From IMG/VR virus record IMGVR_UViG_3300030616_000579: DNA of 64,000 nt; one strand, given 5' to 3'. Under the pieces are notes generated by a model. That model did not search any database and was not told the DNA's origin. It was given only the letters and a program-made list of their open reading frames with translations. Positions 1-64,000 of this stretch are shown here, in pieces. The position numbers and the translations under genes are program-made. The stretch is from an uncultured virus (IMG/VR IMGVR_UViG_3300030616_000579). Lineage: Duplodnaviria > Heunggongvirae > Uroviricota > Caudoviricetes. Each line of letters starts with the position of its first letter. Position 1 is the stretch's first letter.

Positions 1-122
1 AGGTTGTCGCTTGGTACAACAACATCATATTTCTCTTTCTTCTGCCTCTCGAGTTCATTTACTAACTCGCTCAATTTTTCTTGCAATGTTTTTTCTTTTT
101 CTTCCATTTTTCAATCACCTAT

Positions 123-314
123 TTAGCGGTAAATAATATTATCAAGAGAATCAATTATCTCTTGAAGCTCATCAATTATTTCTTGTATTGTTTCATACCT
201 TTCTGAATCAATTAAATTTTCAGGAGCGTTATCATATTTATCTTGCTCTTCAGATTGAATTTGCTCAATCTCTTCTTTTATCTTTTCAAGTTGGTCTCTT
301 TGTGCTTGATTCAT
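123..314 (-). CDS. Small acidic coiled-coil phage-type hypothetical protein
   Basis: Start MNQAQ follows a GGAGG RBS; the EEQDKYDNAPENL..SER pattern resembles small phage proteins. Confidence 0.6.
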   Translation of the reverse strand: MNQAQRDQLEKIKEEIEQIQSEEQDKYDNAPENLIDSERYETIQEIIDELQEIIDSLDNIIYR

Positions 315-316
315 TT

Positions 317-451
317 TTAGTCCTCCATTCCAACATAAACAATTAACCATTTAGATTTACAATGTTTACAAATATAATTTTCATCCCGTTCTAAATCATC
401 ATCTTCAATATATTTCAATTCTTTTTTACAATCAGGACAATATGATTTCAT
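317..451 (-). CDS. 44-aa Zn-ribbon microprotein (not in ORF track)
   Basis: Manual translation MKSYCPDCKKELKYIEDDDLERDENYICKHCKSKWLIVYVGMED; two CxxC motifs; GGAGG upstream. Confidence 0.6.
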   Translation of the reverse strand: MKSYCPDCKKELKYIEDDDLERDENYICKHCKSKWLIVYVGMED

Positions 452-620
452 TTTTTATGCCTCCTTACTATCATACATCTTTTGGACTTCTTCTGCAAAC
501 CAATAAAGTGCTGCCACACTAATCATTTAGCACCACTCCTGAATAAAGTAGATTTCAACTGCCTCTTTCAATTCATTTTTCTTGTCTGCCATTTCAATCA
601 CAATATTACATATGGCATTC

Positions 621-666
621 TAGTATATAAAGGTTTTGGTGTTTTTAATAGTTTGTTTATATACTA
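621..666. promoter_or_regulatory. Archaeal TATA/BRE promoter (minus strand) within an 11-bp inverted repeat
   Basis: Minus strand reads AAAACC-TTTATATA about 30 nt upstream of the ATG at 592. TAGTATATAAA (621-631) and TTTATATACTA (656-666) form an inverted repeat. Confidence 0.55.
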
Positions 667-687
667 CCACTAAAAAAAGTTGAATCT

Positions 688-1197
688 CTACTCTTCTTTG
701 TCTTTTGGTTTTTTTGATTTTGAGGAGAAAATATAACTGGTTGGTCTTTCCCTTACTTCCCTTTCTGGACTCATATGAATTGCTTCTTCAAGAATATAAG
801 ACTTAACTCTATTAATTCTTTTTAAAATAGCAGTCCAAACAATTTTATGTTCAATTGGTATCTTTTTTGCTGAAGAATCAATAAGACAAATATTATTATT
901 ATTACCTTTATTTTGAAGTCTTGCCAAAGCACAAGCATCAACATACTCCTCAACAAAGTTACCAAGGTTTCTAAAATCAATAACTCCATAATGTGGTATT
1001 CTAATTAAAAATCTAAAATGGCCATGTGATAGTATTGAATCTTCAAAAATATCCATAAAGTAATCTTCTTCATCATCAGTTTCTAAACCTGTATTGTCAA
1101 GTATTTTATGTCTAATGAAATGCTTAAGTTCTCTTATATTATCTTTGGTATCAGCATGTGTTGCTCTTTGTTGTCTTTGCTTTCTTTCTTTAGGCAT
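688..1197 (-). CDS. Hypothetical protein
   Basis: ORF; likely start MPKERK with a GAGG RBS, overlapping the ATPase stop region. Confidence 0.65.
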   Translation of the reverse strand: MPKERKQRQQRATHADTKDNIRELKHFIRHKILDNTGLETDDEEDYFMDIFEDSILSHGHFRFLIRIPHYGVIDFRNLGNFVEEYVDACALARLQNKGNNNNICLIDSSAKKIPIEHKIVWTAILKRINRVKSYILEEAIHMSPEREVRERPTSYIFSSKSKKPKDKEE

Positions 1198-2101
1198 TTT
1201 TATCCTCTTTTGGTGGAACATGAATTTCTATATGATATTTTGGATTTGGCTTATAAATATCAATAAATTTTGTTCTTCCAAACTCACCATCCATTGATAG
1301 CCAAGAATCATTTCCTTCTTTTGGATTTTTCGTTAATCCATCAATTGCTGACTGTGTAACCCTTGACATAGTTTTATCAGCAATTGCTCCTGGAAGAAAT
1401 ATTTGTGTCATAGCTTTTCTCCTAACACGCCAATCAATATCACTTACAGTTTGTGTATTATAAAATACATTCATCATACATCTTCTAACTGCACCCATAT
1501 CACTTGCAAAAGTGATTGTTTTTTGATATAGCATTCCACGTGGATTAGCAGGACATATATCAGCCATTTCATCAACAAATACATTAACCCATTCTCCTAC
1601 TTCTCTTAACCAGTGCATAAAATCCATCCAGGTATAATCAGAATCAAAAACTACAACATTTATTTTACCTCTTTCTGCTTTATTCCATAAATCTTCAAAA
1701 TCAGGAACTAATTTATACTGTGGTTCATATTCACTTGTTTCTTTATTTTTAACTAAAGAATCTATAACTTCTTTTGATTTAAAATATACTTGTCCTAAAT
1801 CAACATGCGATAAATGATTATTTCTATCCCTAAATGCAGCACCTACACCTTCCATTACTAAAAAATGAATAAACTTTCTTCCTATCTTAAAGCATTGGAG
1901 TGGTGCATTATGCTGTTCTCTAAAAAATATTTTTTCATTAGGATGTTCACTTATAACTTCATTCATTAATGCTAAAAGAACAGATGTTTTACCTGAACCT
2001 TGTGAACCAGTTATTTGACAAAGAACTCCACCATGGTCCATATCTCTACTTAATATTCTTTGAATTATTTTCTGACCTTGTATTTCCGGTTTTGAAACCA
2101 T
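1190..2101 (-). CDS. A32/FtsK-HerA-like (Zot-like) ATPase, putative genome packaging/virion assembly
   Basis: Walker A GSQGSGKT, Walker B VFVDE, NTQ motif and DWRVRR arginine-finger region; terminal gene of a membrane-protein block, as in spindle-shaped and pleomorphic archaeal viruses. Confidence 0.75.
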   Translation of the reverse strand: MVSKPEIQGQKIIQRILSRDMDHGGVLCQITGSQGSGKTSVLLALMNEVISEHPNEKIFFREQHNAPLQCFKIGRKFIHFLVMEGVGAAFRDRNNHLSHVDLGQVYFKSKEVIDSLVKNKETSEYEPQYKLVPDFEDLWNKAERGKINVVVFDSDYTWMDFMHWLREVGEWVNVFVDEMADICPANPRGMLYQKTITFASDMGAVRRCMMNVFYNTQTVSDIDWRVRRKAMTQIFLPGAIADKTMSRVTQSAIDGLTKNPKEGNDSWLSMDGEFGRTKFIDIYKPNPKYHIEIHVPPKEDKNA

Positions 2102-2106
2102 TCATA

Positions 2107-2682
2107 CTATACCTCAAATTTTTCTTTTTTTGGATTACTTGGTATTGATAATTTAGGCTTATTTTCTTTTGGTATTGATTTAGGAGCCTTTGGTTTCTCA
2201 ACTTCTTTTGGTTTTTCAGGAGGAGATGGTATTTCTTCCTCCTCTTCTATTTCTTCTGGAATATACTCTGTTTCAACTGGTTCTATTCCACCATATACTG
2301 GATGACGTATAGGTACTAATTTAAATTGTTGTAATAACTCAATTATTATTTCTTCATACACTTCTCTAAAATCCCATTTAGCTTGAAAACTTTCATTAGT
2401 TCTGATAGAATCAGCATTTATTTTATTTGGTGCATTTTGTGCCCTTCTTTCAATATCATCTAATTGTTCATCTAAATCTTTTTCTAATTGATTCTTTTGA
2501 TATTGTAATATATTATAGGCATCAGGAATAACTTTCAATAAAACTTCAACACTTCTTGCTATTTCCTCAAAAGCTACATCATTCCTTTGCTCTCTTGCTA
2601 ATTGTAAAATATCAAATTTTTCTGCTAATCTATCTTCTAAAGTTCTTCCTATTACTTCTCTTTCTTCAGATGGTAAAACCAT
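2107..2682 (-). CDS. Helical hypothetical protein with E/P/K-rich tail (assembly block)
   Basis: 191-aa ORF with GGAGTG RBS, adjacent to the ATPase. Confidence 0.7.
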   Translation of the reverse strand: MVLPSEEREVIGRTLEDRLAEKFDILQLAREQRNDVAFEEIARSVEVLLKVIPDAYNILQYQKNQLEKDLDEQLDDIERRAQNAPNKINADSIRTNESFQAKWDFREVYEEIIIELLQQFKLVPIRHPVYGGIEPVETEYIPEEIEEEEEIPSPPEKPKEVEKPKAPKSIPKENKPKLSIPSNPKKEKFEV

Positions 2683-2803
2683 TTTTATTTCACTCCTTTT
2701 TTCTAAATTTCTTTAATTTCTCCTTTTGTTTCTTTTTTAAATCTTCTGCTTGTTGGGCTCCTTGATTAAAGCACCCCTTCAAGTATTGAATAATCCATCC
2801 CAT

Positions 2804-3340
2804 TTATACACCCATTCCACCTTGGAATCCAGCCATTATTTTTGGCATAAAGAATATAAAGAATATTCCAAGAACTGCCATACCAATTGCTAATATCAAT
2901 AAAATAAGTGATTTACTATTCATCTTCATTCCAGGTCTACCAAAACCTTTTATTTCTTCAAGTGTTCTGGCGTTATGATATCTCATTAATGTCTTAATAT
3001 TATATGGACTTATTCTAATTATATAATCTTCTAATGAATGAAGGTCTACTGGTATTCCACCAATAATAGTTGGATGTGTTCCTTTTCTTGATGGAAGATT
3101 TTTTATTTCATCTAATATAGATAAAGGTGATTTATCAGACGCTGGTTGCACATTTGGTGATAATTGTGATTGTCTTTCATATTGTTGTTGTGGTGGTTGC
3201 TCTGTTTGTTGATAATATTCTTCTTGGTATGGATACTGCTCGTATTGTTGTGGTTGTTCTGGAGGATAATAAGGTATATCAGCTGTATCCATATTTCTAC
3301 TTCCTTTAAATCTATCTCTTAATCTACTCAAGATGACCAC
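2804..3340 (-). CDS. Q/P/Y-rich protein with C-terminal TM helix
   Basis: ORF; hydrophobic C-terminus LILLILAIGMAVLGIFFIFF. Confidence 0.7.
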   Translation of the reverse strand: MVILSRLRDRFKGSRNMDTADIPYYPPEQPQQYEQYPYQEEYYQQTEQPPQQQYERQSQLSPNVQPASDKSPLSILDEIKNLPSRKGTHPTIIGGIPVDLHSLEDYIIRISPYNIKTLMRYHNARTLEEIKGFGRPGMKMNSKSLILLILAIGMAVLGIFFIFFMPKIMAGFQGGMGV

Positions 3341-3866
3341 CTTGTCCCATATATTCTTTTGCTTTTATTTCTTTTTTCTTACCCATAAAACCATCACTTC
3401 TTGCTTCTCTTATATTGGCAAAGCCGTGTCTTGTCTTTAAAAATGCAGCATATAAACACATTCCAAGGTCAATAGCGTGACCTGTTCCTTCTGGAACAAA
3501 TCTAACTGAATGGTCAAATAATCTATATGATTTCATCTCTTGAATTTGAGCATCTAATTCTTTACTATATAATTGTCCTTCTACTTCACGCATAGCAGGA
3601 GTAATTTTGATTGTTCCGTCTTTATAAATATAAAACCAAATGATGCTTCCTGGTTTACCAAATTCAAGTAAATGTTCTGCTCCTGTTTTTCTTGCTCGAC
3701 CATGAACAAGTGATGCTCCAACAAATACAAGACAAAAACCTACTCCAAACATAATAAATCTAAAATAGTCTGGAATAAAAATTTGTTCTTGTAAAGGCAT
3801 TAGACCTACTATTCCTCCCATAATAAATCCAAAGATTATCATCATATAAAAAAAGAAAAATAACAT
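3324..3866 (-). CDS. Membrane protein with two N-terminal TM helices
   Basis: ORF, hydropathy, translational coupling with neighbours. Confidence 0.7.
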   Translation of the reverse strand: MLFFFFYMMIIFGFIMGGIVGLMPLQEQIFIPDYFRFIMFGVGFCLVFVGASLVHGRARKTGAEHLLEFGKPGSIIWFYIYKDGTIKITPAMREVEGQLYSKELDAQIQEMKSYRLFDHSVRFVPEGTGHAIDLGMCLYAAFLKTRHGFANIREARSDGFMGKKKEIKAKEYMGQGGHLE

Positions 3867-4333
3867 TATTTAACCTCACTCCATCCACTTTCAAGCATAT
3901 GTCCTGAATCGCCTGATGTATCTTTTGATAATCTACCTAATAATCCTCTTTTCTTTTTCTTCATTAAAACCTTTTGAATTGATTCTGTCCTATCAATTCC
4001 TCTTCCAAATAATGTCTGGAAACCATTTATACTTCTTGATGCTTGCATTTTCATCAATTCTTTACCCATTATTTGTCTTGCCTCATCATAAAGTCCCATT
4101 TCTAAAAGCATACATATTTCCTCAAATGATATCATTAAACCAAGAAGGTCTGACCGCTGTATATTACCAAGTGCCATGATATGTGAAAACATCATATAAA
4201 ACTTTTCAAACTGCTTTCTTTCTCTTGGTGGAATATCATGATAAGGTGATAATAAAAATTGAACAGCAGTTAAAGAAGCGTCAGTATCCATATCATGCCG
4301 ACGCCTTGGCAATTCAGGATAATCTTCGTTCAT
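3866..4333 (-). CDS. Hypothetical protein (assembly block)
   Basis: 155-aa ORF with ATGA overlap to the upstream gene. Confidence 0.7.
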   Translation of the reverse strand: MNEDYPELPRRRHDMDTDASLTAVQFLLSPYHDIPPRERKQFEKFYMMFSHIMALGNIQRSDLLGLMISFEEICMLLEMGLYDEARQIMGKELMKMQASRSINGFQTLFGRGIDRTESIQKVLMKKKKRGLLGRLSKDTSGDSGHMLESGWSEVK

Positions 4334-4683
4334 TGTGCTTCACTTATCTCCTTTCTAACTCTTCTCTTCTCAAAATAAAGAGTTAATGCTGTTCCAAGTG
4401 CAAGTAATCCACCTAACAAAGGTAAAATTGCTCTTATAGTTGTTTCCATTGGTGTTGGTGTAATTCCAATTAATACTAACAATATTCCAAAAATAGGTCC
4501 TATAGTTCCAACAAATAAAATTAATGGTGGAACTCTTGGTCGTTTGGGGTTTAAATATTTTTGAGTGATATGTTCTCTAAATTCCTCGCTTCTATTAATA
4601 TCTCTATTACTATCTAAAAAAGTTTTCATACTTTTTGGTATAACTAAATTAATTTGTACCATTTCTTCTCCCATATGGTCCAC
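4330..4683 (-). CDS. Ribbon-helix-helix (CopG-like) protein with two C-terminal TM helices
   Basis: N-terminal VQINLVIPKSMKTFLD..INRSEEFREHI fits the RHH pattern; two hydrophobic helices follow. Confidence 0.6.
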   Translation of the reverse strand: MDHMGEEMVQINLVIPKSMKTFLDSNRDINRSEEFREHITQKYLNPKRPRVPPLILFVGTIGPIFGILLVLIGITPTPMETTIRAILPLLGGLLALGTALTLYFEKRRVRKEISEAQ

Positions 4684-4686
4684 CTC

Positions 4687-4717
4687 ATTATATACTAAAT
4701 ATTAAATAGTATATAAT
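4687..4717. promoter_or_regulatory. 11-bp inverted repeat upstream of the RHH gene, candidate operator
   Basis: ATTATATACTA (4687-4697) and TAGTATATAAT (4707-4717); same 10-mer as at 621-666. Confidence 0.45.
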
Positions 4718-4807
4718 TTCTCAATGCACCGCCAACCATATTATATATTGTTTCTTTGTATTTAAAATTATGGGTATAATGGGAGAGAGGGGTATCTTAC
4801 TAAAAAA

Positions 4808-5089
4808 TTACCAATATCTATTTCTTGCTCTATAAGGTTTTACGGGAATACTTAACCTTGGTGCTTTGGTTTTATATTTTATAGATGTTCTTGGTCGTCT
4901 ATAAGTCGCCATACCTTGTGTTCGGGTGGCATATCTACCTCTTGCTGGATACCTTCTATATTGTCTTTGTCGTGGTTCATACATAGTATCCATAACACCT
5001 CTTGCTGTTCCTGCTAATATACCTAATCCTATTCCCATGCCTGCTATAGGCATTATTGTTCCTGCTGCATCGGCAGCGCTGTATGTCAT
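4808..5089 (-). CDS. Gly-rich hydrophobic N-helix plus Arg/Tyr-rich tail; putative membrane-associated DNA-binding virion protein
   Basis: Start MTYSA after GGAGG; composition. Confidence 0.6.
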   Translation of the reverse strand: MTYSAADAAGTIMPIAGMGIGLGILAGTARGVMDTMYEPRQRQYRRYPARGRYATRTQGMATYRRPRTSIKYKTKAPRLSIPVKPYRARNRYW

Positions 5090-5090
5090 T

Positions 5091-5282
5091 TTATGTCCTC
5101 CTTGCCCATAAATAATATTCATATCCACCTTTTGGCATTTTCTCTTTTGTAATTCTAATACTATATCCCATCTTTTTCATATGATAAGCTACTCCTTTCG
5201 CATATGTTTGTGAGTTAAATGCTTCTTTTGCAATATACGTCTTTCCATCAAATTTTCTTTTTCTTCTAATTAAATGACTCAT
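5091..5282 (-). CDS. Small basic protein
   Basis: MSHLIRRKRKFDGKTY...; K/R-rich; similar pattern to 6606-6845 and 7027-7155. Confidence 0.6.
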   Translation of the reverse strand: MSHLIRRKRKFDGKTYIAKEAFNSQTYAKGVAYHMKKMGYSIRITKEKMPKGGYEYYLWARRT

Positions 5283-5464
5283 TTGCCCACCTTGTGACCC
5301 CAAATAAGTGCACCATCACCATAACTCTTACTTATTGGTGTGCACTTAAATCCTTGTTTCATGCTTTTCTTTCTTTGTTGCTCAGCAAGTTTTTTATTTG
5401 ATGCTACATAAGTTAATACTTTGCCTGATGGTTTGCTTCTATATTTATACCAATATACTGCCAT
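5279..5464 (-). CDS. Small basic protein
   Basis: ORF with GAGGTG RBS. Confidence 0.6.
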   Translation of the reverse strand: MAVYWYKYRSKPSGKVLTYVASNKKLAEQQRKKSMKQGFKCTPISKSYGDGALIWGHKVGK

Positions 5465-5474
5465 TATATCACCT

Positions 5475-5687
5475 CTATTTATATATGTATTTTCCTTTAT
5501 AAATTATACAACCTAATTGTCTATCTTTGCCTTTGTTATAAATATAAGTTTTTCCAGTTTTGGAAGAAACAAGTTGAAAAGGTATTTTATAATGTTTCTT
5601 CACCCATCTAACAGCTTCTTTTCTTGTTCCAAAAAAGGAACCAAGTTTTTCTCTTCCTTTTGATGTTCTTATACTCCATGCTGTCAT
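5475..5687 (-). CDS. Small basic protein
   Basis: Likely start MTAWS; K-rich. Confidence 0.55.
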   Translation of the reverse strand: MTAWSIRTSKGREKLGSFFGTRKEAVRWVKKHYKIPFQLVSSKTGKTYIYNKGKDRQLGCIIYKGKYIYK

Positions 5688-5688
5688 T

Positions 5689-5982
5689 TTAATTACCCCT
5701 TTTATCCATTCGCCTTCCTTGAACAACTGGAGACATATTTGTTACTCTATATACTTCTTGCTTTGGATAAACTGCTGTATGACCATCTGGAAACTTAACA
5801 GCTACACAATTATATGTAGAGCATCCTCCATACTTAATTGATTCTTTCATTGCCCCTGAAGTATCAAATTTTGAAAGTTTTTCATATTCACCTATATCAA
5901 TTACCTTTCCTCTTGCAGAGGTTGGTATAAGAGGCCCATATACCCAATCGCCTTTTTTTAAGTTTGTTCCAATATTTTCCAT
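5689..5982 (-). CDS. Hypothetical protein, possible SH3-like fold
   Basis: LKKGDWV...GKVID...VAVKFPDG pattern; GGTGA RBS. Confidence 0.55.
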   Translation of the reverse strand: MENIGTNLKKGDWVYGPLIPTSARGKVIDIGEYEKLSKFDTSGAMKESIKYGGCSTYNCVAVKFPDGHTAVYPKQEVYRVTNMSPVVQGRRMDKRGN

Positions 5983-6044
5983 TTCGTCACCACATCTATA
6001 TTCTTTACCTCATATTTTAACTTTTTGGTCTTTTTAATATTTGA

Positions 6045-6227
6045 TTATTTCCATCTTGCAGATATATCATAAGTTCCATCCACAGTTAATTCTAACTGAA
6101 ACTTTGCTTTTCTCGCTGGAATCTTTTTTCCTGTTCTAGTATAAACCATTTTATTTTTTTCTTTTAACTTTTTAACAATCTTTTTCCAATTTTGTTTTGT
6201 TACTTTCATACCAACATATACTGTCAT
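6045..6227 (-). CDS. Small basic protein
   Basis: ORF with GGAGG RBS. Confidence 0.6.
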   Translation of the reverse strand: MTVYVGMKVTKQNWKKIVKKLKEKNKMVYTRTGKKIPARKAKFQLELTVDGTYDISARWK

Positions 6228-6229
6228 TC

Positions 6230-6604
6230 TTAATACCTCCCTAATTTTTCATTCTTTGGAAACTTCAATTGATACCCCATATCAACTATCGCACCTTTCT
6301 GTGTCATATTATTAATCCAATCATCAACTGCCTTTGTCCTCTCTATATCCTCAAGTGATATTGCCTGTATGCCTGGCCTCTCTACATTCATTTGATATCT
6401 TCCTTTAAGTTTCTCAAGTGTCTTTGTGCCTTTCTTAACTTTCTTTTGTGATAGTTCCTTTTTCATATAATAAACTGCTTTTTCATGACCGAATCCTCTA
6501 TTTCTATAAGCCATATAGAGGTCGGGATTATTTCTAATAAATTGTTCTTCCTTCTGTCGCTTTTTCATAAGTTTCTTTTTCTTTTTGGAATTAACATAAA
6601 CCAT
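6230..6604 (-). CDS. Basic hypothetical protein
   Basis: ORF with GGAGG RBS; poly-Lys N-terminus. Confidence 0.6.
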   Translation of the reverse strand: MVYVNSKKKKKLMKKRQKEEQFIRNNPDLYMAYRNRGFGHEKAVYYMKKELSQKKVKKGTKTLEKLKGRYQMNVERPGIQAISLEDIERTKAVDDWINNMTQKGAIVDMGYQLKFPKNEKLGRY

Positions 6605-6605
6605 T

Positions 6606-6845
6606 TTACTTCCTCCTACTCCACAACTGAATCATTTTTTTATCAAACCTATCAGACTCAACTTTTAAAATTAAGTTATGTCGTCTATAAACCTTAATTA
6701 TATCATCTTTCATCTTAATTGGCACTGTGCCATTATACTGATACTTCTTTCCTCCAATTACTTTGTATTTGTTAAAGTAATTTAAATTTAATTTGAATTG
6801 CTTCTGTTTCATTCTACTTTTTGGATACATTTTCACTTTAGTCAC
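6606..6845 (-). CDS. Small basic protein
   Basis: ORF; K-rich. Confidence 0.55.
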   Translation of the reverse strand: MTKVKMYPKSRMKQKQFKLNLNYFNKYKVIGGKKYQYNGTVPIKMKDDIIKVYRRHNLILKVESDRFDKKMIQLWSRRK

Positions 6846-6854
6846 CTTATTTTA

Positions 6855-6919
6855 CTTAGTAATTATTAAAGTATATACTTTTTAATTAATTACTGAGGAA
6901 GGGTAATTTAATACCCTTC
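6855..6919. promoter_or_regulatory. AT-rich palindrome plus hairpin (candidate terminator and promoter/operator)
   Basis: Perfect 14-bp palindrome AAAGTATATACTTT inside a longer imperfect inverted repeat; adjacent hairpin GAAGGGTA-N6-TACCCTTC (6898-6919). Confidence 0.4.
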
Positions 6920-6936
6920 TCCATTAGACTTTTTAT

Positions 6937-7017
6937 TTATTTTTTTGGCATTTTACATCTTACTTTACTTTTCTTGCCTTTTACTTTTCTATAATAATAT
7001 TTTTTCTTTTTCGTCAT
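6937..7017 (-). CDS. 26-aa Lys-rich microprotein (not in ORF track)
   Basis: MTKKKKYYYRKVKGKKSKVRCKMPKK with GAGGT RBS. Confidence 0.45.
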   Translation of the reverse strand: MTKKKKYYYRKVKGKKSKVRCKMPKK

Positions 7018-7026
7018 ATTATTACC

Positions 7027-7155
7027 TCATTTTCTTGTTACACTAACTTTCCACTTGCCTTTTGCTTTATAAAGTCCTGCCTCAAAACCTTTCTTTCGCA
7101 TCTTAGACGCAAAATCTTTAGCATTACCTTTATTTTTAAATGGTCCATGCTCCAT
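7027..7155 (-). CDS. 42-aa basic microprotein with SPOR-like pattern (not in ORF track)
   Basis: MEHGPFKNKGNAKDFASKMRKKGFEAGLYKAKGKWKVSVTRK with GGAGGTGA RBS. Confidence 0.6.
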   Translation of the reverse strand: MEHGPFKNKGNAKDFASKMRKKGFEAGLYKAKGKWKVSVTRK

Positions 7156-7169
7156 TCTATTTCACCTCC

Positions 7170-7268
7170 TTAATATTTTATTCTTTTTCCTTTTATTCTT
7201 GTTCGTTTCAGTTGCTTTCCTTTTTTTACTCTTCGAGTTTTTAATCTTCGAGTTTTAATACTTTTCAT
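7170..7268 (-). CDS. 32-aa protamine-like microprotein (not in ORF track)
   Basis: MKSIKTRRLKTRRVKKGKQLKRTRIKGKRIKY with GAGGTGA RBS. Confidence 0.55.
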   Translation of the reverse strand: MKSIKTRRLKTRRVKKGKQLKRTRIKGKRIKY

Positions 7269-7271
7269 TTC

Positions 7272-7382
7272 TCACCTCTTTTTATATCTAACTCTTTTAT
7301 GAATTTTTGTTCTAACCTTTGGCCTTATCCTTTTAGGTGATTTTGCATTAAGCTTTCTTCTTTTTATATTATCAAACCTCAA
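7272..7382 (-). CDS. About 36-aa K/R-rich microprotein, start uncertain (not in ORF track)
   Basis: ...IKRRKLNAKSPKRIRPKVRTKIHKRVRYKKR; fills the gap between neighbours; TTG overlaps the upstream stop. Confidence 0.4.
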   Translation of the reverse strand: MRFDNIKRRKLNAKSPKRIRPKVRTKIHKRVRYKKR

Positions 7383-7594
7383 TATGAATGTTTAACTTTT
7401 TTATCTAACTTATATTTCTTCTTTGACTTCACTGGTTTTCCTTTTATAGATTTCTTTTTACTTACTTTTTTACCTCTTATCTTCTTTATTCTTTCCGCTG
7501 GGTCTGCTTTAACTTTCAATCTTAACTGTTTAATTGGTACTGGCTTCATTATTTTTACTTCTTCGGCTTTAACTTTTAATGATATTTTTTTCAT
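7379..7594 (-). CDS. Lys-rich microprotein
   Basis: 71 aa, very K-rich, internal repeat LKVKA; GGTGA RBS. Confidence 0.6.
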   Translation of the reverse strand: MKKISLKVKAEEVKIMKPVPIKQLRLKVKADPAERIKKIRGKKVSKKKSIKGKPVKSKKKYKLDKKVKHSY

Positions 7595-7740
7595 TTTTTC
7601 ACCTTAACTCTTTTTCTTTTTTTCTTCCATCTATAATATCTTTTTTTACTCCATTTATAAACGGACCTTGTATCTTGTTTTAATTTAACTATTCCTTCAC
7701 TTGCATCATCACTTAATTTTATTATTGGTACTTTTTTCAT
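7591..7740 (-). CDS. 49-aa basic microprotein (not in ORF track)
   Basis: MKKVPIIKLSDDASEGIVKLKQDTRSVYKWSKKRYYRWKKKRKRVKVKK; ATGA overlaps at both ends. Confidence 0.55.
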   Translation of the reverse strand: MKKVPIIKLSDDASEGIVKLKQDTRSVYKWSKKRYYRWKKKRKRVKVKK

Positions 7741-8657
7741 CTTCTTACTCTCCTTCCAAAATACATAAATCTTGGACTTTTAAAATTTATAGTTGCCATT
7801 GGCATTAATCCTTTTGGCCTTGTTATTTGATTCCTTTTTGTTGGCATTGCTTTAACAGGAGGAACTTTAAGTATTGCCTGTTTTGCTGATACTGGTCTAT
7901 ATGGAACTACTCCACGACCAAATGATGATTGTTCTTGATAATGTGATGACCTTTTCATATCATAAGGAACTTTTACAGAAGAATACTCTTCTGCTTCAAT
8001 ACCTAATTTCTCTTTATATTCTTCAGGTATTTCTATTTCATCTGATTCTGTTTCTACTGTTGAACTAGGCAATCTTGGTATCCTTGGTTCTTGATATGAA
8101 GGACTACCCCACCATCCTGTTGAAGGTGGAGGTCTGGAACTACTTCTTTTTTTAGGAAACATTGATGATATTGGTTGTTTAGTTTTTAAACCTTCTCTTA
8201 CATTTGACCTTGCTTGTCTAAATCCTCCTTGTTCAGTTAAAACTTCACCCATATCTTTCATTCTTTTTCCTGCTTTTACTGTTACATCTGCTCCTTGCCC
8301 TACTTTTTCAGCAATATACTCACCTGCTTTCTTTCCATATTTTTTTATGTCAGTTGTTAATTCTTCTGCTCCTTCTTTAATATATCCTTCTTCTCCAAGT
8401 TTTTTCTTTTTATTTCTTAATTCATATTCTCCTGTTTTTTCATTATATTTAAAATCTTCAATATCTTTCTGTAATTGTTGTGCTTCTCCTGGACCACCTG
8501 AAACTTTCTTTTTGATATCATGCCACCAACCTTGCTTATGAGGATTAAAAGGTTGGCAATCTTTCCAGTCAAGCACTTTGTCTCTATCTGTATCTAAATT
8601 TAAATGAAAATTTATAGGTTTGATTTTTATTGGTTTAAGTTTCATTGGTTTATACAT
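7737..8657 (-). CDS. Basic, largely disordered protein with a thrombospondin-type-3-like Ca-binding motif
   Basis: LDTDRDKVLDWKDCQPFNP motif near the N-terminus. Confidence 0.65.
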   Translation of the reverse strand: MYKPMKLKPIKIKPINFHLNLDTDRDKVLDWKDCQPFNPHKQGWWHDIKKKVSGGPGEAQQLQKDIEDFKYNEKTGEYELRNKKKKLGEEGYIKEGAEELTTDIKKYGKKAGEYIAEKVGQGADVTVKAGKRMKDMGEVLTEQGGFRQARSNVREGLKTKQPISSMFPKKRSSSRPPPSTGWWGSPSYQEPRIPRLPSSTVETESDEIEIPEEYKEKLGIEAEEYSSVKVPYDMKRSSHYQEQSSFGRGVVPYRPVSAKQAILKVPPVKAMPTKRNQITRPKGLMPMATINFKSPRFMYFGRRVRR

Positions 8658-8736
8658 AATTACACCTTAGGAGGAAAGTAGGCCCTGCCAAGAGAAAGGA
8701 AAGTGAAAGAGATAGCAGGACCTATAGTCCACCAAC

Positions 8737-11091
8737 CTATTCACCACCAGATTCTCCTTCACCGCCTCCACCAAATAAACCTTGTCTGTATACAATGTAT
8801 ACAATCATTAGTATCGCTGATATTATTATTAGTATACCAAGTATATTGAGCACATCGTTACCTATTGTTTCTACCTCTGTAAGACTTGATTTATAAATAA
8901 TTCTGATTGCTTCTGTTCTTGCACCAAGAGTATCATATACCCTCTGAGTTATTTCATCAGATGTTTCATTGGTTGATAATGTAAAATTATTCCAAATTGA
9001 AGAACCATTATCAAAGTTTGTTCCATTAATATTTAGTAGTAACCACATTGAACTTGTAGCTCCTGGAAGAACTGAGGTTATATTAAATGTTTCATTTCCA
9101 AGTGATGGAGTTATACTTGAATCATTGAATGATGTATTGTGATAGTATGTTTCATTAATTTGTACCCAGTTTAAAACAAAGTTACCACAGTTTGTCACAT
9201 TGATTGAATAATTGATTGTGGTACCATCCCATGGAATTGCTGACCCATGATATTCCTTTGTGGCATAAAAACAATATGTTAATGCTGATGTTGATGCTGT
9301 TACATTTGTACCATTAACTATTGCCCAGACAGTATCAGTAACTGATGTTCCATTTAATACTCTACCAGATAAGTTTAAGTATATAGTGATATTATACCAA
9401 TGATTTTCATATCCACTTACATTAAGATATGGTATAGTCCAAGTATTACTATCACCTGAATCATTTACTGGAGTTGCTCCACCAAATGTTATATTACTAT
9501 GATATGATTCATTGACTTGAATATTGGTTAAATTAATATCACCATTATTTGTTACATTAACCCAAGCAGTTATCATATTATTAGAATCTACATCCCATTC
9601 TTTATAAATTGCTACTGCACTTGCTTGTGTTGTAAATGAATAAGTACCTGATGCTGGAACTCTTGTTGATTGACATCCTGCAGTATCATTTACTAAAGCA
9701 TACCAATAATAAGTTGTATTTAATTCTAAGTTACCACCAAATGTTGTTGATGCTGAACCTCCAGTTGGTGTATAACTATCAGTTCCTATTATTGAGCCAT
9801 TAGTCCAATAAAATGATACTTCCATTGGGTCTGAATTTGCATCAGTAACAGTTAGATTAAATGTTGGTGAATTTGCTCCTTCATCAGTTGCTCCATTTAT
9901 TGGACCAGGATTACTTCCTGCTGGAGCAGTACCGCCACCTATTCCAGTTGTAAAATAATAATGTACTTCATTAGAATCACCTATTGTATCTGTTACAGTT
10001 ACATTCCACCAATAACTTGTATTGTGTGATAATGAACTTAAGGTTCTACCTACTGATGAATTTGCTGCTTGACCTGTACCTGAAGCAGTTTGACCATTAG
10101 AACCATTTACCCAATAACTAAAAGTATGACCGCCATTATTTGTTACCGTCACATTTACTGGTACTGAATAAGTACAATTTGTATAAGTTGAACCATTGGT
10201 TGGTGATGCTCCTGTAAAACTAAAGTTTGTGTAACAACTTGTAGTTGCTGTTGCTGACTGGTTTGCTATACTATAAATATTTGTTGTAGTATTATAAGTC
10301 CAAGCTCTATAATAATAACTTGAACAGTTATTTAAATTAGTATGGTTATATGTTGAATTAGTTCCATTGTATAAAAGACTATCACCATAATTTGATGGAT
10401 AACTACCTGTCTTTCCACAAAGTAATACTGTATCTGCTCCTGTTCCTCTTGCCATACCAGTAATATTAATTATTGTATGATTATATGTTGTGGCAGTTAG
10501 ACCTGTTGGACCTTGAGGATGAACAGTTACACTACAATTTCGCCACCAATCTGCTGCACCTGCACCAATATCTAAACCACTTTGTGCTGGATTCCAAGGA
10601 GATGCTTGTGGAATAAATATATTTATAAAACCAGGACTTAAAGCAGTAAAATTAATTCTTGCTGCAGAATTATTGCCAGTTACTCCACCTAATACAGTTG
10701 CTTGTGGTCCATATGTTAAATTGCCTGTTGTATTATGAAGGTCACCATCATCATACATTCCACCTGCTTTCCAAGTTGATGTAAATGAACAATTCCAATC
10801 TGCATTTGGTGTACCACCAGGATTATTTGTAACATTAACTGCTCCTAAAACTGTATTCCACTCTAATATTCTTACAACAAAACTTGTAACAGAATCAGTT
10901 CCTGAATCTATATACAATGTTACATAAAAATCATCTCCTATTGTAACATTATGTATTGAAGGAACTAAACAACCTGATTTTGTATCCTGCGGGTCATAGT
11001 CTTCTGCTATTGTAGGACTTACAAATAGCGATGATACTAGCGCCATTATTATTGCAAACATTACTAAGTTTGCCACTACTTTATTTTTCAT
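8737..11091 (-). CDS. Secreted scaffoldin-like glycoprotein: signal peptide, cohesin-like domain, FN3/Ig, DUF11-like repeats, capsid-like C-terminal TM helix
   Basis: aa 40-190 (LVPS..VTIGDDFYVTLYID...GDLHNTTGNLT...AARINFTALSPG...NCSVTV) match the archaeal cohesin pattern. C-terminal GNDVLNILGILIIISAILMIVYIVY aligns with capsid helix 2. Confidence 0.75.
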   Translation of the reverse strand: MKNKVVANLVMFAIIMALVSSLFVSPTIAEDYDPQDTKSGCLVPSIHNVTIGDDFYVTLYIDSGTDSVTSFVVRILEWNTVLGAVNVTNNPGGTPNADWNCSFTSTWKAGGMYDDGDLHNTTGNLTYGPQATVLGGVTGNNSAARINFTALSPGFINIFIPQASPWNPAQSGLDIGAGAADWWRNCSVTVHPQGPTGLTATTYNHTIINITGMARGTGADTVLLCGKTGSYPSNYGDSLLYNGTNSTYNHTNLNNCSSYYYRAWTYNTTTNIYSIANQSATATTSCYTNFSFTGASPTNGSTYTNCTYSVPVNVTVTNNGGHTFSYWVNGSNGQTASGTGQAANSSVGRTLSSLSHNTSYWWNVTVTDTIGDSNEVHYYFTTGIGGGTAPAGSNPGPINGATDEGANSPTFNLTVTDANSDPMEVSFYWTNGSIIGTDSYTPTGGSASTTFGGNLELNTTYYWYALVNDTAGCQSTRVPASGTYSFTTQASAVAIYKEWDVDSNNMITAWVNVTNNGDINLTNIQVNESYHSNITFGGATPVNDSGDSNTWTIPYLNVSGYENHWYNITIYLNLSGRVLNGTSVTDTVWAIVNGTNVTASTSALTYCFYATKEYHGSAIPWDGTTINYSINVTNCGNFVLNWVQINETYYHNTSFNDSSITPSLGNETFNITSVLPGATSSMWLLLNINGTNFDNGSSIWNNFTLSTNETSDEITQRVYDTLGARTEAIRIIYKSSLTEVETIGNDVLNILGILIIISAILMIVYIVYRQGLFGGGGEGESGGE

Positions 11092-11140
11092 TTCTTTTCA
11101 CCTATTTTTTATTTCCTTTATTCTTATCTCCTAACCTCCA

Positions 11141-14100
11141 CTAAGTACGGTTAGCCCAAATTATTGATGCGTCAGTAGCAGTTATATCACCACTTTCATC
11201 AACATCATAAATTCCTAAGTATGAATATTCTCCTTGTCTATTAGTCCATCCCCAAGTAACATCAGTAGCAGTTACATCATAACTTGTATCCATATCATAT
11301 CTTGTACTTCCAGTTCTAAATGCATAAGTTTTATTTTCCCATACTGTTCCATCATCTACAACTAATCTACAGTAATAAGTTGTATTTCCCCATCGCCATT
11401 TTGTATTATATCTTTGTGATGTATTAAATGATTGATTACACATATAAACTCCAGTTGGCACTGATGAATTAGTTCCAATATCACTCCAACTACCAGTCCA
11501 AGTTGTTGTCTTATTACATCTAAATGTTACATTCATAAGGTCACCATTTATATCATAAACATAACAACTAAAATTATAAAATGATATGTGTGCAGATGTT
11601 GAACCATTTACAGGATAAGTCCAATTGATTATTGGAGCAGTGTTTGAACCATAAAGGAAACTATCATTTGCTAAATCAAATGCTCCTTCAAGACATGTAC
11701 CATTTATATAATTATATAGATAAGTTCCACTTGGTGCTGCACCAGCAGTAACATTTATTGTTATATTAAATGAATCAATATCTCCTGCCTTTTGATTTGC
11801 AGTTACATTAAATGTATAATTTCTATCAGAACCAGTTACATTTGCTGGTGGAAGACTTGACATTACATATGTACATCCTTCAGGTAAAGTATCATTTACA
11901 GTTACATTTGTATTATTAACTGAACCAGTATTAGATACATTTATTGTATAATTAACATGATGCCAAGTTGTATCATCTATTATTTGTGATATATTACATT
12001 CTTTTGTTGCATTCATTTCATTATAACTATCTTGCATCTGCCAACCTGGTCCAATTCTTCCATGTCCCCAATTATCCATATTAGTTTCTGTTGGTCCAGT
12101 CCAAGTTCCATTATAAAAATCACACATTTGAGCATTAGTAGTAATATTCATGTAAGCATTCCAAGGTTCTAAATGACCGCCAAAAGCATCATCACAAGCA
12201 TAATAATTGTATAATGAATAATTATTTGATTCATTCCAATTTTCCCAAACTGCAGTTAAAGTTTCATTAGTATCCATTCCTCTATTAATTGTCATTACAT
12301 GTAAACCAAAAGTATCATTAGTATTTAGATATTGATGACTACCAACATGGTCTTTTTCAAAATAAAATCTTGGTGCTTCTATAAAATAACTTCTATGCCA
12401 ATAATTTCTATGATACGGAGGCATACAACTTTCAAATGCACCATAAGTTAAAGCATACTCCCAACCTGCCACAGTATCAACATCAGTTGGTGTTACTTCT
12501 TCAGTTCCTCTATAAAATGTTACATTAGTTTGCCAAGATAACCAGAATGGGTCATACCAAGAATACCAAATTGCACAAACATCATTATCATCCCAATTAC
12601 CGTCATTATCTATATCTATAGCAACAACCGCAGCATCATAATCATCTTGTGTTCCATCAGTTGTATCTTCTATATGTATTGCTAAAGTTTCATGATATGG
12701 TGCAGAAATATTTGTTAAAACTGAGGTATAATAATAAATACTTCCATTTTGGTCACTCCATTCCCACCAATTAGCACAACTTATATTTGGTGTATAATAT
12801 CTTGATTCCATACTAAATAATGATGATATATTAATTCCAGTTTTAGTTATACAATCTAAATATTCATCCCATGAAAGATTTCCTGCAAAGTATTCCCAAT
12901 AACAATCACTATATAATGTTATATTTGCTTCTTTTAATGATATGTTATGCAATGGAAACTCCATTAAAGGTATTCCATCTTGTCCATATACTGAATGGTT
13001 TTCTATTTGTGAGGCATTTGCTAATTCATCTCTACTATAATTAAGTTGCCACATATCTATTTTATCAAAATCTGCTGTAAATGATACATCATATGGATTC
13101 CAAGTTACAAGACCCCAACATACTGCTTGTTGTTCTTGAATATTTTCATAATGTGCTCCTCCTTCTGTTTCATTATCACATATCCATCCAGAAGGTTCAA
13201 CATCATAACTAAAATCAGTTGATGTATCATATATAGGCCACGCTTTAGCATTGATTGTTCCAGCAAGGGCATTATAAAGAGTTCTTACCCATATTCCATC
13301 ATATCCTGTATCATTACTATTTGGAAATACATCATAATCAAATCCAGGGTCACATGACCATAATACTTCCCAATAGTTATAACAATCATCAGGACCTGCT
13401 ACTGCTGTTCCATCTTTTGTATTAACCATTGCACCTCCAACAAATTTAGATAATAAGAATACTTTATCTGTTCCAAATAATACCATATCATATTCATCAT
13501 TATTTATAAATGAATATATTACTCCAACATATGGTTCAGTTGTTGTATTACCTGTATGATTATATCTCATCCTTAATAATGCAGATGTTCTATTAGCAGA
13601 AGAATGGTTTGATATTGTATATGATAGTCCAGCGATATCGCCTCCTAATCCATCACTATTGTCATACCTATATGCTGTTGACCAATTATGAGGTTTATTT
13701 AATGTTTCATTATATGCTAACCATTTAATTGATTCATATTCAAGCCAATCACTATTTTCTAATGAATTATTTGTTGGATGTTCAGTTAAATTCCAATTAC
13801 TTGCTTCAACTCCACAACAAGGACAAGTGATGCTTTCATTTAATTGTGATATATAAACAAAAGCAGAACTTGAGTTATAACAACCTGAATCCCAAAACTC
13901 ATGGTCATATTCTGTTACATAAACTGTTACATTATTCCAAGCATAACCTGATACATTTTCTGTAGATGCATTAAATTGAATATATGATGTATTGCAATAA
14001 ACCATATCTGCTTCTTCCTGAGTTAAGTTCCAGTATAAATGTTGATGCCAAAATTCTCCGCCTTCAGTAGTTATGTAATCAGGTTCTCTGGCATAATAAG

Positions 14101-16783
14101 TACCATTTGTATGATAAAATACTCCTGTTCCATTATCATATTCTAATTGATTGTATAAAGTATCAACTATAGTAATATTATCTGATACATCTGAACCACA
14201 ATCATGCCAACTTATATTAAAGGTTGCAGTATCATTTTGAATCCAATCTTCATATATTCCTTCTTCCCATATTCCTGATGTTGAATTCCAAACTGTTTTA
14301 TTTACATTTAAACAACAATCATATTTAATATACCAAGCAATTTCTAAGGTTACATTAACATCGTCATTACAACCCCAAGCATCTCCTGTATAACAATTGT
14401 CCCAATAATTAATATATGACCAATTACTACCATTACCTGCTGGATAATCTTCAAGATAATACCAATCACAAATTGATTCGCCTGGTCCATCTCCTTTTGT
14501 AACATTATAACAATCATAACTTACATTTTGTGTCCAATTATGTGATGCGTTTTCATAAAAGTCATGATTATGTGTTGAAGTCCAACCTGCTCCACCATGT
14601 TCTGCATTATCAAAGTATGGGTCAGCAAATAAAAGAGCTGTATTGTTTTGGTCATATCCTGCTACTTGAACATAATGACCTCCTACTCTAACATCACCAC
14701 ACCAAAATCCAATTAGTAAAACAACATCATCACAATCATCTAAGTGATTTGTAATATTTGTATAATTAACCCTACAAGTTGCATCCCATTGTCCTTGTCC
14801 TTCTACTTCTAATTCAAAAGTATTAGACCAACCTGTTGTTGCATTTAATATATTAAGAATTCCTTCAGTCATACTACTTGCATTTGTTCCACTTTGTTCA
14901 CCTGGAAGTCCCATTGGCATTGTACAATTTACATACTCTGCTACCCAATCAACTAATGGTACTACATTATTTGGGTCAGTTGTATTTGCTCCAGGACATA
15001 AAGCTGGTAATTTATAGTTTGGATTAGAATTATTGTTTGTCTTACAATCAAGCCACCATAAACAATTTGTAAGTGCTACTGGTCCACACATAAACCATTG
15101 GGGTGATATCATATCTCCAGGATGAATTCCTTCCCAACTATGGTCTTCTTGCTTTTGGTCAAAGTCAGGCGGTCCATATGTACAATTTGGATATCCAGGT
15201 TTAATATAATAATTTGTAGTATTTCCTTCACCTTCTCCTATAGTAAAAGAATAAGATTCAGTTGTAGTTCCTGCTCCATCATCAACTTCTACTTTCCATT
15301 GATAAGTATAATTATTTGTATTAAAATAAGGAACTTGACATTCATAAGTTCCATTACCTACAGATTGGTTTTCTCCTATAATTACCCAACCTTTTTCACC
15401 AGTATTATTTAAAGTATTATAATATAATGAATAATTATTATCAATTTGTTTTAAATAAGTAAACATTATTTTTCCATTTTGTTCTCCATTACTTACACTT
15501 AGTCTGCTATGATTATGAATTGATGAATCAATCCATTCTGTTGGTGTAGTAGTCCAATTACCTCCATAATACATTTTATAATAAACTTTATCATTGTTAG
15601 ACCAAATACAAACTAAACCACCATTACTTGTTTTTGATAATACTGGAGATGTTTCTGAATGAACTGTTTGATTAATTATTTGAGGTTCTGACCAATTTCC
15701 TGTTGTTCCATTTCTATAAACATGCATTATATTATAAGTAACATTTTGTAAAAACGTAACATGAACATCATTATCAATTGATATTGCATTAAATTGGTCA
15801 TAATAATCTGAATACATTACATCATCATCTACAGCTTGTTCATTTGTTCCCCAATCAGTTCCATTCCATAATTTACCATAAATTTCTCCTGTTGAATTTG
15901 TACTTATACTATAAGCATAAACACAATATACATTTCCATTAAGTAAAGGAAGAACTATAGGTTGATACCATTTAGGAGAATTCATCATATTTAAAGGATA
16001 ATTAGGTGTTTTCATTGTAAATGTTCCATTATTAGTAGTTGATAATGCTACAAAAGGCATAAATAATTTATGAAGTGTTGTAATATTTAATAATCCAACA
16101 AAAGGATAACCAGTTGTGTTAACACATATAGTTGGGTCACCCATATAACCAGATGTATCTATAACTTGTTCGCCTCCTGCTAACCAAGTAATACTTCCAT
16201 TACTATTTAAAAGACCACATCTATACTCTGAATCTCTTCCACCATATATATCTGGATATGACCAAATTGTATGAACTAAATCTTCATATGTCCAAGAACA
16301 AAAATCTGCTCCTCCTCCATATGTGTGACCATCACAAATATAAGTTGGTGTACTCCAAGTTATTCCATCAGTACTTGATGAATAAACTGTTCTTTTTGCT
16401 GGAACACCTTGGCCAAAGAAAGCCCAATAACTTCCATTAGCAAACCAAAGATTTCTTTCAAGAGGAACTCTATTTGATATAAAACATTTTGTATTATTAA
16501 TGATTATTGATTCTGCTGAATCATTATATACTGCACCAACCTTACCATACCAAGTAATATTCATATTTTCTCCGTCAGCATCTGAAATTGTTACATTTAA
16601 TATTGGATTAACTATATTTCCTGTTGAACTATTAATTGGATAAATAGAAGAAATAGTTGGATTGGCTTGTTTATCAAAATCATTATTATTTATTTTACTA
16701 CTACCTGTTATAAATATAGTACTAATTGAAACTAATAATAATATAATAATAATTACAGCTTTTATTTCTTTTTTATTTTTCAT
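11141..16783 (-). CDS. Giant secreted glycoprotein (~1880 aa): Ig with inserted beta-propeller, papain-like (C39-like) peptidase, DUF11-like repeats, C-terminal dockerin
   Basis: Likely start MKNKKEIK at 16783. Asp-box-like SSSTDGITW; PDFDQ..MCGPVAL..GGHYVQVAGYD..FADP triad; C-terminal duplicated DxDxxxDxxATD loops. Confidence 0.8.
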   Translation of the reverse strand: MKNKKEIKAVIIIILLLVSISTIFITGSSKINNNDFDKQANPTISSIYPINSSTGNIVNPILNVTISDADGENMNITWYGKVGAVYNDSAESIIINNTKCFISNRVPLERNLWFANGSYWAFFGQGVPAKRTVYSSSTDGITWSTPTYICDGHTYGGGADFCSWTYEDLVHTIWSYPDIYGGRDSEYRCGLLNSNGSITWLAGGEQVIDTSGYMGDPTICVNTTGYPFVGLLNITTLHKLFMPFVALSTTNNGTFTMKTPNYPLNMMNSPKWYQPIVLPLLNGNVYCVYAYSISTNSTGEIYGKLWNGTDWGTNEQAVDDDVMYSDYYDQFNAISIDNDVHVTFLQNVTYNIMHVYRNGTTGNWSEPQIINQTVHSETSPVLSKTSNGGLVCIWSNNDKVYYKMYYGGNWTTTPTEWIDSSIHNHSRLSVSNGEQNGKIMFTYLKQIDNNYSLYYNTLNNTGEKGWVIIGENQSVGNGTYECQVPYFNTNNYTYQWKVEVDDGAGTTTESYSFTIGEGEGNTTNYYIKPGYPNCTYGPPDFDQKQEDHSWEGIHPGDMISPQWFMCGPVALTNCLWWLDCKTNNNSNPNYKLPALCPGANTTDPNNVVPLVDWVAEYVNCTMPMGLPGEQSGTNASSMTEGILNILNATTGWSNTFELEVEGQGQWDATCRVNYTNITNHLDDCDDVVLLIGFWCGDVRVGGHYVQVAGYDQNNTALLFADPYFDNAEHGGAGWTSTHNHDFYENASHNWTQNVSYDCYNVTKGDGPGESICDWYYLEDYPAGNGSNWSYINYWDNCYTGDAWGCNDDVNVTLEIAWYIKYDCCLNVNKTVWNSTSGIWEEGIYEDWIQNDTATFNISWHDCGSDVSDNITIVDTLYNQLEYDNGTGVFYHTNGTYYAREPDYITTEGGEFWHQHLYWNLTQEEADMVYCNTSYIQFNASTENVSGYAWNNVTVYVTEYDHEFWDSGCYNSSSAFVYISQLNESITCPCCGVEASNWNLTEHPTNNSLENSDWLEYESIKWLAYNETLNKPHNWSTAYRYDNSDGLGGDIAGLSYTISNHSSANRTSALLRMRYNHTGNTTTEPYVGVIYSFINNDEYDMVLFGTDKVFLLSKFVGGAMVNTKDGTAVAGPDDCYNYWEVLWSCDPGFDYDVFPNSNDTGYDGIWVRTLYNALAGTINAKAWPIYDTSTDFSYDVEPSGWICDNETEGGAHYENIQEQQAVCWGLVTWNPYDVSFTADFDKIDMWQLNYSRDELANASQIENHSVYGQDGIPLMEFPLHNISLKEANITLYSDCYWEYFAGNLSWDEYLDCITKTGINISSLFSMESRYYTPNISCANWWEWSDQNGSIYYYTSVLTNISAPYHETLAIHIEDTTDGTQDDYDAAVVAIDIDNDGNWDDNDVCAIWYSWYDPFWLSWQTNVTFYRGTEEVTPTDVDTVAGWEYALTYGAFESCMPPYHRNYWHRSYFIEAPRFYFEKDHVGSHQYLNTNDTFGLHVMTINRGMDTNETLTAVWENWNESNNYSLYNYYACDDAFGGHLEPWNAYMNITTNAQMCDFYNGTWTGPTETNMDNWGHGRIGPGWQMQDSYNEMNATKECNISQIIDDTTWHHVNYTINVSNTGSVNNTNVTVNDTLPEGCTYVMSSLPPANVTGSDRNYTFNVTANQKAGDIDSFNITINVTAGAAPSGTYLYNYINGTCLEGAFDLANDSFLYGSNTAPIINWTYPVNGSTSAHISFYNFSCYVYDINGDLMNVTFRCNKTTTWTGSWSDIGTNSSVPTGVYMCNQSFNTSQRYNTKWRWGNTTYYCRLVVDDGTVWENKTYAFRTGSTRYDMDTSYDVTATDVTWGWTNRQGEYSYLGIYDVDESGDITATDASIIWANRT

Positions 16784-16787
16784 ATTA

Positions 16788-19700
16788 TCAAGTCCTATTT
16801 TGCCATATAATTGATGCATCTGTTGCAGTAATGTCGCCTGACCCATCTACGTCATAGATGCCATCATACATTTTTTCTCCAAACCTATGTTGCCAATCCA
16901 CAGTTACATCCGTCGCCACTACGTCAGTAGAATTATCAATATCATACCTACTTCCTGTTGTGGTATAATAATAAGATTCATTAAACCAAGTTGAACCATC
17001 AGTAACATTAATATACCAATAATATATGGTGTTTCCCCAAAGAAATTGAGTTGTTAAAGTTGCATTTGCTAATGGATTAACAGAGAAATAACCAGATGTT
17101 TCTCCTGTCCAAGTTGCTAATGTATCAATTGAATTTGTTGTACCAGTTATATTAATATATTTAATTGTGATATCTAAATTAGTTCCATTAATATATGCAC
17201 TGAGATTTACTGGCGGTCTTGCTTGTCCTATTGATTGATTGGTTGGATATGGTCCAGTAATACTAGTTCCATCTTGTGTTTCAAATACATAAGTTTTATT
17301 TAACCAATGAATTGAACTAGTTTCATTCACACAAATAGCCCACCTATAATCTGTAGTATAATTTTCAACCCACGATGTATTATATGCATAATAAGTTCCA
17401 TTTGATGTGCAAAATGTTGTATTAAATATAGTTCCTGTACAATTATTTTGTTTCCATGTTATATTAAATGATTCTCCATATGAATGATTAATTGTAATTG
17501 CAAAGTAGTCAAGAGGAACTGCAACATCTTGTGATTGGTCTGTTGGTGATGGCGAGGTTATATTTAATTCTGTTACCTTAAATCCAAATATATTATTAGT
17601 TGTTGCTGATTGGTTATCTGTAATTGTTACATTTAATTTATAATCTCCTGCTTTTAATGAATAATTTGAAGGTGTTAAATAATTTGTATATAGAGTATTT
17701 TGTTTTTGATACCAACCAGGAATTGACCTATTATTATACCAATTAATAAATGTTCCATTTGAATATTCAATTGTTGTATTTATCCAACAATCGTCATAAT
17801 TTGGGTCACCCAACCATTCAAATAATATTGTTTGGTTATCTAAAGCATAATATGTTCCATTTACTTGTGGTGAAACAACTGATAAACTAGCAGGAGGAAA
17901 ATTAACATCTCCTAAAACATCATACCATTCTTGACTCCATGTTCCTTCTGAACCATCTTCAAGTTCAGCGTAAAATTTATAAATTATTCTATCATTTTCT
18001 GGATTTCCAACATTAAAGTTTACATCAGGACAACCTTTTCTTGTAACATTTGCATAAACATCGTATATTTCATCAGGTGATAATGTCCTATTCCATAATC
18101 TTACATCATCAATTGAACCACTCCAACCTGCAGTTATACCATATCTTGTTCCTATATATATGTCACCTATTCCAGATTCCATATTACCTGTACCAGCAAA
18201 ACCAGATTGTCTGTGAACTTCTGTTCCATTAACATACATAACTACAGTTTCTGGTTCTGTTGAATTAAATGTTACTGCAACATGATACCAAGTATCTCCA
18301 TCAAATAAGTAATCATTTCCTGTTGATTCTTGTTTCCAACCACCTCTATAAAAACCAAATCTTGGTCTATTTTTATTATTTGATGTTCCAAATCTAAATG
18401 AATCTTCTTTTGATATCCAATAATCATAAGGTGCTAAATTTGCAGGATTAATCAAGCATGAAACTGTCATTTCAGTTGTAAAGTTTAAATGTCCATCTGG
18501 GTCATTAGTTATATTAACATAATCTGTTGTTCCATCAAAGTCTAAACAACTTCCTTCGTGTCCTGATGCATTCCATGTTGCACCATTTCTTGTTCCATTA
18601 TGATAATGTCCTGAATAAATTTCTGAACTATCTATACAAACATCGCCTGCACCTTCATCAAACTTAAGCCATAATACTTCATCATCAATTGTATCATTTC
18701 CAAAAGTATGCCAAACTGTTCCATTATTTGTTGATATTTCAGCAACAGTTGTATTTAAAAAGTCAAAGTAACCCGTTCCAACTGTTTCATTTCCGTCAGC
18801 ATAATAAAGTTTCCACGCATCATCATAATTTGCATTACTTGTAAATATAAAATAATATGATGTTGTTATGCCTATTCCACCAATACTTCCGTTATTAGTC
18901 GAAAATGTAAGATTATAATATTTTGAATTTAACAATGAATATGAATAATCTTGACCAGGTGTAACTGAACCCAAAAATACGCAATAGGGTGATGTACTTG
19001 GGTTTCCTGTCGTATAGGATTCATTTGCATACCAAACATTTAATGGTTTGTCTCCTGATGTTGCATTTGCATAAAAGAATATATGATGTGTTGCATTTAA
19101 CCAATTATTATTCCAAGCATATTCATCTGGTGTTATACCTGTTAAATTAAATTCTGTTTTAAGTATATTCTGTGAATAAATTGGAGAATATTGGTCAGTC
19201 TTTGTTTCATACATCATTTGTTTTCTATCTAAATACCAGAACTTTGGGAATAAAGCACATGAACATGGCAATACTTGAACTCTAGTCCAATTATCTCCAT
19301 AATTTAATACTGTAAATTTAGATGAATTTGGTAATGCACCACAAGACCATTCACCTATTTCACCAAGTTCCCCTGTTCCAGAATCATTAAATTGTTCAAA
19401 CCAATACCCCAGATTTCTTCCATGCCCTCTAATTAAATTTGGTGCTACTGGATTAGATGGTGCCATAAACGATGCGTTCTTTGCTGTTGTATCATAACTT
19501 GCTGTCCTTGCAAATAATATAGTTTCATTTTTTATTCTTGTATTATTAGTTGTTATATTTACTATTATTGGCACTTCTGTTATATTAGCTATATTTATAT
19601 CTAAAGCTGTTTCTAAAGTAAATGTTATTGTTTCTGTTGAACCTTCTGTTTCAAAGAGTAAGTCTGCATTATCAAAACTATATTGAGATAAGTCTTCCTC

Positions 19701-22700
19701 TTCTGTATAACCCCAGAATTTATAGTAATATGTCGTTGATAACGGCAGTCCTGTATCATTATAATAGTTCAACGGCCCACTATAGATAACTGTTCCATTT
19801 CCTCTTGTCCAATCAGAAGATGTGTTTCTTTCAACAACTGTTAGATGTGAACCGTTTCCCTTTGACCATGAAAAATTAATAAAATTAGAACCATTGTTAA
19901 CTACAGATATACCAGTTGGTGCTTTTGGTAATGTCATGAATCGCAGTTCTTCACCATACCCGTGTTCAGCACTGTTATTTGCAAATGCTCTATAGTGATA
20001 GACTGTTCCAGGATATAACTCGGTTAAAGAATCATTAAATATACCACTTAAAATAAATTCTGATGTTGAATTTGTTGAAAAGAATGTAGAGTTTTCTACA
20101 TATGCTTTTAAAGCACGATACATCTGTTCATCTGCAAACCGTTCTATTCTTTCATTAGCTTCTGTTACATTCGCACAAGTCATTATTGTTTCCATCAAAA
20201 CGTTATATTCATTAAAGGTCATATTTTCAATCGGTTTGGTGAAATTCCAGATGTCACGTACACAAGACCTACATACACTATTTCCACTAATAGCATAATT
20301 TGATTTTTCATCAGTGAAATACTGAATACCTAAGTTACCATTATATGGACTTTCAGTAAAGTTAGCAGGAATATCTTGTTCTCCTTCCATATATTTTATT
20401 CCTAAAGGCAATCCAACTTCCAATTGGGTTGTATTACCAAATCCAAGCCACGCCATTGATAATGCACCATCATAACTGTCGTTTCCACCAAGTGCAACCA
20501 TAAATGATTTAGCATTGTACTTACTGATACCTGTATTCAAAGAATATGTTCCACTATATCCAACAGGTTCATAATCGTTGTTTAATTTAGATAGGATACT
20601 AACGCAGTCCTCATAACAGATAAGGTCGTCTCCATATCTAGTTGTACTATTTGTCGTCCAATTAAGAACAACATCATAAATAACCTCTGCATCTGGGTCG
20701 TTCCACCGTTGGTCTTGTTCAGTGTACCAACAGTTTGCAATTGGCGCCCATGTATTGTTCATCCATGTGACATTTACATGGTTAGCATTATCTTTTGAAA
20801 CAAGAGCACCAACACCTGGTTGTGCTGAAACAATCAACATCAACCCATTCAACCACATATGGTCTTTAAGATAATCAACAGTTTCTTCTACTGTTGACCA
20901 GTTACCAAGAGGAATATGTAAATCGTTGTCTTCATTAAGGCTACCTTCATCAGAATTATATGAATAGTTACCCAGTAGATGTGAGTTCCCCTCGTCATCA
21001 GCATTAGCTAATATCAAACCTTTTTCATTCATCCCCATTCGACACATTCCACTGTCATTACCGACACCCCAATAAGAATAGTTTGTTCCATTATAGAAAT
21101 ACACTTTCTGATATTCATTTGTTGAATGTCTATTTTTCCAAATAATACTTCTACCATCTCTACATGCTGTTCCTGTTGCAATTAGACAACCACATTCTCC
21201 TTCTTCTTCAGCTTCATATTCTTGTAAAACAGTATACGTATCCCACTCTAACCATACTGTACAGTTTTCACCACCACCACTTGTAAGATTTCCCCAGATA
21301 ATTGCAGAACTATTTGTGATACTTGTAGCTTCAAGAGTTGAAACAGTTGGTTCAGAATATTGTGGCCCATATTTCAAGAAATCAAATGTTTGATTAGAAC
21401 TATGATATGATGCTTTCAACCAACTAGCGTTTCGTTCACAATTAGACATTCTAATTTCATCAACAGTGCCATTTAAGTAGCAACCACCACTTCCGCTATA
21501 TCCAGTAGTAAATGCACCTGTCTTTTCTAAAGGTAAGGTAGTAAGACTTCCTGTATACAATGATAACGCAGAAAGATTTTGTTGTATAGTAGAATTAAGA
21601 ATATCACCTTTTGATGCACCTGTCATTGTAAACGCATAGTATGTGTCTTTAGCTGTTGTAGTATTTGATACTGTACTCATATATGCATAACAAGTTGAAT
21701 TTAAAATTATAAGACTTCGACCAAACACATCAACATTTAGTAGTTTTAACCCGTGGTTCCAAGCATTATTCCACGTTCCTACAACAATATTATGTGTATC
21801 TTGGTGATTTATTTCGCCAATCATTAATTCATATGTGAAGTTGTCCGAGTGCAAACTTGAATCTGAACCAAAACTGATATAATCAGATGAATTGTCTGTT
21901 AAATCCACACCACTTCCTATTGTAACTGGAGTACCACGAACACAACTTCCATCAACATCCGTCAATGTTCCATCGTTACTAAACAAAGATGAATCAATAA
22001 AGGTTCCACTGGTTTCATTCAAATGGTGTACTAATGTATAATTGATATTCCACACACCATCTGCATTTTCTTGTGAATCACAGAATGTATCATTATATCG
22101 CATCCAAATAACTGTATCTTCATCTGCACTTACTTCTGTAACATTAACCCATACATAGTTCGTACCACTTTCATCCCAGTTACTTCCATTTTCAATCTCA
22201 AAGTTCAACACTGTCGTATTATCAGAATTATTAAATGATATACTATTGCCAGAATCACATTCAGCACCAAGAGTTGCATTAATAGGAATAAGAACTGGAA
22301 ATTCAGCTAGCGGTTCATCAATATAATCATGGTCAATTGCTATACGCAGAACCTTACTTGGATTATAAGAACTTTGAACATCACCAAAATACACAAACTC
22401 ATCTGTTCTGTTTACATTATAAAACGTTGCATTAATCCAAGACTCGTTTCGTGCAATGTTTGATATTCGTACTTCATCTACACCACCATCGGTATAATAA
22501 TCGGTAGTTCCTTTATATTTTCCAAGAGTAAGGTCATTTGAATTATTTAAAAGACTTCCCCAAATCATACGATAGTCAGGACAACCACCACTTCCAACAG
22601 TTCTTAGATATTCATCGTTGATATAAAGAATTGTAGAATAAGCACCTGGTAATGAACTATTATCAAATGTATATGAATGATAATACCACATATCATTAAC

Positions 22701-24686
22701 TGCGATATAATCATTTTCTGTAGCTGTATCTGTACAATTCCATCCGTTGCATCTCCAAGTGATTTTTTGCATTGTTCCGCTCTTATACATATCCCAACCG
22801 TTAGTATATCCTGGCGTTGCACCTTTACTCCATAATCCCATAGTTGTCGATGTATCTGAAAACTTCCACCATCCCTCAACTGTTATCTTTTCCCACGTTG
22901 TATTTAGAACATCATGGTGAGGAAACGTAATTGTTGTGTTAGATGTATATGATAAATCCTGTGAATTACCAATCTTACCAGACCCGTTTTCATCAGATGC
23001 ATTTACTTTAGCACCAAGGAATGCATTAAAAGTGCTTCCATTAACCTGTGTAGAATTATAATCATTCATGTGGCAAACTAACACAAAATTGTCATCCCAT
23101 ACGCCAGTTGTATTTTGTCCATCTTCCATCTCTGAATTATTAAATGTCATCCAGAGAACAGTGTCTTCGTTTGAACTTACCTCTGGAACACGCACCCACA
23201 CAAAACTGTCACTACTGGAATTCCAACAATCTATTTCATAGTTAAGTTCACTTGTATTATCAGAGTTATTGAACCGTATGCTATTTCCTCCATCACACGT
23301 TGAACCTATAGTACTATTAATTTTAACAAGAAGTGGAAAATCAACTAATGGTTCCATAATGAAACTGTGGTTGATATTTATCTGCAAAATACTTGAACCA
23401 TAATCCTGAGTGTCAAATGTATAATCTTCCATTGTCTGATTGAGTGTATAGTTTTCTAAAGCAAAACTTGAGTTCTCATCAGCAAACTGTTCCAATGCAT
23501 CTTCTACTTCAGAATCATTTGTAAACGAACCAAAATTATCCATAAATTCTTCGTATGCATCAAATGTCCAGTTCTCACAAGTAAATGTAAAATTTTGAAT
23601 CTCTCTAGTTTTTGAACAATTATATGTATTGTCTCCTGGGTCTGGTTCTGAACCAGATGCATAATTTACCTTATAATCAGTATAATCTTCCATTCCATTT
23701 CCATCTCTCCAGAATGAAGGAAAATCACCATCTGCATGAATATACGAACAACCCAATGGTAAAAAGATGCCAACCAAAGGTTGTCTCCCACACTCAACCC
23801 AAGCTATATTTCCTGAACCATTGAAACTATCATTTCCACTTACAGCAACCATACCATTTGTGCAAGATTTATGAGTTGCTTTACTAGCACAACTAAATGT
23901 ATCTGCACCCCACTCCAATCCACTTACATTTCTTGCTCCCCACTGGACAACATCTCTCCAAGAAATAAGATTTGGACAATCTTCATCTATTCCTGTTCCA
24001 TTGTTGAGAATATCCCAACACATCATCTCTATTCTAATATCTGTCCAATCACTATCATTATCATTCCATTCATAGAAATGATTTGCTAAAGCTGCAAATG
24101 AATTGTTTATCCAACTAACATGATAACTCCGTTGTCCTGTTTGCCACCCAAAATCAATAACAGCTCCAACACCAGGTTCTTTACTAACAATACCTACAGT
24201 CATACAATTTTCACCTAGGTGAGCAGTTAGATGAGCAACAGCATCTCCAACTGTTGAGTAGTTTGCAAGACATTCATACATAATAGTAGCATAATGAATT
24301 GAATTGTCGGTGAACCCTTGTGGATTGTTTAACGTATAATTACAATCACTGGTCTGGAAATTACCTATTGCAAGACCAACTTCATTAAAACCAAGTGGCC
24401 CCGTTAACCAGAAACTATAATTTGCACCAGGCCAATCATAATGATTTGGTTCTACATCTGTAGCTGTTGAATGTCGGTTCTTCCAAAAAATACTTCTGTT
24501 ATCTTTTACAACTGTACCAGTAGCCACCAACCCACAACATCCTTCACACTCATCCCCAAATGAAGGAAACTCAAACGGTGGATAGTCTTCTTCATCCTCA
24601 TTTCTAGTGAAATCTAATGCCCCTATTGTCGATGCTAATATAAATGAACAAATAACGCACAGACTAACTATGTTTTTCTTCTTCAT
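16788..24686 (-). CDS. Giant secreted glycoprotein (2632 aa): two Ntn-hydrolase (C45/C69-like) domains, two DUF2341+LamG units, FN3, LamG, Ig, C-terminal dockerin
   Basis: CxxLxATG..KNRH..GxNExGL occurs twice. FPLLV..IRF..LNYEI..VWV.V is the DUF2341 pattern. LamG motifs WLKFDEG and GxIDEVRIS. Dockerin at the C-terminus. Confidence 0.8.
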   Translation of the reverse strand: MKKKNIVSLCVICSFILASTIGALDFTRNEDEEDYPPFEFPSFGDECEGCCGLVATGTVVKDNRSIFWKNRHSTATDVEPNHYDWPGANYSFWLTGPLGFNEVGLAIGNFQTSDCNYTLNNPQGFTDNSIHYATIMYECLANYSTVGDAVAHLTAHLGENCMTVGIVSKEPGVGAVIDFGWQTGQRSYHVSWINNSFAALANHFYEWNDNDSDWTDIRIEMMCWDILNNGTGIDEDCPNLISWRDVVQWGARNVSGLEWGADTFSCASKATHKSCTNGMVAVSGNDSFNGSGNIAWVECGRQPLVGIFLPLGCSYIHADGDFPSFWRDGNGMEDYTDYKVNYASGSEPDPGDNTYNCSKTREIQNFTFTCENWTFDAYEEFMDNFGSFTNDSEVEDALEQFADENSSFALENYTLNQTMEDYTFDTQDYGSSILQININHSFIMEPLVDFPLLVKINSTIGSTCDGGNSIRFNNSDNTSELNYEIDCWNSSSDSFVWVRVPEVSSNEDTVLWMTFNNSEMEDGQNTTGVWDDNFVLVCHMNDYNSTQVNGSTFNAFLGAKVNASDENGSGKIGNSQDLSYTSNTTITFPHHDVLNTTWEKITVEGWWKFSDTSTTMGLWSKGATPGYTNGWDMYKSGTMQKITWRCNGWNCTDTATENDYIAVNDMWYYHSYTFDNSSLPGAYSTILYINDEYLRTVGSGGCPDYRMIWGSLLNNSNDLTLGKYKGTTDYYTDGGVDEVRISNIARNESWINATFYNVNRTDEFVYFGDVQSSYNPSKVLRIAIDHDYIDEPLAEFPVLIPINATLGAECDSGNSISFNNSDNTTVLNFEIENGSNWDESGTNYVWVNVTEVSADEDTVIWMRYNDTFCDSQENADGVWNINYTLVHHLNETSGTFIDSSLFSNDGTLTDVDGSCVRGTPVTIGSGVDLTDNSSDYISFGSDSSLHSDNFTYELMIGEINHQDTHNIVVGTWNNAWNHGLKLLNVDVFGRSLIILNSTCYAYMSTVSNTTTAKDTYYAFTMTGASKGDILNSTIQQNLSALSLYTGSLTTLPLEKTGAFTTGYSGSGGCYLNGTVDEIRMSNCERNASWLKASYHSSNQTFDFLKYGPQYSEPTVSTLEATSITNSSAIIWGNLTSGGGENCTVWLEWDTYTVLQEYEAEEEGECGCLIATGTACRDGRSIIWKNRHSTNEYQKVYFYNGTNYSYWGVGNDSGMCRMGMNEKGLILANADDEGNSHLLGNYSYNSDEGSLNEDNDLHIPLGNWSTVEETVDYLKDHMWLNGLMLIVSAQPGVGALVSKDNANHVNVTWMNNTWAPIANCWYTEQDQRWNDPDAEVIYDVVLNWTTNSTTRYGDDLICYEDCVSILSKLNNDYEPVGYSGTYSLNTGISKYNAKSFMVALGGNDSYDGALSMAWLGFGNTTQLEVGLPLGIKYMEGEQDIPANFTESPYNGNLGIQYFTDEKSNYAISGNSVCRSCVRDIWNFTKPIENMTFNEYNVLMETIMTCANVTEANERIERFADEQMYRALKAYVENSTFFSTNSTSEFILSGIFNDSLTELYPGTVYHYRAFANNSAEHGYGEELRFMTLPKAPTGISVVNNGSNFINFSWSKGNGSHLTVVERNTSSDWTRGNGTVIYSGPLNYYNDTGLPLSTTYYYKFWGYTEEEDLSQYSFDNADLLFETEGSTETITFTLETALDINIANITEVPIIVNITTNNTRIKNETILFARTASYDTTAKNASFMAPSNPVAPNLIRGHGRNLGYWFEQFNDSGTGELGEIGEWSCGALPNSSKFTVLNYGDNWTRVQVLPCSCALFPKFWYLDRKQMMYETKTDQYSPIYSQNILKTEFNLTGITPDEYAWNNNWLNATHHIFFYANATSGDKPLNVWYANESYTTGNPSTSPYCVFLGSVTPGQDYSYSLLNSKYYNLTFSTNNGSIGGIGITTSYYFIFTSNANYDDAWKLYYADGNETVGTGYFDFLNTTVAEISTNNGTVWHTFGNDTIDDEVLWLKFDEGAGDVCIDSSEIYSGHYHNGTRNGATWNASGHEGSCLDFDGTTDYVNITNDPDGHLNFTTEMTVSCLINPANLAPYDYWISKEDSFRFGTSNNKNRPRFGFYRGGWKQESTGNDYLFDGDTWYHVAVTFNSTEPETVVMYVNGTEVHRQSGFAGTGNMESGIGDIYIGTRYGITAGWSGSIDDVRLWNRTLSPDEIYDVYANVTRKGCPDVNFNVGNPENDRIIYKFYAELEDGSEGTWSQEWYDVLGDVNFPPASLSVVSPQVNGTYYALDNQTILFEWLGDPNYDDCWINTTIEYSNGTFINWYNNRSIPGWYQKQNTLYTNYLTPSNYSLKAGDYKLNVTITDNQSATTNNIFGFKVTELNITSPSPTDQSQDVAVPLDYFAITINHSYGESFNITWKQNNCTGTIFNTTFCTSNGTYYAYNTSWVENYTTDYRWAICVNETSSIHWLNKTYVFETQDGTSITGPYPTNQSIGQARPPVNLSAYINGTNLDITIKYINITGTTNSIDTLATWTGETSGYFSVNPLANATLTTQFLWGNTIYYWYINVTDGSTWFNESYYYTTTGSRYDIDNSTDVVATDVTVDWQHRFGEKMYDGIYDVDGSGDITATDASIIWQNRT

Positions 24687-26350
24687 ACTATCGTTCCCAA
24701 ATTAGTTGAATTTATAGTGTTCGCACCATTGATATCAATAGCGTTTCCACTATTATACAAACAATTGTTTGCACCGATTATATTCCAATCACTTGAACCA
24801 ATTTCCGTTATTCCATTGATACATAAATGCACGATGTTACCTATCAAAATGTTATGTTCTACATCATTCAAATCAATACCATTCTCACCACAGAGATTGA
24901 TGATATTATCAGATATCGAACAGTTATGTCCTGAGTTATTGATTCCAAAATATGTACAGTGTTTGATACTGTTCGCTGAAACAATGGTGTTATTACTGTT
25001 TATAATAGTTCCATTTAAGACATCAGTAATAGTGTTACCAATAACTGTTACACCTTTACCTGATTGTGTATCTTTATTATATCCTATTTGTATTCCAACA
25101 TCAGCATTTTGAATGTAGTTATTTGTGCATGTACCATTTCCTCTAAACCAGAAAATACCACCTGTTTCAGTTGACTCATTTAATCCTGTATTCAAAATCT
25201 TGTTTTCAGATACCAGACAGATTTCTTCTAATCCATACTGTCCAGCCAAATATATTCCATGCTCATTAACATTCTCGATATAGTTGCCAAAAACAATACT
25301 ACTATCGTTAACAAAAATTCCTGCAGAGACATTTGGTTTTCCCCCTGAGAAATGTCCTGAGACATTCCGTATAATATTATTTGATACTGTACTATTGAAA
25401 AACGCATAGATACCACACTTATCAACGTTTTCTATGATATTATTTGATACTATTGAAACATCACCTGCAAAAATACCTACTGAGTAATGTTTTTCCACAT
25501 CAAGATATGCAGTTGAATTTAAATGATGGATATGATTATTTACAATAGAGATGTTTGCATGTGCAAATCCGTATGAACCGCCAAGATGAATTCCATGTCC
25601 AATCTCTCCTGTGATTGTGTTTCCATCTGCAACCCCTGAGGCTCTATCATCCGTTGTTTCTTCATAAACAATACCACATGCATAGGTGTCACGAATAAAG
25701 TTGTTCTTTGCAATACTATTTGGGCCACTAAACCAAATAGCTCCACCGTATCTCTCTCGTTGTCTATTACTGAAATAACAATCCTCAACAGTAATATTAG
25801 CTGCACCATCATTGGACATAATATGAGAACCAACAGAGTTGTTGAAGTAACAATTCTTAATAGTTACATTTTGTGATATTGGTGTTCCCTCAATTCTAAT
25901 GTTCGATGTGTTCATGTACGTCCACGTGGTTCCATTATTACCCTCAAAGGCAATGTTTTCAATGAGTATATTGCATTTACTTCCAATCCAAATCATATTC
26001 GTACTAGTGTTATCGGCACGTCTTAGCGTCGTTGCCTGTCCGTTTCCAATCAAATTCACATTATTTTTAAAATTCAATGCACTAATGTTGAATGTTCCAC
26101 TCGGTAACCAAACGGTTCCTCCATCTGTCAAATCATTGATTGCTGTCTGAATGTTTGTACAGATTGTTGTATTACCCACTACATCCTCTGATGTGTTCCA
26201 AAGATTTCCTTTGCTGTTAACAATGACTGTATAAATAGTATCAGACGTTGAAGACATAGTTCGATTAACTGTAGACACAGTTGAATATACTGTAACCAAA
26301 ACTATTAGCAAACATAGAACCCAAACAAATATTTTCGTTTTACCCTTCAT
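24683..26350 (-). CDS. Right-handed parallel beta-helix (pectin lyase-like/NosD) protein, putative glycan depolymerase/adhesin
   Basis: IQTAINDL..GGTVWLPSG..LIGNG..TTL cap followed by many IxxNxI repeats; signal/anchor peptide. Confidence 0.8.
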   Translation of the reverse strand: MKGKTKIFVWVLCLLIVLVTVYSTVSTVNRTMSSTSDTIYTVIVNSKGNLWNTSEDVVGNTTICTNIQTAINDLTDGGTVWLPSGTFNISALNFKNNVNLIGNGQATTLRRADNTSTNMIWIGSKCNILIENIAFEGNNGTTWTYMNTSNIRIEGTPISQNVTIKNCYFNNSVGSHIMSNDGAANITVEDCYFSNRQRERYGGAIWFSGPNSIAKNNFIRDTYACGIVYEETTDDRASGVADGNTITGEIGHGIHLGGSYGFAHANISIVNNHIHHLNSTAYLDVEKHYSVGIFAGDVSIVSNNIIENVDKCGIYAFFNSTVSNNIIRNVSGHFSGGKPNVSAGIFVNDSSIVFGNYIENVNEHGIYLAGQYGLEEICLVSENKILNTGLNESTETGGIFWFRGNGTCTNNYIQNADVGIQIGYNKDTQSGKGVTVIGNTITDVLNGTIINSNNTIVSANSIKHCTYFGINNSGHNCSISDNIINLCGENGIDLNDVEHNILIGNIVHLCINGITEIGSSDWNIIGANNCLYNSGNAIDINGANTINSTNLGTIV

Positions 26351-27987
26351 TGGTCTATCACTCCTAGATTACATGATTGATTGCTGTTCGCACCTGCTAT
26401 ATCTATACCAAAGCCTCCATTGTACAGACAATTGTTGAACATATACAGATTATAATCACTAGCTGTATTCTCATTTATACCATCAAGTCCACAGTTCTGT
26501 ATGATGTTTCCAGTGTAGATGCCATTTACTCTGTTTTGAATATGGATGCCATGCAGTTCACAGTTTTTAATAATATTATCAGAAACAGTTGCATTATCAG
26601 ATTGAGAATAAATGCCATAAAACAAACAGTTGTCGATGTAGTTTCCTTTGAAAATGTTACTACCATAGAGATAGCTACCGTTTGATACATTAACAACTCT
26701 ATTACCTATTGTTGTCACTGTCATATTTGCATTGTTAATTCCTGTATAAATCCCAATTTCGGCATCTTCTATATAGTTCCCTGATATCGTTCCATTACCC
26801 ATAAGTCTGATACCACGGCTTCCAGACTTATTTTGGCCTACATGTTTGATTATATTATTTGAAATGATATTCTGATGGCAATCATCAAAGTAACTATATG
26901 CTTGAATTCCATCTTTTCCAATGTTTTCAACATAGTTTCCAATTATGATACTACTTCTAGAAGCTATAATACCACAAGAATTCCGTCCACATTCCCCAGT
27001 GACATTGCGTACTATATTGTACATAATCGTACAATTCTCAGTTCCACTAATACCTCGTTCATCAACATTTTCTATGATGTTGTTTGCACAATAACAGTTT
27101 TCATCAAGATAGATACCAAGAGACCAATGTAGTGCCGTATCCGCATATGCAGATGAATTTAAATCATGAATATGATTATTGATAATTGTAACATTTGCAC
27201 TACCTGTTCCTTCACAATGAACACCATGTGATGTTTCACCTGTTATTTCATTTCCATCAGCAATCCCACCAGCTTGACCATATGTGTTTTCCTCAAAAAC
27301 AATACCACATGCATATGTATCTTTGATAAAATTGTTTCGTGCAATACTGTTAGAACCAGAAAACCAGATTGCAGCTCCATACATTTCATGTTGTCTTCCA
27401 TTGAAGAAACAGTTCTCAATTAGAATATTGTATGCACCGTGGTCTGTCATAATATGAGACCCAACTGAATTATTAAAGTAACAATCTCGAATGGTTACAT
27501 TATATGATTTTGGATTTAACCCTTCTATGCGAATATTTGATGTATCATAATATGTCCACGTTGTTTCATTGTTTCCTTCTACATGTAAATTACTGATAAC
27601 AATATCGTGGTGTTTGTATATATGAATCATATTTGTACTTGTGTTGTCTGCTCTTCGCAGAATTGTAGCCCCACCAACACCTTGTAATTGAACGTTATCA
27701 CAGATTTCAAGATTTGATATATTCATTGTTCCAGCTGGCAACCATACTATCCCCCCACTGGAACTGTTTAAATCCCAGATAGCATTCTGAACGTTTTTAC
27801 AAATCGTTGCATTACCAACAGCTTCTTCTGTTAAATTCCAAAACTTTCCATTGCTATTACGAATAAACAAAAACTTACCATCGTTGTTCTCTGATATCAC
27901 CCAATGAACAGCTAACACCGAATGTAATGAAAGAAAAATAAATGAACTTGCAATGAGTATTATACATAGTACTCCTTTTATTTTCAT
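26347..27987 (-). CDS. Parallel beta-helix protein, paralog of 24683-26350
   Basis: Likely start MKIKGV. Shares RRADNTSTNMI, YFNNSVGSHIM, AIWFSG and DTYACGIV blocks with its neighbour. Confidence 0.8.
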   Translation of the reverse strand: MKIKGVLCIILIASSFIFLSLHSVLAVHWVISENNDGKFLFIRNSNGKFWNLTEEAVGNATICKNVQNAIWDLNSSSGGIVWLPAGTMNISNLEICDNVQLQGVGGATILRRADNTSTNMIHIYKHHDIVISNLHVEGNNETTWTYYDTSNIRIEGLNPKSYNVTIRDCYFNNSVGSHIMTDHGAYNILIENCFFNGRQHEMYGAAIWFSGSNSIARNNFIKDTYACGIVFEENTYGQAGGIADGNEITGETSHGVHCEGTGSANVTIINNHIHDLNSSAYADTALHWSLGIYLDENCYCANNIIENVDERGISGTENCTIMYNIVRNVTGECGRNSCGIIASRSSIIIGNYVENIGKDGIQAYSYFDDCHQNIISNNIIKHVGQNKSGSRGIRLMGNGTISGNYIEDAEIGIYTGINNANMTVTTIGNRVVNVSNGSYLYGSNIFKGNYIDNCLFYGIYSQSDNATVSDNIIKNCELHGIHIQNRVNGIYTGNIIQNCGLDGINENTASDYNLYMFNNCLYNGGFGIDIAGANSNQSCNLGVIDQ

Positions 27988-27988
27988 G

Positions 27989-30900
27989 TTACGTTCTGTT
28001 AGCCCATACAAGAGACACATCAGTGGCAGTAATGTCTCCTGATGCATCTACATCATATATCCCATCATACGATTGTTCACCTGTTCTATGGTTCCAAACA
28101 GTTATTACATCCGTTGCAGTAACATCAGATGTGTTTTTGACATCATATCGAGAACCCGTTGTTGTATAATTGTATGTATAATTCAACCACAAAACACCAT
28201 TTGTTGCATTGATACTCCAGTTATAACTCGTGTCTCCCCAGATGAATTGATTTGCATAACTTGATAATGTTGCAATCGTAACTTCATATCGTCCTGAACT
28301 AACACCAGACCAACTTCCAACCTCCTCCCAGGTTCCTGTAACTGATGATGTTTTATTCAATGCATAGAAGTAGATATCAAGAGATGAACCATTAATTAAT
28401 GCACTAATATTAACTGGTGGTCGTGCTACAGAAGATGTTGTATTATATGGATATTCACAACAGATAGTAAAGTCTCCTTGGGTCATAGCAGATGCAGTAT
28501 CATTTTGTAATGAATAGTTTCCATCTGTGTCGTTCCATCCCCAGATAGCATAGTAGTATGTTGTAAAATTCTCCAATTCAGTATCATTGTAATAGAGGTT
28601 TGTACCATTATATATCTCTGTTCCGTTAAATGGTGTCAGTGGATAATTAGTCCACCCTGATACATTCCTAAGTAATACATATGTATCACAACCATCTCCT
28701 TCTGTCCATGTAAGATTGATAACTGAATTGTTATATGCACTTGCAGAAAGATTACTTGGGGCTAGGATTGAATAATTAAATGTCCACCAAGATGACCAAT
28801 TTCCCCACGTATAGTTTGCTATTGTAAAGGAATATGTTTCATTTGTCCAGTGACCAGATGAATCATTAACCTTAACTTGCCACCAATATGTTACCTCTGA
28901 TGTATTTGCCCATGTTGCTCTCTGTTGATATGTTCCATTTGTCAACGTTGAGTTGAATGCAATATCAGTCCACACACCAGAATAGTTTGATGCCCATGTA
29001 ATGTTGAATTTCTCTCCTTGTGTTTCTGTTACAGTAATATTGAGAGTTGGGTATACTGATACTCCTGTTGCCTCATCTGATGGTTGTGGGTTTGATACTG
29101 TTGGATTCTCTGATTGAACATTTATTTGACCAGAAAACGACAAAGTTTCCCATGTCATATTTGGATTGTTCTGCACTGTAAAGGTAAACGTTTCATTTGT
29201 TGTTGAGTTTCCATCTGATGCATTAACAAAAATTGTATATGTCTGTTCATAGGATAAATTACTACCCATATCAATCCATTTACTACCGTTGTCATCATTG
29301 TTTGATGAATTTGACCCAACGTCTGGATATGATTCTATTGACCAATCAAACGTATTCCCATTCTCATCATTAATAGTGATGTTCCACATATCTGTTGTCT
29401 TAACTACATTGGTTGATTCGTTTGCTGGATTTGGATTTGAAAAATCTGGTGCGGTGTTGTTACCTGTCATAAAGTAATAGGTTGCATTAGTTGAATTTAC
29501 CTCAGCGACTTCTGATGCATTCACCCATACTGTGTACATCGTACCATATGATAAGTTCCCTGCAATGTTTACCTCTTTTGACCCATTAGAGTCTGATGTC
29601 AACGAGTTGTTACCAACGGCAGTATCAATACTCCAATTGAAGAGATTTGCATTCGGTGATTCTATAGTTACATTCCATGTTGTAGTAGAAATAGATACCT
29701 CATATGAGTTGTTAGCAGGATTTGGTGATAAAAACACAACAACAAGCCCTTGATATGTTTCATAATCACTTGTGTTTCCATCACTCCACTGAGCAACAGC
29801 AGGTTCACCCCAATTTGCATACTCCCACACTCGATAATAATATGTTTCTCCAATGGTCAACCCAACGTGTTCATAGTAATCATTTGCACCACTGTAGATA
29901 TTTGTTCCATTACTTCTATCAACTGGAATGTTGTACTCATTCACAACAAGATAACTAAGGTTGGCACCATCACCGTGAGACCAGGTTATGTTAAACCCTA
30001 AATCTGTTTCTGATATAGACATACCACTAGCAGGTTGTGGTTTGGTAATAAAGTATGTTGAATTCCAGGATGCATTCCATCCATTTGAATTGTTTGCAAT
30101 AGTTCTAGCATAATAGAACGTACCACTGTCTAAACCAGTGATATTTAATGAGAACTCTGTGTTTTGCGGTTGAATCCCCGCAGATGTGTTTCCTGTTGGT
30201 GTCGAAAAATCATTAGTATACTTATTGTATTCAAAATACACTGTTGAATCCTCAGAATCATTGTTCTGCATGTATCCCAACATTGTAACATTTGTTTCTT
30301 CGATGCCAACTGTTCCATTAATCGTTACATTTAGTTCGCCACCTGTCATTGTAAACCAGTACACTGCTCGTGAAAAGTTTGCACTATTTATTTCAGTTGC
30401 ATTAACAAACACTGTATATGTTGTACTATAACTCATATTCCCTGCAATACCAATAGAGTAACTTCCATTCCCTACATTATCTGATGAATTACCTCCAATC
30501 AATGGCACTGTTTCTATTGTCCAATTAAAGTTGTCACCTTCTCCATCCTCTATAGTAACATTCCATGTTTCTAAAGACATACTGTTACCAGTAGACTGAT
30601 TAGCTGGATTAGGGTTTGATATTACAGGGCCAACTTGTTTCTCTGTTGAAAACCAATATACAGCATTTGCAGTATTACTTTGATTATCTGTCGCATTCAC
30701 CATTACGTAATATGTTGTATCATATGTCAATCCAGATATGGTTACACTCTTCGACCCATCAGTATCATCAGTTAAACTATTATTTCCAACATTAGGTGAC
30801 GTATCTATAGACCAATTAAATGCATCTTCATCTCCATCATTTATCGTTACATTCCATGTTGTTGTGTCAATAGAAACTCCTGTTGATTCATTTGAAGGAG

Positions 30901-31123
30901 ATGGATTAACAAACGTTGGAGCATTGTTTTGTGTTATATTTGCTTGTCCACTAAAATTTAGTGTTGTATATGCATGAAAAATTCTCTGTCCTGTAACATT
31001 TGATTGGCCAGAAAATGATAACGTACTATATATTCCAAAACCAGCTTGAACAGTATATCCACTCATAATTGAAGATAGGCATACAAGACACACAATTGTC
31101 AGTGCTGTTTTTTTCATCAGCAT
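27989..31123 (-). CDS. Secreted Ig/FN3-repeat glycoprotein with C-terminal dockerin
   Basis: Repeated NPxPxNxS..WNVTIxD..FNWSI modules, FN3 motifs and the dockerin YDVKNTSDVTATD...YDVDASGDITATD. Confidence 0.8.
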   Translation of the reverse strand: MLMKKTALTIVCLVCLSSIMSGYTVQAGFGIYSTLSFSGQSNVTGQRIFHAYTTLNFSGQANITQNNAPTFVNPSPSNESTGVSIDTTTWNVTINDGDEDAFNWSIDTSPNVGNNSLTDDTDGSKSVTISGLTYDTTYYVMVNATDNQSNTANAVYWFSTEKQVGPVISNPNPANQSTGNSMSLETWNVTIEDGEGDNFNWTIETVPLIGGNSSDNVGNGSYSIGIAGNMSYSTTYTVFVNATEINSANFSRAVYWFTMTGGELNVTINGTVGIEETNVTMLGYMQNNDSEDSTVYFEYNKYTNDFSTPTGNTSAGIQPQNTEFSLNITGLDSGTFYYARTIANNSNGWNASWNSTYFITKPQPASGMSISETDLGFNITWSHGDGANLSYLVVNEYNIPVDRSNGTNIYSGANDYYEHVGLTIGETYYYRVWEYANWGEPAVAQWSDGNTSDYETYQGLVVVFLSPNPANNSYEVSISTTTWNVTIESPNANLFNWSIDTAVGNNSLTSDSNGSKEVNIAGNLSYGTMYTVWVNASEVAEVNSTNATYYFMTGNNTAPDFSNPNPANESTNVVKTTDMWNITINDENGNTFDWSIESYPDVGSNSSNNDDNGSKWIDMGSNLSYEQTYTIFVNASDGNSTTNETFTFTVQNNPNMTWETLSFSGQINVQSENPTVSNPQPSDEATGVSVYPTLNITVTETQGEKFNITWASNYSGVWTDIAFNSTLTNGTYQQRATWANTSEVTYWWQVKVNDSSGHWTNETYSFTIANYTWGNWSSWWTFNYSILAPSNLSASAYNNSVINLTWTEGDGCDTYVLLRNVSGWTNYPLTPFNGTEIYNGTNLYYNDTELENFTTYYYAIWGWNDTDGNYSLQNDTASAMTQGDFTICCEYPYNTTSSVARPPVNISALINGSSLDIYFYALNKTSSVTGTWEEVGSWSGVSSGRYEVTIATLSSYANQFIWGDTSYNWSINATNGVLWLNYTYNYTTTGSRYDVKNTSDVTATDVITVWNHRTGEQSYDGIYDVDASGDITATDVSLVWANRT

Positions 31124-31144
31124 CCTATCCTATTTTCATCTCCG

Positions 31145-32761
31145 TTATTCCGTCACATAACCTATATACACATACCACGCATCAGAATTATAGTACATAT
31201 CACTAGGATTAGCTGTTGGAATATCTAATCTAAATCGACAATAGATACTAGCATTTTTATCTGTCAGACCAGCTCCTGCAAACGGTGATGTTCCATACAT
31301 TCCATTTGCTTCTGTCCATGTTGTTTGATTGATGGTAACATTACTTCCACCATCAGTAAATGTTGATACATTACCTGTACCTCCACCATCCCACGTTGTG
31401 TTATCACTACTGAACATAACACTAATGTTGCTAGCATTTATCCAATAATCAGTATCGTTTGTATCACCAACCCACACTCGGATTTCAGTAACATTATCTG
31501 AGTCACTGATAACCATACTAATATTCATTGTTTCATAAACAGTTCCACTTGAATTACACCATACACTCGTACCTGATGTTCCACTCCAAGTCAACGTATT
31601 GCCAACCAATCCCACTAATTGAAATGATGACTGTCCTTGTGATGATTCAGTTGAAAAAGATATAAACTCTCCAAGGTTAAGTGATTCGTTTACTGTATCA
31701 AATGATGCATCCATCCAACTTTCGTTTCTTGAAATGTTACTAACTCTAAACTCATCAATGATTCCTGTCCATTCATGGCTACCAGAAGCATAACAACCAA
31801 TTGTACAATTCCAATGTTCTTCTCCGTTCATTCCATCTGCAGCTAGTGTTGTACCTAATGTTTTGTTTAAAGATACATTAATGTAATCACCATCAAATGT
31901 TCCTGATAGTCGTTGCCATCCTAGTTCCATCATTGGATATGTTATAGCATCATAGTTGTTAGCATCTTTATCTGTTCTCATAAAAAGAGATGAGTTATCT
32001 ACAAACCATATACCACCAAATTGTTCTGCGTTGGCTCCACCATTCCATCCATAAAACATTGTCTGTCTATGTCCTGCATTTTCTGTACTTCCCCATCCTT
32101 CATATGTCACAAGGTCAGTATCAGCTATTTGTCCTCCAAAACCTACCCCATCATAAGTCATATTAATAAAATCAGAGGTTCCTGGAAAATCCTGAGCATA
32201 TCCATGCAACCCTTCACATTCAACAACATCACCAATTTTCAATCCATGATTTTGATTTAATGTTGAATCATAAATATAATCACCACTTCCATTCATATGT
32301 GAAACAAATACAAAGTATTCATCCCAAACCTGTTGTGGTAAATAATCAGATGCAGTTCCCCCAGATGTATTATAGTACATATTAAAATGAGTGTCAGCAG
32401 TATTAGATATACTAGTAACATTAACCCATATGCCAATTTCCCCTGATGTTGCATTCAACACTTCTATTTCATGTGGAAATCGAGTAAGATTTGAGTAATC
32501 AACAAAAGCCACATCATCTATATCCACAAAATCACTTGAGATATTGTGAACCCAAACGGGAAAGTTTTCTAAAGATGTTGATATATAATCTGATTCAATT
32601 GTAAGACATTTGTATTTTGTGTAACCACCGTATGATGCCTGAACAACAGTGTCGCCTTTGAAAATAAAACTTGGTATTGTAAACATAGAAAAAACTATGA
32701 GCAACACAATAATCAAAGACAACCCACTTTTTTGTTTTTTTATTTTTTCATATGGAGACAT
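31145..32761 (-). CDS. Secreted DUF2341 + LamG (concanavalin-like) protein
   Basis: NFPVWV..PHEIE..IWVNV and GIIDEFRVSNISR motifs; GAGGTG RBS. Confidence 0.75.
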   Translation of the reverse strand: MSPYEKIKKQKSGLSLIIVLLIVFSMFTIPSFIFKGDTVVQASYGGYTKYKCLTIESDYISTSLENFPVWVHNISSDFVDIDDVAFVDYSNLTRFPHEIEVLNATSGEIGIWVNVTSISNTADTHFNMYYNTSGGTASDYLPQQVWDEYFVFVSHMNGSGDYIYDSTLNQNHGLKIGDVVECEGLHGYAQDFPGTSDFINMTYDGVGFGGQIADTDLVTYEGWGSTENAGHRQTMFYGWNGGANAEQFGGIWFVDNSSLFMRTDKDANNYDAITYPMMELGWQRLSGTFDGDYINVSLNKTLGTTLAADGMNGEEHWNCTIGCYASGSHEWTGIIDEFRVSNISRNESWMDASFDTVNESLNLGEFISFSTESSQGQSSFQLVGLVGNTLTWSGTSGTSVWCNSSGTVYETMNISMVISDSDNVTEIRVWVGDTNDTDYWINASNISVMFSSDNTTWDGGGTGNVSTFTDGGSNVTINQTTWTEANGMYGTSPFAGAGLTDKNASIYCRFRLDIPTANPSDMYYNSDAWYVYIGYVTE

Positions 32762-32857
32762 AATTCACCTCTTTCTATCATTAAAAATATAATAAATCTC
32801 AACCTAGTTGTTATTAAGTCTGTCATAGCCACTTCATCCTCTCCTCCAGAATGAAAA

Positions 32858-33151
32858 CTATCCTTGCATTCCACCAGGTTGCACTACCACTTGGTTTCTT
32901 GTCAACTCCCAATATGTTGACGAAACAGCAACCCAAGCTATACCATTGTATTGTTCTACAGTTTTGACAGACTCTGGAAAATATCTTAAAGTAAATGTAT
33001 TTGCAACTGATGGATTCGTCACATTAAATGACTGCACTTGCTCTTTTGTAAAACCAATTTCAGATGTCGTAATAAAAAATGCAAAAACACCGACAGCTAA
33101 AACAATCATTGCCACTGTTACAGATATAATCATAGTGGGCATTTCTTCCAT
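32858..33151 (-). CDS. Minor capsid-like protein: MCP helix 1 plus a small beta domain
   Basis: IVLAVGVFAFFITT matches IILAVGVFAFFITI of the MCPs; there is no second helix. Confidence 0.65.
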   Translation of the reverse strand: MEEMPTMIISVTVAMIVLAVGVFAFFITTSEIGFTKEQVQSFNVTNPSVANTFTLRYFPESVKTVEQYNGIAWVAVSSTYWELTRNQVVVQPGGMQG

Positions 33152-33169
33152 TATTTCTTCCTCCTATAT

Positions 33170-33202
33170 AAAAATTAAAAGGAGATACTGAAATATATCT
33201 CC
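33170..33202 (-). terminator. Hairpin plus T-tract after the capsid genes
   Basis: GGAGATA-N8-TATCTCC (33181-33202) followed on the minus strand by TTTTAATTTTT. Confidence 0.45.
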
Positions 33203-33224
33203 AAGAAAGGTACTGCAACCAAGT

Positions 33225-33506
33225 TTATCGCACATAGTTATAAACAAGACCAACAATCGACATAATTGCACCGATAATCAACACGATTCCAATGATATTG
33301 AAAACGCTATTACCAGTTGTTGACGTATTGTTGACAGCTGCATGTGCAATAGAGTTCGACTGGTTACCGTATGGCCCGATTGCAGGGTTGATTTGTCCTA
33401 TGGTTACAAAGAACGCAAAGACACCTACTGCAAGAATAATGAGACTAACTACAACTCCCATTATTGCTCCTGGGTCAATGAATCCATATTGTGTTTTCAT
33501 AGTCAA
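33225..33506 (-). CDS. Putative major capsid protein 2 (spindle-shaped-virus-type helix hairpin)
   Basis: Two long hydrophobic helices separated by a loop with N-glycosylation sequons (NQS, NNT); paralog of the adjacent gene. Confidence 0.7.
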   Translation of the reverse strand: MTMKTQYGFIDPGAIMGVVVSLIILAVGVFAFFVTIGQINPAIGPYGNQSNSIAHAAVNNTSTTGNSVFNIIGIVLIIGAIMSIVGLVYNYVR

Positions 33507-33512
33507 TCACCC

Positions 33513-33770
33513 TTATCGTACGTAGTTGTAAACAAGGCCAACGATAGACATAATGGCTCCAATGATTAACACAATACCAATTATGTTAAACACAGAGTTA
33601 CCAGTACTTGATGTGTTGTTGATTGCTCCCCATGCTACTGGGTCTGATGCGCTTGTTGGAATTTCACCGATGGTGATGAAGAAAGCGAAGACACCGACAG
33701 CAAGGATAATCAATGAAACAACGACACCCATGATTGCACCTGGGTCTATGAAACCAAATGTTGCTTTCAT
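33513..33770 (-). CDS. Putative major capsid protein 1 (spindle-shaped-virus-type helix hairpin)
   Basis: 85 aa, two hydrophobic helices, NNT sequon, its own promoter and a GGAGGT RBS. Confidence 0.7.
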   Translation of the reverse strand: MKATFGFIDPGAIMGVVVSLIILAVGVFAFFITIGEIPTSASDPVAWGAINNTSSTGNSVFNIIGIVLIIGAIMSIVGLVYNYVR

Positions 33771-33819
33771 TACCTTTTTACCTCCTTTTAATTCTAAGTA
33801 ACCTGTATTATCATATCTG

Positions 33820-33836
33820 AAATATAAAGTTTTTAG
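33820..33836 (-). promoter_or_regulatory. BRE/TATA promoter of the capsid genes
   Basis: Minus strand AAAAAC-TTTATAT about 50 nt upstream of the ATG. Confidence 0.55.
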
Positions 33837-33914
33837 GGGTAATATAGATTATATAAGTAATAATCGCCCAGGAGAAACACAATAAAGAAAAAATATATAA
33901 TTATCTTTGGCAAA

Positions 33915-34187
33915 CTATTTTTTATTGTTGGGTTCAAATTTAAATGATGATTTCGATGTTCGCACAATATGATATCCTGGTTTTACAGCAATAATTTTGC
34001 CACTCGGAGTATCTGCAAAATAAATATACTTATCACGAAACTCACGCATTCTCCGTGAAAAGATTCGTTTTGAATCCTCATCACAGATGTCACATACATT
34101 GTATTGTTCTAAATCATTAACTATTCTATCTAATCCTAATTGAATCCGTGGTGAAAAACTCATCTTTTTATATCGTACTCCACTCAT
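33915..34187 (-). CDS. Hypothetical protein (CxxC)
   Basis: Likely start MSGVR, with ATGA overlap to the upstream gene. Confidence 0.55.
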   Translation of the reverse strand: MSGVRYKKMSFSPRIQLGLDRIVNDLEQYNVCDICDEDSKRIFSRRMREFRDKYIYFADTPSGKIIAVKPGYHIVRTSKSSFKFEPNNKK

Positions 34188-34453
34188 GGTATCTTCTTTC
34201 GTCTCCACTCTATATCAAAATACAGTGTTAATAACCATATGATATTTGCAAATATGAATGCAAGACAGAATGCAGATAACGCTAGTTCACTATAGTCAGT
34301 ATCTGTTGGAACCTCCACATATAGAGCATTTATCATCACAATAACCCATAACATCAAAGACATAAATGCATAGACAATGCTTTCTCTTTCAATACCTAAA
34401 ACAAATGTTACAAACGCAACTGCAGATATAAAAATAAATACACTTTCTAACAC
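34184..34453 (-). CDS. Small 3-TM membrane protein
   Basis: GTG start after GGAGG; hydropathy. Confidence 0.7.
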   Translation of the reverse strand: MLESVFIFISAVAFVTFVLGIERESIVYAFMSLMLWVIVMINALYVEVPTDTDYSELALSAFCLAFIFANIIWLLTLYFDIEWRRKKIP

Positions 34454-34454
34454 T

Positions 34455-35351
34455 TTATTTCCTCCTTACAAAAACAAATGATAATACTGAAAATACAATA
34501 ATCAAACCAATAAGCCAAGAATCATCCCTTATATAATCAGTATCATCTATTACCTCAATGATTTCATCTAATCCACAAGGACAATCTGATATATTTTCTA
34601 CTGTTGTAAAATTAAAAACTTGACTAATGTTGTAATCTCCTGATACTGTATCAGTTATGTTAACGTACCAATGATATGATTCATTATATTTCATTGGATA
34701 ATAGATATCATCTATATGTCCATCTAAACAAAAACAGTATGTACCATTTGATACTTCAACATATCTATTTACAACATAGAATGTCTCATTCATAGTATCA
34801 TTTCTGTAAAAAGTTAAGTTCATACTATGACCTTCAACATTTGCAATCCCTAAACACATTGCTGATGCACAAGGACAAATGTTTGTATCATTCCAAGGTG
34901 GATAGATATAAAATAGAGGGCAATCTTCTGGAAGAAACCACAGATATGCTCTTTCCTGATAGTCGTATTGACCACCACATGTAAAGTTACCAACAACCAT
35001 CCAATGAGAATATTCTGTAAACCAATTCTCTGTTGCACATGATATATTTGGATTCCAAAAACATACTGTTGTGTTTGTTGTTATACCACTAGTGTTACCA
35101 TAAAATTCCCATTGACCCCAATCTCCCTCTGAATAGTTAAACCACCAAAACGTTACGTTTGCCACACATCCACTGTCAACAACAACATCGATACATGTTT
35201 GTACTCCTTTTGCAGTGATATCAACATCACGTTCACCATACCCTGGTGACGGGTTTTGTAAATGGTCTGTTGCACCTCCTCCTAAAGATTGTACTGAATA
35301 TGGAAAAAAAAGCAGTAACAAGCTGACCAGGAGTAGTACTATTTTTTTCAT
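34455..35351 (-). CDS. Secreted Cys-rich Ig-like glycoprotein with C-terminal TM anchor
   Basis: Signal peptide, sequons and C-terminal WLIGLIIVFSVLSFVFVRRK. Confidence 0.75.
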   Translation of the reverse strand: MKKIVLLLVSLLLLFFPYSVQSLGGGATDHLQNPSPGYGERDVDITAKGVQTCIDVVVDSGCVANVTFWWFNYSEGDWGQWEFYGNTSGITTNTTVCFWNPNISCATENWFTEYSHWMVVGNFTCGGQYDYQERAYLWFLPEDCPLFYIYPPWNDTNICPCASAMCLGIANVEGHSMNLTFYRNDTMNETFYVVNRYVEVSNGTYCFCLDGHIDDIYYPMKYNESYHWYVNITDTVSGDYNISQVFNFTTVENISDCPCGLDEIIEVIDDTDYIRDDSWLIGLIIVFSVLSFVFVRRK

Positions 35352-35393
35352 TGTTTTCCTTATCTTCTTTAGGTTATAAAGTAGTTTTTATTT

Positions 35394-35723
35394 TCATAGT
35401 TTAGATTCAACAAATGTTATGTACAGTATAGTTGCGATAATAAATGCAAGTAACAATCCGAAGATAGTTGCTAACCCGTTGGGAAAGATAATTGCCATAA
35501 AGATACCAACAAGAACCATATAGACAGCAGTTGTACCTAAACTCCTTTCATTTGCATAAACAGCTGCACCAATGAATCCAAAAATAACTCCCCAAGTGAT
35601 ATTTCCAAAGATAGAAACATATGGGTCAAATGCAACACGGAGTATACCATCTGATGTGAAGTTAGTAAAGTTGAAATCCAGTTGAGCAACAATTAATGGT
35701 ATGAGAACACTTAGACGTAAGAT
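35394..35723 (-). CDS. About 109-aa multi-TM protein lacking a canonical upstream start (not in ORF track)
   Basis: Open frame ..VLIPLIVAQLDFNFTNFTSDGILRVAFDPYVSIFGNITWGVIFGFIGAAVYANERSLGTTAVYMVLVGIFMAIIFPNGLATIFGLLLAFIIATILYITFVESKL*. GAGGTG lies 7 nt before an in-frame ATC. Confidence 0.6.
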   Translation of the reverse strand: MLRLSVLIPLIVAQLDFNFTNFTSDGILRVAFDPYVSIFGNITWGVIFGFIGAAVYANERSLGTTAVYMVLVGIFMAIIFPNGLATIFGLLLAFIIATILYITFVESKL

Positions 35724-36172
35724 TTGAAACCACCTCTTATCAATTGTAGTAATCCAACAGCAAAAACTACTCCAAGTATACCAATAAATATAAAGACCAA
35801 CATCATCAATGCAAGATTAGCTCCTCCTGTAGGCACTGAAGCTATATCCCAGAATATTGCTATTGCACTATATGCTATCCCCCAAAATGTTCCAGTGAAT
35901 ATACCATATGCAACACCTGAATCTGCAGGAACTCTTGTAAAATATGCCACTACTGCACCAGCTATCGCTCCTGTTACTAACCCAGTTAACGTTGCACCTA
36001 AGAATCTCCATGCAATAATATCACTCTCTCTTGGACTAACATCTCCTTCATAGTTCGTAACATCGTACTCTTCATCTACAGCAACACCTATGTTATAAAT
36101 ACTTAATGCCGAAATCATTGATACACTAAGATTAAACAACAACAAAAACATCATTATCTGATACGCCTTCAT
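35711..36172 (-). CDS. Multi-TM membrane protein
   Basis: ORF; several hydrophobic helices. Confidence 0.75.
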   Translation of the reverse strand: MKAYQIMMFLLLFNLSVSMISALSIYNIGVAVDEEYDVTNYEGDVSPRESDIIAWRFLGATLTGLVTGAIAGAVVAYFTRVPADSGVAYGIFTGTFWGIAYSAIAIFWDIASVPTGGANLALMMLVFIFIGILGVVFAVGLLQLIRGGFKSYV

Positions 36173-38556
36173 CCTTTTTCAACTCCTCCAAGTAATCCAA
36201 TGATACCCAATGCCATCAAAAAGATTGCTATAACAATAACAAAACCAAGTCCTGTCACTAGTGTTCCACCAAGAAGTAAAACAATACCTACTGATAGTGA
36301 ACCCAAAAAGGCATTTAGTTTACCAAAGGTTACAAGAACAATAAATGATATTGAAAACAACAAGAGATATGACCACCGTACTCCCTCTGATGGGTTGTCA
36401 ACATTATATAATGGTGTCTGTCCAAAAATAATCTCCATTAAATCATCAAGTGTGTTTACATCAGTTATTGGTTCCAACCCTGGGAATATTGGTATACCAC
36501 TTTGTTGCCCACCCGCATAATATGTTCCTTCAAATGTGTCGTCTTCCAATGTTGCAATAAGTTGCCACTTATATGCAATTGATGTGTTGCATCCTTCACC
36601 AGTTGTATATGTAAAATTCACATCGTCTAACGTTGAGTTCTCCGAATAAACAAAGGTATCATTCTCATAGTAGTATACATTGAAGGTAACAAGTACTGTA
36701 CTGAATGTTGTATCAAAGTAATCAACATAGAAACCATCTGCATACCAACCAACATCAAGATTGATAAGGTCAAAGAATGAATATGTCATATTTCCAATAT
36801 ATGGAATACGCACATCCTCACTTGTTAGTTCTCCTGTCGGTGCTGTTCCTATACGGTCAATCTCAAGAACATCACAATCAACGCCTATAAAATATTGTTT
36901 CCCAAACTCCAGCCACGGATATACTTTCTTTGCACTATCAAAGTACTCTGAATGAATCGTCAATCGTGTTCCACTACTGTTATATATATATATTTTAACA
37001 AATGGATTATTTGGATATTGGAATACTCCATTCTCATCTAAAAATGAATATGTATATCGAACAAGACTTTGATTCAAGTATGCAGAACTTTCTCCATATA
37101 CAGTTAAATCATTTCGCACATAAAATGTTATATTTCGTTGTGTTGTTCCAGGTACAATAATTCTATTACATCGATACGGTCTATTTATTGAATCATTCCA
37201 ATGGAACTCCATATCACGAATTGTCTTGTTAACTGTAATTGTAAAATTACCATTTATAATATTTGTAAAGAACCCATCAACATCACTAGTGTATGTGATT
37301 CCTCCTCCTAAAAATCGTACATAATCTGTTTCGTCTGCATAATGAATGACAAGTGTATGATTTGCCCACGGGTTGTTAAGACTCAATCTATAGTTGTTTC
37401 CATTTGATTCGTTTTCACATCGTATTTGAATATTATATACTCCACCTTGTGTTGCATTCGTTGTTGATGTATATGAACTATATGTTTCAAATAATGGTGA
37501 ACCTGATGCATTAATGTATGTAAATGCTGAAAAATAATATGTTGTTTCTTCTTCTAATCCTGATATTGTCGTTGAATTCGTTGTTGATACATTATCACCA
37601 TATGTACCACTTGAATAATTTGTTGGAGGAGATGATGTGCTATACCGAATGATAACAGAACTATTTGTGCCGGCTGGAAGTGTGGCATTGTTCCAACTTA
37701 ATGTTAATGTTTGTGCTGTTATACTTGATACTCTAAAACTACTTGGTGGTTGTGGTTGTGTAAGAAAATATGATTCGTTCTCTGATATGTTAAATCCATA
37801 TGATGTGTAAGACCAAGAACGTACATAATAATACTCTCCAGATGTTAACCCTGTTAGTCCATAACTAAAGTTCTGGCCACTAGAATACGTTCCTGTACAT
37901 GTTACGTTTTGTTCAAACCATGTAAAGTTTGTTGATACGTTTCCAACCCAGAATCCACATGTAGTACTCAAGTTTGTATCATTAATAAGATATCCATTTA
38001 TTGTTGCTGATGTTGTTGAAATACTTGTTACATTCATAGGATATGATGATGTTTCATTGTACACTGTTATGTTATAGATGTATCCTTCAATACTATCAAT
38101 GAAGATATTACTTGTTGTATACCCACCTGCTTTAAGATAGTATTCTCCTTCATATCCATTTACATTACAATATGATGTTGTTGTTGAAAACGTTGATGTC
38201 TTAGTTACATTTTTAATAAATGAGTTATCATTTTTACTTATTGAAATACCTACAGACATTGCACCAGGTACAGCACCAAATGTTCCCTTCCATTCAACGG
38301 CAATATATGTTGCATTTGATAGATTGACAGTGTTGACTGTAACATAATACAGTTCATCAGCATCGTTTAATCCTCCATCTATGTTAAAGTACATTCGATT
38401 GTTGTTTATACTCGATGATGAACCAGCACTTGTCTCATTGAATCCAAGTTCCCAGTTGGTACTTGGTGGAAAAGTAACATTTATCGATGATGAAACCATT
38501 GGTAGAAGTACACTGGAAATAAAAATAAATATAATAATATACTTTCCTATTTTCAT
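36169..38556 (-). CDS. Large glycoprotein with FN3 domains and three C-terminal TM helices; putative tail/adhesin anchor
   Basis: Signal peptide, FN3 motifs (GLTSGEYYYVR, GLEEETTYYF) and a C-terminal multi-TM segment, an architecture seen in spindle-virus adsorption proteins. Confidence 0.7.
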   Translation of the reverse strand: MKIGKYIIIFIFISSVLLPMVSSSINVTFPPSTNWELGFNETSAGSSSSINNNRMYFNIDGGLNDADELYYVTVNTVNLSNATYIAVEWKGTFGAVPGAMSVGISISKNDNSFIKNVTKTSTFSTTTSYCNVNGYEGEYYLKAGGYTTSNIFIDSIEGYIYNITVYNETSSYPMNVTSISTTSATINGYLINDTNLSTTCGFWVGNVSTNFTWFEQNVTCTGTYSSGQNFSYGLTGLTSGEYYYVRSWSYTSYGFNISENESYFLTQPQPPSSFRVSSITAQTLTLSWNNATLPAGTNSSVIIRYSTSSPPTNYSSGTYGDNVSTTNSTTISGLEEETTYYFSAFTYINASGSPLFETYSSYTSTTNATQGGVYNIQIRCENESNGNNYRLSLNNPWANHTLVIHYADETDYVRFLGGGITYTSDVDGFFTNIINGNFTITVNKTIRDMEFHWNDSINRPYRCNRIIVPGTTQRNITFYVRNDLTVYGESSAYLNQSLVRYTYSFLDENGVFQYPNNPFVKIYIYNSSGTRLTIHSEYFDSAKKVYPWLEFGKQYFIGVDCDVLEIDRIGTAPTGELTSEDVRIPYIGNMTYSFFDLINLDVGWYADGFYVDYFDTTFSTVLVTFNVYYYENDTFVYSENSTLDDVNFTYTTGEGCNTSIAYKWQLIATLEDDTFEGTYYAGGQQSGIPIFPGLEPITDVNTLDDLMEIIFGQTPLYNVDNPSEGVRWSYLLLFSISFIVLVTFGKLNAFLGSLSVGIVLLLGGTLVTGLGFVIVIAIFLMALGIIGLLGGVEKG

Positions 38557-40583
38557 ATATATGCCCTCACTCTACAATAGTAGCTCCCAAATGTTGGTAA
38601 TGTATCCGCAGATGGCAAAGTAAATGAAATATTTGTTCCACTATCACTATAGTATGTTGGATAGTTATACTCATTGATGTTTACCAGATTAACAACAAGA
38701 GATGAAAACCCTGAATCTGTTGCAATTTGAAGATGATAATGAACAGCTTCGTCAACCTTATTCCATATGAACGTTGGATTGCCACTAGTTATTGATGTTT
38801 CGTTTCCTCCTCCATCTATAGATATGAAGGATGGTTCTGTATTAGAATCAAACCAATTCCATTCTAATGCCGGGTCTCCAAAAAAGTTTGTCTCTTTGAC
38901 AATCATTCCCCAGATACAATCAATGGCATGTCCTCCTTGTTCTAAGGAATTGAAGTGAGCTTCACAGAACGTTGTTGTAAAGTTACCAACTGATGCATTG
39001 AACATTTCCCGCATCATTAGTTCTCCATAATAGGTTGAACCAACAAACCATCCATATGCAGAATTTGTTACAAGAACATGAGAACATTCTGGATATTCCA
39101 TCCATCGTTCTGTTCTGCTATCCACATCTGTACCAAAGTCTCCAGTGTGACATCCTTCACTATATACAAATGTTGGCGTATCAGTATTATTTACCATGTA
39201 TGGACGAAACACTCCACCATCTGATGAATACAACGTGCCTCCGTGTCCTGTGTGGTATATAAGACCAATGCCATCATAATTAGATACTGAACCATTCACA
39301 TACTCGTTCATCGTTTGCCATTGTGCCTGAGTAATGTTTTGGTCATTTACAAATGATTGATTTGATGAAAATTCATCTCCAACACCAGGGCCAAGACTTC
39401 CCCATCCAGAAACCCATCCAGTCCAGGATTGATTTGATATTGTGTTGGTGTTACTTTTACACGCAACAATATTCTTTTCAAGGTAATCTTCATTGTTTGA
39501 TGCAACATATGCTTTGGTTTTATTAATCCAATTATTTGCTTTCTCTGGTGTTCCAACAAGAACTCTTCCAACAAAAAGGTCATATCCCCAATCAATATCA
39601 TCATATTCAGTTCCACATACTTCGTTTTCCATCCAATATGAGTTCAAATTGCTATTCATATTGTTATGAAGGTGTGAGTAGTACATATCTGAAGCATGTG
39701 AAGTATCATTCTCCCAATCCTCACAGGTATCACATGATGCAACAGAATAACTTGTTACCATCCGTGGTGGCACTGCATCTTTATTCCCTCCTAGTAATAC
39801 ATATCGAGTGTTGTATGTATCATAACAGAAACGCAAATAATTTCTTATCTGTGCCTGTGTATCATTAAATAACTCATAATTACTATGGATTTCATCTCCA
39901 TCTGATATCCACGAGTTACCACCTGAACTATTTGTTGCATCCCCAAAGGTATCATTAACTGTGTAATTTGCCCACCCTGTGATATCTGAGACGTTCACTA
40001 TAAGCATACCAGATATCTTGTCATCGTTTGATATCTTCCAGGATTTAAAGTTTGTATTAAATGTATCCCAAAGAGATTCATTTGTAATAACCACATATTC
40101 ATAGTCTGGAGATTGTGGCCCAAAAAGGGGAACAAATGAAAGAGAGTCTGTGTAAGTAAAATAGACTTTGGCTCGGAGAGATTTTGTTTCAGTCCGATAG
40201 TTCATACTATACGAAACTGATGGCACAAACAAACGAATTACCTCTTTTTTCCCCTTTTTGAGCAGTTCGTAATAAAACGGCTCTTCGTATATCATTCTAC
40301 TGTACTTTAGGTCTTCCAATAGAATATTTGATTCGTTTGTTACCTCCGTTGTTGGAAAGAATCTACTGTTTGGTTTCTCATCAGGAATCATTGTATGTTC
40401 CCACTGTTGAACTTCTATGCGGTCAAACGTTGCCCCATTTGGTATAGTAACAAAAACAGATTCATTGAGTTGTGTCTCATTTATTGTAACAAGAGTATAG
40501 TTTGATTTTTCAACATCACTGGATAACACTAATGTAGAAAAAATAATGAATAATGATAATGTTGTTACTACAATCTTTTTCAC
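38553..40583 (-). CDS. Secreted peptidase C25 (gingipain family)
   Basis: Likely GTG start at 40583. Motifs YVVIT, IRNYLR..YVLLGG, SDMYY and DLFVGR; catalytic His (HTGHG) and Cys (EGCHTG). Confidence 0.85.
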   Translation of the reverse strand: MKKIVVTTLSLFIIFSTLVLSSDVEKSNYTLVTINETQLNESVFVTIPNGATFDRIEVQQWEHTMIPDEKPNSRFFPTTEVTNESNILLEDLKYSRMIYEEPFYYELLKKGKKEVIRLFVPSVSYSMNYRTETKSLRAKVYFTYTDSLSFVPLFGPQSPDYEYVVITNESLWDTFNTNFKSWKISNDDKISGMLIVNVSDITGWANYTVNDTFGDATNSSGGNSWISDGDEIHSNYELFNDTQAQIRNYLRFCYDTYNTRYVLLGGNKDAVPPRMVTSYSVASCDTCEDWENDTSHASDMYYSHLHNNMNSNLNSYWMENEVCGTEYDDIDWGYDLFVGRVLVGTPEKANNWINKTKAYVASNNEDYLEKNIVACKSNTNTISNQSWTGWVSGWGSLGPGVGDEFSSNQSFVNDQNITQAQWQTMNEYVNGSVSNYDGIGLIYHTGHGGTLYSSDGGVFRPYMVNNTDTPTFVYSEGCHTGDFGTDVDSRTERWMEYPECSHVLVTNSAYGWFVGSTYYGELMMREMFNASVGNFTTTFCEAHFNSLEQGGHAIDCIWGMIVKETNFFGDPALEWNWFDSNTEPSFISIDGGGNETSITSGNPTFIWNKVDEAVHYHLQIATDSGFSSLVVNLVNINEYNYPTYYSDSGTNISFTLPSADTLPTFGSYYCRVRAYI

Positions 40584-40584
40584 G

Positions 40585-40854
40585 TCAATATTCCTCGTAT
40601 TCCTCCTCGTGTGACCCAAGAAAGAACCACACTATTAGACCAACTCCAGAAAGAACAAACATCAATCCAAAGACTGTTCTGAATGATGTTATCAATGGTT
40701 GCACATCTGCATCAACTCCCATATCCTCAGCTTGGTCTTCTACCATAGTGAAAATGTTTCCAACTGGTGTACTAAGAACTATAAATAAAACTAAATTAAT
40801 GAATGAAAAGGTCGCAAGACCTATTGATGCTTTCGTCCAATTTGTTTGAGCCAT
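40585..40854 (-). CDS. Two-helix membrane protein with acidic tail, possible minor capsid protein
   Basis: Helix-loop-helix hydropathy of MCP size. Confidence 0.6.
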   Translation of the reverse strand: MAQTNWTKASIGLATFSFINLVLFIVLSTPVGNIFTMVEDQAEDMGVDADVQPLITSFRTVFGLMFVLSGVGLIVWFFLGSHEEEYEEY

Positions 40855-40904
40855 TTAATCCAACTCCAATGTTTTTGTTATTGCTTTACCTGAAGGTTTT
40901 ATTT

Positions 40905-41126
40905 TCATTGTTGCTCCTGAATTTTCATTACCAGACGAATTCCAGAACCAAAGAGATTTATTCCTGCAAGTATGAACCACAAGAAAAACATTGCAGTTGC
41001 ATATATTCCAGATGTAGGCATAACAGTATTAAGATAGGTAACAATTGGCCCATACATATACATCAGTAACCCAAACATTATTATCGCAGAAAAGAAATGA
41101 AAAAAAGGAATAAAATCTATTATCAC
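40905..41126 (-). CDS. Two-helix membrane protein, possible minor capsid protein
   Basis: 73 aa with two hydrophobic helices. Confidence 0.55.
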   Translation of the reverse strand: MIIDFIPFFHFFSAIIMFGLLMYMYGPIVTYLNTVMPTSGIYATAMFFLWFILAGINLFGSGIRLVMKIQEQQ

Positions 41127-41241
41127 CGCCCCCGTTCCATTGTTTTAACATTTAATTTTCTTCTTTCTTTCCATTTATTTTTAACAGAAAGGTTTTGTCG
41201 TTGCATTTTAAAATTCTTTGACAGTTTTACTCGTTTCCTTT

Positions 41242-41976
41242 TCATATACTCCGCCCCTTTTTCTCTCTGTAATATTTTTTAATACGTTCAATATCAGCAT
41301 ACGCTCGTCCTGCTCTCATTGGACGATGTTTCAATTCTTGAGCACGTTCATATGCAGACAACAGTGTTTCATGGCGGACTCCTCTAACTCTCACAGTATG
41401 TAATGGTCTATCATCTGGAAAGTGTGAATAATCAACATCAACATCATCTTTTGGTCTGGTCACAACAGTATATCTTTTATATTTTTCATCATCAGTTTCT
41501 TCGTGCAACTTTGGTGGCCCTGGTGTGACCAACATATCAACTTTCTTACCAACCCGTTCTTCTTTTACATGTGCAATATCACACCCAACACACTTATCAA
41601 TTTTTTTCTCTATCTGTCTTGCACGTACTCCTGGTTTCTTTGACCATACATCAATATCATGGGTATCTCTTTGATACTCTGGTGGTAACTGCATGTTCGT
41701 TGAAAATGCCCCATGCATTACATCATTAGTGTGTTTTAACTGTCGAATAACCTTTGGCGGAAGTATTTTATCCCAATTTTCTTGATAGTTTCTTATTTGT
41801 TCTCGTGAACAGGCAGGGCCATCGTTCTTCTCTGATATCAACGGTACATTAACAATTGATTTCTTATCTACTAATGATTTCGTTGGGTTATATCGTATTG
41901 GTGTTGTTAATGGTTGAACCTTCAATGGTTTCACATGTAATGATATACCTTCACCTTTTGCACGTTTTTTCGGCAC
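41242..41976 (-). CDS. Pol-beta-superfamily nucleotidyltransferase
   Basis: VMHGAFSTNMQLP..RDTHDIDVWS (hG..DxD) plus a later DVDYS acidic motif. Confidence 0.65.
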   Translation of the reverse strand: MPKKRAKGEGISLHVKPLKVQPLTTPIRYNPTKSLVDKKSIVNVPLISEKNDGPACSREQIRNYQENWDKILPPKVIRQLKHTNDVMHGAFSTNMQLPPEYQRDTHDIDVWSKKPGVRARQIEKKIDKCVGCDIAHVKEERVGKKVDMLVTPGPPKLHEETDDEKYKRYTVVTRPKDDVDVDYSHFPDDRPLHTVRVRGVRHETLLSAYERAQELKHRPMRAGRAYADIERIKKYYREKKGRSI

Positions 41977-42304
41977 GTTTTAATCCTCCTACTATATATC
42001 TAACTTTATCTCGTTGTAACAAATTATTGATGTGTTGTATTTCTTTTTGAGTTGCTGGTCGCAGATACTCACCAGGAACAGTTGCTTTAAATTCCCGTTC
42101 CGTCTTACACCCACGAATATCACAGTAGTATCCTTTGTATTCAAGAGCAGTGTGCAAAAGACCCCGTTTTACTATGGTTCCTGCACCCAGAAACCGTTTT
42201 AGTGCAACAGCAACCTCTGAACATATTCCAAGGTAATAGATGTCGTTGTATCGTTCTGATTGCCAAAACTTTTTAATGATGCAGTTCAGTTTACTTATGT
42301 TCAT
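41951..42304 (-). CDS. Small papain/transglutaminase-like protein
   Basis: GICSEVAVAL..LHT..GYYCDIRG gives a Cys-His-Asp arrangement. Confidence 0.5.
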   Translation of the reverse strand: MNISKLNCIIKKFWQSERYNDIYYLGICSEVAVALKRFLGAGTIVKRGLLHTALEYKGYYCDIRGCKTEREFKATVPGEYLRPATQKEIQHINNLLQRDKVRYIVGGLKRAEKTCKR

Positions 42305-42501
42305 GGATGTACTATCTCCGTTTCGATTGTCACTCGATATTCAATAGTAACTGTTCCAGCTGATGGACTAAAATTACGGTTATTCCGTTTTAAAATAGAT
42401 AATTGTTTACTTGCATATTGAAGTGCATCCGACTTATTTGTAAAATATCTATATCCAGGTGAAACCACGTATTTCCACACTTTTTTTCTTCTTGTATACA
42501 T
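42301..42501 (-). CDS. Small basic hypothetical protein
   Basis: GGAGGT RBS; ATGA overlap with the next gene. Confidence 0.6.
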   Translation of the reverse strand: MYTRRKKVWKYVVSPGYRYFTNKSDALQYASKQLSILKRNNRNFSPSAGTVTIEYRVTIETEIVHP

Positions 42502-42710
42502 ATTACCTCCTGTTCACCTCCCCAAGGGAGAATGGTTCTCCCAAGGTTTGGTGATTAGGTAATGGGTCTTACCCCATTGATGGAGTAAGTCTGATTACTT
42601 AACATATACTAAACGTCTGAGTATATGCCGTTGAAGAATAGCATCAATCTTTTTTGCATTCTCCTTGTTCGTTACATACAGTTCAGTCTGTATCATATTT
42701 TTCTTTCCTC

Positions 42711-42917
42711 CTAATACGATTGTAGTTCGTATTGTTTTGCATACAGTTTAACACTTCGATTGGGTTTTTGTTTTACCCATCTGTCTGCTTCATCTGTACG
42801 CATATATCTACTGATGTTTGTATCAGTATCTGTTCCAACCCATATGGGTTCTGGGTCAATTGTTTTAATCTTACCTTCAAATGGTTCTTTTCTTTTTCGT
42901 TTAATGTATCCCATCAT
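42711..42917 (-). CDS. Small hypothetical protein
   Basis: Likely start MMGYIKRK overlapping the upstream stop. Confidence 0.5.
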   Translation of the reverse strand: MMGYIKRKRKEPFEGKIKTIDPEPIWVGTDTDTNISRYMRTDEADRWVKQKPNRSVKLYAKQYELQSY

Positions 42918-45900
42918 TTCTCTCCTGTCAATGAAAAGAAGTTTGGTTGTTTTGATATTGGTGTCTTTCTCCATTTTGGCCCTATCTGAGCAGCTTTCCA
43001 CGCAGATGGAACTTGATAGAAACGTTCTTTATAGCCAGGAGCATATATCTGAATTCCTTTTGGTTTCCTTTTTTTATCTCTTTCTTCTGGAAACATGAAA
43101 GGAGGATATAACATTGATGAAATTGGTTTCTTTCCACCTGTTAGTGTTATTCTTGTTCTTACAACTGGTTCTATAGGTTCTGCGGGAGGAGGGAAACCAC
43201 CAGCTACAGAAAACGTTCTTGGTATCACCTTTGTTATTTGTTTCTGTAGTTGTTTCTGTATCTGTTTCTGTACTTGCTTCTGTTCATATTTTGTTATTTC
43301 TCTATTGATTGTTTTTGTTATTTCTTTATTCACATTCTCTGTTATGTTTCTCTCAATTGATTTTATATATTCTTTGTTTATTGTCCGTGGTTCTTGTCGT
43401 ATCAAACTTCTTTCAATTGTTCGTGTTACATTAACTGAGATAATATTACTTATTGTTCTTGTCAAAGGTTGAATAACACTTCTTGATATTGGTTGTGTTA
43501 ATGAAAACACTTTCGTTCCCATAGACACACCACTTGGTTGTTTAATGATTTGTCCATCTGGTAATATATCAGATGAAACAAAGGTTTTTGGTTGGTCTTT
43601 TGGAACAACTATTTGTTCCATTATAGCTGCTTTTGCTTGTGTCTTTGACACTGTTGTTTTTGTTGCAGGTAGTTTTGTTGTTGGTTGTGTAACTACTGGT
43701 GAACGAGTAAAGGATTTAAGAGGGTATGTTTGTTTTGTTGAAGTATATGCTTTCCCAGCTGTTATTTTAATATCTCCAATTTGTTTTCTTGGAATATATC
43801 CAAAACCAACTTCTCCTTCCACTGGTTTAGCTAACTCTGAAAAATCTTTTATGTCTGTACGTTCACGAATTCTTCCAATTGTTCCTTGAGATGTTCTACC
43901 ATATCCTCGTGATATAGCAACTCCCTTTTCAACTCGTGGAGACATTTTTGTGTAATCTGTTGCATCCCAATAATTTACAATTGACTTTCCTCTACCTGTT
44001 CTTGGCGGTAATTGTTTTTTCCATATAGATGATTCCATTTCTGGTACTTTTTGTTTAAGAAGAGCTTCTTCAGGTAATGACAATGGTTTCTTTGCCAATT
44101 TATATACATTGACATCAGTTTCATATGTACGAGCGCCTAACCTTTGTAATTTAGCAAATTGTGATTCTGTTCTTTTCAAAATAGGCACATCACCTATTTT
44201 ACCAACTTGTGTTTTTCCTTTTGCAATAGTTGTTGTCAATGTTGAAGGTTTAATAACATGTGGCCCGATTTTAATTCCACGTAACTTAATAGATGATGGA
44301 ACATCTGATGCATATCCTAATGTCACAAAGTAATCATCTATAGCACCAGGTGTTTTTCTAGTTCCAAATGATATATCAAAGACATCTCCTTCTTTCAATG
44401 GTATTTTTTTATTGAGAAATGATTTAACATTAACAGTTTTTACTGCATTTGTTTCTCCACCTATTCCTATGTCTAACGTCTTCTTTCCTTTAATAATTTT
44501 ATTTATTATTGCACGGTCTTTTGCTGGCATTTCTCCTTCTAATGCACCTGATAATAATTCGTTGATAGTATATTTTCCTGGTTTATCTACGTGAACTTGA
44601 ACACCTGTCAACTCTAGGTTTACACGTCTAATGGAACTTGGTTGTAATCCACTACCATACATTTTTTGTGTATACGTTCCTGTTTGTTTGTATATCTTTT
44701 GCATTCCTATTGCTGTTGGTTTTTGTTTAGAGACGATAATAGTACTTTTTCCACCAGTGTCTGATGTGGGAAATGTTTTCAGTAATTCTGATTCGGGTTG
44801 TGGTTTTCCTGGATATCCTTTACGTATTGGAAATTTTCTACGTGTTCTAAATACCCATTCTCTTCCTCTTAACTTTGGAGATGTTGTATAAGGTAACTTC
44901 TTTTGTGGTGCAAGGTTATAGTTTTTAACTCCATATTCGTCATAGTAAGCCAAATCAGAATATCTTCTTGCAATCATGTCATCTATAGCACCTGATTTTA
45001 AAGATGGTTGATAACGTGATTTAGGTATCCCTTCCCACCCAGGTGTTTTACTATAATCTGGTTGTGGTTTAGTCTCTGGGAATACAGGTCTTTGTTTCTC
45101 GAACCCAACTATGCGACTTTTAGTTCTCTTGGTTGCACCTGGTTGATACTCTTCAACTGTCATGGTTCGTAATTTTGATTTGTATCGTGGCAGTTTTGAT
45201 TCAATAAATGATTGAGTTCTTCCTAGTATACCTCTTGCACGTGGGTCATAAAAGTTAATCGGTCTTTTAATATATGTTTTATCTGTAGTTCCTGTTTCTG
45301 AAAGATATGCCCACCCTCTTTTATATTTTCCTTTACCACCATATTCTTTGATGTATGTTCTTCCTTCTTTTGATTCAGGCCCTCCTCGTTCCCACACATT
45401 AAGATATTCCTCTTTTGGAGAAACAGTCTTTACATCAACTTTCTTTCCTCGATGTTGAATATCAATAATATTTGTTTTTGGTTCACGAGCTTGTATTTTC
45501 TGTCCTGTCATTACATCTGTTTCATAGAATGGTTTTCCTTTATATGTTAAGTCAACCATACCTGGTCTTCGCAAAGAAAACCTCTGTCGTAAAGATTTCA
45601 GATATGGGAATGTATCATATGCTTTCTGGAAAGGAACATTAAGTTTACTCCGTGTAAATCTAAATTTTTGTGCTATCTTTTGGGGGCCACCACGTTCAAC
45701 CCATCTTGAACCTGTTTTTGCCCCATACTTTCCACCAACACCAGCTGCACTCCATTGTAATGCCATAGGAAAAGCAGCTTTTGCTAAACCTGTAACACCA
45801 CTTGGAGTTTGTTCTCGAACAACCATTGTTTTTTTACCAGTTGCAATATCAACTTCTCCTGTTGGCGTCTGGACTTCACGGTATGCATATTTTTCTGGTG

Positions 45901-47947
45901 GTTTATATGCTTGATATAGTTCTTGTCCAGATGATACAACTACTGGTGCAAGAACACCTGCACCAATAAGACCTGGTGCATACTTTAATGTCTTACCTGT
46001 TATTTTAGCTCCTTTTGCAATTAAATTACTCCCCAGTTTTGCCGATGCACCAATACCAGTTCCTGCAACAGTAGAAATACCTGCAGTTACTAAAGGCAAA
46101 TATACACCTTCAACCATTGCACCAGATTTTAACACTTTTCCCCCAAATGCACCTATTCCTTCTTGTAAGGCTGATTGATATCCTTGGTCTGATAAAGCCA
46201 GATTATACCAGACACGGTTCATTACAGCATCTTGTTTCTTTGGGTTCATTGATACTGTTTTACGTATTTCTTCATCAGACATAGCAAATGGACTATAGAA
46301 TTCACCTATCCCTGCAGACACTTCTGCCATCCCACGTGGCGTCAATCTCTTTGCTTCTTCTTGATAAAATTTATCCCACCACTTGAGGTAATCATCTGGA
46401 TTCTTAAATTTACCTGATGAAACCCCTTCTAAATATTTTTCAATATGAAATTTTTTCCCTCCATGAGCAAGACTGTCCAAAACAGCACTATATCCAAAAG
46501 GAGACTCCATTACTGCTACAAGTCCTAATCTTTTACGAACAAGAGATTCTGCTTCTTGTTTTGTACGTCCTCCTGTTTGATATTTTTTAACTAACGTTTC
46601 ATATACTTTCCTTCCAACAAAAGCATCAGAGGGAGGAACAAGAGAAACACCCCCTTCTTTTCTATCAACCGCTCCTATTGTATATCCTTGTTTAACATAA
46701 TCAGACCAACTAACAGGATTTCCTTGTGCATCTATCCAACCAGTATAATCATTTCGATACCAGTCTTTGATTTCTTCATCTGTCATTTTATTAAATGCAG
46801 TTGTGTTTAATTGTTGCAATGAACTAATCATTTTTTGTTCTTCGATTGGTGATTGTGAACCTAACGCATAATTGTACACAATGGTTTTGTATTGTTGTGA
46901 TGTTCCTGGTGCATACTCATCAAGAGCTTTTACATCTGATGGTATAGAAATAGCCTGTCTAAGTTTTACCTCACCAATAAACTTTGTAGCATCAGTTTGA
47001 TAGTCTTGTATTTCTTGATATACATTTGGAGAAAGTAGATTAAATGTTTTACCACCATAAACATAACCAGGTTCTTTTACATCTTTAAATGTAATCGATG
47101 GTGGGTTGTCTTCTAAATCAGTTAACGCAGATGTCAAATAAGAAACAGCTTCATCACGGGTGTATGTTTTATCTCCTACTTTCCATGTTGAATTTTCACT
47201 AGATGATTTAACAGAGTCAATAGAATTTTTTAACGTATCTATAGATGTATTATATGTTGATTGAACTGAAGCAATATACTCAGGTGTAACACCACTTTGT
47301 TCCATTCCATATGTTACCAGAGCTCTTTGTTGTATATTTTGTGGTATACCAGTATCAATAGGTCTTGGTAAATTATATTTTGATTCAATGATGTTTTTTC
47401 TTTGCATCAACTCTCCAAGTCTTGCAAGATTATATGTTGTTTTAGGTTCTGATAAATTTCTTATTTGTGATTCGATTGCACGGTACTCGGGTGGTTTGTA
47501 TTGTTTTCCTGTTGTTTTTTCATAATCACGTATTTCACTTCCTCCTCTTTTTATTCCTATTAATGTTGGAGGAAGAGATGGACTTGTTCTACTCATTATT
47601 GCAATATCTGTTTCTTTCAATAACTGTGATGTTGTCTTTGGTGTATAAGTTGGGCCTACTCCCGTCTTATATGTTTTTTGCGGTTTTGGTGGCGATGTTC
47701 GTTGAGAAATAACATCTGGTGATGCACCTGTTGAACTCAACACCTTTTCCAATGGTGTAGAAGGCACACTCCTGGTTTGTGATTTTGTTTTTGGTTTTGA
47801 TGGAGGTGCAGAAGGAGAGGGTGTAGTACGAGCTACAGTTTTGATGGTTTTCGTTATTGTCTGTTTAACAGGTGTCGGAGCTCTTTTTCGTATCTTCGCT
47901 AATCGTTTTATTAATCTAATACGGGCTTGTATATCTTTTACAGACAT
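42914..47947 (-). CDS. 1677-aa basic low-complexity protein, putative internal virion/genome-delivery protein
   Basis: No signal peptide; K/T/P-rich; central Gly/Ala hydrophobic segments; C-terminal periodic QKQ repeats. Confidence 0.75.
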   Translation of the reverse strand: MSVKDIQARIRLIKRLAKIRKRAPTPVKQTITKTIKTVARTTPSPSAPPSKPKTKSQTRSVPSTPLEKVLSSTGASPDVISQRTSPPKPQKTYKTGVGPTYTPKTTSQLLKETDIAIMSRTSPSLPPTLIGIKRGGSEIRDYEKTTGKQYKPPEYRAIESQIRNLSEPKTTYNLARLGELMQRKNIIESKYNLPRPIDTGIPQNIQQRALVTYGMEQSGVTPEYIASVQSTYNTSIDTLKNSIDSVKSSSENSTWKVGDKTYTRDEAVSYLTSALTDLEDNPPSITFKDVKEPGYVYGGKTFNLLSPNVYQEIQDYQTDATKFIGEVKLRQAISIPSDVKALDEYAPGTSQQYKTIVYNYALGSQSPIEEQKMISSLQQLNTTAFNKMTDEEIKDWYRNDYTGWIDAQGNPVSWSDYVKQGYTIGAVDRKEGGVSLVPPSDAFVGRKVYETLVKKYQTGGRTKQEAESLVRKRLGLVAVMESPFGYSAVLDSLAHGGKKFHIEKYLEGVSSGKFKNPDDYLKWWDKFYQEEAKRLTPRGMAEVSAGIGEFYSPFAMSDEEIRKTVSMNPKKQDAVMNRVWYNLALSDQGYQSALQEGIGAFGGKVLKSGAMVEGVYLPLVTAGISTVAGTGIGASAKLGSNLIAKGAKITGKTLKYAPGLIGAGVLAPVVVSSGQELYQAYKPPEKYAYREVQTPTGEVDIATGKKTMVVREQTPSGVTGLAKAAFPMALQWSAAGVGGKYGAKTGSRWVERGGPQKIAQKFRFTRSKLNVPFQKAYDTFPYLKSLRQRFSLRRPGMVDLTYKGKPFYETDVMTGQKIQAREPKTNIIDIQHRGKKVDVKTVSPKEEYLNVWERGGPESKEGRTYIKEYGGKGKYKRGWAYLSETGTTDKTYIKRPINFYDPRARGILGRTQSFIESKLPRYKSKLRTMTVEEYQPGATKRTKSRIVGFEKQRPVFPETKPQPDYSKTPGWEGIPKSRYQPSLKSGAIDDMIARRYSDLAYYDEYGVKNYNLAPQKKLPYTTSPKLRGREWVFRTRRKFPIRKGYPGKPQPESELLKTFPTSDTGGKSTIIVSKQKPTAIGMQKIYKQTGTYTQKMYGSGLQPSSIRRVNLELTGVQVHVDKPGKYTINELLSGALEGEMPAKDRAIINKIIKGKKTLDIGIGGETNAVKTVNVKSFLNKKIPLKEGDVFDISFGTRKTPGAIDDYFVTLGYASDVPSSIKLRGIKIGPHVIKPSTLTTTIAKGKTQVGKIGDVPILKRTESQFAKLQRLGARTYETDVNVYKLAKKPLSLPEEALLKQKVPEMESSIWKKQLPPRTGRGKSIVNYWDATDYTKMSPRVEKGVAISRGYGRTSQGTIGRIRERTDIKDFSELAKPVEGEVGFGYIPRKQIGDIKITAGKAYTSTKQTYPLKSFTRSPVVTQPTTKLPATKTTVSKTQAKAAIMEQIVVPKDQPKTFVSSDILPDGQIIKQPSGVSMGTKVFSLTQPISRSVIQPLTRTISNIISVNVTRTIERSLIRQEPRTINKEYIKSIERNITENVNKEITKTINREITKYEQKQVQKQIQKQLQKQITKVIPRTFSVAGGFPPPAEPIEPVVRTRITLTGGKKPISSMLYPPFMFPEERDKKRKPKGIQIYAPGYKERFYQVPSAWKAAQIGPKWRKTPISKQPNFFSLTGEK

Positions 47948-48105
47948 AAAACCACCTTAAAATAAGAATATATTTTCATTTGCAATTACCCCATTACCTT
48001 ATGTATATATTAGGGGCTAACATTTAAATAATTTATGCTCTCCGAGAGAATAAGGAGAAAAAGAAAATGAGATTAAAAAAATGGGGGAATTCTATATGAA
48101 GAGTC

Positions 48106-51100
48106 TCACTTCTTTTTCCTCATCCTCACTAGTGCGATACACACTCCTATTGCAACAATAAGAGCGAGTAACTCAAAACCAGGCGTACTCTTTTCCACCG
48201 TTGTTGTAATGGATAGAAGTTCAGAACTTGCAAATCCATCTTTCACAGCTTCAATAGTGTAACTTCCCTCTTCTTCTGGCACACATAGTGTCGTCATACC
48301 ATTTGCACCTGTTGTATATTCCACACCATTGAATATCACTACTGCACCCACTATCGGTTTCCCTTCATCGTCAGCAATCGTTACCGTGAACGTGTTTTTA
48401 CCTGTCAACTTATATTCCACTGTTGTACTATCGGTATACACTGATAGTTTAGGATGATTCAACACGAGAACATCAGTTGTTGCAGATTTATATCCCTGTT
48501 TTGTCACTGTTACTTTGTAATACATATCTGTTCGCACTGTCGGTGCAGTCAAAGTCGTTCCTGTTGTTGATGTTCCACTAAATGTTACCAACACACCAGA
48601 TACAACATCTCCATTTGCTGTTCCATTTCGTATGGTAACTGAAAAGGTTTCGCCTTCGTTGACTTGTGATGGTGCAGAAAGATACAACGACCATGCAGTC
48701 ACTAAAACTGTTACATCAGATAATCGTTCCTCTACTTCGATGGTCACGTCACCTGTCGTTATCGTTGTAAATGCAAATGTCGCTAACCCATTTGAATCTG
48801 TTTGTGTCTCAATGATATCTTCATGACCAGGAACATGTATTCCAACAAGTACGTCATCCAACCCCATGTTTCTACCTGTTACTTGAATGTCAAGTATCGT
48901 TGGTTCGTTGAATGATAACAAAGATGGATTAGCAGTTACATGAGCAACTTGTACTGGTATGTAGCCGTCCGTTGGTGCATATCTACTTCCAGATGTATCA
49001 GGTCTAAAGATAAATGATACGTTTTCCTGGAATGAATCAGGCGGTAACTCTGATACGTTGATATTGTCAACTGTAGCTATACCTAATCTAACATCCACCT
49101 GGATAGATGCACCATCGACCCATAGTCTGTGGTTGTTTCCCTCATCTGATATATTCCATATCTCTAATGTTCCATTTATGTATTCACCGTTGTACTGCAC
49201 ATAGAATGAAACATTGATGTTTTTATCGAACTTCCAGATGAACTCATCAATAGATGCAGAGACAGTTACAGGACGGATTTCAAGCGTTGCATTATTTCCT
49301 GAACTATCATGGGTTTGATTGTGAGCATAGATAGTATAAATTCCTGGTTTGATAAATGCTTCCTCTAAGTCCATTGTGATTTTATCTGATACATCACCGT
49401 TTCGTATCGTTCCAAATGAATCACTTAGAGCAACTCTATCTCCATCCTCGTCATAGAACTCCAGAATCATGCCATTTGTTTGTGGTTCAGAGTCATTACC
49501 ACGTCTAACAGATAATGTAAACTCACTTCTCTCTCCAGCCATCAGTACATCTTGTGATATCGTCACCGTGAGGTCACTTTTTGGTTTCATCGTTGACATT
49601 GCATATCCTGAACCAAGGTTTTCCACATCAGCGTATGCAATAAGTCTTCGTGGTAATTGAACAAGGTTTTCGTTTTGTTCTTCTTGGTCTACTAGGAATG
49701 AATATGTATTGCTACCCATTTCATCTGGTCTGTCGGTTTCATTGAGCATATCCCCCAGTGTTCCATCATCAAGCAACCAATAGATAGCAACATCAGCATA
49801 TGGAATTGGATAATCACCAGGTGGCCCAAATACATCAACGGAAATTGTGGTGTCTTCATCTATCGTAAAGGTTTCAGGTGTTATATATACAATCGTTCCG
49901 TTGTATTCCGTTCCACCGACCTTCAACTCCTGTGATAAAGAACCATAATCATCCCAATCAACCTCAAAGGTAATCATACTTCCATCAGAAGTCATTATAG
50001 GAGTGATAGGCACTGTCCACGTTCCATTTAGGTATGTAACCCCTGGAAACTCATCGAGTGTCTTAGAGGAAAGGAAAAGTGCATCTCCTGACACAGTGAT
50101 GTTCTCACCATAGTCCTCAACGGGTGAAGAAGACAAAGCGCCATAGAACGTATGGTCATCACCAACGATTTGGAATTGAACGTTGAGTGGCATTTCTGTG
50201 ATATCGGGAAGTCGGGGAATCTCGCTATCACGGTTGTCATTCGATGTGACACCATCATCGTCAATCCAAAACCATTGCACTGGGTCAGAAGAAAGCACTT
50301 TAAACTCAAGTGTTGCATTCCATTCCTCTATCCCATCAGAATCAATATCGTTAAACAGGAAGATAGTCCAAGTTCCGTTGTTTCCGTATACATTACCCAA
50401 TGCATCACGCCCCCAACCTCCTGCTGATATGTTCGATGGGTCTTTGTTTTTAATAAGAATAGATTCATCAATATATGATATATCTAAATACTCTGTAACG
50501 TTTTCATCGTCATCGTTGAATATCACTACTGATAAATCCTCAACTTCTGTTGTAATATTGATTTCATCGTCAAACGACCAAAACACCTCGCTAACGTCCA
50601 TCTCCGTTTCTGGTGTTCCAGTATTCACCACAATGAGTTTTTGCGTTGCCGTGTGTTCTGGCGGGTCAAAAGCACCAACATTGGAAAAATTGTAGACTTT
50701 TCCTCCATCATACCACTCATTGAAGTATGAATCATATGGATGCACATATTGGTCGTCAACATCACGATATGCTTGAACAGTATAGTTTCCAGCCCACTCT
50801 AAATCCTCTGGTGACCAATCTGAATCATCAATGATACCATCAGAACGGTATCTATGCAGAATTTCCACTCCGTCTTCACGAAACACATCAATCCAACATT
50901 CTGTTACATTATTGTCCTTCGTCACCGTGATGCTAATGGATTCATTATCTCCAAATGTGGTTTCTTCTAATGATACCTCTATATCAAAGACGTTCGTTCC
51001 ATTAACCCAAAAAAAGTCGATTGGTGTCGTACCATCATAGGTTCCAGATGCAGATAATGCCCACAACCCAGATACATTCACTATGATGTCGTTTATCTTC

Positions 51101-51378
51101 TCGGTTTCGTCATCGTCAACTGTTATCTTCACTGGTGTTCCGCCACCAGTTTTCAATTTTTCCCACACGATATCGTTTTCACGATAAATCGGATATAAAA
51201 CAAAATAATCACCAGGCGCCATACCAGATGTATTAACGTGTACATCTACATATGCATCTGGGTCATATTCAATGTTCGTGGTACTTCTGCCCCAATCTTC
51301 TACTCCTGGAGTAGCAGATACAGTTGCGACTAAAAGAATACTCAATAAAATTGTACTAAACACTTTGTTCCTTGACAT
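48106..51378 (-). CDS. S-layer-like cell-surface glycoprotein with PGF-CTERM archaeosortase signal
   Basis: Signal peptide (MSRNKVFSTILL...), acidic Ig-like repeats and C-terminal STPGFELLALIVAIGVCIALVRMRKKK. Confidence 0.85.
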   Translation of the reverse strand: MSRNKVFSTILLSILLVATVSATPGVEDWGRSTTNIEYDPDAYVDVHVNTSGMAPGDYFVLYPIYRENDIVWEKLKTGGGTPVKITVDDDETEKINDIIVNVSGLWALSASGTYDGTTPIDFFWVNGTNVFDIEVSLEETTFGDNESISITVTKDNNVTECWIDVFREDGVEILHRYRSDGIIDDSDWSPEDLEWAGNYTVQAYRDVDDQYVHPYDSYFNEWYDGGKVYNFSNVGAFDPPEHTATQKLIVVNTGTPETEMDVSEVFWSFDDEINITTEVEDLSVVIFNDDDENVTEYLDISYIDESILIKNKDPSNISAGGWGRDALGNVYGNNGTWTIFLFNDIDSDGIEEWNATLEFKVLSSDPVQWFWIDDDGVTSNDNRDSEIPRLPDITEMPLNVQFQIVGDDHTFYGALSSSPVEDYGENITVSGDALFLSSKTLDEFPGVTYLNGTWTVPITPIMTSDGSMITFEVDWDDYGSLSQELKVGGTEYNGTIVYITPETFTIDEDTTISVDVFGPPGDYPIPYADVAIYWLLDDGTLGDMLNETDRPDEMGSNTYSFLVDQEEQNENLVQLPRRLIAYADVENLGSGYAMSTMKPKSDLTVTISQDVLMAGERSEFTLSVRRGNDSEPQTNGMILEFYDEDGDRVALSDSFGTIRNGDVSDKITMDLEEAFIKPGIYTIYAHNQTHDSSGNNATLEIRPVTVSASIDEFIWKFDKNINVSFYVQYNGEYINGTLEIWNISDEGNNHRLWVDGASIQVDVRLGIATVDNINVSELPPDSFQENVSFIFRPDTSGSRYAPTDGYIPVQVAHVTANPSLLSFNEPTILDIQVTGRNMGLDDVLVGIHVPGHEDIIETQTDSNGLATFAFTTITTGDVTIEVEERLSDVTVLVTAWSLYLSAPSQVNEGETFSVTIRNGTANGDVVSGVLVTFSGTSTTGTTLTAPTVRTDMYYKVTVTKQGYKSATTDVLVLNHPKLSVYTDSTTVEYKLTGKNTFTVTIADDEGKPIVGAVVIFNGVEYTTGANGMTTLCVPEEEGSYTIEAVKDGFASSELLSITTTVEKSTPGFELLALIVAIGVCIALVRMRKKK

Positions 51379-51437
51379 ATAACATTCCTCTTTCACGGTA
51401 AAGACATTCCGTGTTTAAAAACGTTATCATTTTTCAA

Positions 51438-51454
51438 GGATTTAAAGTCTTTCG
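51438..51454 (-). promoter_or_regulatory. BRE/TATA promoter of the PGF-CTERM gene
   Basis: Minus strand CGAAAGAC-TTTAAAT. Confidence 0.55.
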
Positions 51455-51828
51455 TACATTCTTTTGATTATTCTTCTGGATATATATCAGGAAACCATTT
51501 TTTCAAATATTCAGTAGTTTTTTTCTCCCCGATAAGAGGTACCAAATCTTCTTTTAGTCCATCTAATGCTGTTTTAACATCATTGAACCAAAATCCGATT
51601 ATCATACCAGATTTTTTCTTGTCCTTTAAAGACTTCATTTTTTCACCTTCTTGGTTTATATGTTTTCCAGTTAATCTCAATAAATTTTGAACATGTTTCA
51701 CACCATGCAGAAGTCCACGATGCAAAGTATAATTGTTCTCCACAAGATGGACATTTACTCATTCAATCACCTCTGATATACCTCATTACGATTATGATAA
51801 TCATAGTTAAACAAACACTCAATAGACT

Positions 51829-52032
51829 TCATGTTTCTCCATTTTTTTTCTTATCAAAATATTCATCTGGTATAACCAGTACAATTGCAATTATATAGGA
51901 TAGAAGAGCTGGAACTATGTGAATAACATCCAAAGATATTATAGTTAATGCAGTAAACATTAAACCTAGTAATGAGAATACCACACATCCGACTAATAGG
52001 TGTGTTTCTCCATTATACCATTTTCCTTTCAT
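51829..52032 (-). CDS. Small 2-TM protein
   Basis: GAGGAG RBS; hydropathy. Confidence 0.55.
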   Translation of the reverse strand: MKGKWYNGETHLLVGCVVFSLLGLMFTALTIISLDVIHIVPALLSYIIAIVLVIPDEYFDKKKNGET

Positions 52033-52527
52033 TGCATTAACTCCTCAATTTTACATACGAAACCTTTACCTGTCCTTCTTCCTCAAGTTCCTCAATTATT
52101 TTGTTTATATCGGTCATAAATCTCGCCTCCAATTTACAACAATATTGTCAATAAACATGTCATCATAATCATGTGATAATGCGTGATAATCAATACCTGA
52201 AAGTTCAAAGTCTTTGTCATCTGGTAGATTCTTCTCTAAATACTCTATAACTTCTTTTTTGTTCATTCGTCTTCCTCTATGTCTTTAATAACTGTTTTTC
52301 TTCTATCTGGAGTAGACCAATCACCTGCACAAACATTGCATCGGTCATCAAGACCTAATGGTGCAATGTGTCCGCAAACTGAACATTTACCTATATACAT
52401 TATATCTCCTCAGTCTTTTTCTCCTTTGAAACCAAATAATCAAGAATTAATTCTTCATGCCCAAGAAAACTGAATGGATTGATGTCTGTCTTTTTTACAT
52501 GTGTTTTCATTTTTACTCCTCCATTGA

Positions 52528-52728
52528 TTAATCCTCTTGTGTTTCATTTGTTGTTCCACATTTTCCACAAACCCAGGATGTCACTTGTGTTCCGTTTGGT
52601 TCTTCAAATTTAGCCCAGTTTCCACAAGATTTGCATTGATATCGTGATATCGTTTTATCAGGTAGATTTTCCGTTTCCAACTTATATAGTACATTGAACC
52701 CGTATTCAAATGCTTCTTCATCGTCCAT
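52528..52728 (-). CDS. Zn-ribbon microprotein
   Basis: Start MDDEE after GGAGG; CKSC and CGKC. Confidence 0.6.
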   Translation of the reverse strand: MDDEEAFEYGFNVLYKLETENLPDKTISRYQCKSCGNWAKFEEPNGTQVTSWVCGKCGTTNETQED

Positions 52729-52729
52729 T

Positions 52730-52918
52730 TTAATCCTCCATATCTTTGTTGTAACATAGTTCATCATCTAGTTTATTGTTATCATGTACCGTAACACTAT
52801 ATCCAGAGTCAAGTCCTTTTCTAATCATGTGTACTAATCCATCTTCAGTAGATACATTAATTGCATCAACTTTCTGCGGGTTACTACCCCATGTTTTCCA
52901 AACCACACGATAATTCAT
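52730..52918 (-). CDS. Small hypothetical protein
   Basis: GGAGG RBS. Confidence 0.6.
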   Translation of the reverse strand: MNYRVVWKTWGSNPQKVDAINVSTEDGLVHMIRKGLDSGYSVTVHDNNKLDDELCYNKDMED

Positions 52919-52921
52919 CTT

Positions 52922-53044
52922 TTAGTCCTCCTTGTGTGTTTCTTCAACAAAATATTCTTCACCACAATCAAGACATTTAAAAAGAATATAGTCAGGATAA
53001 CCCTGACAATATCCCCCACATTCTGGACAGAAATAATCACTCAT
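52922..53044 (-). CDS. 40-aa Zn-ribbon microprotein (not in ORF track)
   Basis: MSDYFCPECGGYCQGYPDYILFKCLDCGEEYFVEETHKED; GGAGG RBS. Confidence 0.6.
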   Translation of the reverse strand: MSDYFCPECGGYCQGYPDYILFKCLDCGEEYFVEETHKED

Positions 53045-53047
53045 CTT

Positions 53048-53284
53048 TTAGTCCTCCCAAGACCTGGTTGCACCACAACCATGACAAGTTACTCCCAAAT
53101 CATCTGGTTCTGTCTGGTCAAGACCACAAGTACATCGGTAGAGTGTTAAAACACCTTTTTTCTGGAATTCTATGTGTCCTTTGAAATCTCTGCATTGTTT
53201 TCTATCATCTGGTAATAAAGTACCCCATCGTTCACAATCATCATGGTTTTCACAATTATCGCAGATACTCATTTTTATCACCAC
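53048..53284 (-). CDS. Cys-rich double Zn-finger microprotein
   Basis: CDNC..C..C and CTC..CHGC. Confidence 0.55.
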   Translation of the reverse strand: MVIKMSICDNCENHDDCERWGTLLPDDRKQCRDFKGHIEFQKKGVLTLYRCTCGLDQTEPDDLGVTCHGCGATRSWED

Positions 53285-53339
53285 ATATCGTTAACTGAAA
53301 AGATTTCAATTGTTGTTGGTGTTGGTTTGGTTGTCAAGT

Positions 53340-53879
53340 TTATGCACCTTCCACTTTTGCTTCGATTTCCCAAGTGTATTTGTCTGGTATTGGTGAAAAA
53401 TCAAATTCACGTACAAAATCAGGTGTAATCGTTTTGTTGTTATACACATCAAAAAGTGAATCGAATCCTTGAACCTGTTTGTCTGTAATCTTACCTTCAG
53501 TCACCATTTCCTTCAATGTATTCCGAACTGCGTTGTATCGTTCTTCGTTCTTGAAATAATAATCAAAACTGTCTATGTACTTAACAAGTACTCGTCCTGC
53601 AAAGGTATCTCGTGATTCTGCGTATTTCCGTGCATCTTCCCATTCTTCTTTGTTTGCACCAACTTCATACTGAATCATGTCAAGACCATGGCGAATAAGT
53701 CTGCAAGTATCATCATGTAATATATCTTCTGGTGTGTATCCTTTCTTGTTTCTAAAAACAGGTTTACCATTGATGAACTCATGTTCAGCTTCACAACCCC
53801 AACAAGTACCATATGTTGTGTGTTCTGGGATTTTATTTTCACCACACTGAGTACACTTAAAATATTTCATTTCACGCAT
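53340..53879 (-). CDS. Hypothetical protein with N-terminal Zn finger
   Basis: CTQC..CWGC; GGTGA RBS. Confidence 0.7.
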   Translation of the reverse strand: MREMKYFKCTQCGENKIPEHTTYGTCWGCEAEHEFINGKPVFRNKKGYTPEDILHDDTCRLIRHGLDMIQYEVGANKEEWEDARKYAESRDTFAGRVLVKYIDSFDYYFKNEERYNAVRNTLKEMVTEGKITDKQVQGFDSLFDVYNNKTITPDFVREFDFSPIPDKYTWEIEAKVEGA

Positions 53880-54110
53880 TTAGTCACCACCGTCTTCATA
53901 AATGTGTTGAACTATTACGTGGTTGTTCCATATACTGATAGTGTCGAAAGCACTTGCGTTTTCAATATCGAAGTTTTTTCCATTCATCATATCACTTCAA
54001 CATTGATATGGAACACATATTATATAAAGGTTATTGAAAATTTAATAGTTTTTAATACTCAACACTTTCAAAAAAAATACCTTGCCTTACCGTATATACT
54101 AAAATGTGTT

Positions 54111-54212
54111 TTAATAAACTCTTCCACACTTCTCACAGACTGGGGCTTCAACTTTATCATTGTATATCAAATCACCTTGACATACTTCGCAAGTTGAATA
54201 CGATTTTAACAT
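54111..54212 (-). CDS. 33-aa Zn-ribbon microprotein (TFIIB-ribbon-like)
   Basis: MLKSYSTCEVCQGDLIYNDKVEAPVCEKCGRVY after GGAGG. Confidence 0.55.
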   Translation of the reverse strand: MLKSYSTCEVCQGDLIYNDKVEAPVCEKCGRVY

Positions 54213-54229
54213 TGTATTCCTCCTGTGTT

Positions 54230-54450
54230 TAAGATTTGTCAGGATTCCGCCTGACACGTTAGTTCTTGTTGATATTATCAAAACCACTTTTTTATCAACA
54301 TTGTTTCTTCTTCTATTAATATTTCCCACCCACCCCATCCATGTTGATTCCTATGAGACTTTATGATGCCATTCGGGATGTTAATTTTGCGAGTTCTTTT
54401 TGAACTACCTAGGAGAAATGGTCTTACTCATTGTCTCACAGTCAATCAAA
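54230..54450 (-). ncRNA. Candidate structured RNA or long 5' leader
   Basis: TATA (AAAC-TTTAAA) at about 54471-54480. The predicted 5' end (54433-54449) pairs with 54344-54359; further hairpins at 54267-54300 and 54237-54256. Confidence 0.35.
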
Positions 54451-54481
54451 TAAATAATCGTATATGTCTTTTTAAAGTTTG

Positions 54482-54862
54482 TTATTTTTTTATCATTGCT
54501 TTCGTGTTTGTCAATTGCTGTAATATGCCCATTTTGTGAATTTTAACCATCGCAGAAACAATGTTATCGTTCGATATTTTCAGTATATTTGATAATTTCT
54601 TGTAATCTAAAGGCACGTTGTAATTATCAGTATCGTCTACCCATTTCAAAATTTTATCAGCATCATTTGTCTTCTTTTCAACCAAAGCATATTTTTTTGT
54701 TGTTTCCACACCTAGTTCGATATTGAATCCGAGTTTCCGAAGTTCACTAATTCTACCACGTAATCCACTTTGTGAATGTCCTGTAATAAGTTGGAGCTCT
54801 TGTGCTGACAAACTGCCATACGTGGTAAGTGCATCTATGATTTTTTTCTGAATTTCGTTCAT
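54482..54862 (-). CDS. Tandem winged-helix DNA-binding protein
   Basis: LSAQEL..GHSQSGLRGRISELRKLGFNI (BirA-like wHTH) and a second HTH-like segment. Confidence 0.7.
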   Translation of the reverse strand: MNEIQKKIIDALTTYGSLSAQELQLITGHSQSGLRGRISELRKLGFNIELGVETTKKYALVEKKTNDADKILKWVDDTDNYNVPLDYKKLSNILKISNDNIVSAMVKIHKMGILQQLTNTKAMIKK

Positions 54863-54975
54863 AACCTATATTGCAAAAATCAGTTTTTAAATATTACGAT
54901 TTTATCCCCTAAAAGAGACCCCCCCTATATCGTTTTTAATTCTTTCTTTATGAACTATTGTATAATAATAAATAA

Positions 54976-55233
54976 TCAAATTTGATTTTTTTTCTTTTTT
55001 TTATTATTATTAGGTATAAAGAACAAGATGAAACCTAGAATGATAGTAGAAATAATTAACATCACTACATCAACCCAGTGTTGAATAAGACCAGCGAAGT
55101 ACACAGAAAAAGACATGAGTATAACAATTCGTGGTATCATTGCAACCATGCGTTTATTCTTTACACTCAACGCATCATATCGTTTCCTTATTGTTTCAAC
55201 TAAAATATCTTGTCGTTGTTGCCACGTGTTCAT
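54976..55233 (-). CDS. Small 2-TM membrane protein
   Basis: Likely start MNTW; poly-Lys tail. Confidence 0.55.
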   Translation of the reverse strand: MNTWQQRQDILVETIRKRYDALSVKNKRMVAMIPRIVILMSFSVYFAGLIQHWVDVVMLIISTIILGFILFFIPNNNKKKKKNQI

Positions 55234-55390
55234 TTTAACTTCCCTCGGTGTTTGTGTGAGTGAGTGGAAACCTAAAGTTCCACTCACCAACAAACTATTA
55301 AATTAAGATACACTCAAAGTTACTATAACATATAGTTGCTCAATCGATAAGTAACTATTAACATATATCTAGTAATCCAACCCAATTCAA

Positions 55391-55702
55391 TCAATTGGTT
55401 TCTCCTGAAAGTTGATTTTCAATCTCTTCAGTTTCTTTCTTTTTTTGTTCCAAAAATCTTTTACACATTATTCGCTCACGTTTTGGCATCTTTATCCATT
55501 CTTCATCACCTTTTAATTCACCAAGAAATTTTCTCTTTCGTACATGCAATGTAACAATGGACTTAGAACCCTTTTTTAACTTCTGTTGTTCCACTATTGC
55601 TTTAGGAACAGTTACTACATAACACCCACCAGTGTATCGCAACTTTTGGACACCTATACAGATTTCTTCATAGTATGGTTGATACTTCTTATTTTCTGTC
55701 AT
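55391..55702 (-). CDS. AbrB/SpoVT-like DNA-binding protein
   Basis: KLRYTGGCYVVTVPKAIVEQQKLKKG matches the swapped-hairpin pattern. Confidence 0.7.
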   Translation of the reverse strand: MTENKKYQPYYEEICIGVQKLRYTGGCYVVTVPKAIVEQQKLKKGSKSIVTLHVRKRKFLGELKGDEEWIKMPKRERIMCKRFLEQKKKETEEIENQLSGETN

Positions 55703-56390
55703 AATATCTCTTTATCCTTTCCCAATCAATTCCACCTTGCTCAGACTTTATTTCATCAATAGCAATTTTAGCAATAAATCTACCATCTTTAGTTAAATTA
55801 ACATATTTTCCTCTTGTAGCAACTAGTTTTCTGTTTTTAAGCATTTTTAAAGATGAACACAAAGTAACACTAAAACTATTTTTATTTGTTATTTTTAAAA
55901 TATTCTCTAAAAACTTAGTTAACTCAGTTCTTTTCATCAGTTTTTGATTATTTTTAATATTAACACCTATTGTTATCAAAATAATTTTCTGAAAAACAGA
56001 AAGTTTAGAATGAAACGTTCCTCTTAAAGTTTCATTATAATGCCCTTGTTTATAACAATCCTTTCTATCCAACTTTTTATTTAAAAATAAATCATCTTTA
56101 TCAGTGTCATAAACAAGACATACTTCAATTTCATTTCTGAAAAAAAACACTTCCCAAATACGATACCTGATTCTTTTTCTACCTAAAGAACACACAACTT
56201 GCCTAACTTCTTCTTGTCCTTCAGATAACCAACTACCCTTTTTCTTAACTTCATCAAAAACTATCCTTTTTTCTTTGTCTATATAATAAAAGTCAGGAAA
56301 ACCACAACCTCTAAAAAGTTTCCGTATTTTATTTTTTTTACATATAACTTCGTAAGCAACTTTTTCTGATTTATTTAATATAGATTTAAT
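55689..56390 (-). CDS. VRR-NUC-like PD-(D/E)XK nuclease fused to a C-terminal wHTH; ATT start
   Basis: The frame is open 65 codons upstream of the track ORF and contains GFPDF..FDEVK..LSEGQ. AGGTGA RBS precedes the ATT at 56390. Confidence 0.7.
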   Translation of the reverse strand: MKSILNKSEKVAYEVICKKNKIRKLFRGCGFPDFYYIDKEKRIVFDEVKKKGSWLSEGQEEVRQVVCSLGRKRIRYRIWEVFFFRNEIEVCLVYDTDKDDLFLNKKLDRKDCYKQGHYNETLRGTFHSKLSVFQKIILITIGVNIKNNQKLMKRTELTKFLENILKITNKNSFSVTLCSSLKMLKNRKLVATRGKYVNLTKDGRFIAKIAIDEIKSEQGGIDWERIKRYYDRK

Positions 56391-56475
56391 TTAATCACCT
56401 AACATAAAATAAACATTAATAGTTATATAAAACTTATTATTTTTTTAACAGTACAACTAATTATCAACAAACTTT

Positions 56476-57375
56476 TTAAAAGTATTTTTCTAGTGTTGGT
56501 GCAGAAATAGATTTCTTTTTTTCAGGTTGATATATATTCTTCTTGTATTTCTTCTTACTTTCATAATCCATATCAATTTTCTCTATCGGTTCAATCATAT
56601 TATTTACAATATATGAATCAATCTCTTCAAACTTCACACGACATCTATAATCAAAATCTGCAAACCGATTCATCACTTTCAATGCATCACTATCATATCC
56701 ACGGATACTCTTAAAAATATATGATATCTTTCCTCTATTCAACACATCATCGATATCACGTTTTTTAACGTTCCAGAGGAACTCTTTCATTGATACAGTT
56801 GGATGTCTAAGTTCATTTAGTTCACCAGTATACGTTGATAATACTGCACTTCTCATTGATTTAGAGTTTCTTGCTATATTATCGAGTGTTTCAATAGGTA
56901 AATCACTAATAGTTTCCAGAAACTTCAAAATTTCACTTGTAATCGGTTTTCTCATAAACACCCGTAAACCATTCGTACCAAAGTCCTCTGAGAAACCCTT
57001 AATTAAATTACATGTATATATTACAGGATATATACTAATAGTTTCTACTAGTTTACTTTTATAATTATAATGAAACTCATCAACATCATCGACATGAATA
57101 ATTTTCTTCCTATGAGTCAACGATTGTGTATTAAGTGATTTGATTATATTATTCAAATCAGTGTTATTCTGAATATCCAAAGGGCAAATATAAAATAATT
57201 CTGCATCAAACTCTTCTGCAAGTAATTTTGGCAAGATTGTCTTCCCGTTTCCACTAGTTCCATGTAGAATACAGTATGGTTTTGTTTTCTCTGTCTTCTT
57301 ATGAAAAAACTCATTTAACCAATTAACAACTTGTTTCTTAGTATCAAATCCAACAAATGTTTGTAATGTTATCAT
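56476..57375 (-). CDS. Replication factor C large-subunit-like AAA+ ATPase (clamp loader)
   Basis: Start MITLQTFVG; Walker A GTSGNGKT, Walker B HVDDVD, PVIYTCN; PIP-like C-terminus TLEKYF. Confidence 0.75.
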   Translation of the reverse strand: MITLQTFVGFDTKKQVVNWLNEFFHKKTEKTKPYCILHGTSGNGKTILPKLLAEEFDAELFYICPLDIQNNTDLNNIIKSLNTQSLTHRKKIIHVDDVDEFHYNYKSKLVETISIYPVIYTCNLIKGFSEDFGTNGLRVFMRKPITSEILKFLETISDLPIETLDNIARNSKSMRSAVLSTYTGELNELRHPTVSMKEFLWNVKKRDIDDVLNRGKISYIFKSIRGYDSDALKVMNRFADFDYRCRVKFEEIDSYIVNNMIEPIEKIDMDYESKKKYKKNIYQPEKKKSISAPTLEKYF

Positions 57376-57473
57376 GGGAATAAAAAAAGATATGTGGAAT
57401 CGAGAAAGGCAACAGGTTGGCTTAGAATATGCATAACTAAGTAGAGAAGAGAGCCCTCCTCGATTTATCCACT

Positions 57474-57830
57474 CTATTGTTCTTCCACAGCTTGGATAAA
57501 CCACTGAGGTAGAAACTGTCGTGTATCTGGGTATGTCGTATACAATTGATATGCCCACTCTTCCCATTCAACTCCAGACCAATACGGTTCTTCTGTTGGT
57601 TGAGGTTCCTGTGGTGGTTCTGGTTTCCTAAATGCATCGAATGTCATAGGTTTATGCATCTGTGGTTGTTGATACTGTTCTGGTTGTCGTTGTTTCATTG
57701 AAAATCCTGGTTCTCTATTTCGATTTTTTGAAAACAGTTCTCTCATTGATTCATTTATATCTTCTTGTGTTGCCACTTTTGGTTTGTATGTAGCACCAAA
57801 TCCTATTTTTTTTCTTCTTGGTTGTTCCAT
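57474..57830 (-). CDS. Q/P-rich hypothetical protein
   Basis: ORF with GAGGG RBS. Confidence 0.6.
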   Translation of the reverse strand: MEQPRRKKIGFGATYKPKVATQEDINESMRELFSKNRNREPGFSMKQRQPEQYQQPQMHKPMTFDAFRKPEPPQEPQPTEEPYWSGVEWEEWAYQLYTTYPDTRQFLPQWFIQAVEEQ

Positions 57831-57842
57831 TGTTTTCCCTCT

Positions 57843-57873
57843 AAAAAAGAAAGAGTAGGCGATGTCTCGCCTA
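57843..57873 (-). terminator. Hairpin plus T-rich tract
   Basis: TAGGCGA-GACA-TCGCCTA followed by CTCTTTCTTTTTT on the minus strand. Confidence 0.55.
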
Positions 57874-58821
57874 AATTACTGCTGGAATCAACTTTGCATG
57901 GATTGTATACACTTGAGGTGCAATCAACATATCAAAGTCGTAACAGATGCAGAACTCGATTGTTTCACCAGGAAGTATCTCGAATGGTTCGTCCATAAAC
58001 TCAATACCTACACATTCGTCTGCTCCACATCCAACACAGAAGTACTCACAGGTTAAATCAACAGACGCCCACGGGTCATCATCAGTAATCCACGTGCATC
58101 GACAGTCATCAATGCCACCGTATGCTCCACCAGAGTTTGCAGGTTCAATTGGCCCCCAACCTATTAAGTTATGAGGTGCTTCAGATGTTGTTTTTCCGAT
58201 ATCAACAGAGTCACAGAGTTCACCAAGTTCACAATACAGTTCAATGGTGTCAACTGCAAGTTGTCCATATGTTTCAAAATGTTCCCAAGGTTCATCTGCA
58301 GTGCATTCGATTGTTATCGTATGCGTTCCATCCATTGGTATTTCAAATGGTAACAAATCAATTGTATGTTCTACCCACGTTTCGTCTCCACCCTCTGCTT
58401 CATAGGTGTAAACTAACGTACTACCAACATAGACATCAAAGTCATCGTATTCTGCAAAACCATCAAGAACATTGATAACAAGGTCACCAAGATATGGTTC
58501 TCTTGTAAATAACACATCAATTCCTTCAAGGTCTGGAGTACCCCAGATATCCCAATCTAACATCATTGGTTCACATCCTTGATTTGTTACTTCATGTTCA
58601 AAACAATAGCAACATCCACCAATTGCTTCGATTTCTTCAGTAAGTGGTTCATCCCAATTCATACCATCAATTTGAATGCTCTGTTGTACATCAACTGTTG
58701 TTGTTATTTTTCCAAAGTACGAAAGCAAACTCGCAGATGCAAGTGATACACTAACAAGTATCACAACAAAAACGAGTAAAAACTTTCCTCGTCTGCCTAT
58801 TTTACTTATTTTTTTGTTCAT
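57871..58821 (-). CDS. Secreted acidic Cys-rich protein with TasA/camelysin-like N-terminus
   Basis: Start MNKKISK; signal ending ..ASASLLSYFG, similar to SipW-class substrates. Confidence 0.65.
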   Translation of the reverse strand: MNKKISKIGRRGKFLLVFVVILVSVSLASASLLSYFGKITTTVDVQQSIQIDGMNWDEPLTEEIEAIGGCCYCFEHEVTNQGCEPMMLDWDIWGTPDLEGIDVLFTREPYLGDLVINVLDGFAEYDDFDVYVGSTLVYTYEAEGGDETWVEHTIDLLPFEIPMDGTHTITIECTADEPWEHFETYGQLAVDTIELYCELGELCDSVDIGKTTSEAPHNLIGWGPIEPANSGGAYGGIDDCRCTWITDDDPWASVDLTCEYFCVGCGADECVGIEFMDEPFEILPGETIEFCICYDFDMLIAPQVYTIHAKLIPAVI

Positions 58822-58841
58822 GTTTTTTTTCTCCTTGTCGT

Positions 58842-59456
58842 TTACTCGACATTTTTTCTTTTCATTACAAAAAGAACTATGATGATAAAAACTATTAATA
58901 TTACTCCTAATATCCAAATAGGAAAACTAAATCCATTATCCTTTCTAGCCGAACAGTAGATAACATTGATAAAATCATCGTCTGTATTGTTGATGGGTGG
59001 AAGGACAATAGGAATATATTCTTCACTATGTCCTTTTGTAGCCCACCCAGTTGGGTTTCTTCCTCCATCTCCGTTCTCATCACCGTTTCCTTCTGGTATC
59101 TGTAACTCTTCTGCATCTATATCAAGATTAATAATATACTCACCAGGTGACAATAACATATCCGTTTGTATTATCATATCTAATGTTTTTTCTTCTCCAG
59201 TATCAAGAACAAAAGTATCCTCAGAAAAACTAATGTAGAAACCCATTCCATCAGGTGTTATATTAGAATCCATGTAGAATATTCTTTTCTCTTCGCCTTC
59301 CCACTTGATTGTTATCATTTCTGTAACAGTGTCTCCTGCAATTAAATCCAAACAAATTTCATCAGGTGTAACAATAACATCTCCAGCTGTAACAAACCAC
59401 ATACCACATATAATCATTGAGATAATAACAACCCCAACGATATTCACGTTTCTCAT
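58842..59456 (-). CDS. Secreted Ig-like protein with C-terminal TM anchor
   Basis: Signal peptide, one Ig-like domain, Gly/Pro linker, TM helix and basic tail; AGGTGA RBS. Confidence 0.7.
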   Translation of the reverse strand: MRNVNIVGVVIISMIICGMWFVTAGDVIVTPDEICLDLIAGDTVTEMITIKWEGEEKRIFYMDSNITPDGMGFYISFSEDTFVLDTGEEKTLDMIIQTDMLLSPGEYIINLDIDAEELQIPEGNGDENGDGGRNPTGWATKGHSEEYIPIVLPPINNTDDDFINVIYCSARKDNGFSFPIWILGVILIVFIIIVLFVMKRKNVE

Positions 59457-59523
59457 TTTTTCACCTACTCAGTTCTATACCCTATAACAGTTCTTTTATT
59501 TAAATATTATTAATTTTTTAATA

Positions 59524-61728
59524 TTATAACCACTTATTTAACCCGCCATCAAGAACTAACTCAACATCAAACATTTTTACTACTCGTTGAATTTCTTCCA
59601 GATAGTAGTTTCTATCTATGTTTTCCTTTTTCGATAACTCCAACAATTGATACCCAGAACCAGTTTTTATATAATGATATTGTTGACCAATCTCTGGTTT
59701 TATCCCAAGATACTTCTCTGCAAAATTAGCTAACCTTGGAGCTATTGCATTCAAATTCTTATACTGATGCATATGTTTTCCAAGAGTAACACTCATCGCA
59801 AAGTGTTGCAACGGAAAATCAAGAGAAGCATATTTTTTTATTATATCTTTAGTTGGTTGATTGTTTAACTTTGCTTGAGCTAGTTCCTGAATCAAATTTC
59901 TACTCAGCAAATCCTTACTTCGTGCTTTCATAGCTGCACCGTGATATATCACACTGTCTTCTCGTTGTAAAATGTAGTTCTTTGCTTTATAGAAATATCC
60001 TTTGTCATAGTCATCAATGTCGATTGATAAATCTAAATCCTTCTTGAACTTTTCTTGCAACTTAGACCTGAACATACCAAGTATTTTATCTTTTTCGATA
60101 TCACATGATGAAAAATAAACACCATCTGTATCTGTCTCAATCACCGATTTAGGATAAAGACCATTAAGAATATCAACTAATAATTGACAACATTCCCTTC
60201 CAATGCCAGTTGTTGCAATTGCAATAGGAACAAACCCAAATGCATGATTTGGCGACCCTTGTATTCCATATACTCCTCCATTTGCTTTTACCTTACGATT
60301 ATCACTCATTGCACGATATTTTTTCTTTCCAGTTGTTTTCCACATCCGTTTATACTCTGCACGTTCATCGAGAAACCGTTTCACCAACTCTGAACAAAAT
60401 CCAGGTGTCTTCGACACTTGTATAACCATATTTCGATTCAAAACCTTATCTGGTATATGGTAGACAAACCAATTATCCTCTTCTTCAATCCAGAACTTAC
60501 CATACGCCTCAAACATCAAAAGAGTTGTTGTATCTGGTGATAAATTAAATGATGCCATAATGCTTGGGTACATACTGGAATAATCTGCTTTGAACACAGG
60601 TTCAAACAAACCTGTTTTACTGATACCAATCAATGCACCCTCATAATTTCCTTTTCCACTGTGTTTCTCCTGAAAAATTTCAGGATATCTCTTGTAATTA
60701 TTTCCATCAGCAATGATATTTTGCTTCTTAAATTCATCACCAATAACTATCAATCCTAAATCTGTTGTATTAAGTTCTAATGCTGTATTCAATGGTATCT
60801 TCAAATCATTAGCATTAAACTCAATATTATACCAATAAATATCAAAAAGCAACAACAGCCTTCTGATATCATCCTTATTGTAATCGACCAACTCTTGTGT
60901 TCCAACCATATCATGTATTGTTTTTATATCAAAATCTTCGTGTGATGTTTTAAACCCAAAATAATTTGATACTGCTTTCAATCCTCGATTCTGCACATTA
61001 CCAGTAAGAGACTGGTCTGCACGTGCTGAATCCAATACATCATAAATCACTACTCCATCAATTGAAATCTTATGTTTTCCACCTATATACGGTTTAACAC
61101 CATTCTTTGCAAACTTACCAGTATCAATCCTGTTTTTAATACATCGTTGTAAAAGAGTTGGAATATCATACGATTGATTATATACAACAATAACATCTGG
61201 GGCTATCTTTTGATACACCTCAATGAACTTCTCCAAGAGTTTCTTATCTGTTGTTGTATCATCCTTCAAATACACTGTTTTAATCACTCTGTTATTCGTA
61301 CACCAAGAGATTGATATAATTCTATCTTCATATGTTGGAAACATATCTGTTGGTTTAGTGTACTGTTCAATATCAATAAATAAAAATTTTAACTCTTTGG
61401 TATGTGGAAACTTAGTAAACAAATCTGGTATATCCAATCGGTTTCTGATAATAAATGGGATATTATCCTCAAAAGTATAATCACTTCTAGCAGTAACCAA
61501 ATCCTTTCTTGTATTAAATTCGTATTTCCAGAAGTTTTTCTCCTGATAATTTGATAAAGCTATTGCTCGAATGTTTGTACTTGGTACATATCGTATATCC
61601 AACTTCTTATTTGAATAAAAATATGGTTTTATAGGAGAATCAATTACCTTATTCTTACCGTTGAACCATATGTCTAATTTTTCTTTTTTGAATTTTACTA
61701 CTGGTTCAACAGATAAAGGCACGTTCAT
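59524..61728 (-). CDS. polB: Family B DNA polymerase (RNA-primed type) with 3'-5' exonuclease
   Basis: FIDIE (ExoI), YNQSYD (ExoII), DYSSMYPS, KVKANGGVYG and ETDTDG motifs. Confidence 0.95.
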   Translation of the reverse strand: MNVPLSVEPVVKFKKEKLDIWFNGKNKVIDSPIKPYFYSNKKLDIRYVPSTNIRAIALSNYQEKNFWKYEFNTRKDLVTARSDYTFEDNIPFIIRNRLDIPDLFTKFPHTKELKFLFIDIEQYTKPTDMFPTYEDRIISISWCTNNRVIKTVYLKDDTTTDKKLLEKFIEVYQKIAPDVIVVYNQSYDIPTLLQRCIKNRIDTGKFAKNGVKPYIGGKHKISIDGVVIYDVLDSARADQSLTGNVQNRGLKAVSNYFGFKTSHEDFDIKTIHDMVGTQELVDYNKDDIRRLLLLFDIYWYNIEFNANDLKIPLNTALELNTTDLGLIVIGDEFKKQNIIADGNNYKRYPEIFQEKHSGKGNYEGALIGISKTGLFEPVFKADYSSMYPSIMASFNLSPDTTTLLMFEAYGKFWIEEEDNWFVYHIPDKVLNRNMVIQVSKTPGFCSELVKRFLDERAEYKRMWKTTGKKKYRAMSDNRKVKANGGVYGIQGSPNHAFGFVPIAIATTGIGRECCQLLVDILNGLYPKSVIETDTDGVYFSSCDIEKDKILGMFRSKLQEKFKKDLDLSIDIDDYDKGYFYKAKNYILQREDSVIYHGAAMKARSKDLLSRNLIQELAQAKLNNQPTKDIIKKYASLDFPLQHFAMSVTLGKHMHQYKNLNAIAPRLANFAEKYLGIKPEIGQQYHYIKTGSGYQLLELSKKENIDRNYYLEEIQRVVKMFDVELVLDGGLNKWL

Positions 61729-62042
61729 TTCACGCCAACTCCGTGAACACGTCTATACACAAATGCAGTGTAATAGATGCAAATGCACCCCACCAAAAAG
61801 AAACAAAATAAATGTAGCGGTCTGGACATTTTGAGCATTTCCGAAATAAAGTGGTCAAGGTCAACCAGAACACTAAGTAACCCAAAACAGCAGAAGACAA
61901 AAAGTGTACTGACTCGCATCTTATGATAAACTCTATCGAAAAGTCGTTGTAATAGTTTTTCGGTTCTCCAAACAATTGCCATAGAATGTGGTCTAGGAGT
62001 TCCACGCATTCCAACCACCTTGTAAATTATAAATCTCACCAT
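61725..62042 (-). CDS. Small membrane protein with DLDH...RPLH motif (YdjM/DUF457-like fragment); start uncertain
   Basis: ATGA overlap with polB; hydrophobic; a competing overlapping frame exists. Confidence 0.45.
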   Translation of the reverse strand: MVRFIIYKVVGMRGTPRPHSMAIVWRTEKLLQRLFDRVYHKMRVSTLFVFCCFGLLSVLVDLDHFISEMLKMSRPLHLFCFFLVGCICIYYTAFVYRRVHGVGVK

Positions 62043-62397
62043 ATGTATGATTCAGTAACTCACAACAAAATGTTTCACCTAACGTACCATCAACACTATA
62101 CACTACAATATCACTCGTGTAATTGTAGAACATTGATGAATCTGTGCTTCTGATTGCACCTGGAAGATGGCCTTGTTTAAATTGACAAGTACCACAACCC
62201 TCAAGTCCTCGAATATCTACAACTGTAATGTTTTCTGATGTGTTAATCAATTCTTTTACCTCTGTTACATTAATAGTTTCATAGAAAGTAGTATATTGTG
62301 GCGTTGACAAATCTTCGTATATCTCCATTGTTATAAAAATAAAAATTATAGCACAAATCGAAAAGACGACAATATCTAGTACTCTTCCTTTTTCCAT
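61993..62397 (-). CDS. Membrane-anchored rhodanese-like protein
   Basis: VVDIR..FKQGHLPGA..IVVYS..LQGGWNAW; the catalytic Cys position is Ser. Confidence 0.8.
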   Translation of the reverse strand: MEKGRVLDIVVFSICAIIFIFITMEIYEDLSTPQYTTFYETINVTEVKELINTSENITVVDIRGLEGCGTCQFKQGHLPGAIRSTDSSMFYNYTSDIVVYSVDGTLGETFCCELLNHTYGEIYNLQGGWNAWNS

Positions 62398-62475
62398 AGG
62401 ATTTAGCGGGGTAACAAGTAAGGTGAGTGGTGAGGAGATGTGATTTTAAAAGCCTCTTGTTACCCTATCGCCTCC

Positions 62476-63087
62476 TTATTCCCATCCTTCAACAAAATTT
62501 TTCATTTCTCTCCTGTCCTTATCACCGAATGGTAAATTCAGATAATGTTGCAATGCAGTAAGTTGTGTATGCCCCTGTGATAAGAAAACCTGATTGAACT
62601 TATCTGGATAGAATGTTATCAACCAGGACTCCCACGTCTTTCTTGTTGTCTTTGGTGACATGTAATCTGGATATAACTTGCCTTTTAACATCCAACGTTT
62701 TAGATTTTCCCTCCATGTTGCATAATCAGGTAGTGAAGTTTTGGACTTCAAGTAATGTGATATTGCACGTTTTCCAATTGGATTCAAATGGATGTATCGT
62801 TCACTTACTGTTGCTTTTTTCTTTTTTGCACCAATTTTCGTTAAATGGATGGTTTCACCATTGAACCATTCAGGATGTTTGTAAAGTCTAACAATTTCAA
62901 CATACCTACAGCCACTGTACAATAATGCTTCGAATTTATTAACATAATCAAGCTTTGGAATATTGTCAATTAAAATTTTACATTCGTAAGGTCGCAAAAT
63001 TCGTGTGTTTGACTTGAAAATCAAATCACTCTTTTTTTGCAAAAACCCATCACTTTCTTGTGGTTCTGAGTTGTTATTTTCGTCCAT
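62476..63087 (-). CDS. Minimal tyrosine recombinase/integrase (catalytic domain only)
   Basis: SGCRYVE (R), AKK (K), KTTR (KxxR), QGH and QHY (Y). Confidence 0.8.
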   Translation of the reverse strand: MDENNNSEPQESDGFLQKKSDLIFKSNTRILRPYECKILIDNIPKLDYVNKFEALLYSGCRYVEIVRLYKHPEWFNGETIHLTKIGAKKKKATVSERYIHLNPIGKRAISHYLKSKTSLPDYATWRENLKRWMLKGKLYPDYMSPKTTRKTWESWLITFYPDKFNQVFLSQGHTQLTALQHYLNLPFGDKDRREMKNFVEGWE

Positions 63088-63144
63088 TTATCCTTATCTC
63101 TCCATATATGGTCGCCACACTTTTATTGATAAAGTGATGGATTT

Positions 63145-63336
63145 TCATTTTTCCTTCAGTTTTCCAACCGTCTTCCAACATTTTTCACAAACAATGTAAT
63201 ACTCACCATCTTTAATTATACCCTCAAAATGAGCACCACAACATTTGCTATGGAAAAATTTGGCTTCCTCTCCACAATCACATCTAAGTATTTTGTTCCT
63301 CAGCATCCTCATCACCTTTTTGTTTACGTGCTCCAC
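63145..63336 (-). CDS. Cys-rich Zn-binding microprotein
   Basis: CDC, HSKCC, CEKC. Confidence 0.5.
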   Translation of the reverse strand: MEHVNKKVMRMLRNKILRCDCGEEAKFFHSKCCGAHFEGIIKDGEYYIVCEKCWKTVGKLKEK

Positions 63337-63526
63337 TTTTTCGCATTGTACCTTTTTTGAAAAACATTGTCTGCAGATTAAACTTTACCTTTGACCAAAC
63401 ACTCTTTCGTTCAGGTGAAATAAACCCTCTGCGTTCAACACACATCTTACTTCCCTTCATCACGCTAGGCAAGCCTTTCCTGTTACACTTACCACAATGC
63501 CTACAATTTATCTTATCATAATCCAT
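63284..63526 (-). CDS. Small basic Zn-finger protein
   Basis: CRHCGKC..C; GGTG RBS. Confidence 0.5.
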   Translation of the reverse strand: MDYDKINCRHCGKCNRKGLPSVMKGSKMCVERRGFISPERKSVWSKVKFNLQTMFFKKGTMRKSGARKQKGDEDAEEQNT

Positions 63527-63584
63527 CTCGACACCACCATTGCAAATACATATATGAATATCGTGTTAATAAGTTTTATCTTTT

Positions 63585-64000
63585 TCATATCCACCAATCA
63601 ACACTCTTTTGCGGATTCTTTTCCATATTCTTCAATCTATACATTGATTCATCCTTCTCAACCACATCATCACATATTTTCAAAAGCTCCCTACGGTACT
63701 TACTATAAGGCGTTTGACATCCCATCCCAGAACCTGATTCTTTTGCACGTAGGCGTAATATCTCATCCTTTCCAATGATTGGTCTTTGAGCAAACAAACT
63801 CTTCACATCGTTCAACACTTTCGATTTATCTACATCCTTCAACTTATCAGCTGTCTTTGCATACTCATTGATATTCCATTCGTACATTTCCAAATACTGC
63901 ATCGCAAGATTCTTCCATTTGTATTTTTCCAAATCAAAATTTTTGCTAGCTAATCCACCCATGTTTTCAATAACATACTGCAAATCATCCAACGTATATG
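63585..64000 (-). CDS. C-terminal part of a probable GT-B (GT4-like) glycosyltransferase, truncated by the window edge
   Basis: MGGLASKNFDLEKYKWKNLAMQYLEMYE resembles the terminal helix of GT4 enzymes; the frame is open to the window end. Confidence 0.5.
   Translation of the reverse strand, partial: YTLDDLQYVIENMGGLASKNFDLEKYKWKNLAMQYLEMYEWNINEYAKTADKLKDVDKSKVLNDVKSLFAQRPIIGKDEILRLRAKESGSGMGCQTPYSKYRRELLKICDDVVEKDESMYRLKNMEKNPQKSVDWWI

What the first reader, a model, noticed from the sequence alone, without database searches (positions are those of the whole stretch)
19925..24539. Self-cleaving Ntn hydrolase inserted inside an FN3 domain of the 2632-aa polyprotein
Seen: two paralogous domains begin CCGLVATG (Cys50, nt 24539) and CGCLIATG (Cys1165, nt 21194), each after an acidic linker. 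The second sits between the two halves of an FN3 domain: EPTVSTLEATSITNSSAIIWG..VWLEW (~21235-21354) and GIFNDSLTELYPGTVYHYRAFANN (~19925-20050). These halves are contiguous in the homologous FN3 of the 1044- and 795-aa proteins. Established: Ntn hydrolases activate by cleaving just before their catalytic Cys. Inference: autocleavage would cut the chain, but the split FN3 would hold both pieces together, keeping the N-terminal 1160 aa attached to the dockerin or making it releasable. Both copies have KNRH where related enzymes usually have NRD.
Basis: partly seen in the sequence, partly recalled or inferred. Interest (0 to 1): 0.7.

Follow-up and report, generated by a model that had tools for sequence, protein, structure and literature searches.

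The report
Cysteine Ntn hydrolase nested in FN3
A giant secreted archaeal-type surface protein carries two copies of an undescribed enzyme of a self-activating class, and the second copy sits inside a loop of a small clamp-like domain that could hold the chain together after the enzyme cuts itself free.

Summary
ORF 16788-24686(-) encodes 2632 aa. It has two paralogous ~370-aa domains starting at Cys50 and Cys1165 (33% identity, E 9e-46), each after an acidic linker and each with KNRH.

AlphaFold models match Cys-Ntn hydrolases. The best match is the C69 dipeptidase 5iau (Z 30). Model residue 62 (Cys1165) is the first aligned residue against the mature N-terminal nucleophile of PVA, BSH, IAT, NAAA and acid ceramidase.

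By sequence this is a small, undescribed family: 79 representatives among 1.84 billion proteins, all below the C45 and C69 HMM cut-offs. His replaces the canonical Asp at Cys+22.

Copy 2 is nested in the C-C' loop of an FN3 domain. HMMs of the two halves hit adjacent parts of contiguous FN3s. In the deeper model, whole FN3 structures align across both halves (Z 9-10, 85-97 residues).

The nesting recurs in 15 complete units and 11 cut records, in Thermoplasmata and Methanosarcinales MAGs. All 8 copies deeper than residue 200 are nested. All 60 un-nested copies start within the first 84 residues.

Autocleavage at Glu1164|Cys1165, with the fragments held by the FN3, is the likeliest mechanism. 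It is inferred, not shown.

The parts
16788..24686 (-). ORF of 2632 aa (P0001): secreted multidomain surface protein
   Evidence: Pfam Laminin_G_3 (3 stretches) and DUF2341 (2 stretches); 134 N-x-S/T sequons against 47.8 +/- 6.1 in shuffles
24618..24686 (-). Signal-peptide-like N-terminus, aa 1-23 (MKKKNIVSLCVICSFILASTIGA)
   Evidence: read directly from the translation; no predictor was run
24540..24617 (-). Acidic linker/propeptide 1, aa 24-49
23439..24539 (-). Cys-Ntn hydrolase copy 1, aa 50-416. It starts at Cys50 and has KNRH at aa 69-72.
   Evidence: family core HMM hit at 50-416; weak NF040521 C45_proenzyme match (E 1.9e-4, 20.9 bits, cut-off 85)
21237..21356 (-). FN3 N-half, aa 1111-1150 (strands A, B, C)
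   Evidence: N-half HMM i-E 9.1e-19; pLDDT 87-95 in model 2; part of the whole-FN3 structural alignments
21195..21236 (-). Acidic linker, aa 1151-1164 (YTVLQEYEAEEEGE), ending at the predicted scissile bond Glu1164|Cys1165
   Evidence: pLDDT under 50
21192..21194 (-). Codon of Cys1165, the predicted N-terminal nucleophile
   Evidence: Cys in 46 of 46 rows that cover the column; model residue 62 is the first aligned residue against mature Ntn enzymes
20091..21194 (-). Cys-Ntn hydrolase copy 2, aa 1165-1532. KNRH is at aa 1184-1187 (nt 21126-21137).
   Evidence: core HMM hit at 1165-1532; VIA Z 30.1/30.3 to 5iau_A; pLDDT about 90-98
19923..20090 (-). FN3 C-half, aa 1533-1588 (strands C', E, F, G)
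   Evidence: C-half HMM i-E 5.6e-22; pLDDT 77-89
19719..19922 (-). Next, uninterrupted FN3, about aa 1589-1656
   Evidence: Pfam fn3 E 0.005, 17.5 bits (below the cut-off of 25)
16791..16970 (-). Dockerin-like C-terminal module (last 60 aa)
   Evidence: Pfam Dockerin_1 16.2 bits against cut-off 22.9, profile positions 3-52 of 57

Best explanation
P0001 is a secreted, heavily glycosylated, archaeal-type cell-surface protein. It carries two divergent copies of an undescribed family of cysteine N-terminal-nucleophile (Ntn) hydrolases. The family lies between MEROPS C45 and C69.

**Copy 1.** It follows the signal peptide and a 26-aa acidic propeptide.

**Copy 2.** It is nested in the C-C' loop of an FN3 domain.

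**Proposed mechanism.**
- Each copy activates itself by cleaving the bond before its Cys (Gly49|Cys50 and Glu1164|Cys1165). This exposes the free alpha-amino Cys that this enzyme class needs.
- At copy 2 the cut breaks the polypeptide. FN3 strands A-B-C then belong to the N-fragment (aa ~50-1164: Ntn1 and the DUF2341/LamG modules).
- Strands C'-E-F-G belong to the C-fragment (aa 1165-2632: Ntn2, FN3, LamG, Ig-like repeats and the dockerin-like tail).
- Both FN3 sheets are built from both fragments, so the sandwich acts as a non-covalent clamp that keeps the two pieces together.

**Shown by computation:** the fold, the nucleophile position, the nesting, its conservation and the position rule.

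**Inferred:** the cleavage, the retention of the fragments, and the substrate. The substrate is probably a peptide or amide outside the cell.
For: **Fold.**
- Foldseek top hits are C69 dipeptidase chains (5imh, 5img, 5iau; E 1e-9), followed by 3gvz, BSH, PVA and IAT.
- VIA gives 5iau_A Z 30.1, rmsd 3.9, 342 residues aligned, model 62..432 against chain 9..452. The second model gives Z 30.3.

**Nucleophile position.**
- Model residue 62 (Cys1165) is the first aligned residue against residue 1 or 2 of PVA/BSH, 103 of IAT, 143 of acid ceramidase and the first residue of the NAAA beta-chains.
- Precursor structures align from 3-5 residues earlier: 2x1c_A 57..333 against 98..351, and 6dxw_A 59..319 against 123..356.

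**Sequence relationship.**
- 14 of 31 family members hit NF040521 C45_proenzyme (best E 1.8e-10).
- Pfam AAT hits 3 of 31 members and CBAH 2 of 31.
- The nearest Atlas clusters carry AAT on 16-27% of their members.

**Conservation (counts are rows that cover each column).**
- Cys 46 of 46, Lys81 46 of 46, Arg83 46 of 46, His84 43 of 46, Asn117 47 of 47, Asn207 47 of 47.
- These residues are kept in nested and un-nested copies alike.

**Nesting.**
- The half-HMMs hit as described in the observation check.
- With the 52-row alignment, pLDDT of the halves rose to 87-95 (N-half) and 77-89 (C-half).
- Whole FN3 chains align across both halves:
  - 7cg8_A: Z 10.0, rmsd 3.0, 95 of 105 residues, model 6..485.
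  - 8oq9_A: Z 9.3, 96 of 103 residues.
  - 7y8h_B: Z 9.1, 91 of 93 residues.
  - 4lsd_A: Z 9.1, 96 of 98 residues.

**Recurrence.**
- There are 15 complete nested units in 14 proteins, plus 11 cut records showing one half.

**Position rule.**
- 81 copies have an intact N-end.
- The 60 copies without an N-half all start at residue 16-84.
- All 8 copies starting beyond residue 200 are nested.
- Fisher p = 6e-6. This is not corrected for relatedness; I count at least 3 lineages.

**Complex prediction of the two cleavage products.**
- Verdict: weak support. ipSAE 0.56 (runs 0.60, 0.54, 0.56); best of 3 controls 0.00.
- The mark was reached by 116 of 157 solved complexes and 2 of 215 mismatched pairs.
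- At 0.60 or under it was reached by only 18 of those 157, and by both mismatches that passed.
- The runs agree in at least 78% of contacts, and partner pLDDT is at least 66.
- Halves of a known fold can pass through likeness to solved FN3 structures.

**General rule.**
- Ntn hydrolases are made as inactive precursors that self-cleave to expose the nucleophile, and the subunits stay attached (PMC9140057, abstract and passages).
Against: - No experiment or proteomic datum shows cleavage.
- The canonical Asp at Cys+22 is His in this family. Whether His supports autoproteolysis is unknown.
- The primary paper on 5iau and its D31P mutant was not in the library.
- The complex score is only 'weak support', and no contacts were returned.
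- Thirteen nested copies sit near the N-terminus, where no large N-fragment needs holding. Nesting therefore did not necessarily evolve to permit internal placement.
- No curated HMM reaches its cut-off on P0001: NF040521 scores 20.9 against 85, and nothing was found for PF03577 or PF03417.
Confidence: 0.6

Rival explanations
1. The internal copy is never cleaved. It acts as a non-catalytic binding or structural module, or uses its Cys without a free N-terminus, and the FN3 insertion is an ordinary nested domain.
For: - No direct evidence of cleavage exists.
- The canonical Asp is replaced by His.
- No curated Ntn HMM passes its cut-off on P0001.
- Ntn-fold proteins of unknown activity appear among the structural hits, for example 9bwa TANGO2 at Z 15.3.
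Against: - Every putative catalytic position is kept in the nested copies exactly as in the N-terminal copies.
- Un-nested copies are never found away from the N-terminus: 0 of 60. This is hard to explain if a free N-terminus were not needed.
Confidence: 0.15
2. Autocleavage occurs but serves release. The split FN3 comes apart, spontaneously, under force or on a signal. This sheds the N-terminal ~1100 aa (Ntn1 and the DUF2341/LamG modules) from the dockerin-anchored C-fragment.
For: - The complex prediction gave only weak support (0.56, best control 0.00).
- SEA and GAIN modules, which are cleaved but stay associated, can separate under force (recalled, not from a call).
- The linkers at both junctions are predicted to be disordered.
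Against: - In an FN3, sheet ABE and sheet CC'FG each mix strands from both fragments (textbook topology; strand order). Separation would therefore need unfolding.
- The deeper model packs both halves confidently into a complete FN3.
Confidence: 0.15
3. The bond before Cys1165 is cut in trans by another protease, for example the C25 gingipain-like enzyme encoded at 38553-40619, and not by the domain itself.
For: A Peptidase_C25 protein lies in the same gene cluster (E 2.8e-28).
Against: - P1 is Glu in 15 of 18 nested copies, and never Arg or Lys. Gingipains cut after Arg or Lys (recalled, not from a call).
- Relatives occur in genomes and loci with other neighbours.
- Self-processing is the rule for this fold (PMC9140057).
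Confidence: 0.05

Closest known systems
MEROPS C69 cysteine dipeptidases (PDB 5iau, Lactobacillus farciminis; secernins)
   Same: - Best structural match: Z 30.1-30.3 with 342-346 residues aligned, covering the whole domain including the C-terminal helices.
- Cys1165 is the first aligned residue, opposite residue 9. That residue is the one altered in the entry titled 'C9A mutant'.
- His1187 lies at Cys+22, as does D31 in the entry titled 'D31P mutant' (arithmetic on the entry titles; an inference).
   Different: - Sequence identity is 12-14%.
- Pfam PF03577 does not hit P0001.
- PF03577 also finds nothing in genome G001, which holds a relative.
- His replaces Asp.
- This family is extracellular, multidomain and glycosylated.
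C45 autoproteolytic acyltransferases/hydrolases (isopenicillin-N acyltransferase, PDB 2x1c/2x1d; NCBIfam NF040521; Pfam AAT PF03417)
   Same: - Closest by sequence profile: 14 of 31 members hit NF040521, best E 1.8e-10.
- Atlas neighbours carry AAT.
- Structural match Z 18, with Cys1165 opposite Cys103. The linker aligns with the precursor's propeptide.
   Different: - All matches are far below the curated cut-off (20.9 bits against 85 for copy 1).
- There is no ~100-aa alpha-subunit that is part of the fold. The segment before the Cys is a short acidic linker or an FN3 half.
Choloylglycine hydrolase / penicillin V acylase (C59) and NAAA / acid ceramidase (C89)
   Same: - Same alpha-beta-beta-alpha core, Z 17-19.
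- The nucleophile is at the first aligned residue.
- In C89 enzymes the two chains stay attached after self-cleavage (PMC9140057, passages).
   Different: - Identity is 9-16%.
- CBAH hits only 2 of 31 members weakly.
- His stands in place of the conserved Asp.
SEA and GAIN autoproteolytic modules of mucins and adhesion GPCRs (recalled, not from a call)
   Same: Works alike if the mechanism is right: a self-made chain break inside a folded beta-structure leaves two fragments held together non-covalently.
   Different: - Unrelated folds.
- In SEA and GAIN the cleaving fold is itself the clamp.
- Here the cutter (Ntn domain) and the clamp (FN3) are separate domains, one nested in the other, and the cutter would remain an enzyme afterwards.

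Membership tests
Ntn-hydrolase superfamily | alpha-beta-beta-alpha sandwich fold | tested here: met
   VIA Z 30.1/30.3 to 5iau_A and Z 15-22 to about 25 other Ntn entries. Foldseek gives 73 matches at E <= 0.001, and every one of the listed top rows is an Ntn hydrolase.
Ntn-hydrolase superfamily | Nucleophile (Cys/Ser/Thr) is the first residue of the mature catalytic chain | tested here: met
   Model residue 62 (Cys1165) is the first aligned residue against residue 1 or 2 of PVA/BSH, 103 of IAT and 143 of acid ceramidase. Cys is present in 46 of 46 rows. This tests position only. Maturation was not observed.
Ntn-hydrolase superfamily | Autoproteolytic activation of a precursor | not testable with these tools
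   Needs protein chemistry. Indirect evidence only: the position rule.
MEROPS C69 / Pfam Peptidase_C69 (PF03577) | Match to the family HMM above its cut-off | tested here: not met
   No PF03577 hit on P0001 at E <= 1, nor on its domain segments at E <= 10. No match in G001, which holds a relative. The table for the 31 members shows only the first 25 of 39 families.
MEROPS C69 / Pfam Peptidase_C69 (PF03577) | Asp 22 residues after the nucleophile (D31 in 5iau numbering, from the entry titles) | tested here: not met
   His in 43 of 46 rows, Trp in 2, Asp in 1.
MEROPS C45 / NCBIfam NF040521 / Pfam AAT | Match to the family HMM above its cut-off | tested here: not met
   Copy 1 scores 20.9 bits against a cut-off of 85. 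Copy 2 gives no hit. 14 of 31 members hit at E <= 0.1, best 1.8e-10.
Fibronectin type III domain | Seven-strand beta-sandwich formed by the two flanking segments together | tested here: met
   In model m946d0cc7aace, whole FN3 chains align over model 6..485 with 85-97 residues at Z 9.1-10.0: 7cg8_A, 7cg5_A, 2jll_A, 8oq9_A, 7y8h_B, 4lsd_A. This is a prediction, not a solved structure.
Fibronectin type III domain | Pfam fn3-type HMM above its cut-off | tested here: inconclusive
   Only the C-half gives a weak Pur_ac_phosph_N match, profile positions 64-93 of 93, 14.4 bits against a cut-off of 30. The half-HMMs hit contiguous FN3s, including P0085, which carries PF00041 and PF16656.
Dockerin type I (PF00404) | HMM above its cut-off; duplicated Ca-binding loop | tested here: inconclusive
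   16.2 bits against 22.9 for P0001. The 1901-aa and 1044-aa proteins score 21.5 and 22.4 bits. The two D-x-D-x-(S/D)-G-like loops were read directly.

The most novel reading that the evidence does not exclude
The FN3[Ntn] cassette is a dedicated 'cut-but-clamped' joint.

- It is the only form in which this self-cleaving enzyme family is tolerated in the middle of a chain.
- It turns one giant gene product into a two-chain surface assembly.
- After cleavage, the acidic linker stays tethered by the FN3 next to the basic K-N-R-H active site. There it could act as a built-in lid or inhibitor.
- The joint could also be opened by force or a signal to shed the N-terminal 1100 aa.

This would be a prokaryotic counterpart of SEA/GAIN modules, built from two unrelated domains.
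Probability: 0.35. Interest if true: 0.75.

Novelty: new variant of a known kind. Interest (0 to 1): 0.62.

Why it matters
Ntn hydrolases need a free N-terminal nucleophile. That normally confines them to the start of a chain or to dedicated two-subunit enzymes.

A conserved cassette that nests such an enzyme in an FN3 loop would show how evolution can place a self-cleaving domain anywhere in a multidomain surface protein without losing the pieces. It would also give protein engineers a natural design for a self-cutting, self-holding joint.

The work also defines an undescribed extracellular Cys-Ntn family with a His-for-Asp change at the active site. It occurs in uncultured Thermoplasmata-type and other archaea, next to other secreted hydrolases such as a C25 peptidase. 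This bears on how these archaea process extracellular polymers.

The prediction can be tested directly with one recombinant fragment and one point mutant.

Tried and rejected
**Sequence searches that gave nothing useful.**
- Against PDB sequences, the single domain gave only an E 0.11 chance hit. The A1 profile gave only an E 2.8 TPR hit.
- Pfam on whole P0001 and on the domain segments found no Ntn family.

**FN3 and structure tests that were weak at first.**
- A two-sequence FN3 HMM from the window's own contiguous FN3s found the complementary halves in homologues. On P0001 itself it was weak: -0.1 and 7.7 bits. I replaced it with the reciprocal half-HMM test.
- The first AlphaFold run, with 31 rows, left the FN3 halves at pLDDT 41-64. 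I repeated it with 52 rows.

**Genomes and collections.**
- No whole genome is held for the window.
- No earlier findings exist for this place.
- A PF03577 search in G001 found nothing. It gave no locus from the control genomes, so I could not fetch a C69 sequence for a residue-level alignment.
- No relatives were found in viral contigs: 124 pattern matches, none confirmed.
- The window's PolB against the phage collection gave only 23-27% identity partial hits.

**Literature.**
- Four full-text searches found no described precedent for an Ntn hydrolase nested in an FN3 or in an archaeal dockerin protein. The library lacks most subscription journals.
- The primary papers on 5iau were not found. 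PMC7214794 only cites them (passages).

**Readings rejected.**
- One-off insertion: rejected because of the recurrence and the tree. Nested status needs 5 changes, at least 3 of them on well-supported branches. The tree used 44 of 52 rows; 8 rows with fewer than 250 core residues were dropped.
- Recent tandem duplication of the two copies: rejected because they fall in different clades.
Full report
**1. What is in the sequence**

ORF 16788-24686 on the minus strand encodes 2632 aa.
- CCGLVATG at aa 50-57 (nt 24539).
- CGCLIATG at aa 1165-1172 (nt 21194).
- KNRH at aa 69-72 and aa 1184-1187.
- EPTVST...IIWG at aa 1112-1132, and VWLEW at aa 1144-1148.
- GIFNDS...FANN at aa 1548-1571.

The two domains that begin at these cysteines are paralogues: 33% identity over 389 columns, E 9e-46. 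Each follows a strongly acidic stretch, LDFTRNEDEEDYPPFEFPSFGDECEG and YTVLQEYEAEEEGE.

The N-terminus reads as a signal peptide (direct reading; no predictor was run). The protein has 134 N-x-S/T sequons, against 47.8 +/- 6.1 in shuffles. This fits an extracellular archaeal glycoprotein.

Pfam finds Laminin_G_3 (3 stretches) and DUF2341 (2 stretches) elsewhere in the protein. The last 60 aa give a sub-threshold Dockerin_1 match, 16.2 bits against 22.9.

**2. What the repeated domain is**

*Sequence searches on P0001 alone are nearly blind.*
- No Pfam family hits the domain.
- Nothing turns up among PDB sequences.
- The only signal is a weak NF040521 C45_proenzyme match for copy 1: E 1.9e-4, 20.9 bits, cut-off 85.

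*A full scan of 1.84 billion representative proteins finds a small family.*
- 79 relatives at E <= 0.001, of which 52 are at <= 1e-10.
- Across 31 aligned members, 14 hit NF040521 (best E 1.8e-10).
- 3 hit Pfam AAT and 2 hit CBAH.
- Atlas neighbours carry AAT on 16-27% of their members.

*Structure settles the fold.*
- An AlphaFold model of aa 1104-1592 has pLDDT of about 90 over the core.
- Its top Foldseek matches are all Ntn hydrolases: C69 dipeptidase 5imh/5img/5iau (E 1e-9), then 3gvz, bile salt hydrolases, penicillin V acylase and isopenicillin-N acyltransferase.
- VIA-align gives 5iau_A Z 30.1, rmsd 3.9, 342 residues aligned, model 62..432 against chain 9..452. Other Ntn hydrolases score Z 17-23.

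*The nucleophile position matches.*
- In nearly every row the alignment begins at model residue 62, which is Cys1165. It lies opposite the mature N-terminal nucleophile: residue 1 or 2 of PVA/BSH, 103 of IAT, 143 of acid ceramidase, and Ser1 of the penicillin G acylase beta-chains.
- Uncleaved precursors align from 3-5 residues earlier: 2x1c_A 57..333 against 98..351, 6dxw_A 59..319, 5u84_B 59..370.

*Conservation.*
- Homologues fix the conserved Cys as Cys50 and Cys1165 in the motif C-x-G-x-[IV]-A-T-G...R-S-I-x-x-K-N-R-H.
- In the 52-row alignment: Cys 46 of 46 rows that cover it, Lys81 46 of 46, Arg83 46 of 46, His84 43 of 46, Asn117 47 of 47, Asn207 47 of 47.

- In the most distant relatives, which start with the classical C-T, Asp stands at Cys+22 in 19 of 20, and 17 of the 20 have exactly KNRD.
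- P0033, inside the family, also has KNRD.
- By the titles of 5img ('C9A') and 5imh ('D31P'), the C69 enzyme has its Asp at Cys+22 as well. That mapping is my arithmetic, not a residue-level alignment.

This is therefore a distinct Cys-Ntn family. It is nearest to C69 by structure and nearest to C45 by profile. It passes neither family's HMM cut-off, and His replaces the canonical Asp.

**3. The nesting in an FN3**

*Forward HMM test.*
- An HMM of the two contiguous FN3s of the window's 1044-aa and 795-aa proteins hits nested homologues as two complementary pieces about 370-400 aa apart. In P0002, HMM positions 5-44 hit aa 47-86 and positions 46-102 hit aa 447-509. P0008, P0009 and P0016 behave alike.
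- On P0001 itself this HMM was weak.

*Reciprocal HMM test.*
- HMMs of the N-half and C-half, each built from 18 nested sequences, score P0001 at 1111-1150 (9e-19) and 1533-1588 (5.6e-22).
- They hit adjacent stretches of contiguous FN3s:

| Protein | N-half hit | C-half hit |
|---|---|---|
| 1044-aa window protein | 266-300 (6e-5) | 313-362 (2.9e-9) |
| 795-aa window protein | 174-195 (1.4e-3) | 212-268 (2.6e-5) |

- In P0085 the two HMMs hit a tandem array of FN3 repeats in which N-half and C-half hits alternate. P0085 carries PF00041 and PF16656.

*Model test.*
- With the deeper 52-row alignment, the model's pLDDT in the halves rose from 41-64 to 87-95 for the N-half and 77-89 for the C-half. 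The two linkers, residues 47-59 and 434-439, stayed below 50.
- A search of 48,161 PDB representatives then returned whole FN3 domains aligned across both halves:

| Chain | Z | rmsd | Aligned / target length | Model range |
|---|---|---|---|---|
| 7cg8_A | 10.0 | 3.0 | 95 / 105 | 6..485 |
| 7cg5_A | 9.8 | 2.3 | 91 / 100 | 9..489 |
| 2jll_A | 9.5 | 1.9 | 86 / 382 | 6..484 |
| 8oq9_A (titin Fn3) | 9.3 | 3.0 | 96 / 103 | 7..487 |
| 7y8h_B | 9.1 | 2.2 | 91 / 93 | 6..485 |
| 4lsd_A | 9.1 | 2.9 | 96 / 98 | 8..487 |

- Each half has only 40-50 residues, so these alignments must use both. In the model the halves form one complete FN3.
- The strand order in the model is A, B, C, then the insert, then C', E, F, G. 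The insert therefore lies in the C-C' loop.

**4. Recurrence and the position rule**

*Recurrence.*
- Complete nested units, with N-half, core and C-half, occur 15 times in 14 proteins: P0001 copy 2, P0002, P0008, P0009, P0083, P0084, P0010, P0011, P0016, P0012, P0013, P0019 (two units), P0045 and L001.
- Eleven cut records show one half next to the core: P0044, P0064, P0036, P0050, P0061 and L008 on the N side; P0006, P0057, P0048, P0041 and P0018 on the C side.

*Taxa.*
- Named genome hits are uncultured Thermoplasmata or Thermoplasmatales MAGs (5 loci), a Methanobacteriota MAG, a Methanosarcinales MAG and one Ignavibacteriaceae MAG.
- The nested ones are L001 (Thermoplasmata) and L008 (Methanosarcinales).
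- One un-nested relative is labelled Thorarchaeota.

*Position rule.*
- 81 copies have an intact N-end.
- The 60 without an N-half all begin at residue 16-84 of the record.
- 21 have an N-half.
- All 8 copies beginning beyond residue 200 are nested. They start at residues 203, 569, 570, 578, 1059, 1165, 1631 and 2656.
- My script's 40-aa rule flagged P0045 and L008 as lacking an N-half. Their N-halves lie 47 aa upstream and were seen.
- Five protein records and six stop-to-stop locus ORFs among the un-nested copies do not start with Met, so their positions are approximate.
- Fisher's test gives p = 6e-6, but the internal copies fall into only about three lineages.

*Tree of the core.*
- The tree used 44 of 52 rows. 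Eight rows with fewer than 250 core residues were dropped.
- The nested state needs 5 changes, at least 3 of them forced by well-supported branches.
- The window's copy 1 and copy 2 lie in different clades.

*Residue before the Cys.*
- In the 18 nested copies that include the Cys: Glu 15, Gly 2, Asp 1.
- In the 28 un-nested copies: Gly 8, Glu 7, Asn 7, Asp 2, Ser 2, Ala 1, Cys 1.

**5. How it most likely works**

Established knowledge: Ntn hydrolases are made as inactive precursors that cleave themselves to expose the nucleophile at a new N-terminus. In the PVA-type subfamily the two chains stay attached (PMC9140057, abstract and passages).

An internal copy with all catalytic positions intact can only be active if the Glu1164|Cys1165 bond is broken.

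In an FN3, sheet A-B-E and sheet C-C'-F-G each take strands from both sides of the C-C' loop (textbook topology). Neither fragment could keep a folded half on its own, and the two should stay locked together.

The rule that un-nested copies are always N-terminal, while every internal copy is nested, is what this model predicts.

I mimicked the two cleavage products in a complex prediction, using aa 1104-1164 and aa 1165-1592:
- Verdict: weak support. ipSAE 0.56 (runs 0.60, 0.54, 0.56); best of 3 controls 0.00.
- The mark was reached by 116 of 157 solved complexes and 2 of 215 mismatched pairs.
- At 0.60 or under it was reached by only 18 of those 157, and by both mismatches that passed.
- The runs agree in at least 78% of contacts, and partner pLDDT is at least 66.
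- No contacts were given. A split FN3 may pass through likeness to solved FN3s.

Cleavage, retention and substrate are all inferred. My overall confidence in the cleave-and-clamp mechanism is 0.6.

**6. Points against, and rivals**

*Points against.*
- Thirteen nested copies are near the N-terminus, where only about 50 aa would be held. The cassette may therefore have another primary role, such as tethering the acidic linker by the active site, and merely permit internal placement.
- The His-for-Asp change is of unknown consequence.

*Rivals.*
- No cleavage, with the domain acting as a binding module: 0.15.
- Cleavage followed by release of the N-terminal 1100 aa: 0.15.
- Cleavage in trans by a neighbouring protease: 0.05.

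**7. Comparison and novelty**

It works like a C69, C45 or C59-type Cys-Ntn hydrolase, but it passes neither the C69 nor the C45 membership test by HMM, and it lacks the Asp.

If cleaved, the joint would work like SEA or GAIN modules (recalled, not from a call), but it would be built from two separate domains.

Four full-text searches found no description of an Ntn hydrolase nested in an FN3 or of this family. The library misses most subscription journals.

I rate it a new variant of a known kind, with interest 0.62.

**8. Context**

- All ORFs of at least 120 aa but four short ones, each overlapping a longer minus-strand ORF, lie on the minus strand.
- Neighbours are secreted proteins:
  - two NosD/beta-helix proteins;
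  - a C25 gingipain-like peptidase (E 2.8e-28);
  - FN3- and Ig-rich proteins, two of which also have dockerin-like tails.
- Further on lie a family-B DNA polymerase, a clamp-loader-like ATPase, an integrase-like protein and a MarR-like protein.
- No whole genome is held for the window.
- No relatives of the cassette occur in viral contigs.

Noticed in passing
window 16791-16970, 11144-11323, 27992-28171 (all minus strand): Three large secreted proteins (2632, 1901 and 1044 aa) end in the same ~50-aa dockerin-like module (...GIYDVD.SGDITATD.S.IWANRT). Dockerin_1 scores 16.2, 21.5 and 22.4 bits against a cut-off of 22.9. No cohesin partner was looked for.
   Followed up: partly
window 38553-40619 (-), 24683-26350 (-), 26347-28047 (-): A Peptidase_C25 (gingipain-like) protein (E 2.8e-28) and two paralogous NosD/right-handed beta-helix proteins flank the giant genes. 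Together they look like a cluster for extracellular polymer degradation or surface display.
   Followed up: no
window 53000-64000 and 1-2700: A family-B DNA polymerase (59524-61728), a clamp-loader-like AAA ATPase (56476-57567), a weak integrase-like hit (62476-63087), a MarR-like regulator (54482-54862) and a phrog_22963/STAND-like NTPase (1190-2101). Nearly all ORFs run on the minus strand. No genome is held for the window. It may be a large archaeal mobile element, but this was not tested.
   Followed up: partly
window 42914-47947 (-): A 1677-aa, very basic, Lys/Pro/Thr-rich protein with no Pfam or PHROG match.
   Followed up: no
window 16788-24686 (-): N-x-S/T sequons are nearly threefold enriched: 134 observed against 47.8 +/- 6.1 in shuffles. 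The neighbouring large proteins look similarly sequon-rich on reading.
   Followed up: partly
protein P0019 (1797 aa): One relative carries two complete FN3[Ntn] cassettes in one chain, with Cys at residues 134 and 1059. If both cut, it would become a three-chain assembly.
   Followed up: partly
window 16788-16846: The 2632-aa ORF overlaps the listed start of the next ORF (11141-16846) by 59 nt. A signal-peptide-like start (MKNKKEIKAVIIIILLL...) lies a few codons downstream, so the true start is probably later.
   Followed up: no
window 23439-24539 vs 20091-21194: The two Ntn copies of P0001 fall in different clades of the family tree. Copy 1 groups with un-nested N-terminal forms, and copy 2 groups with P0008. 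The protein therefore combines two old lineages and is not the product of a recent internal duplication.
   Followed up: yes
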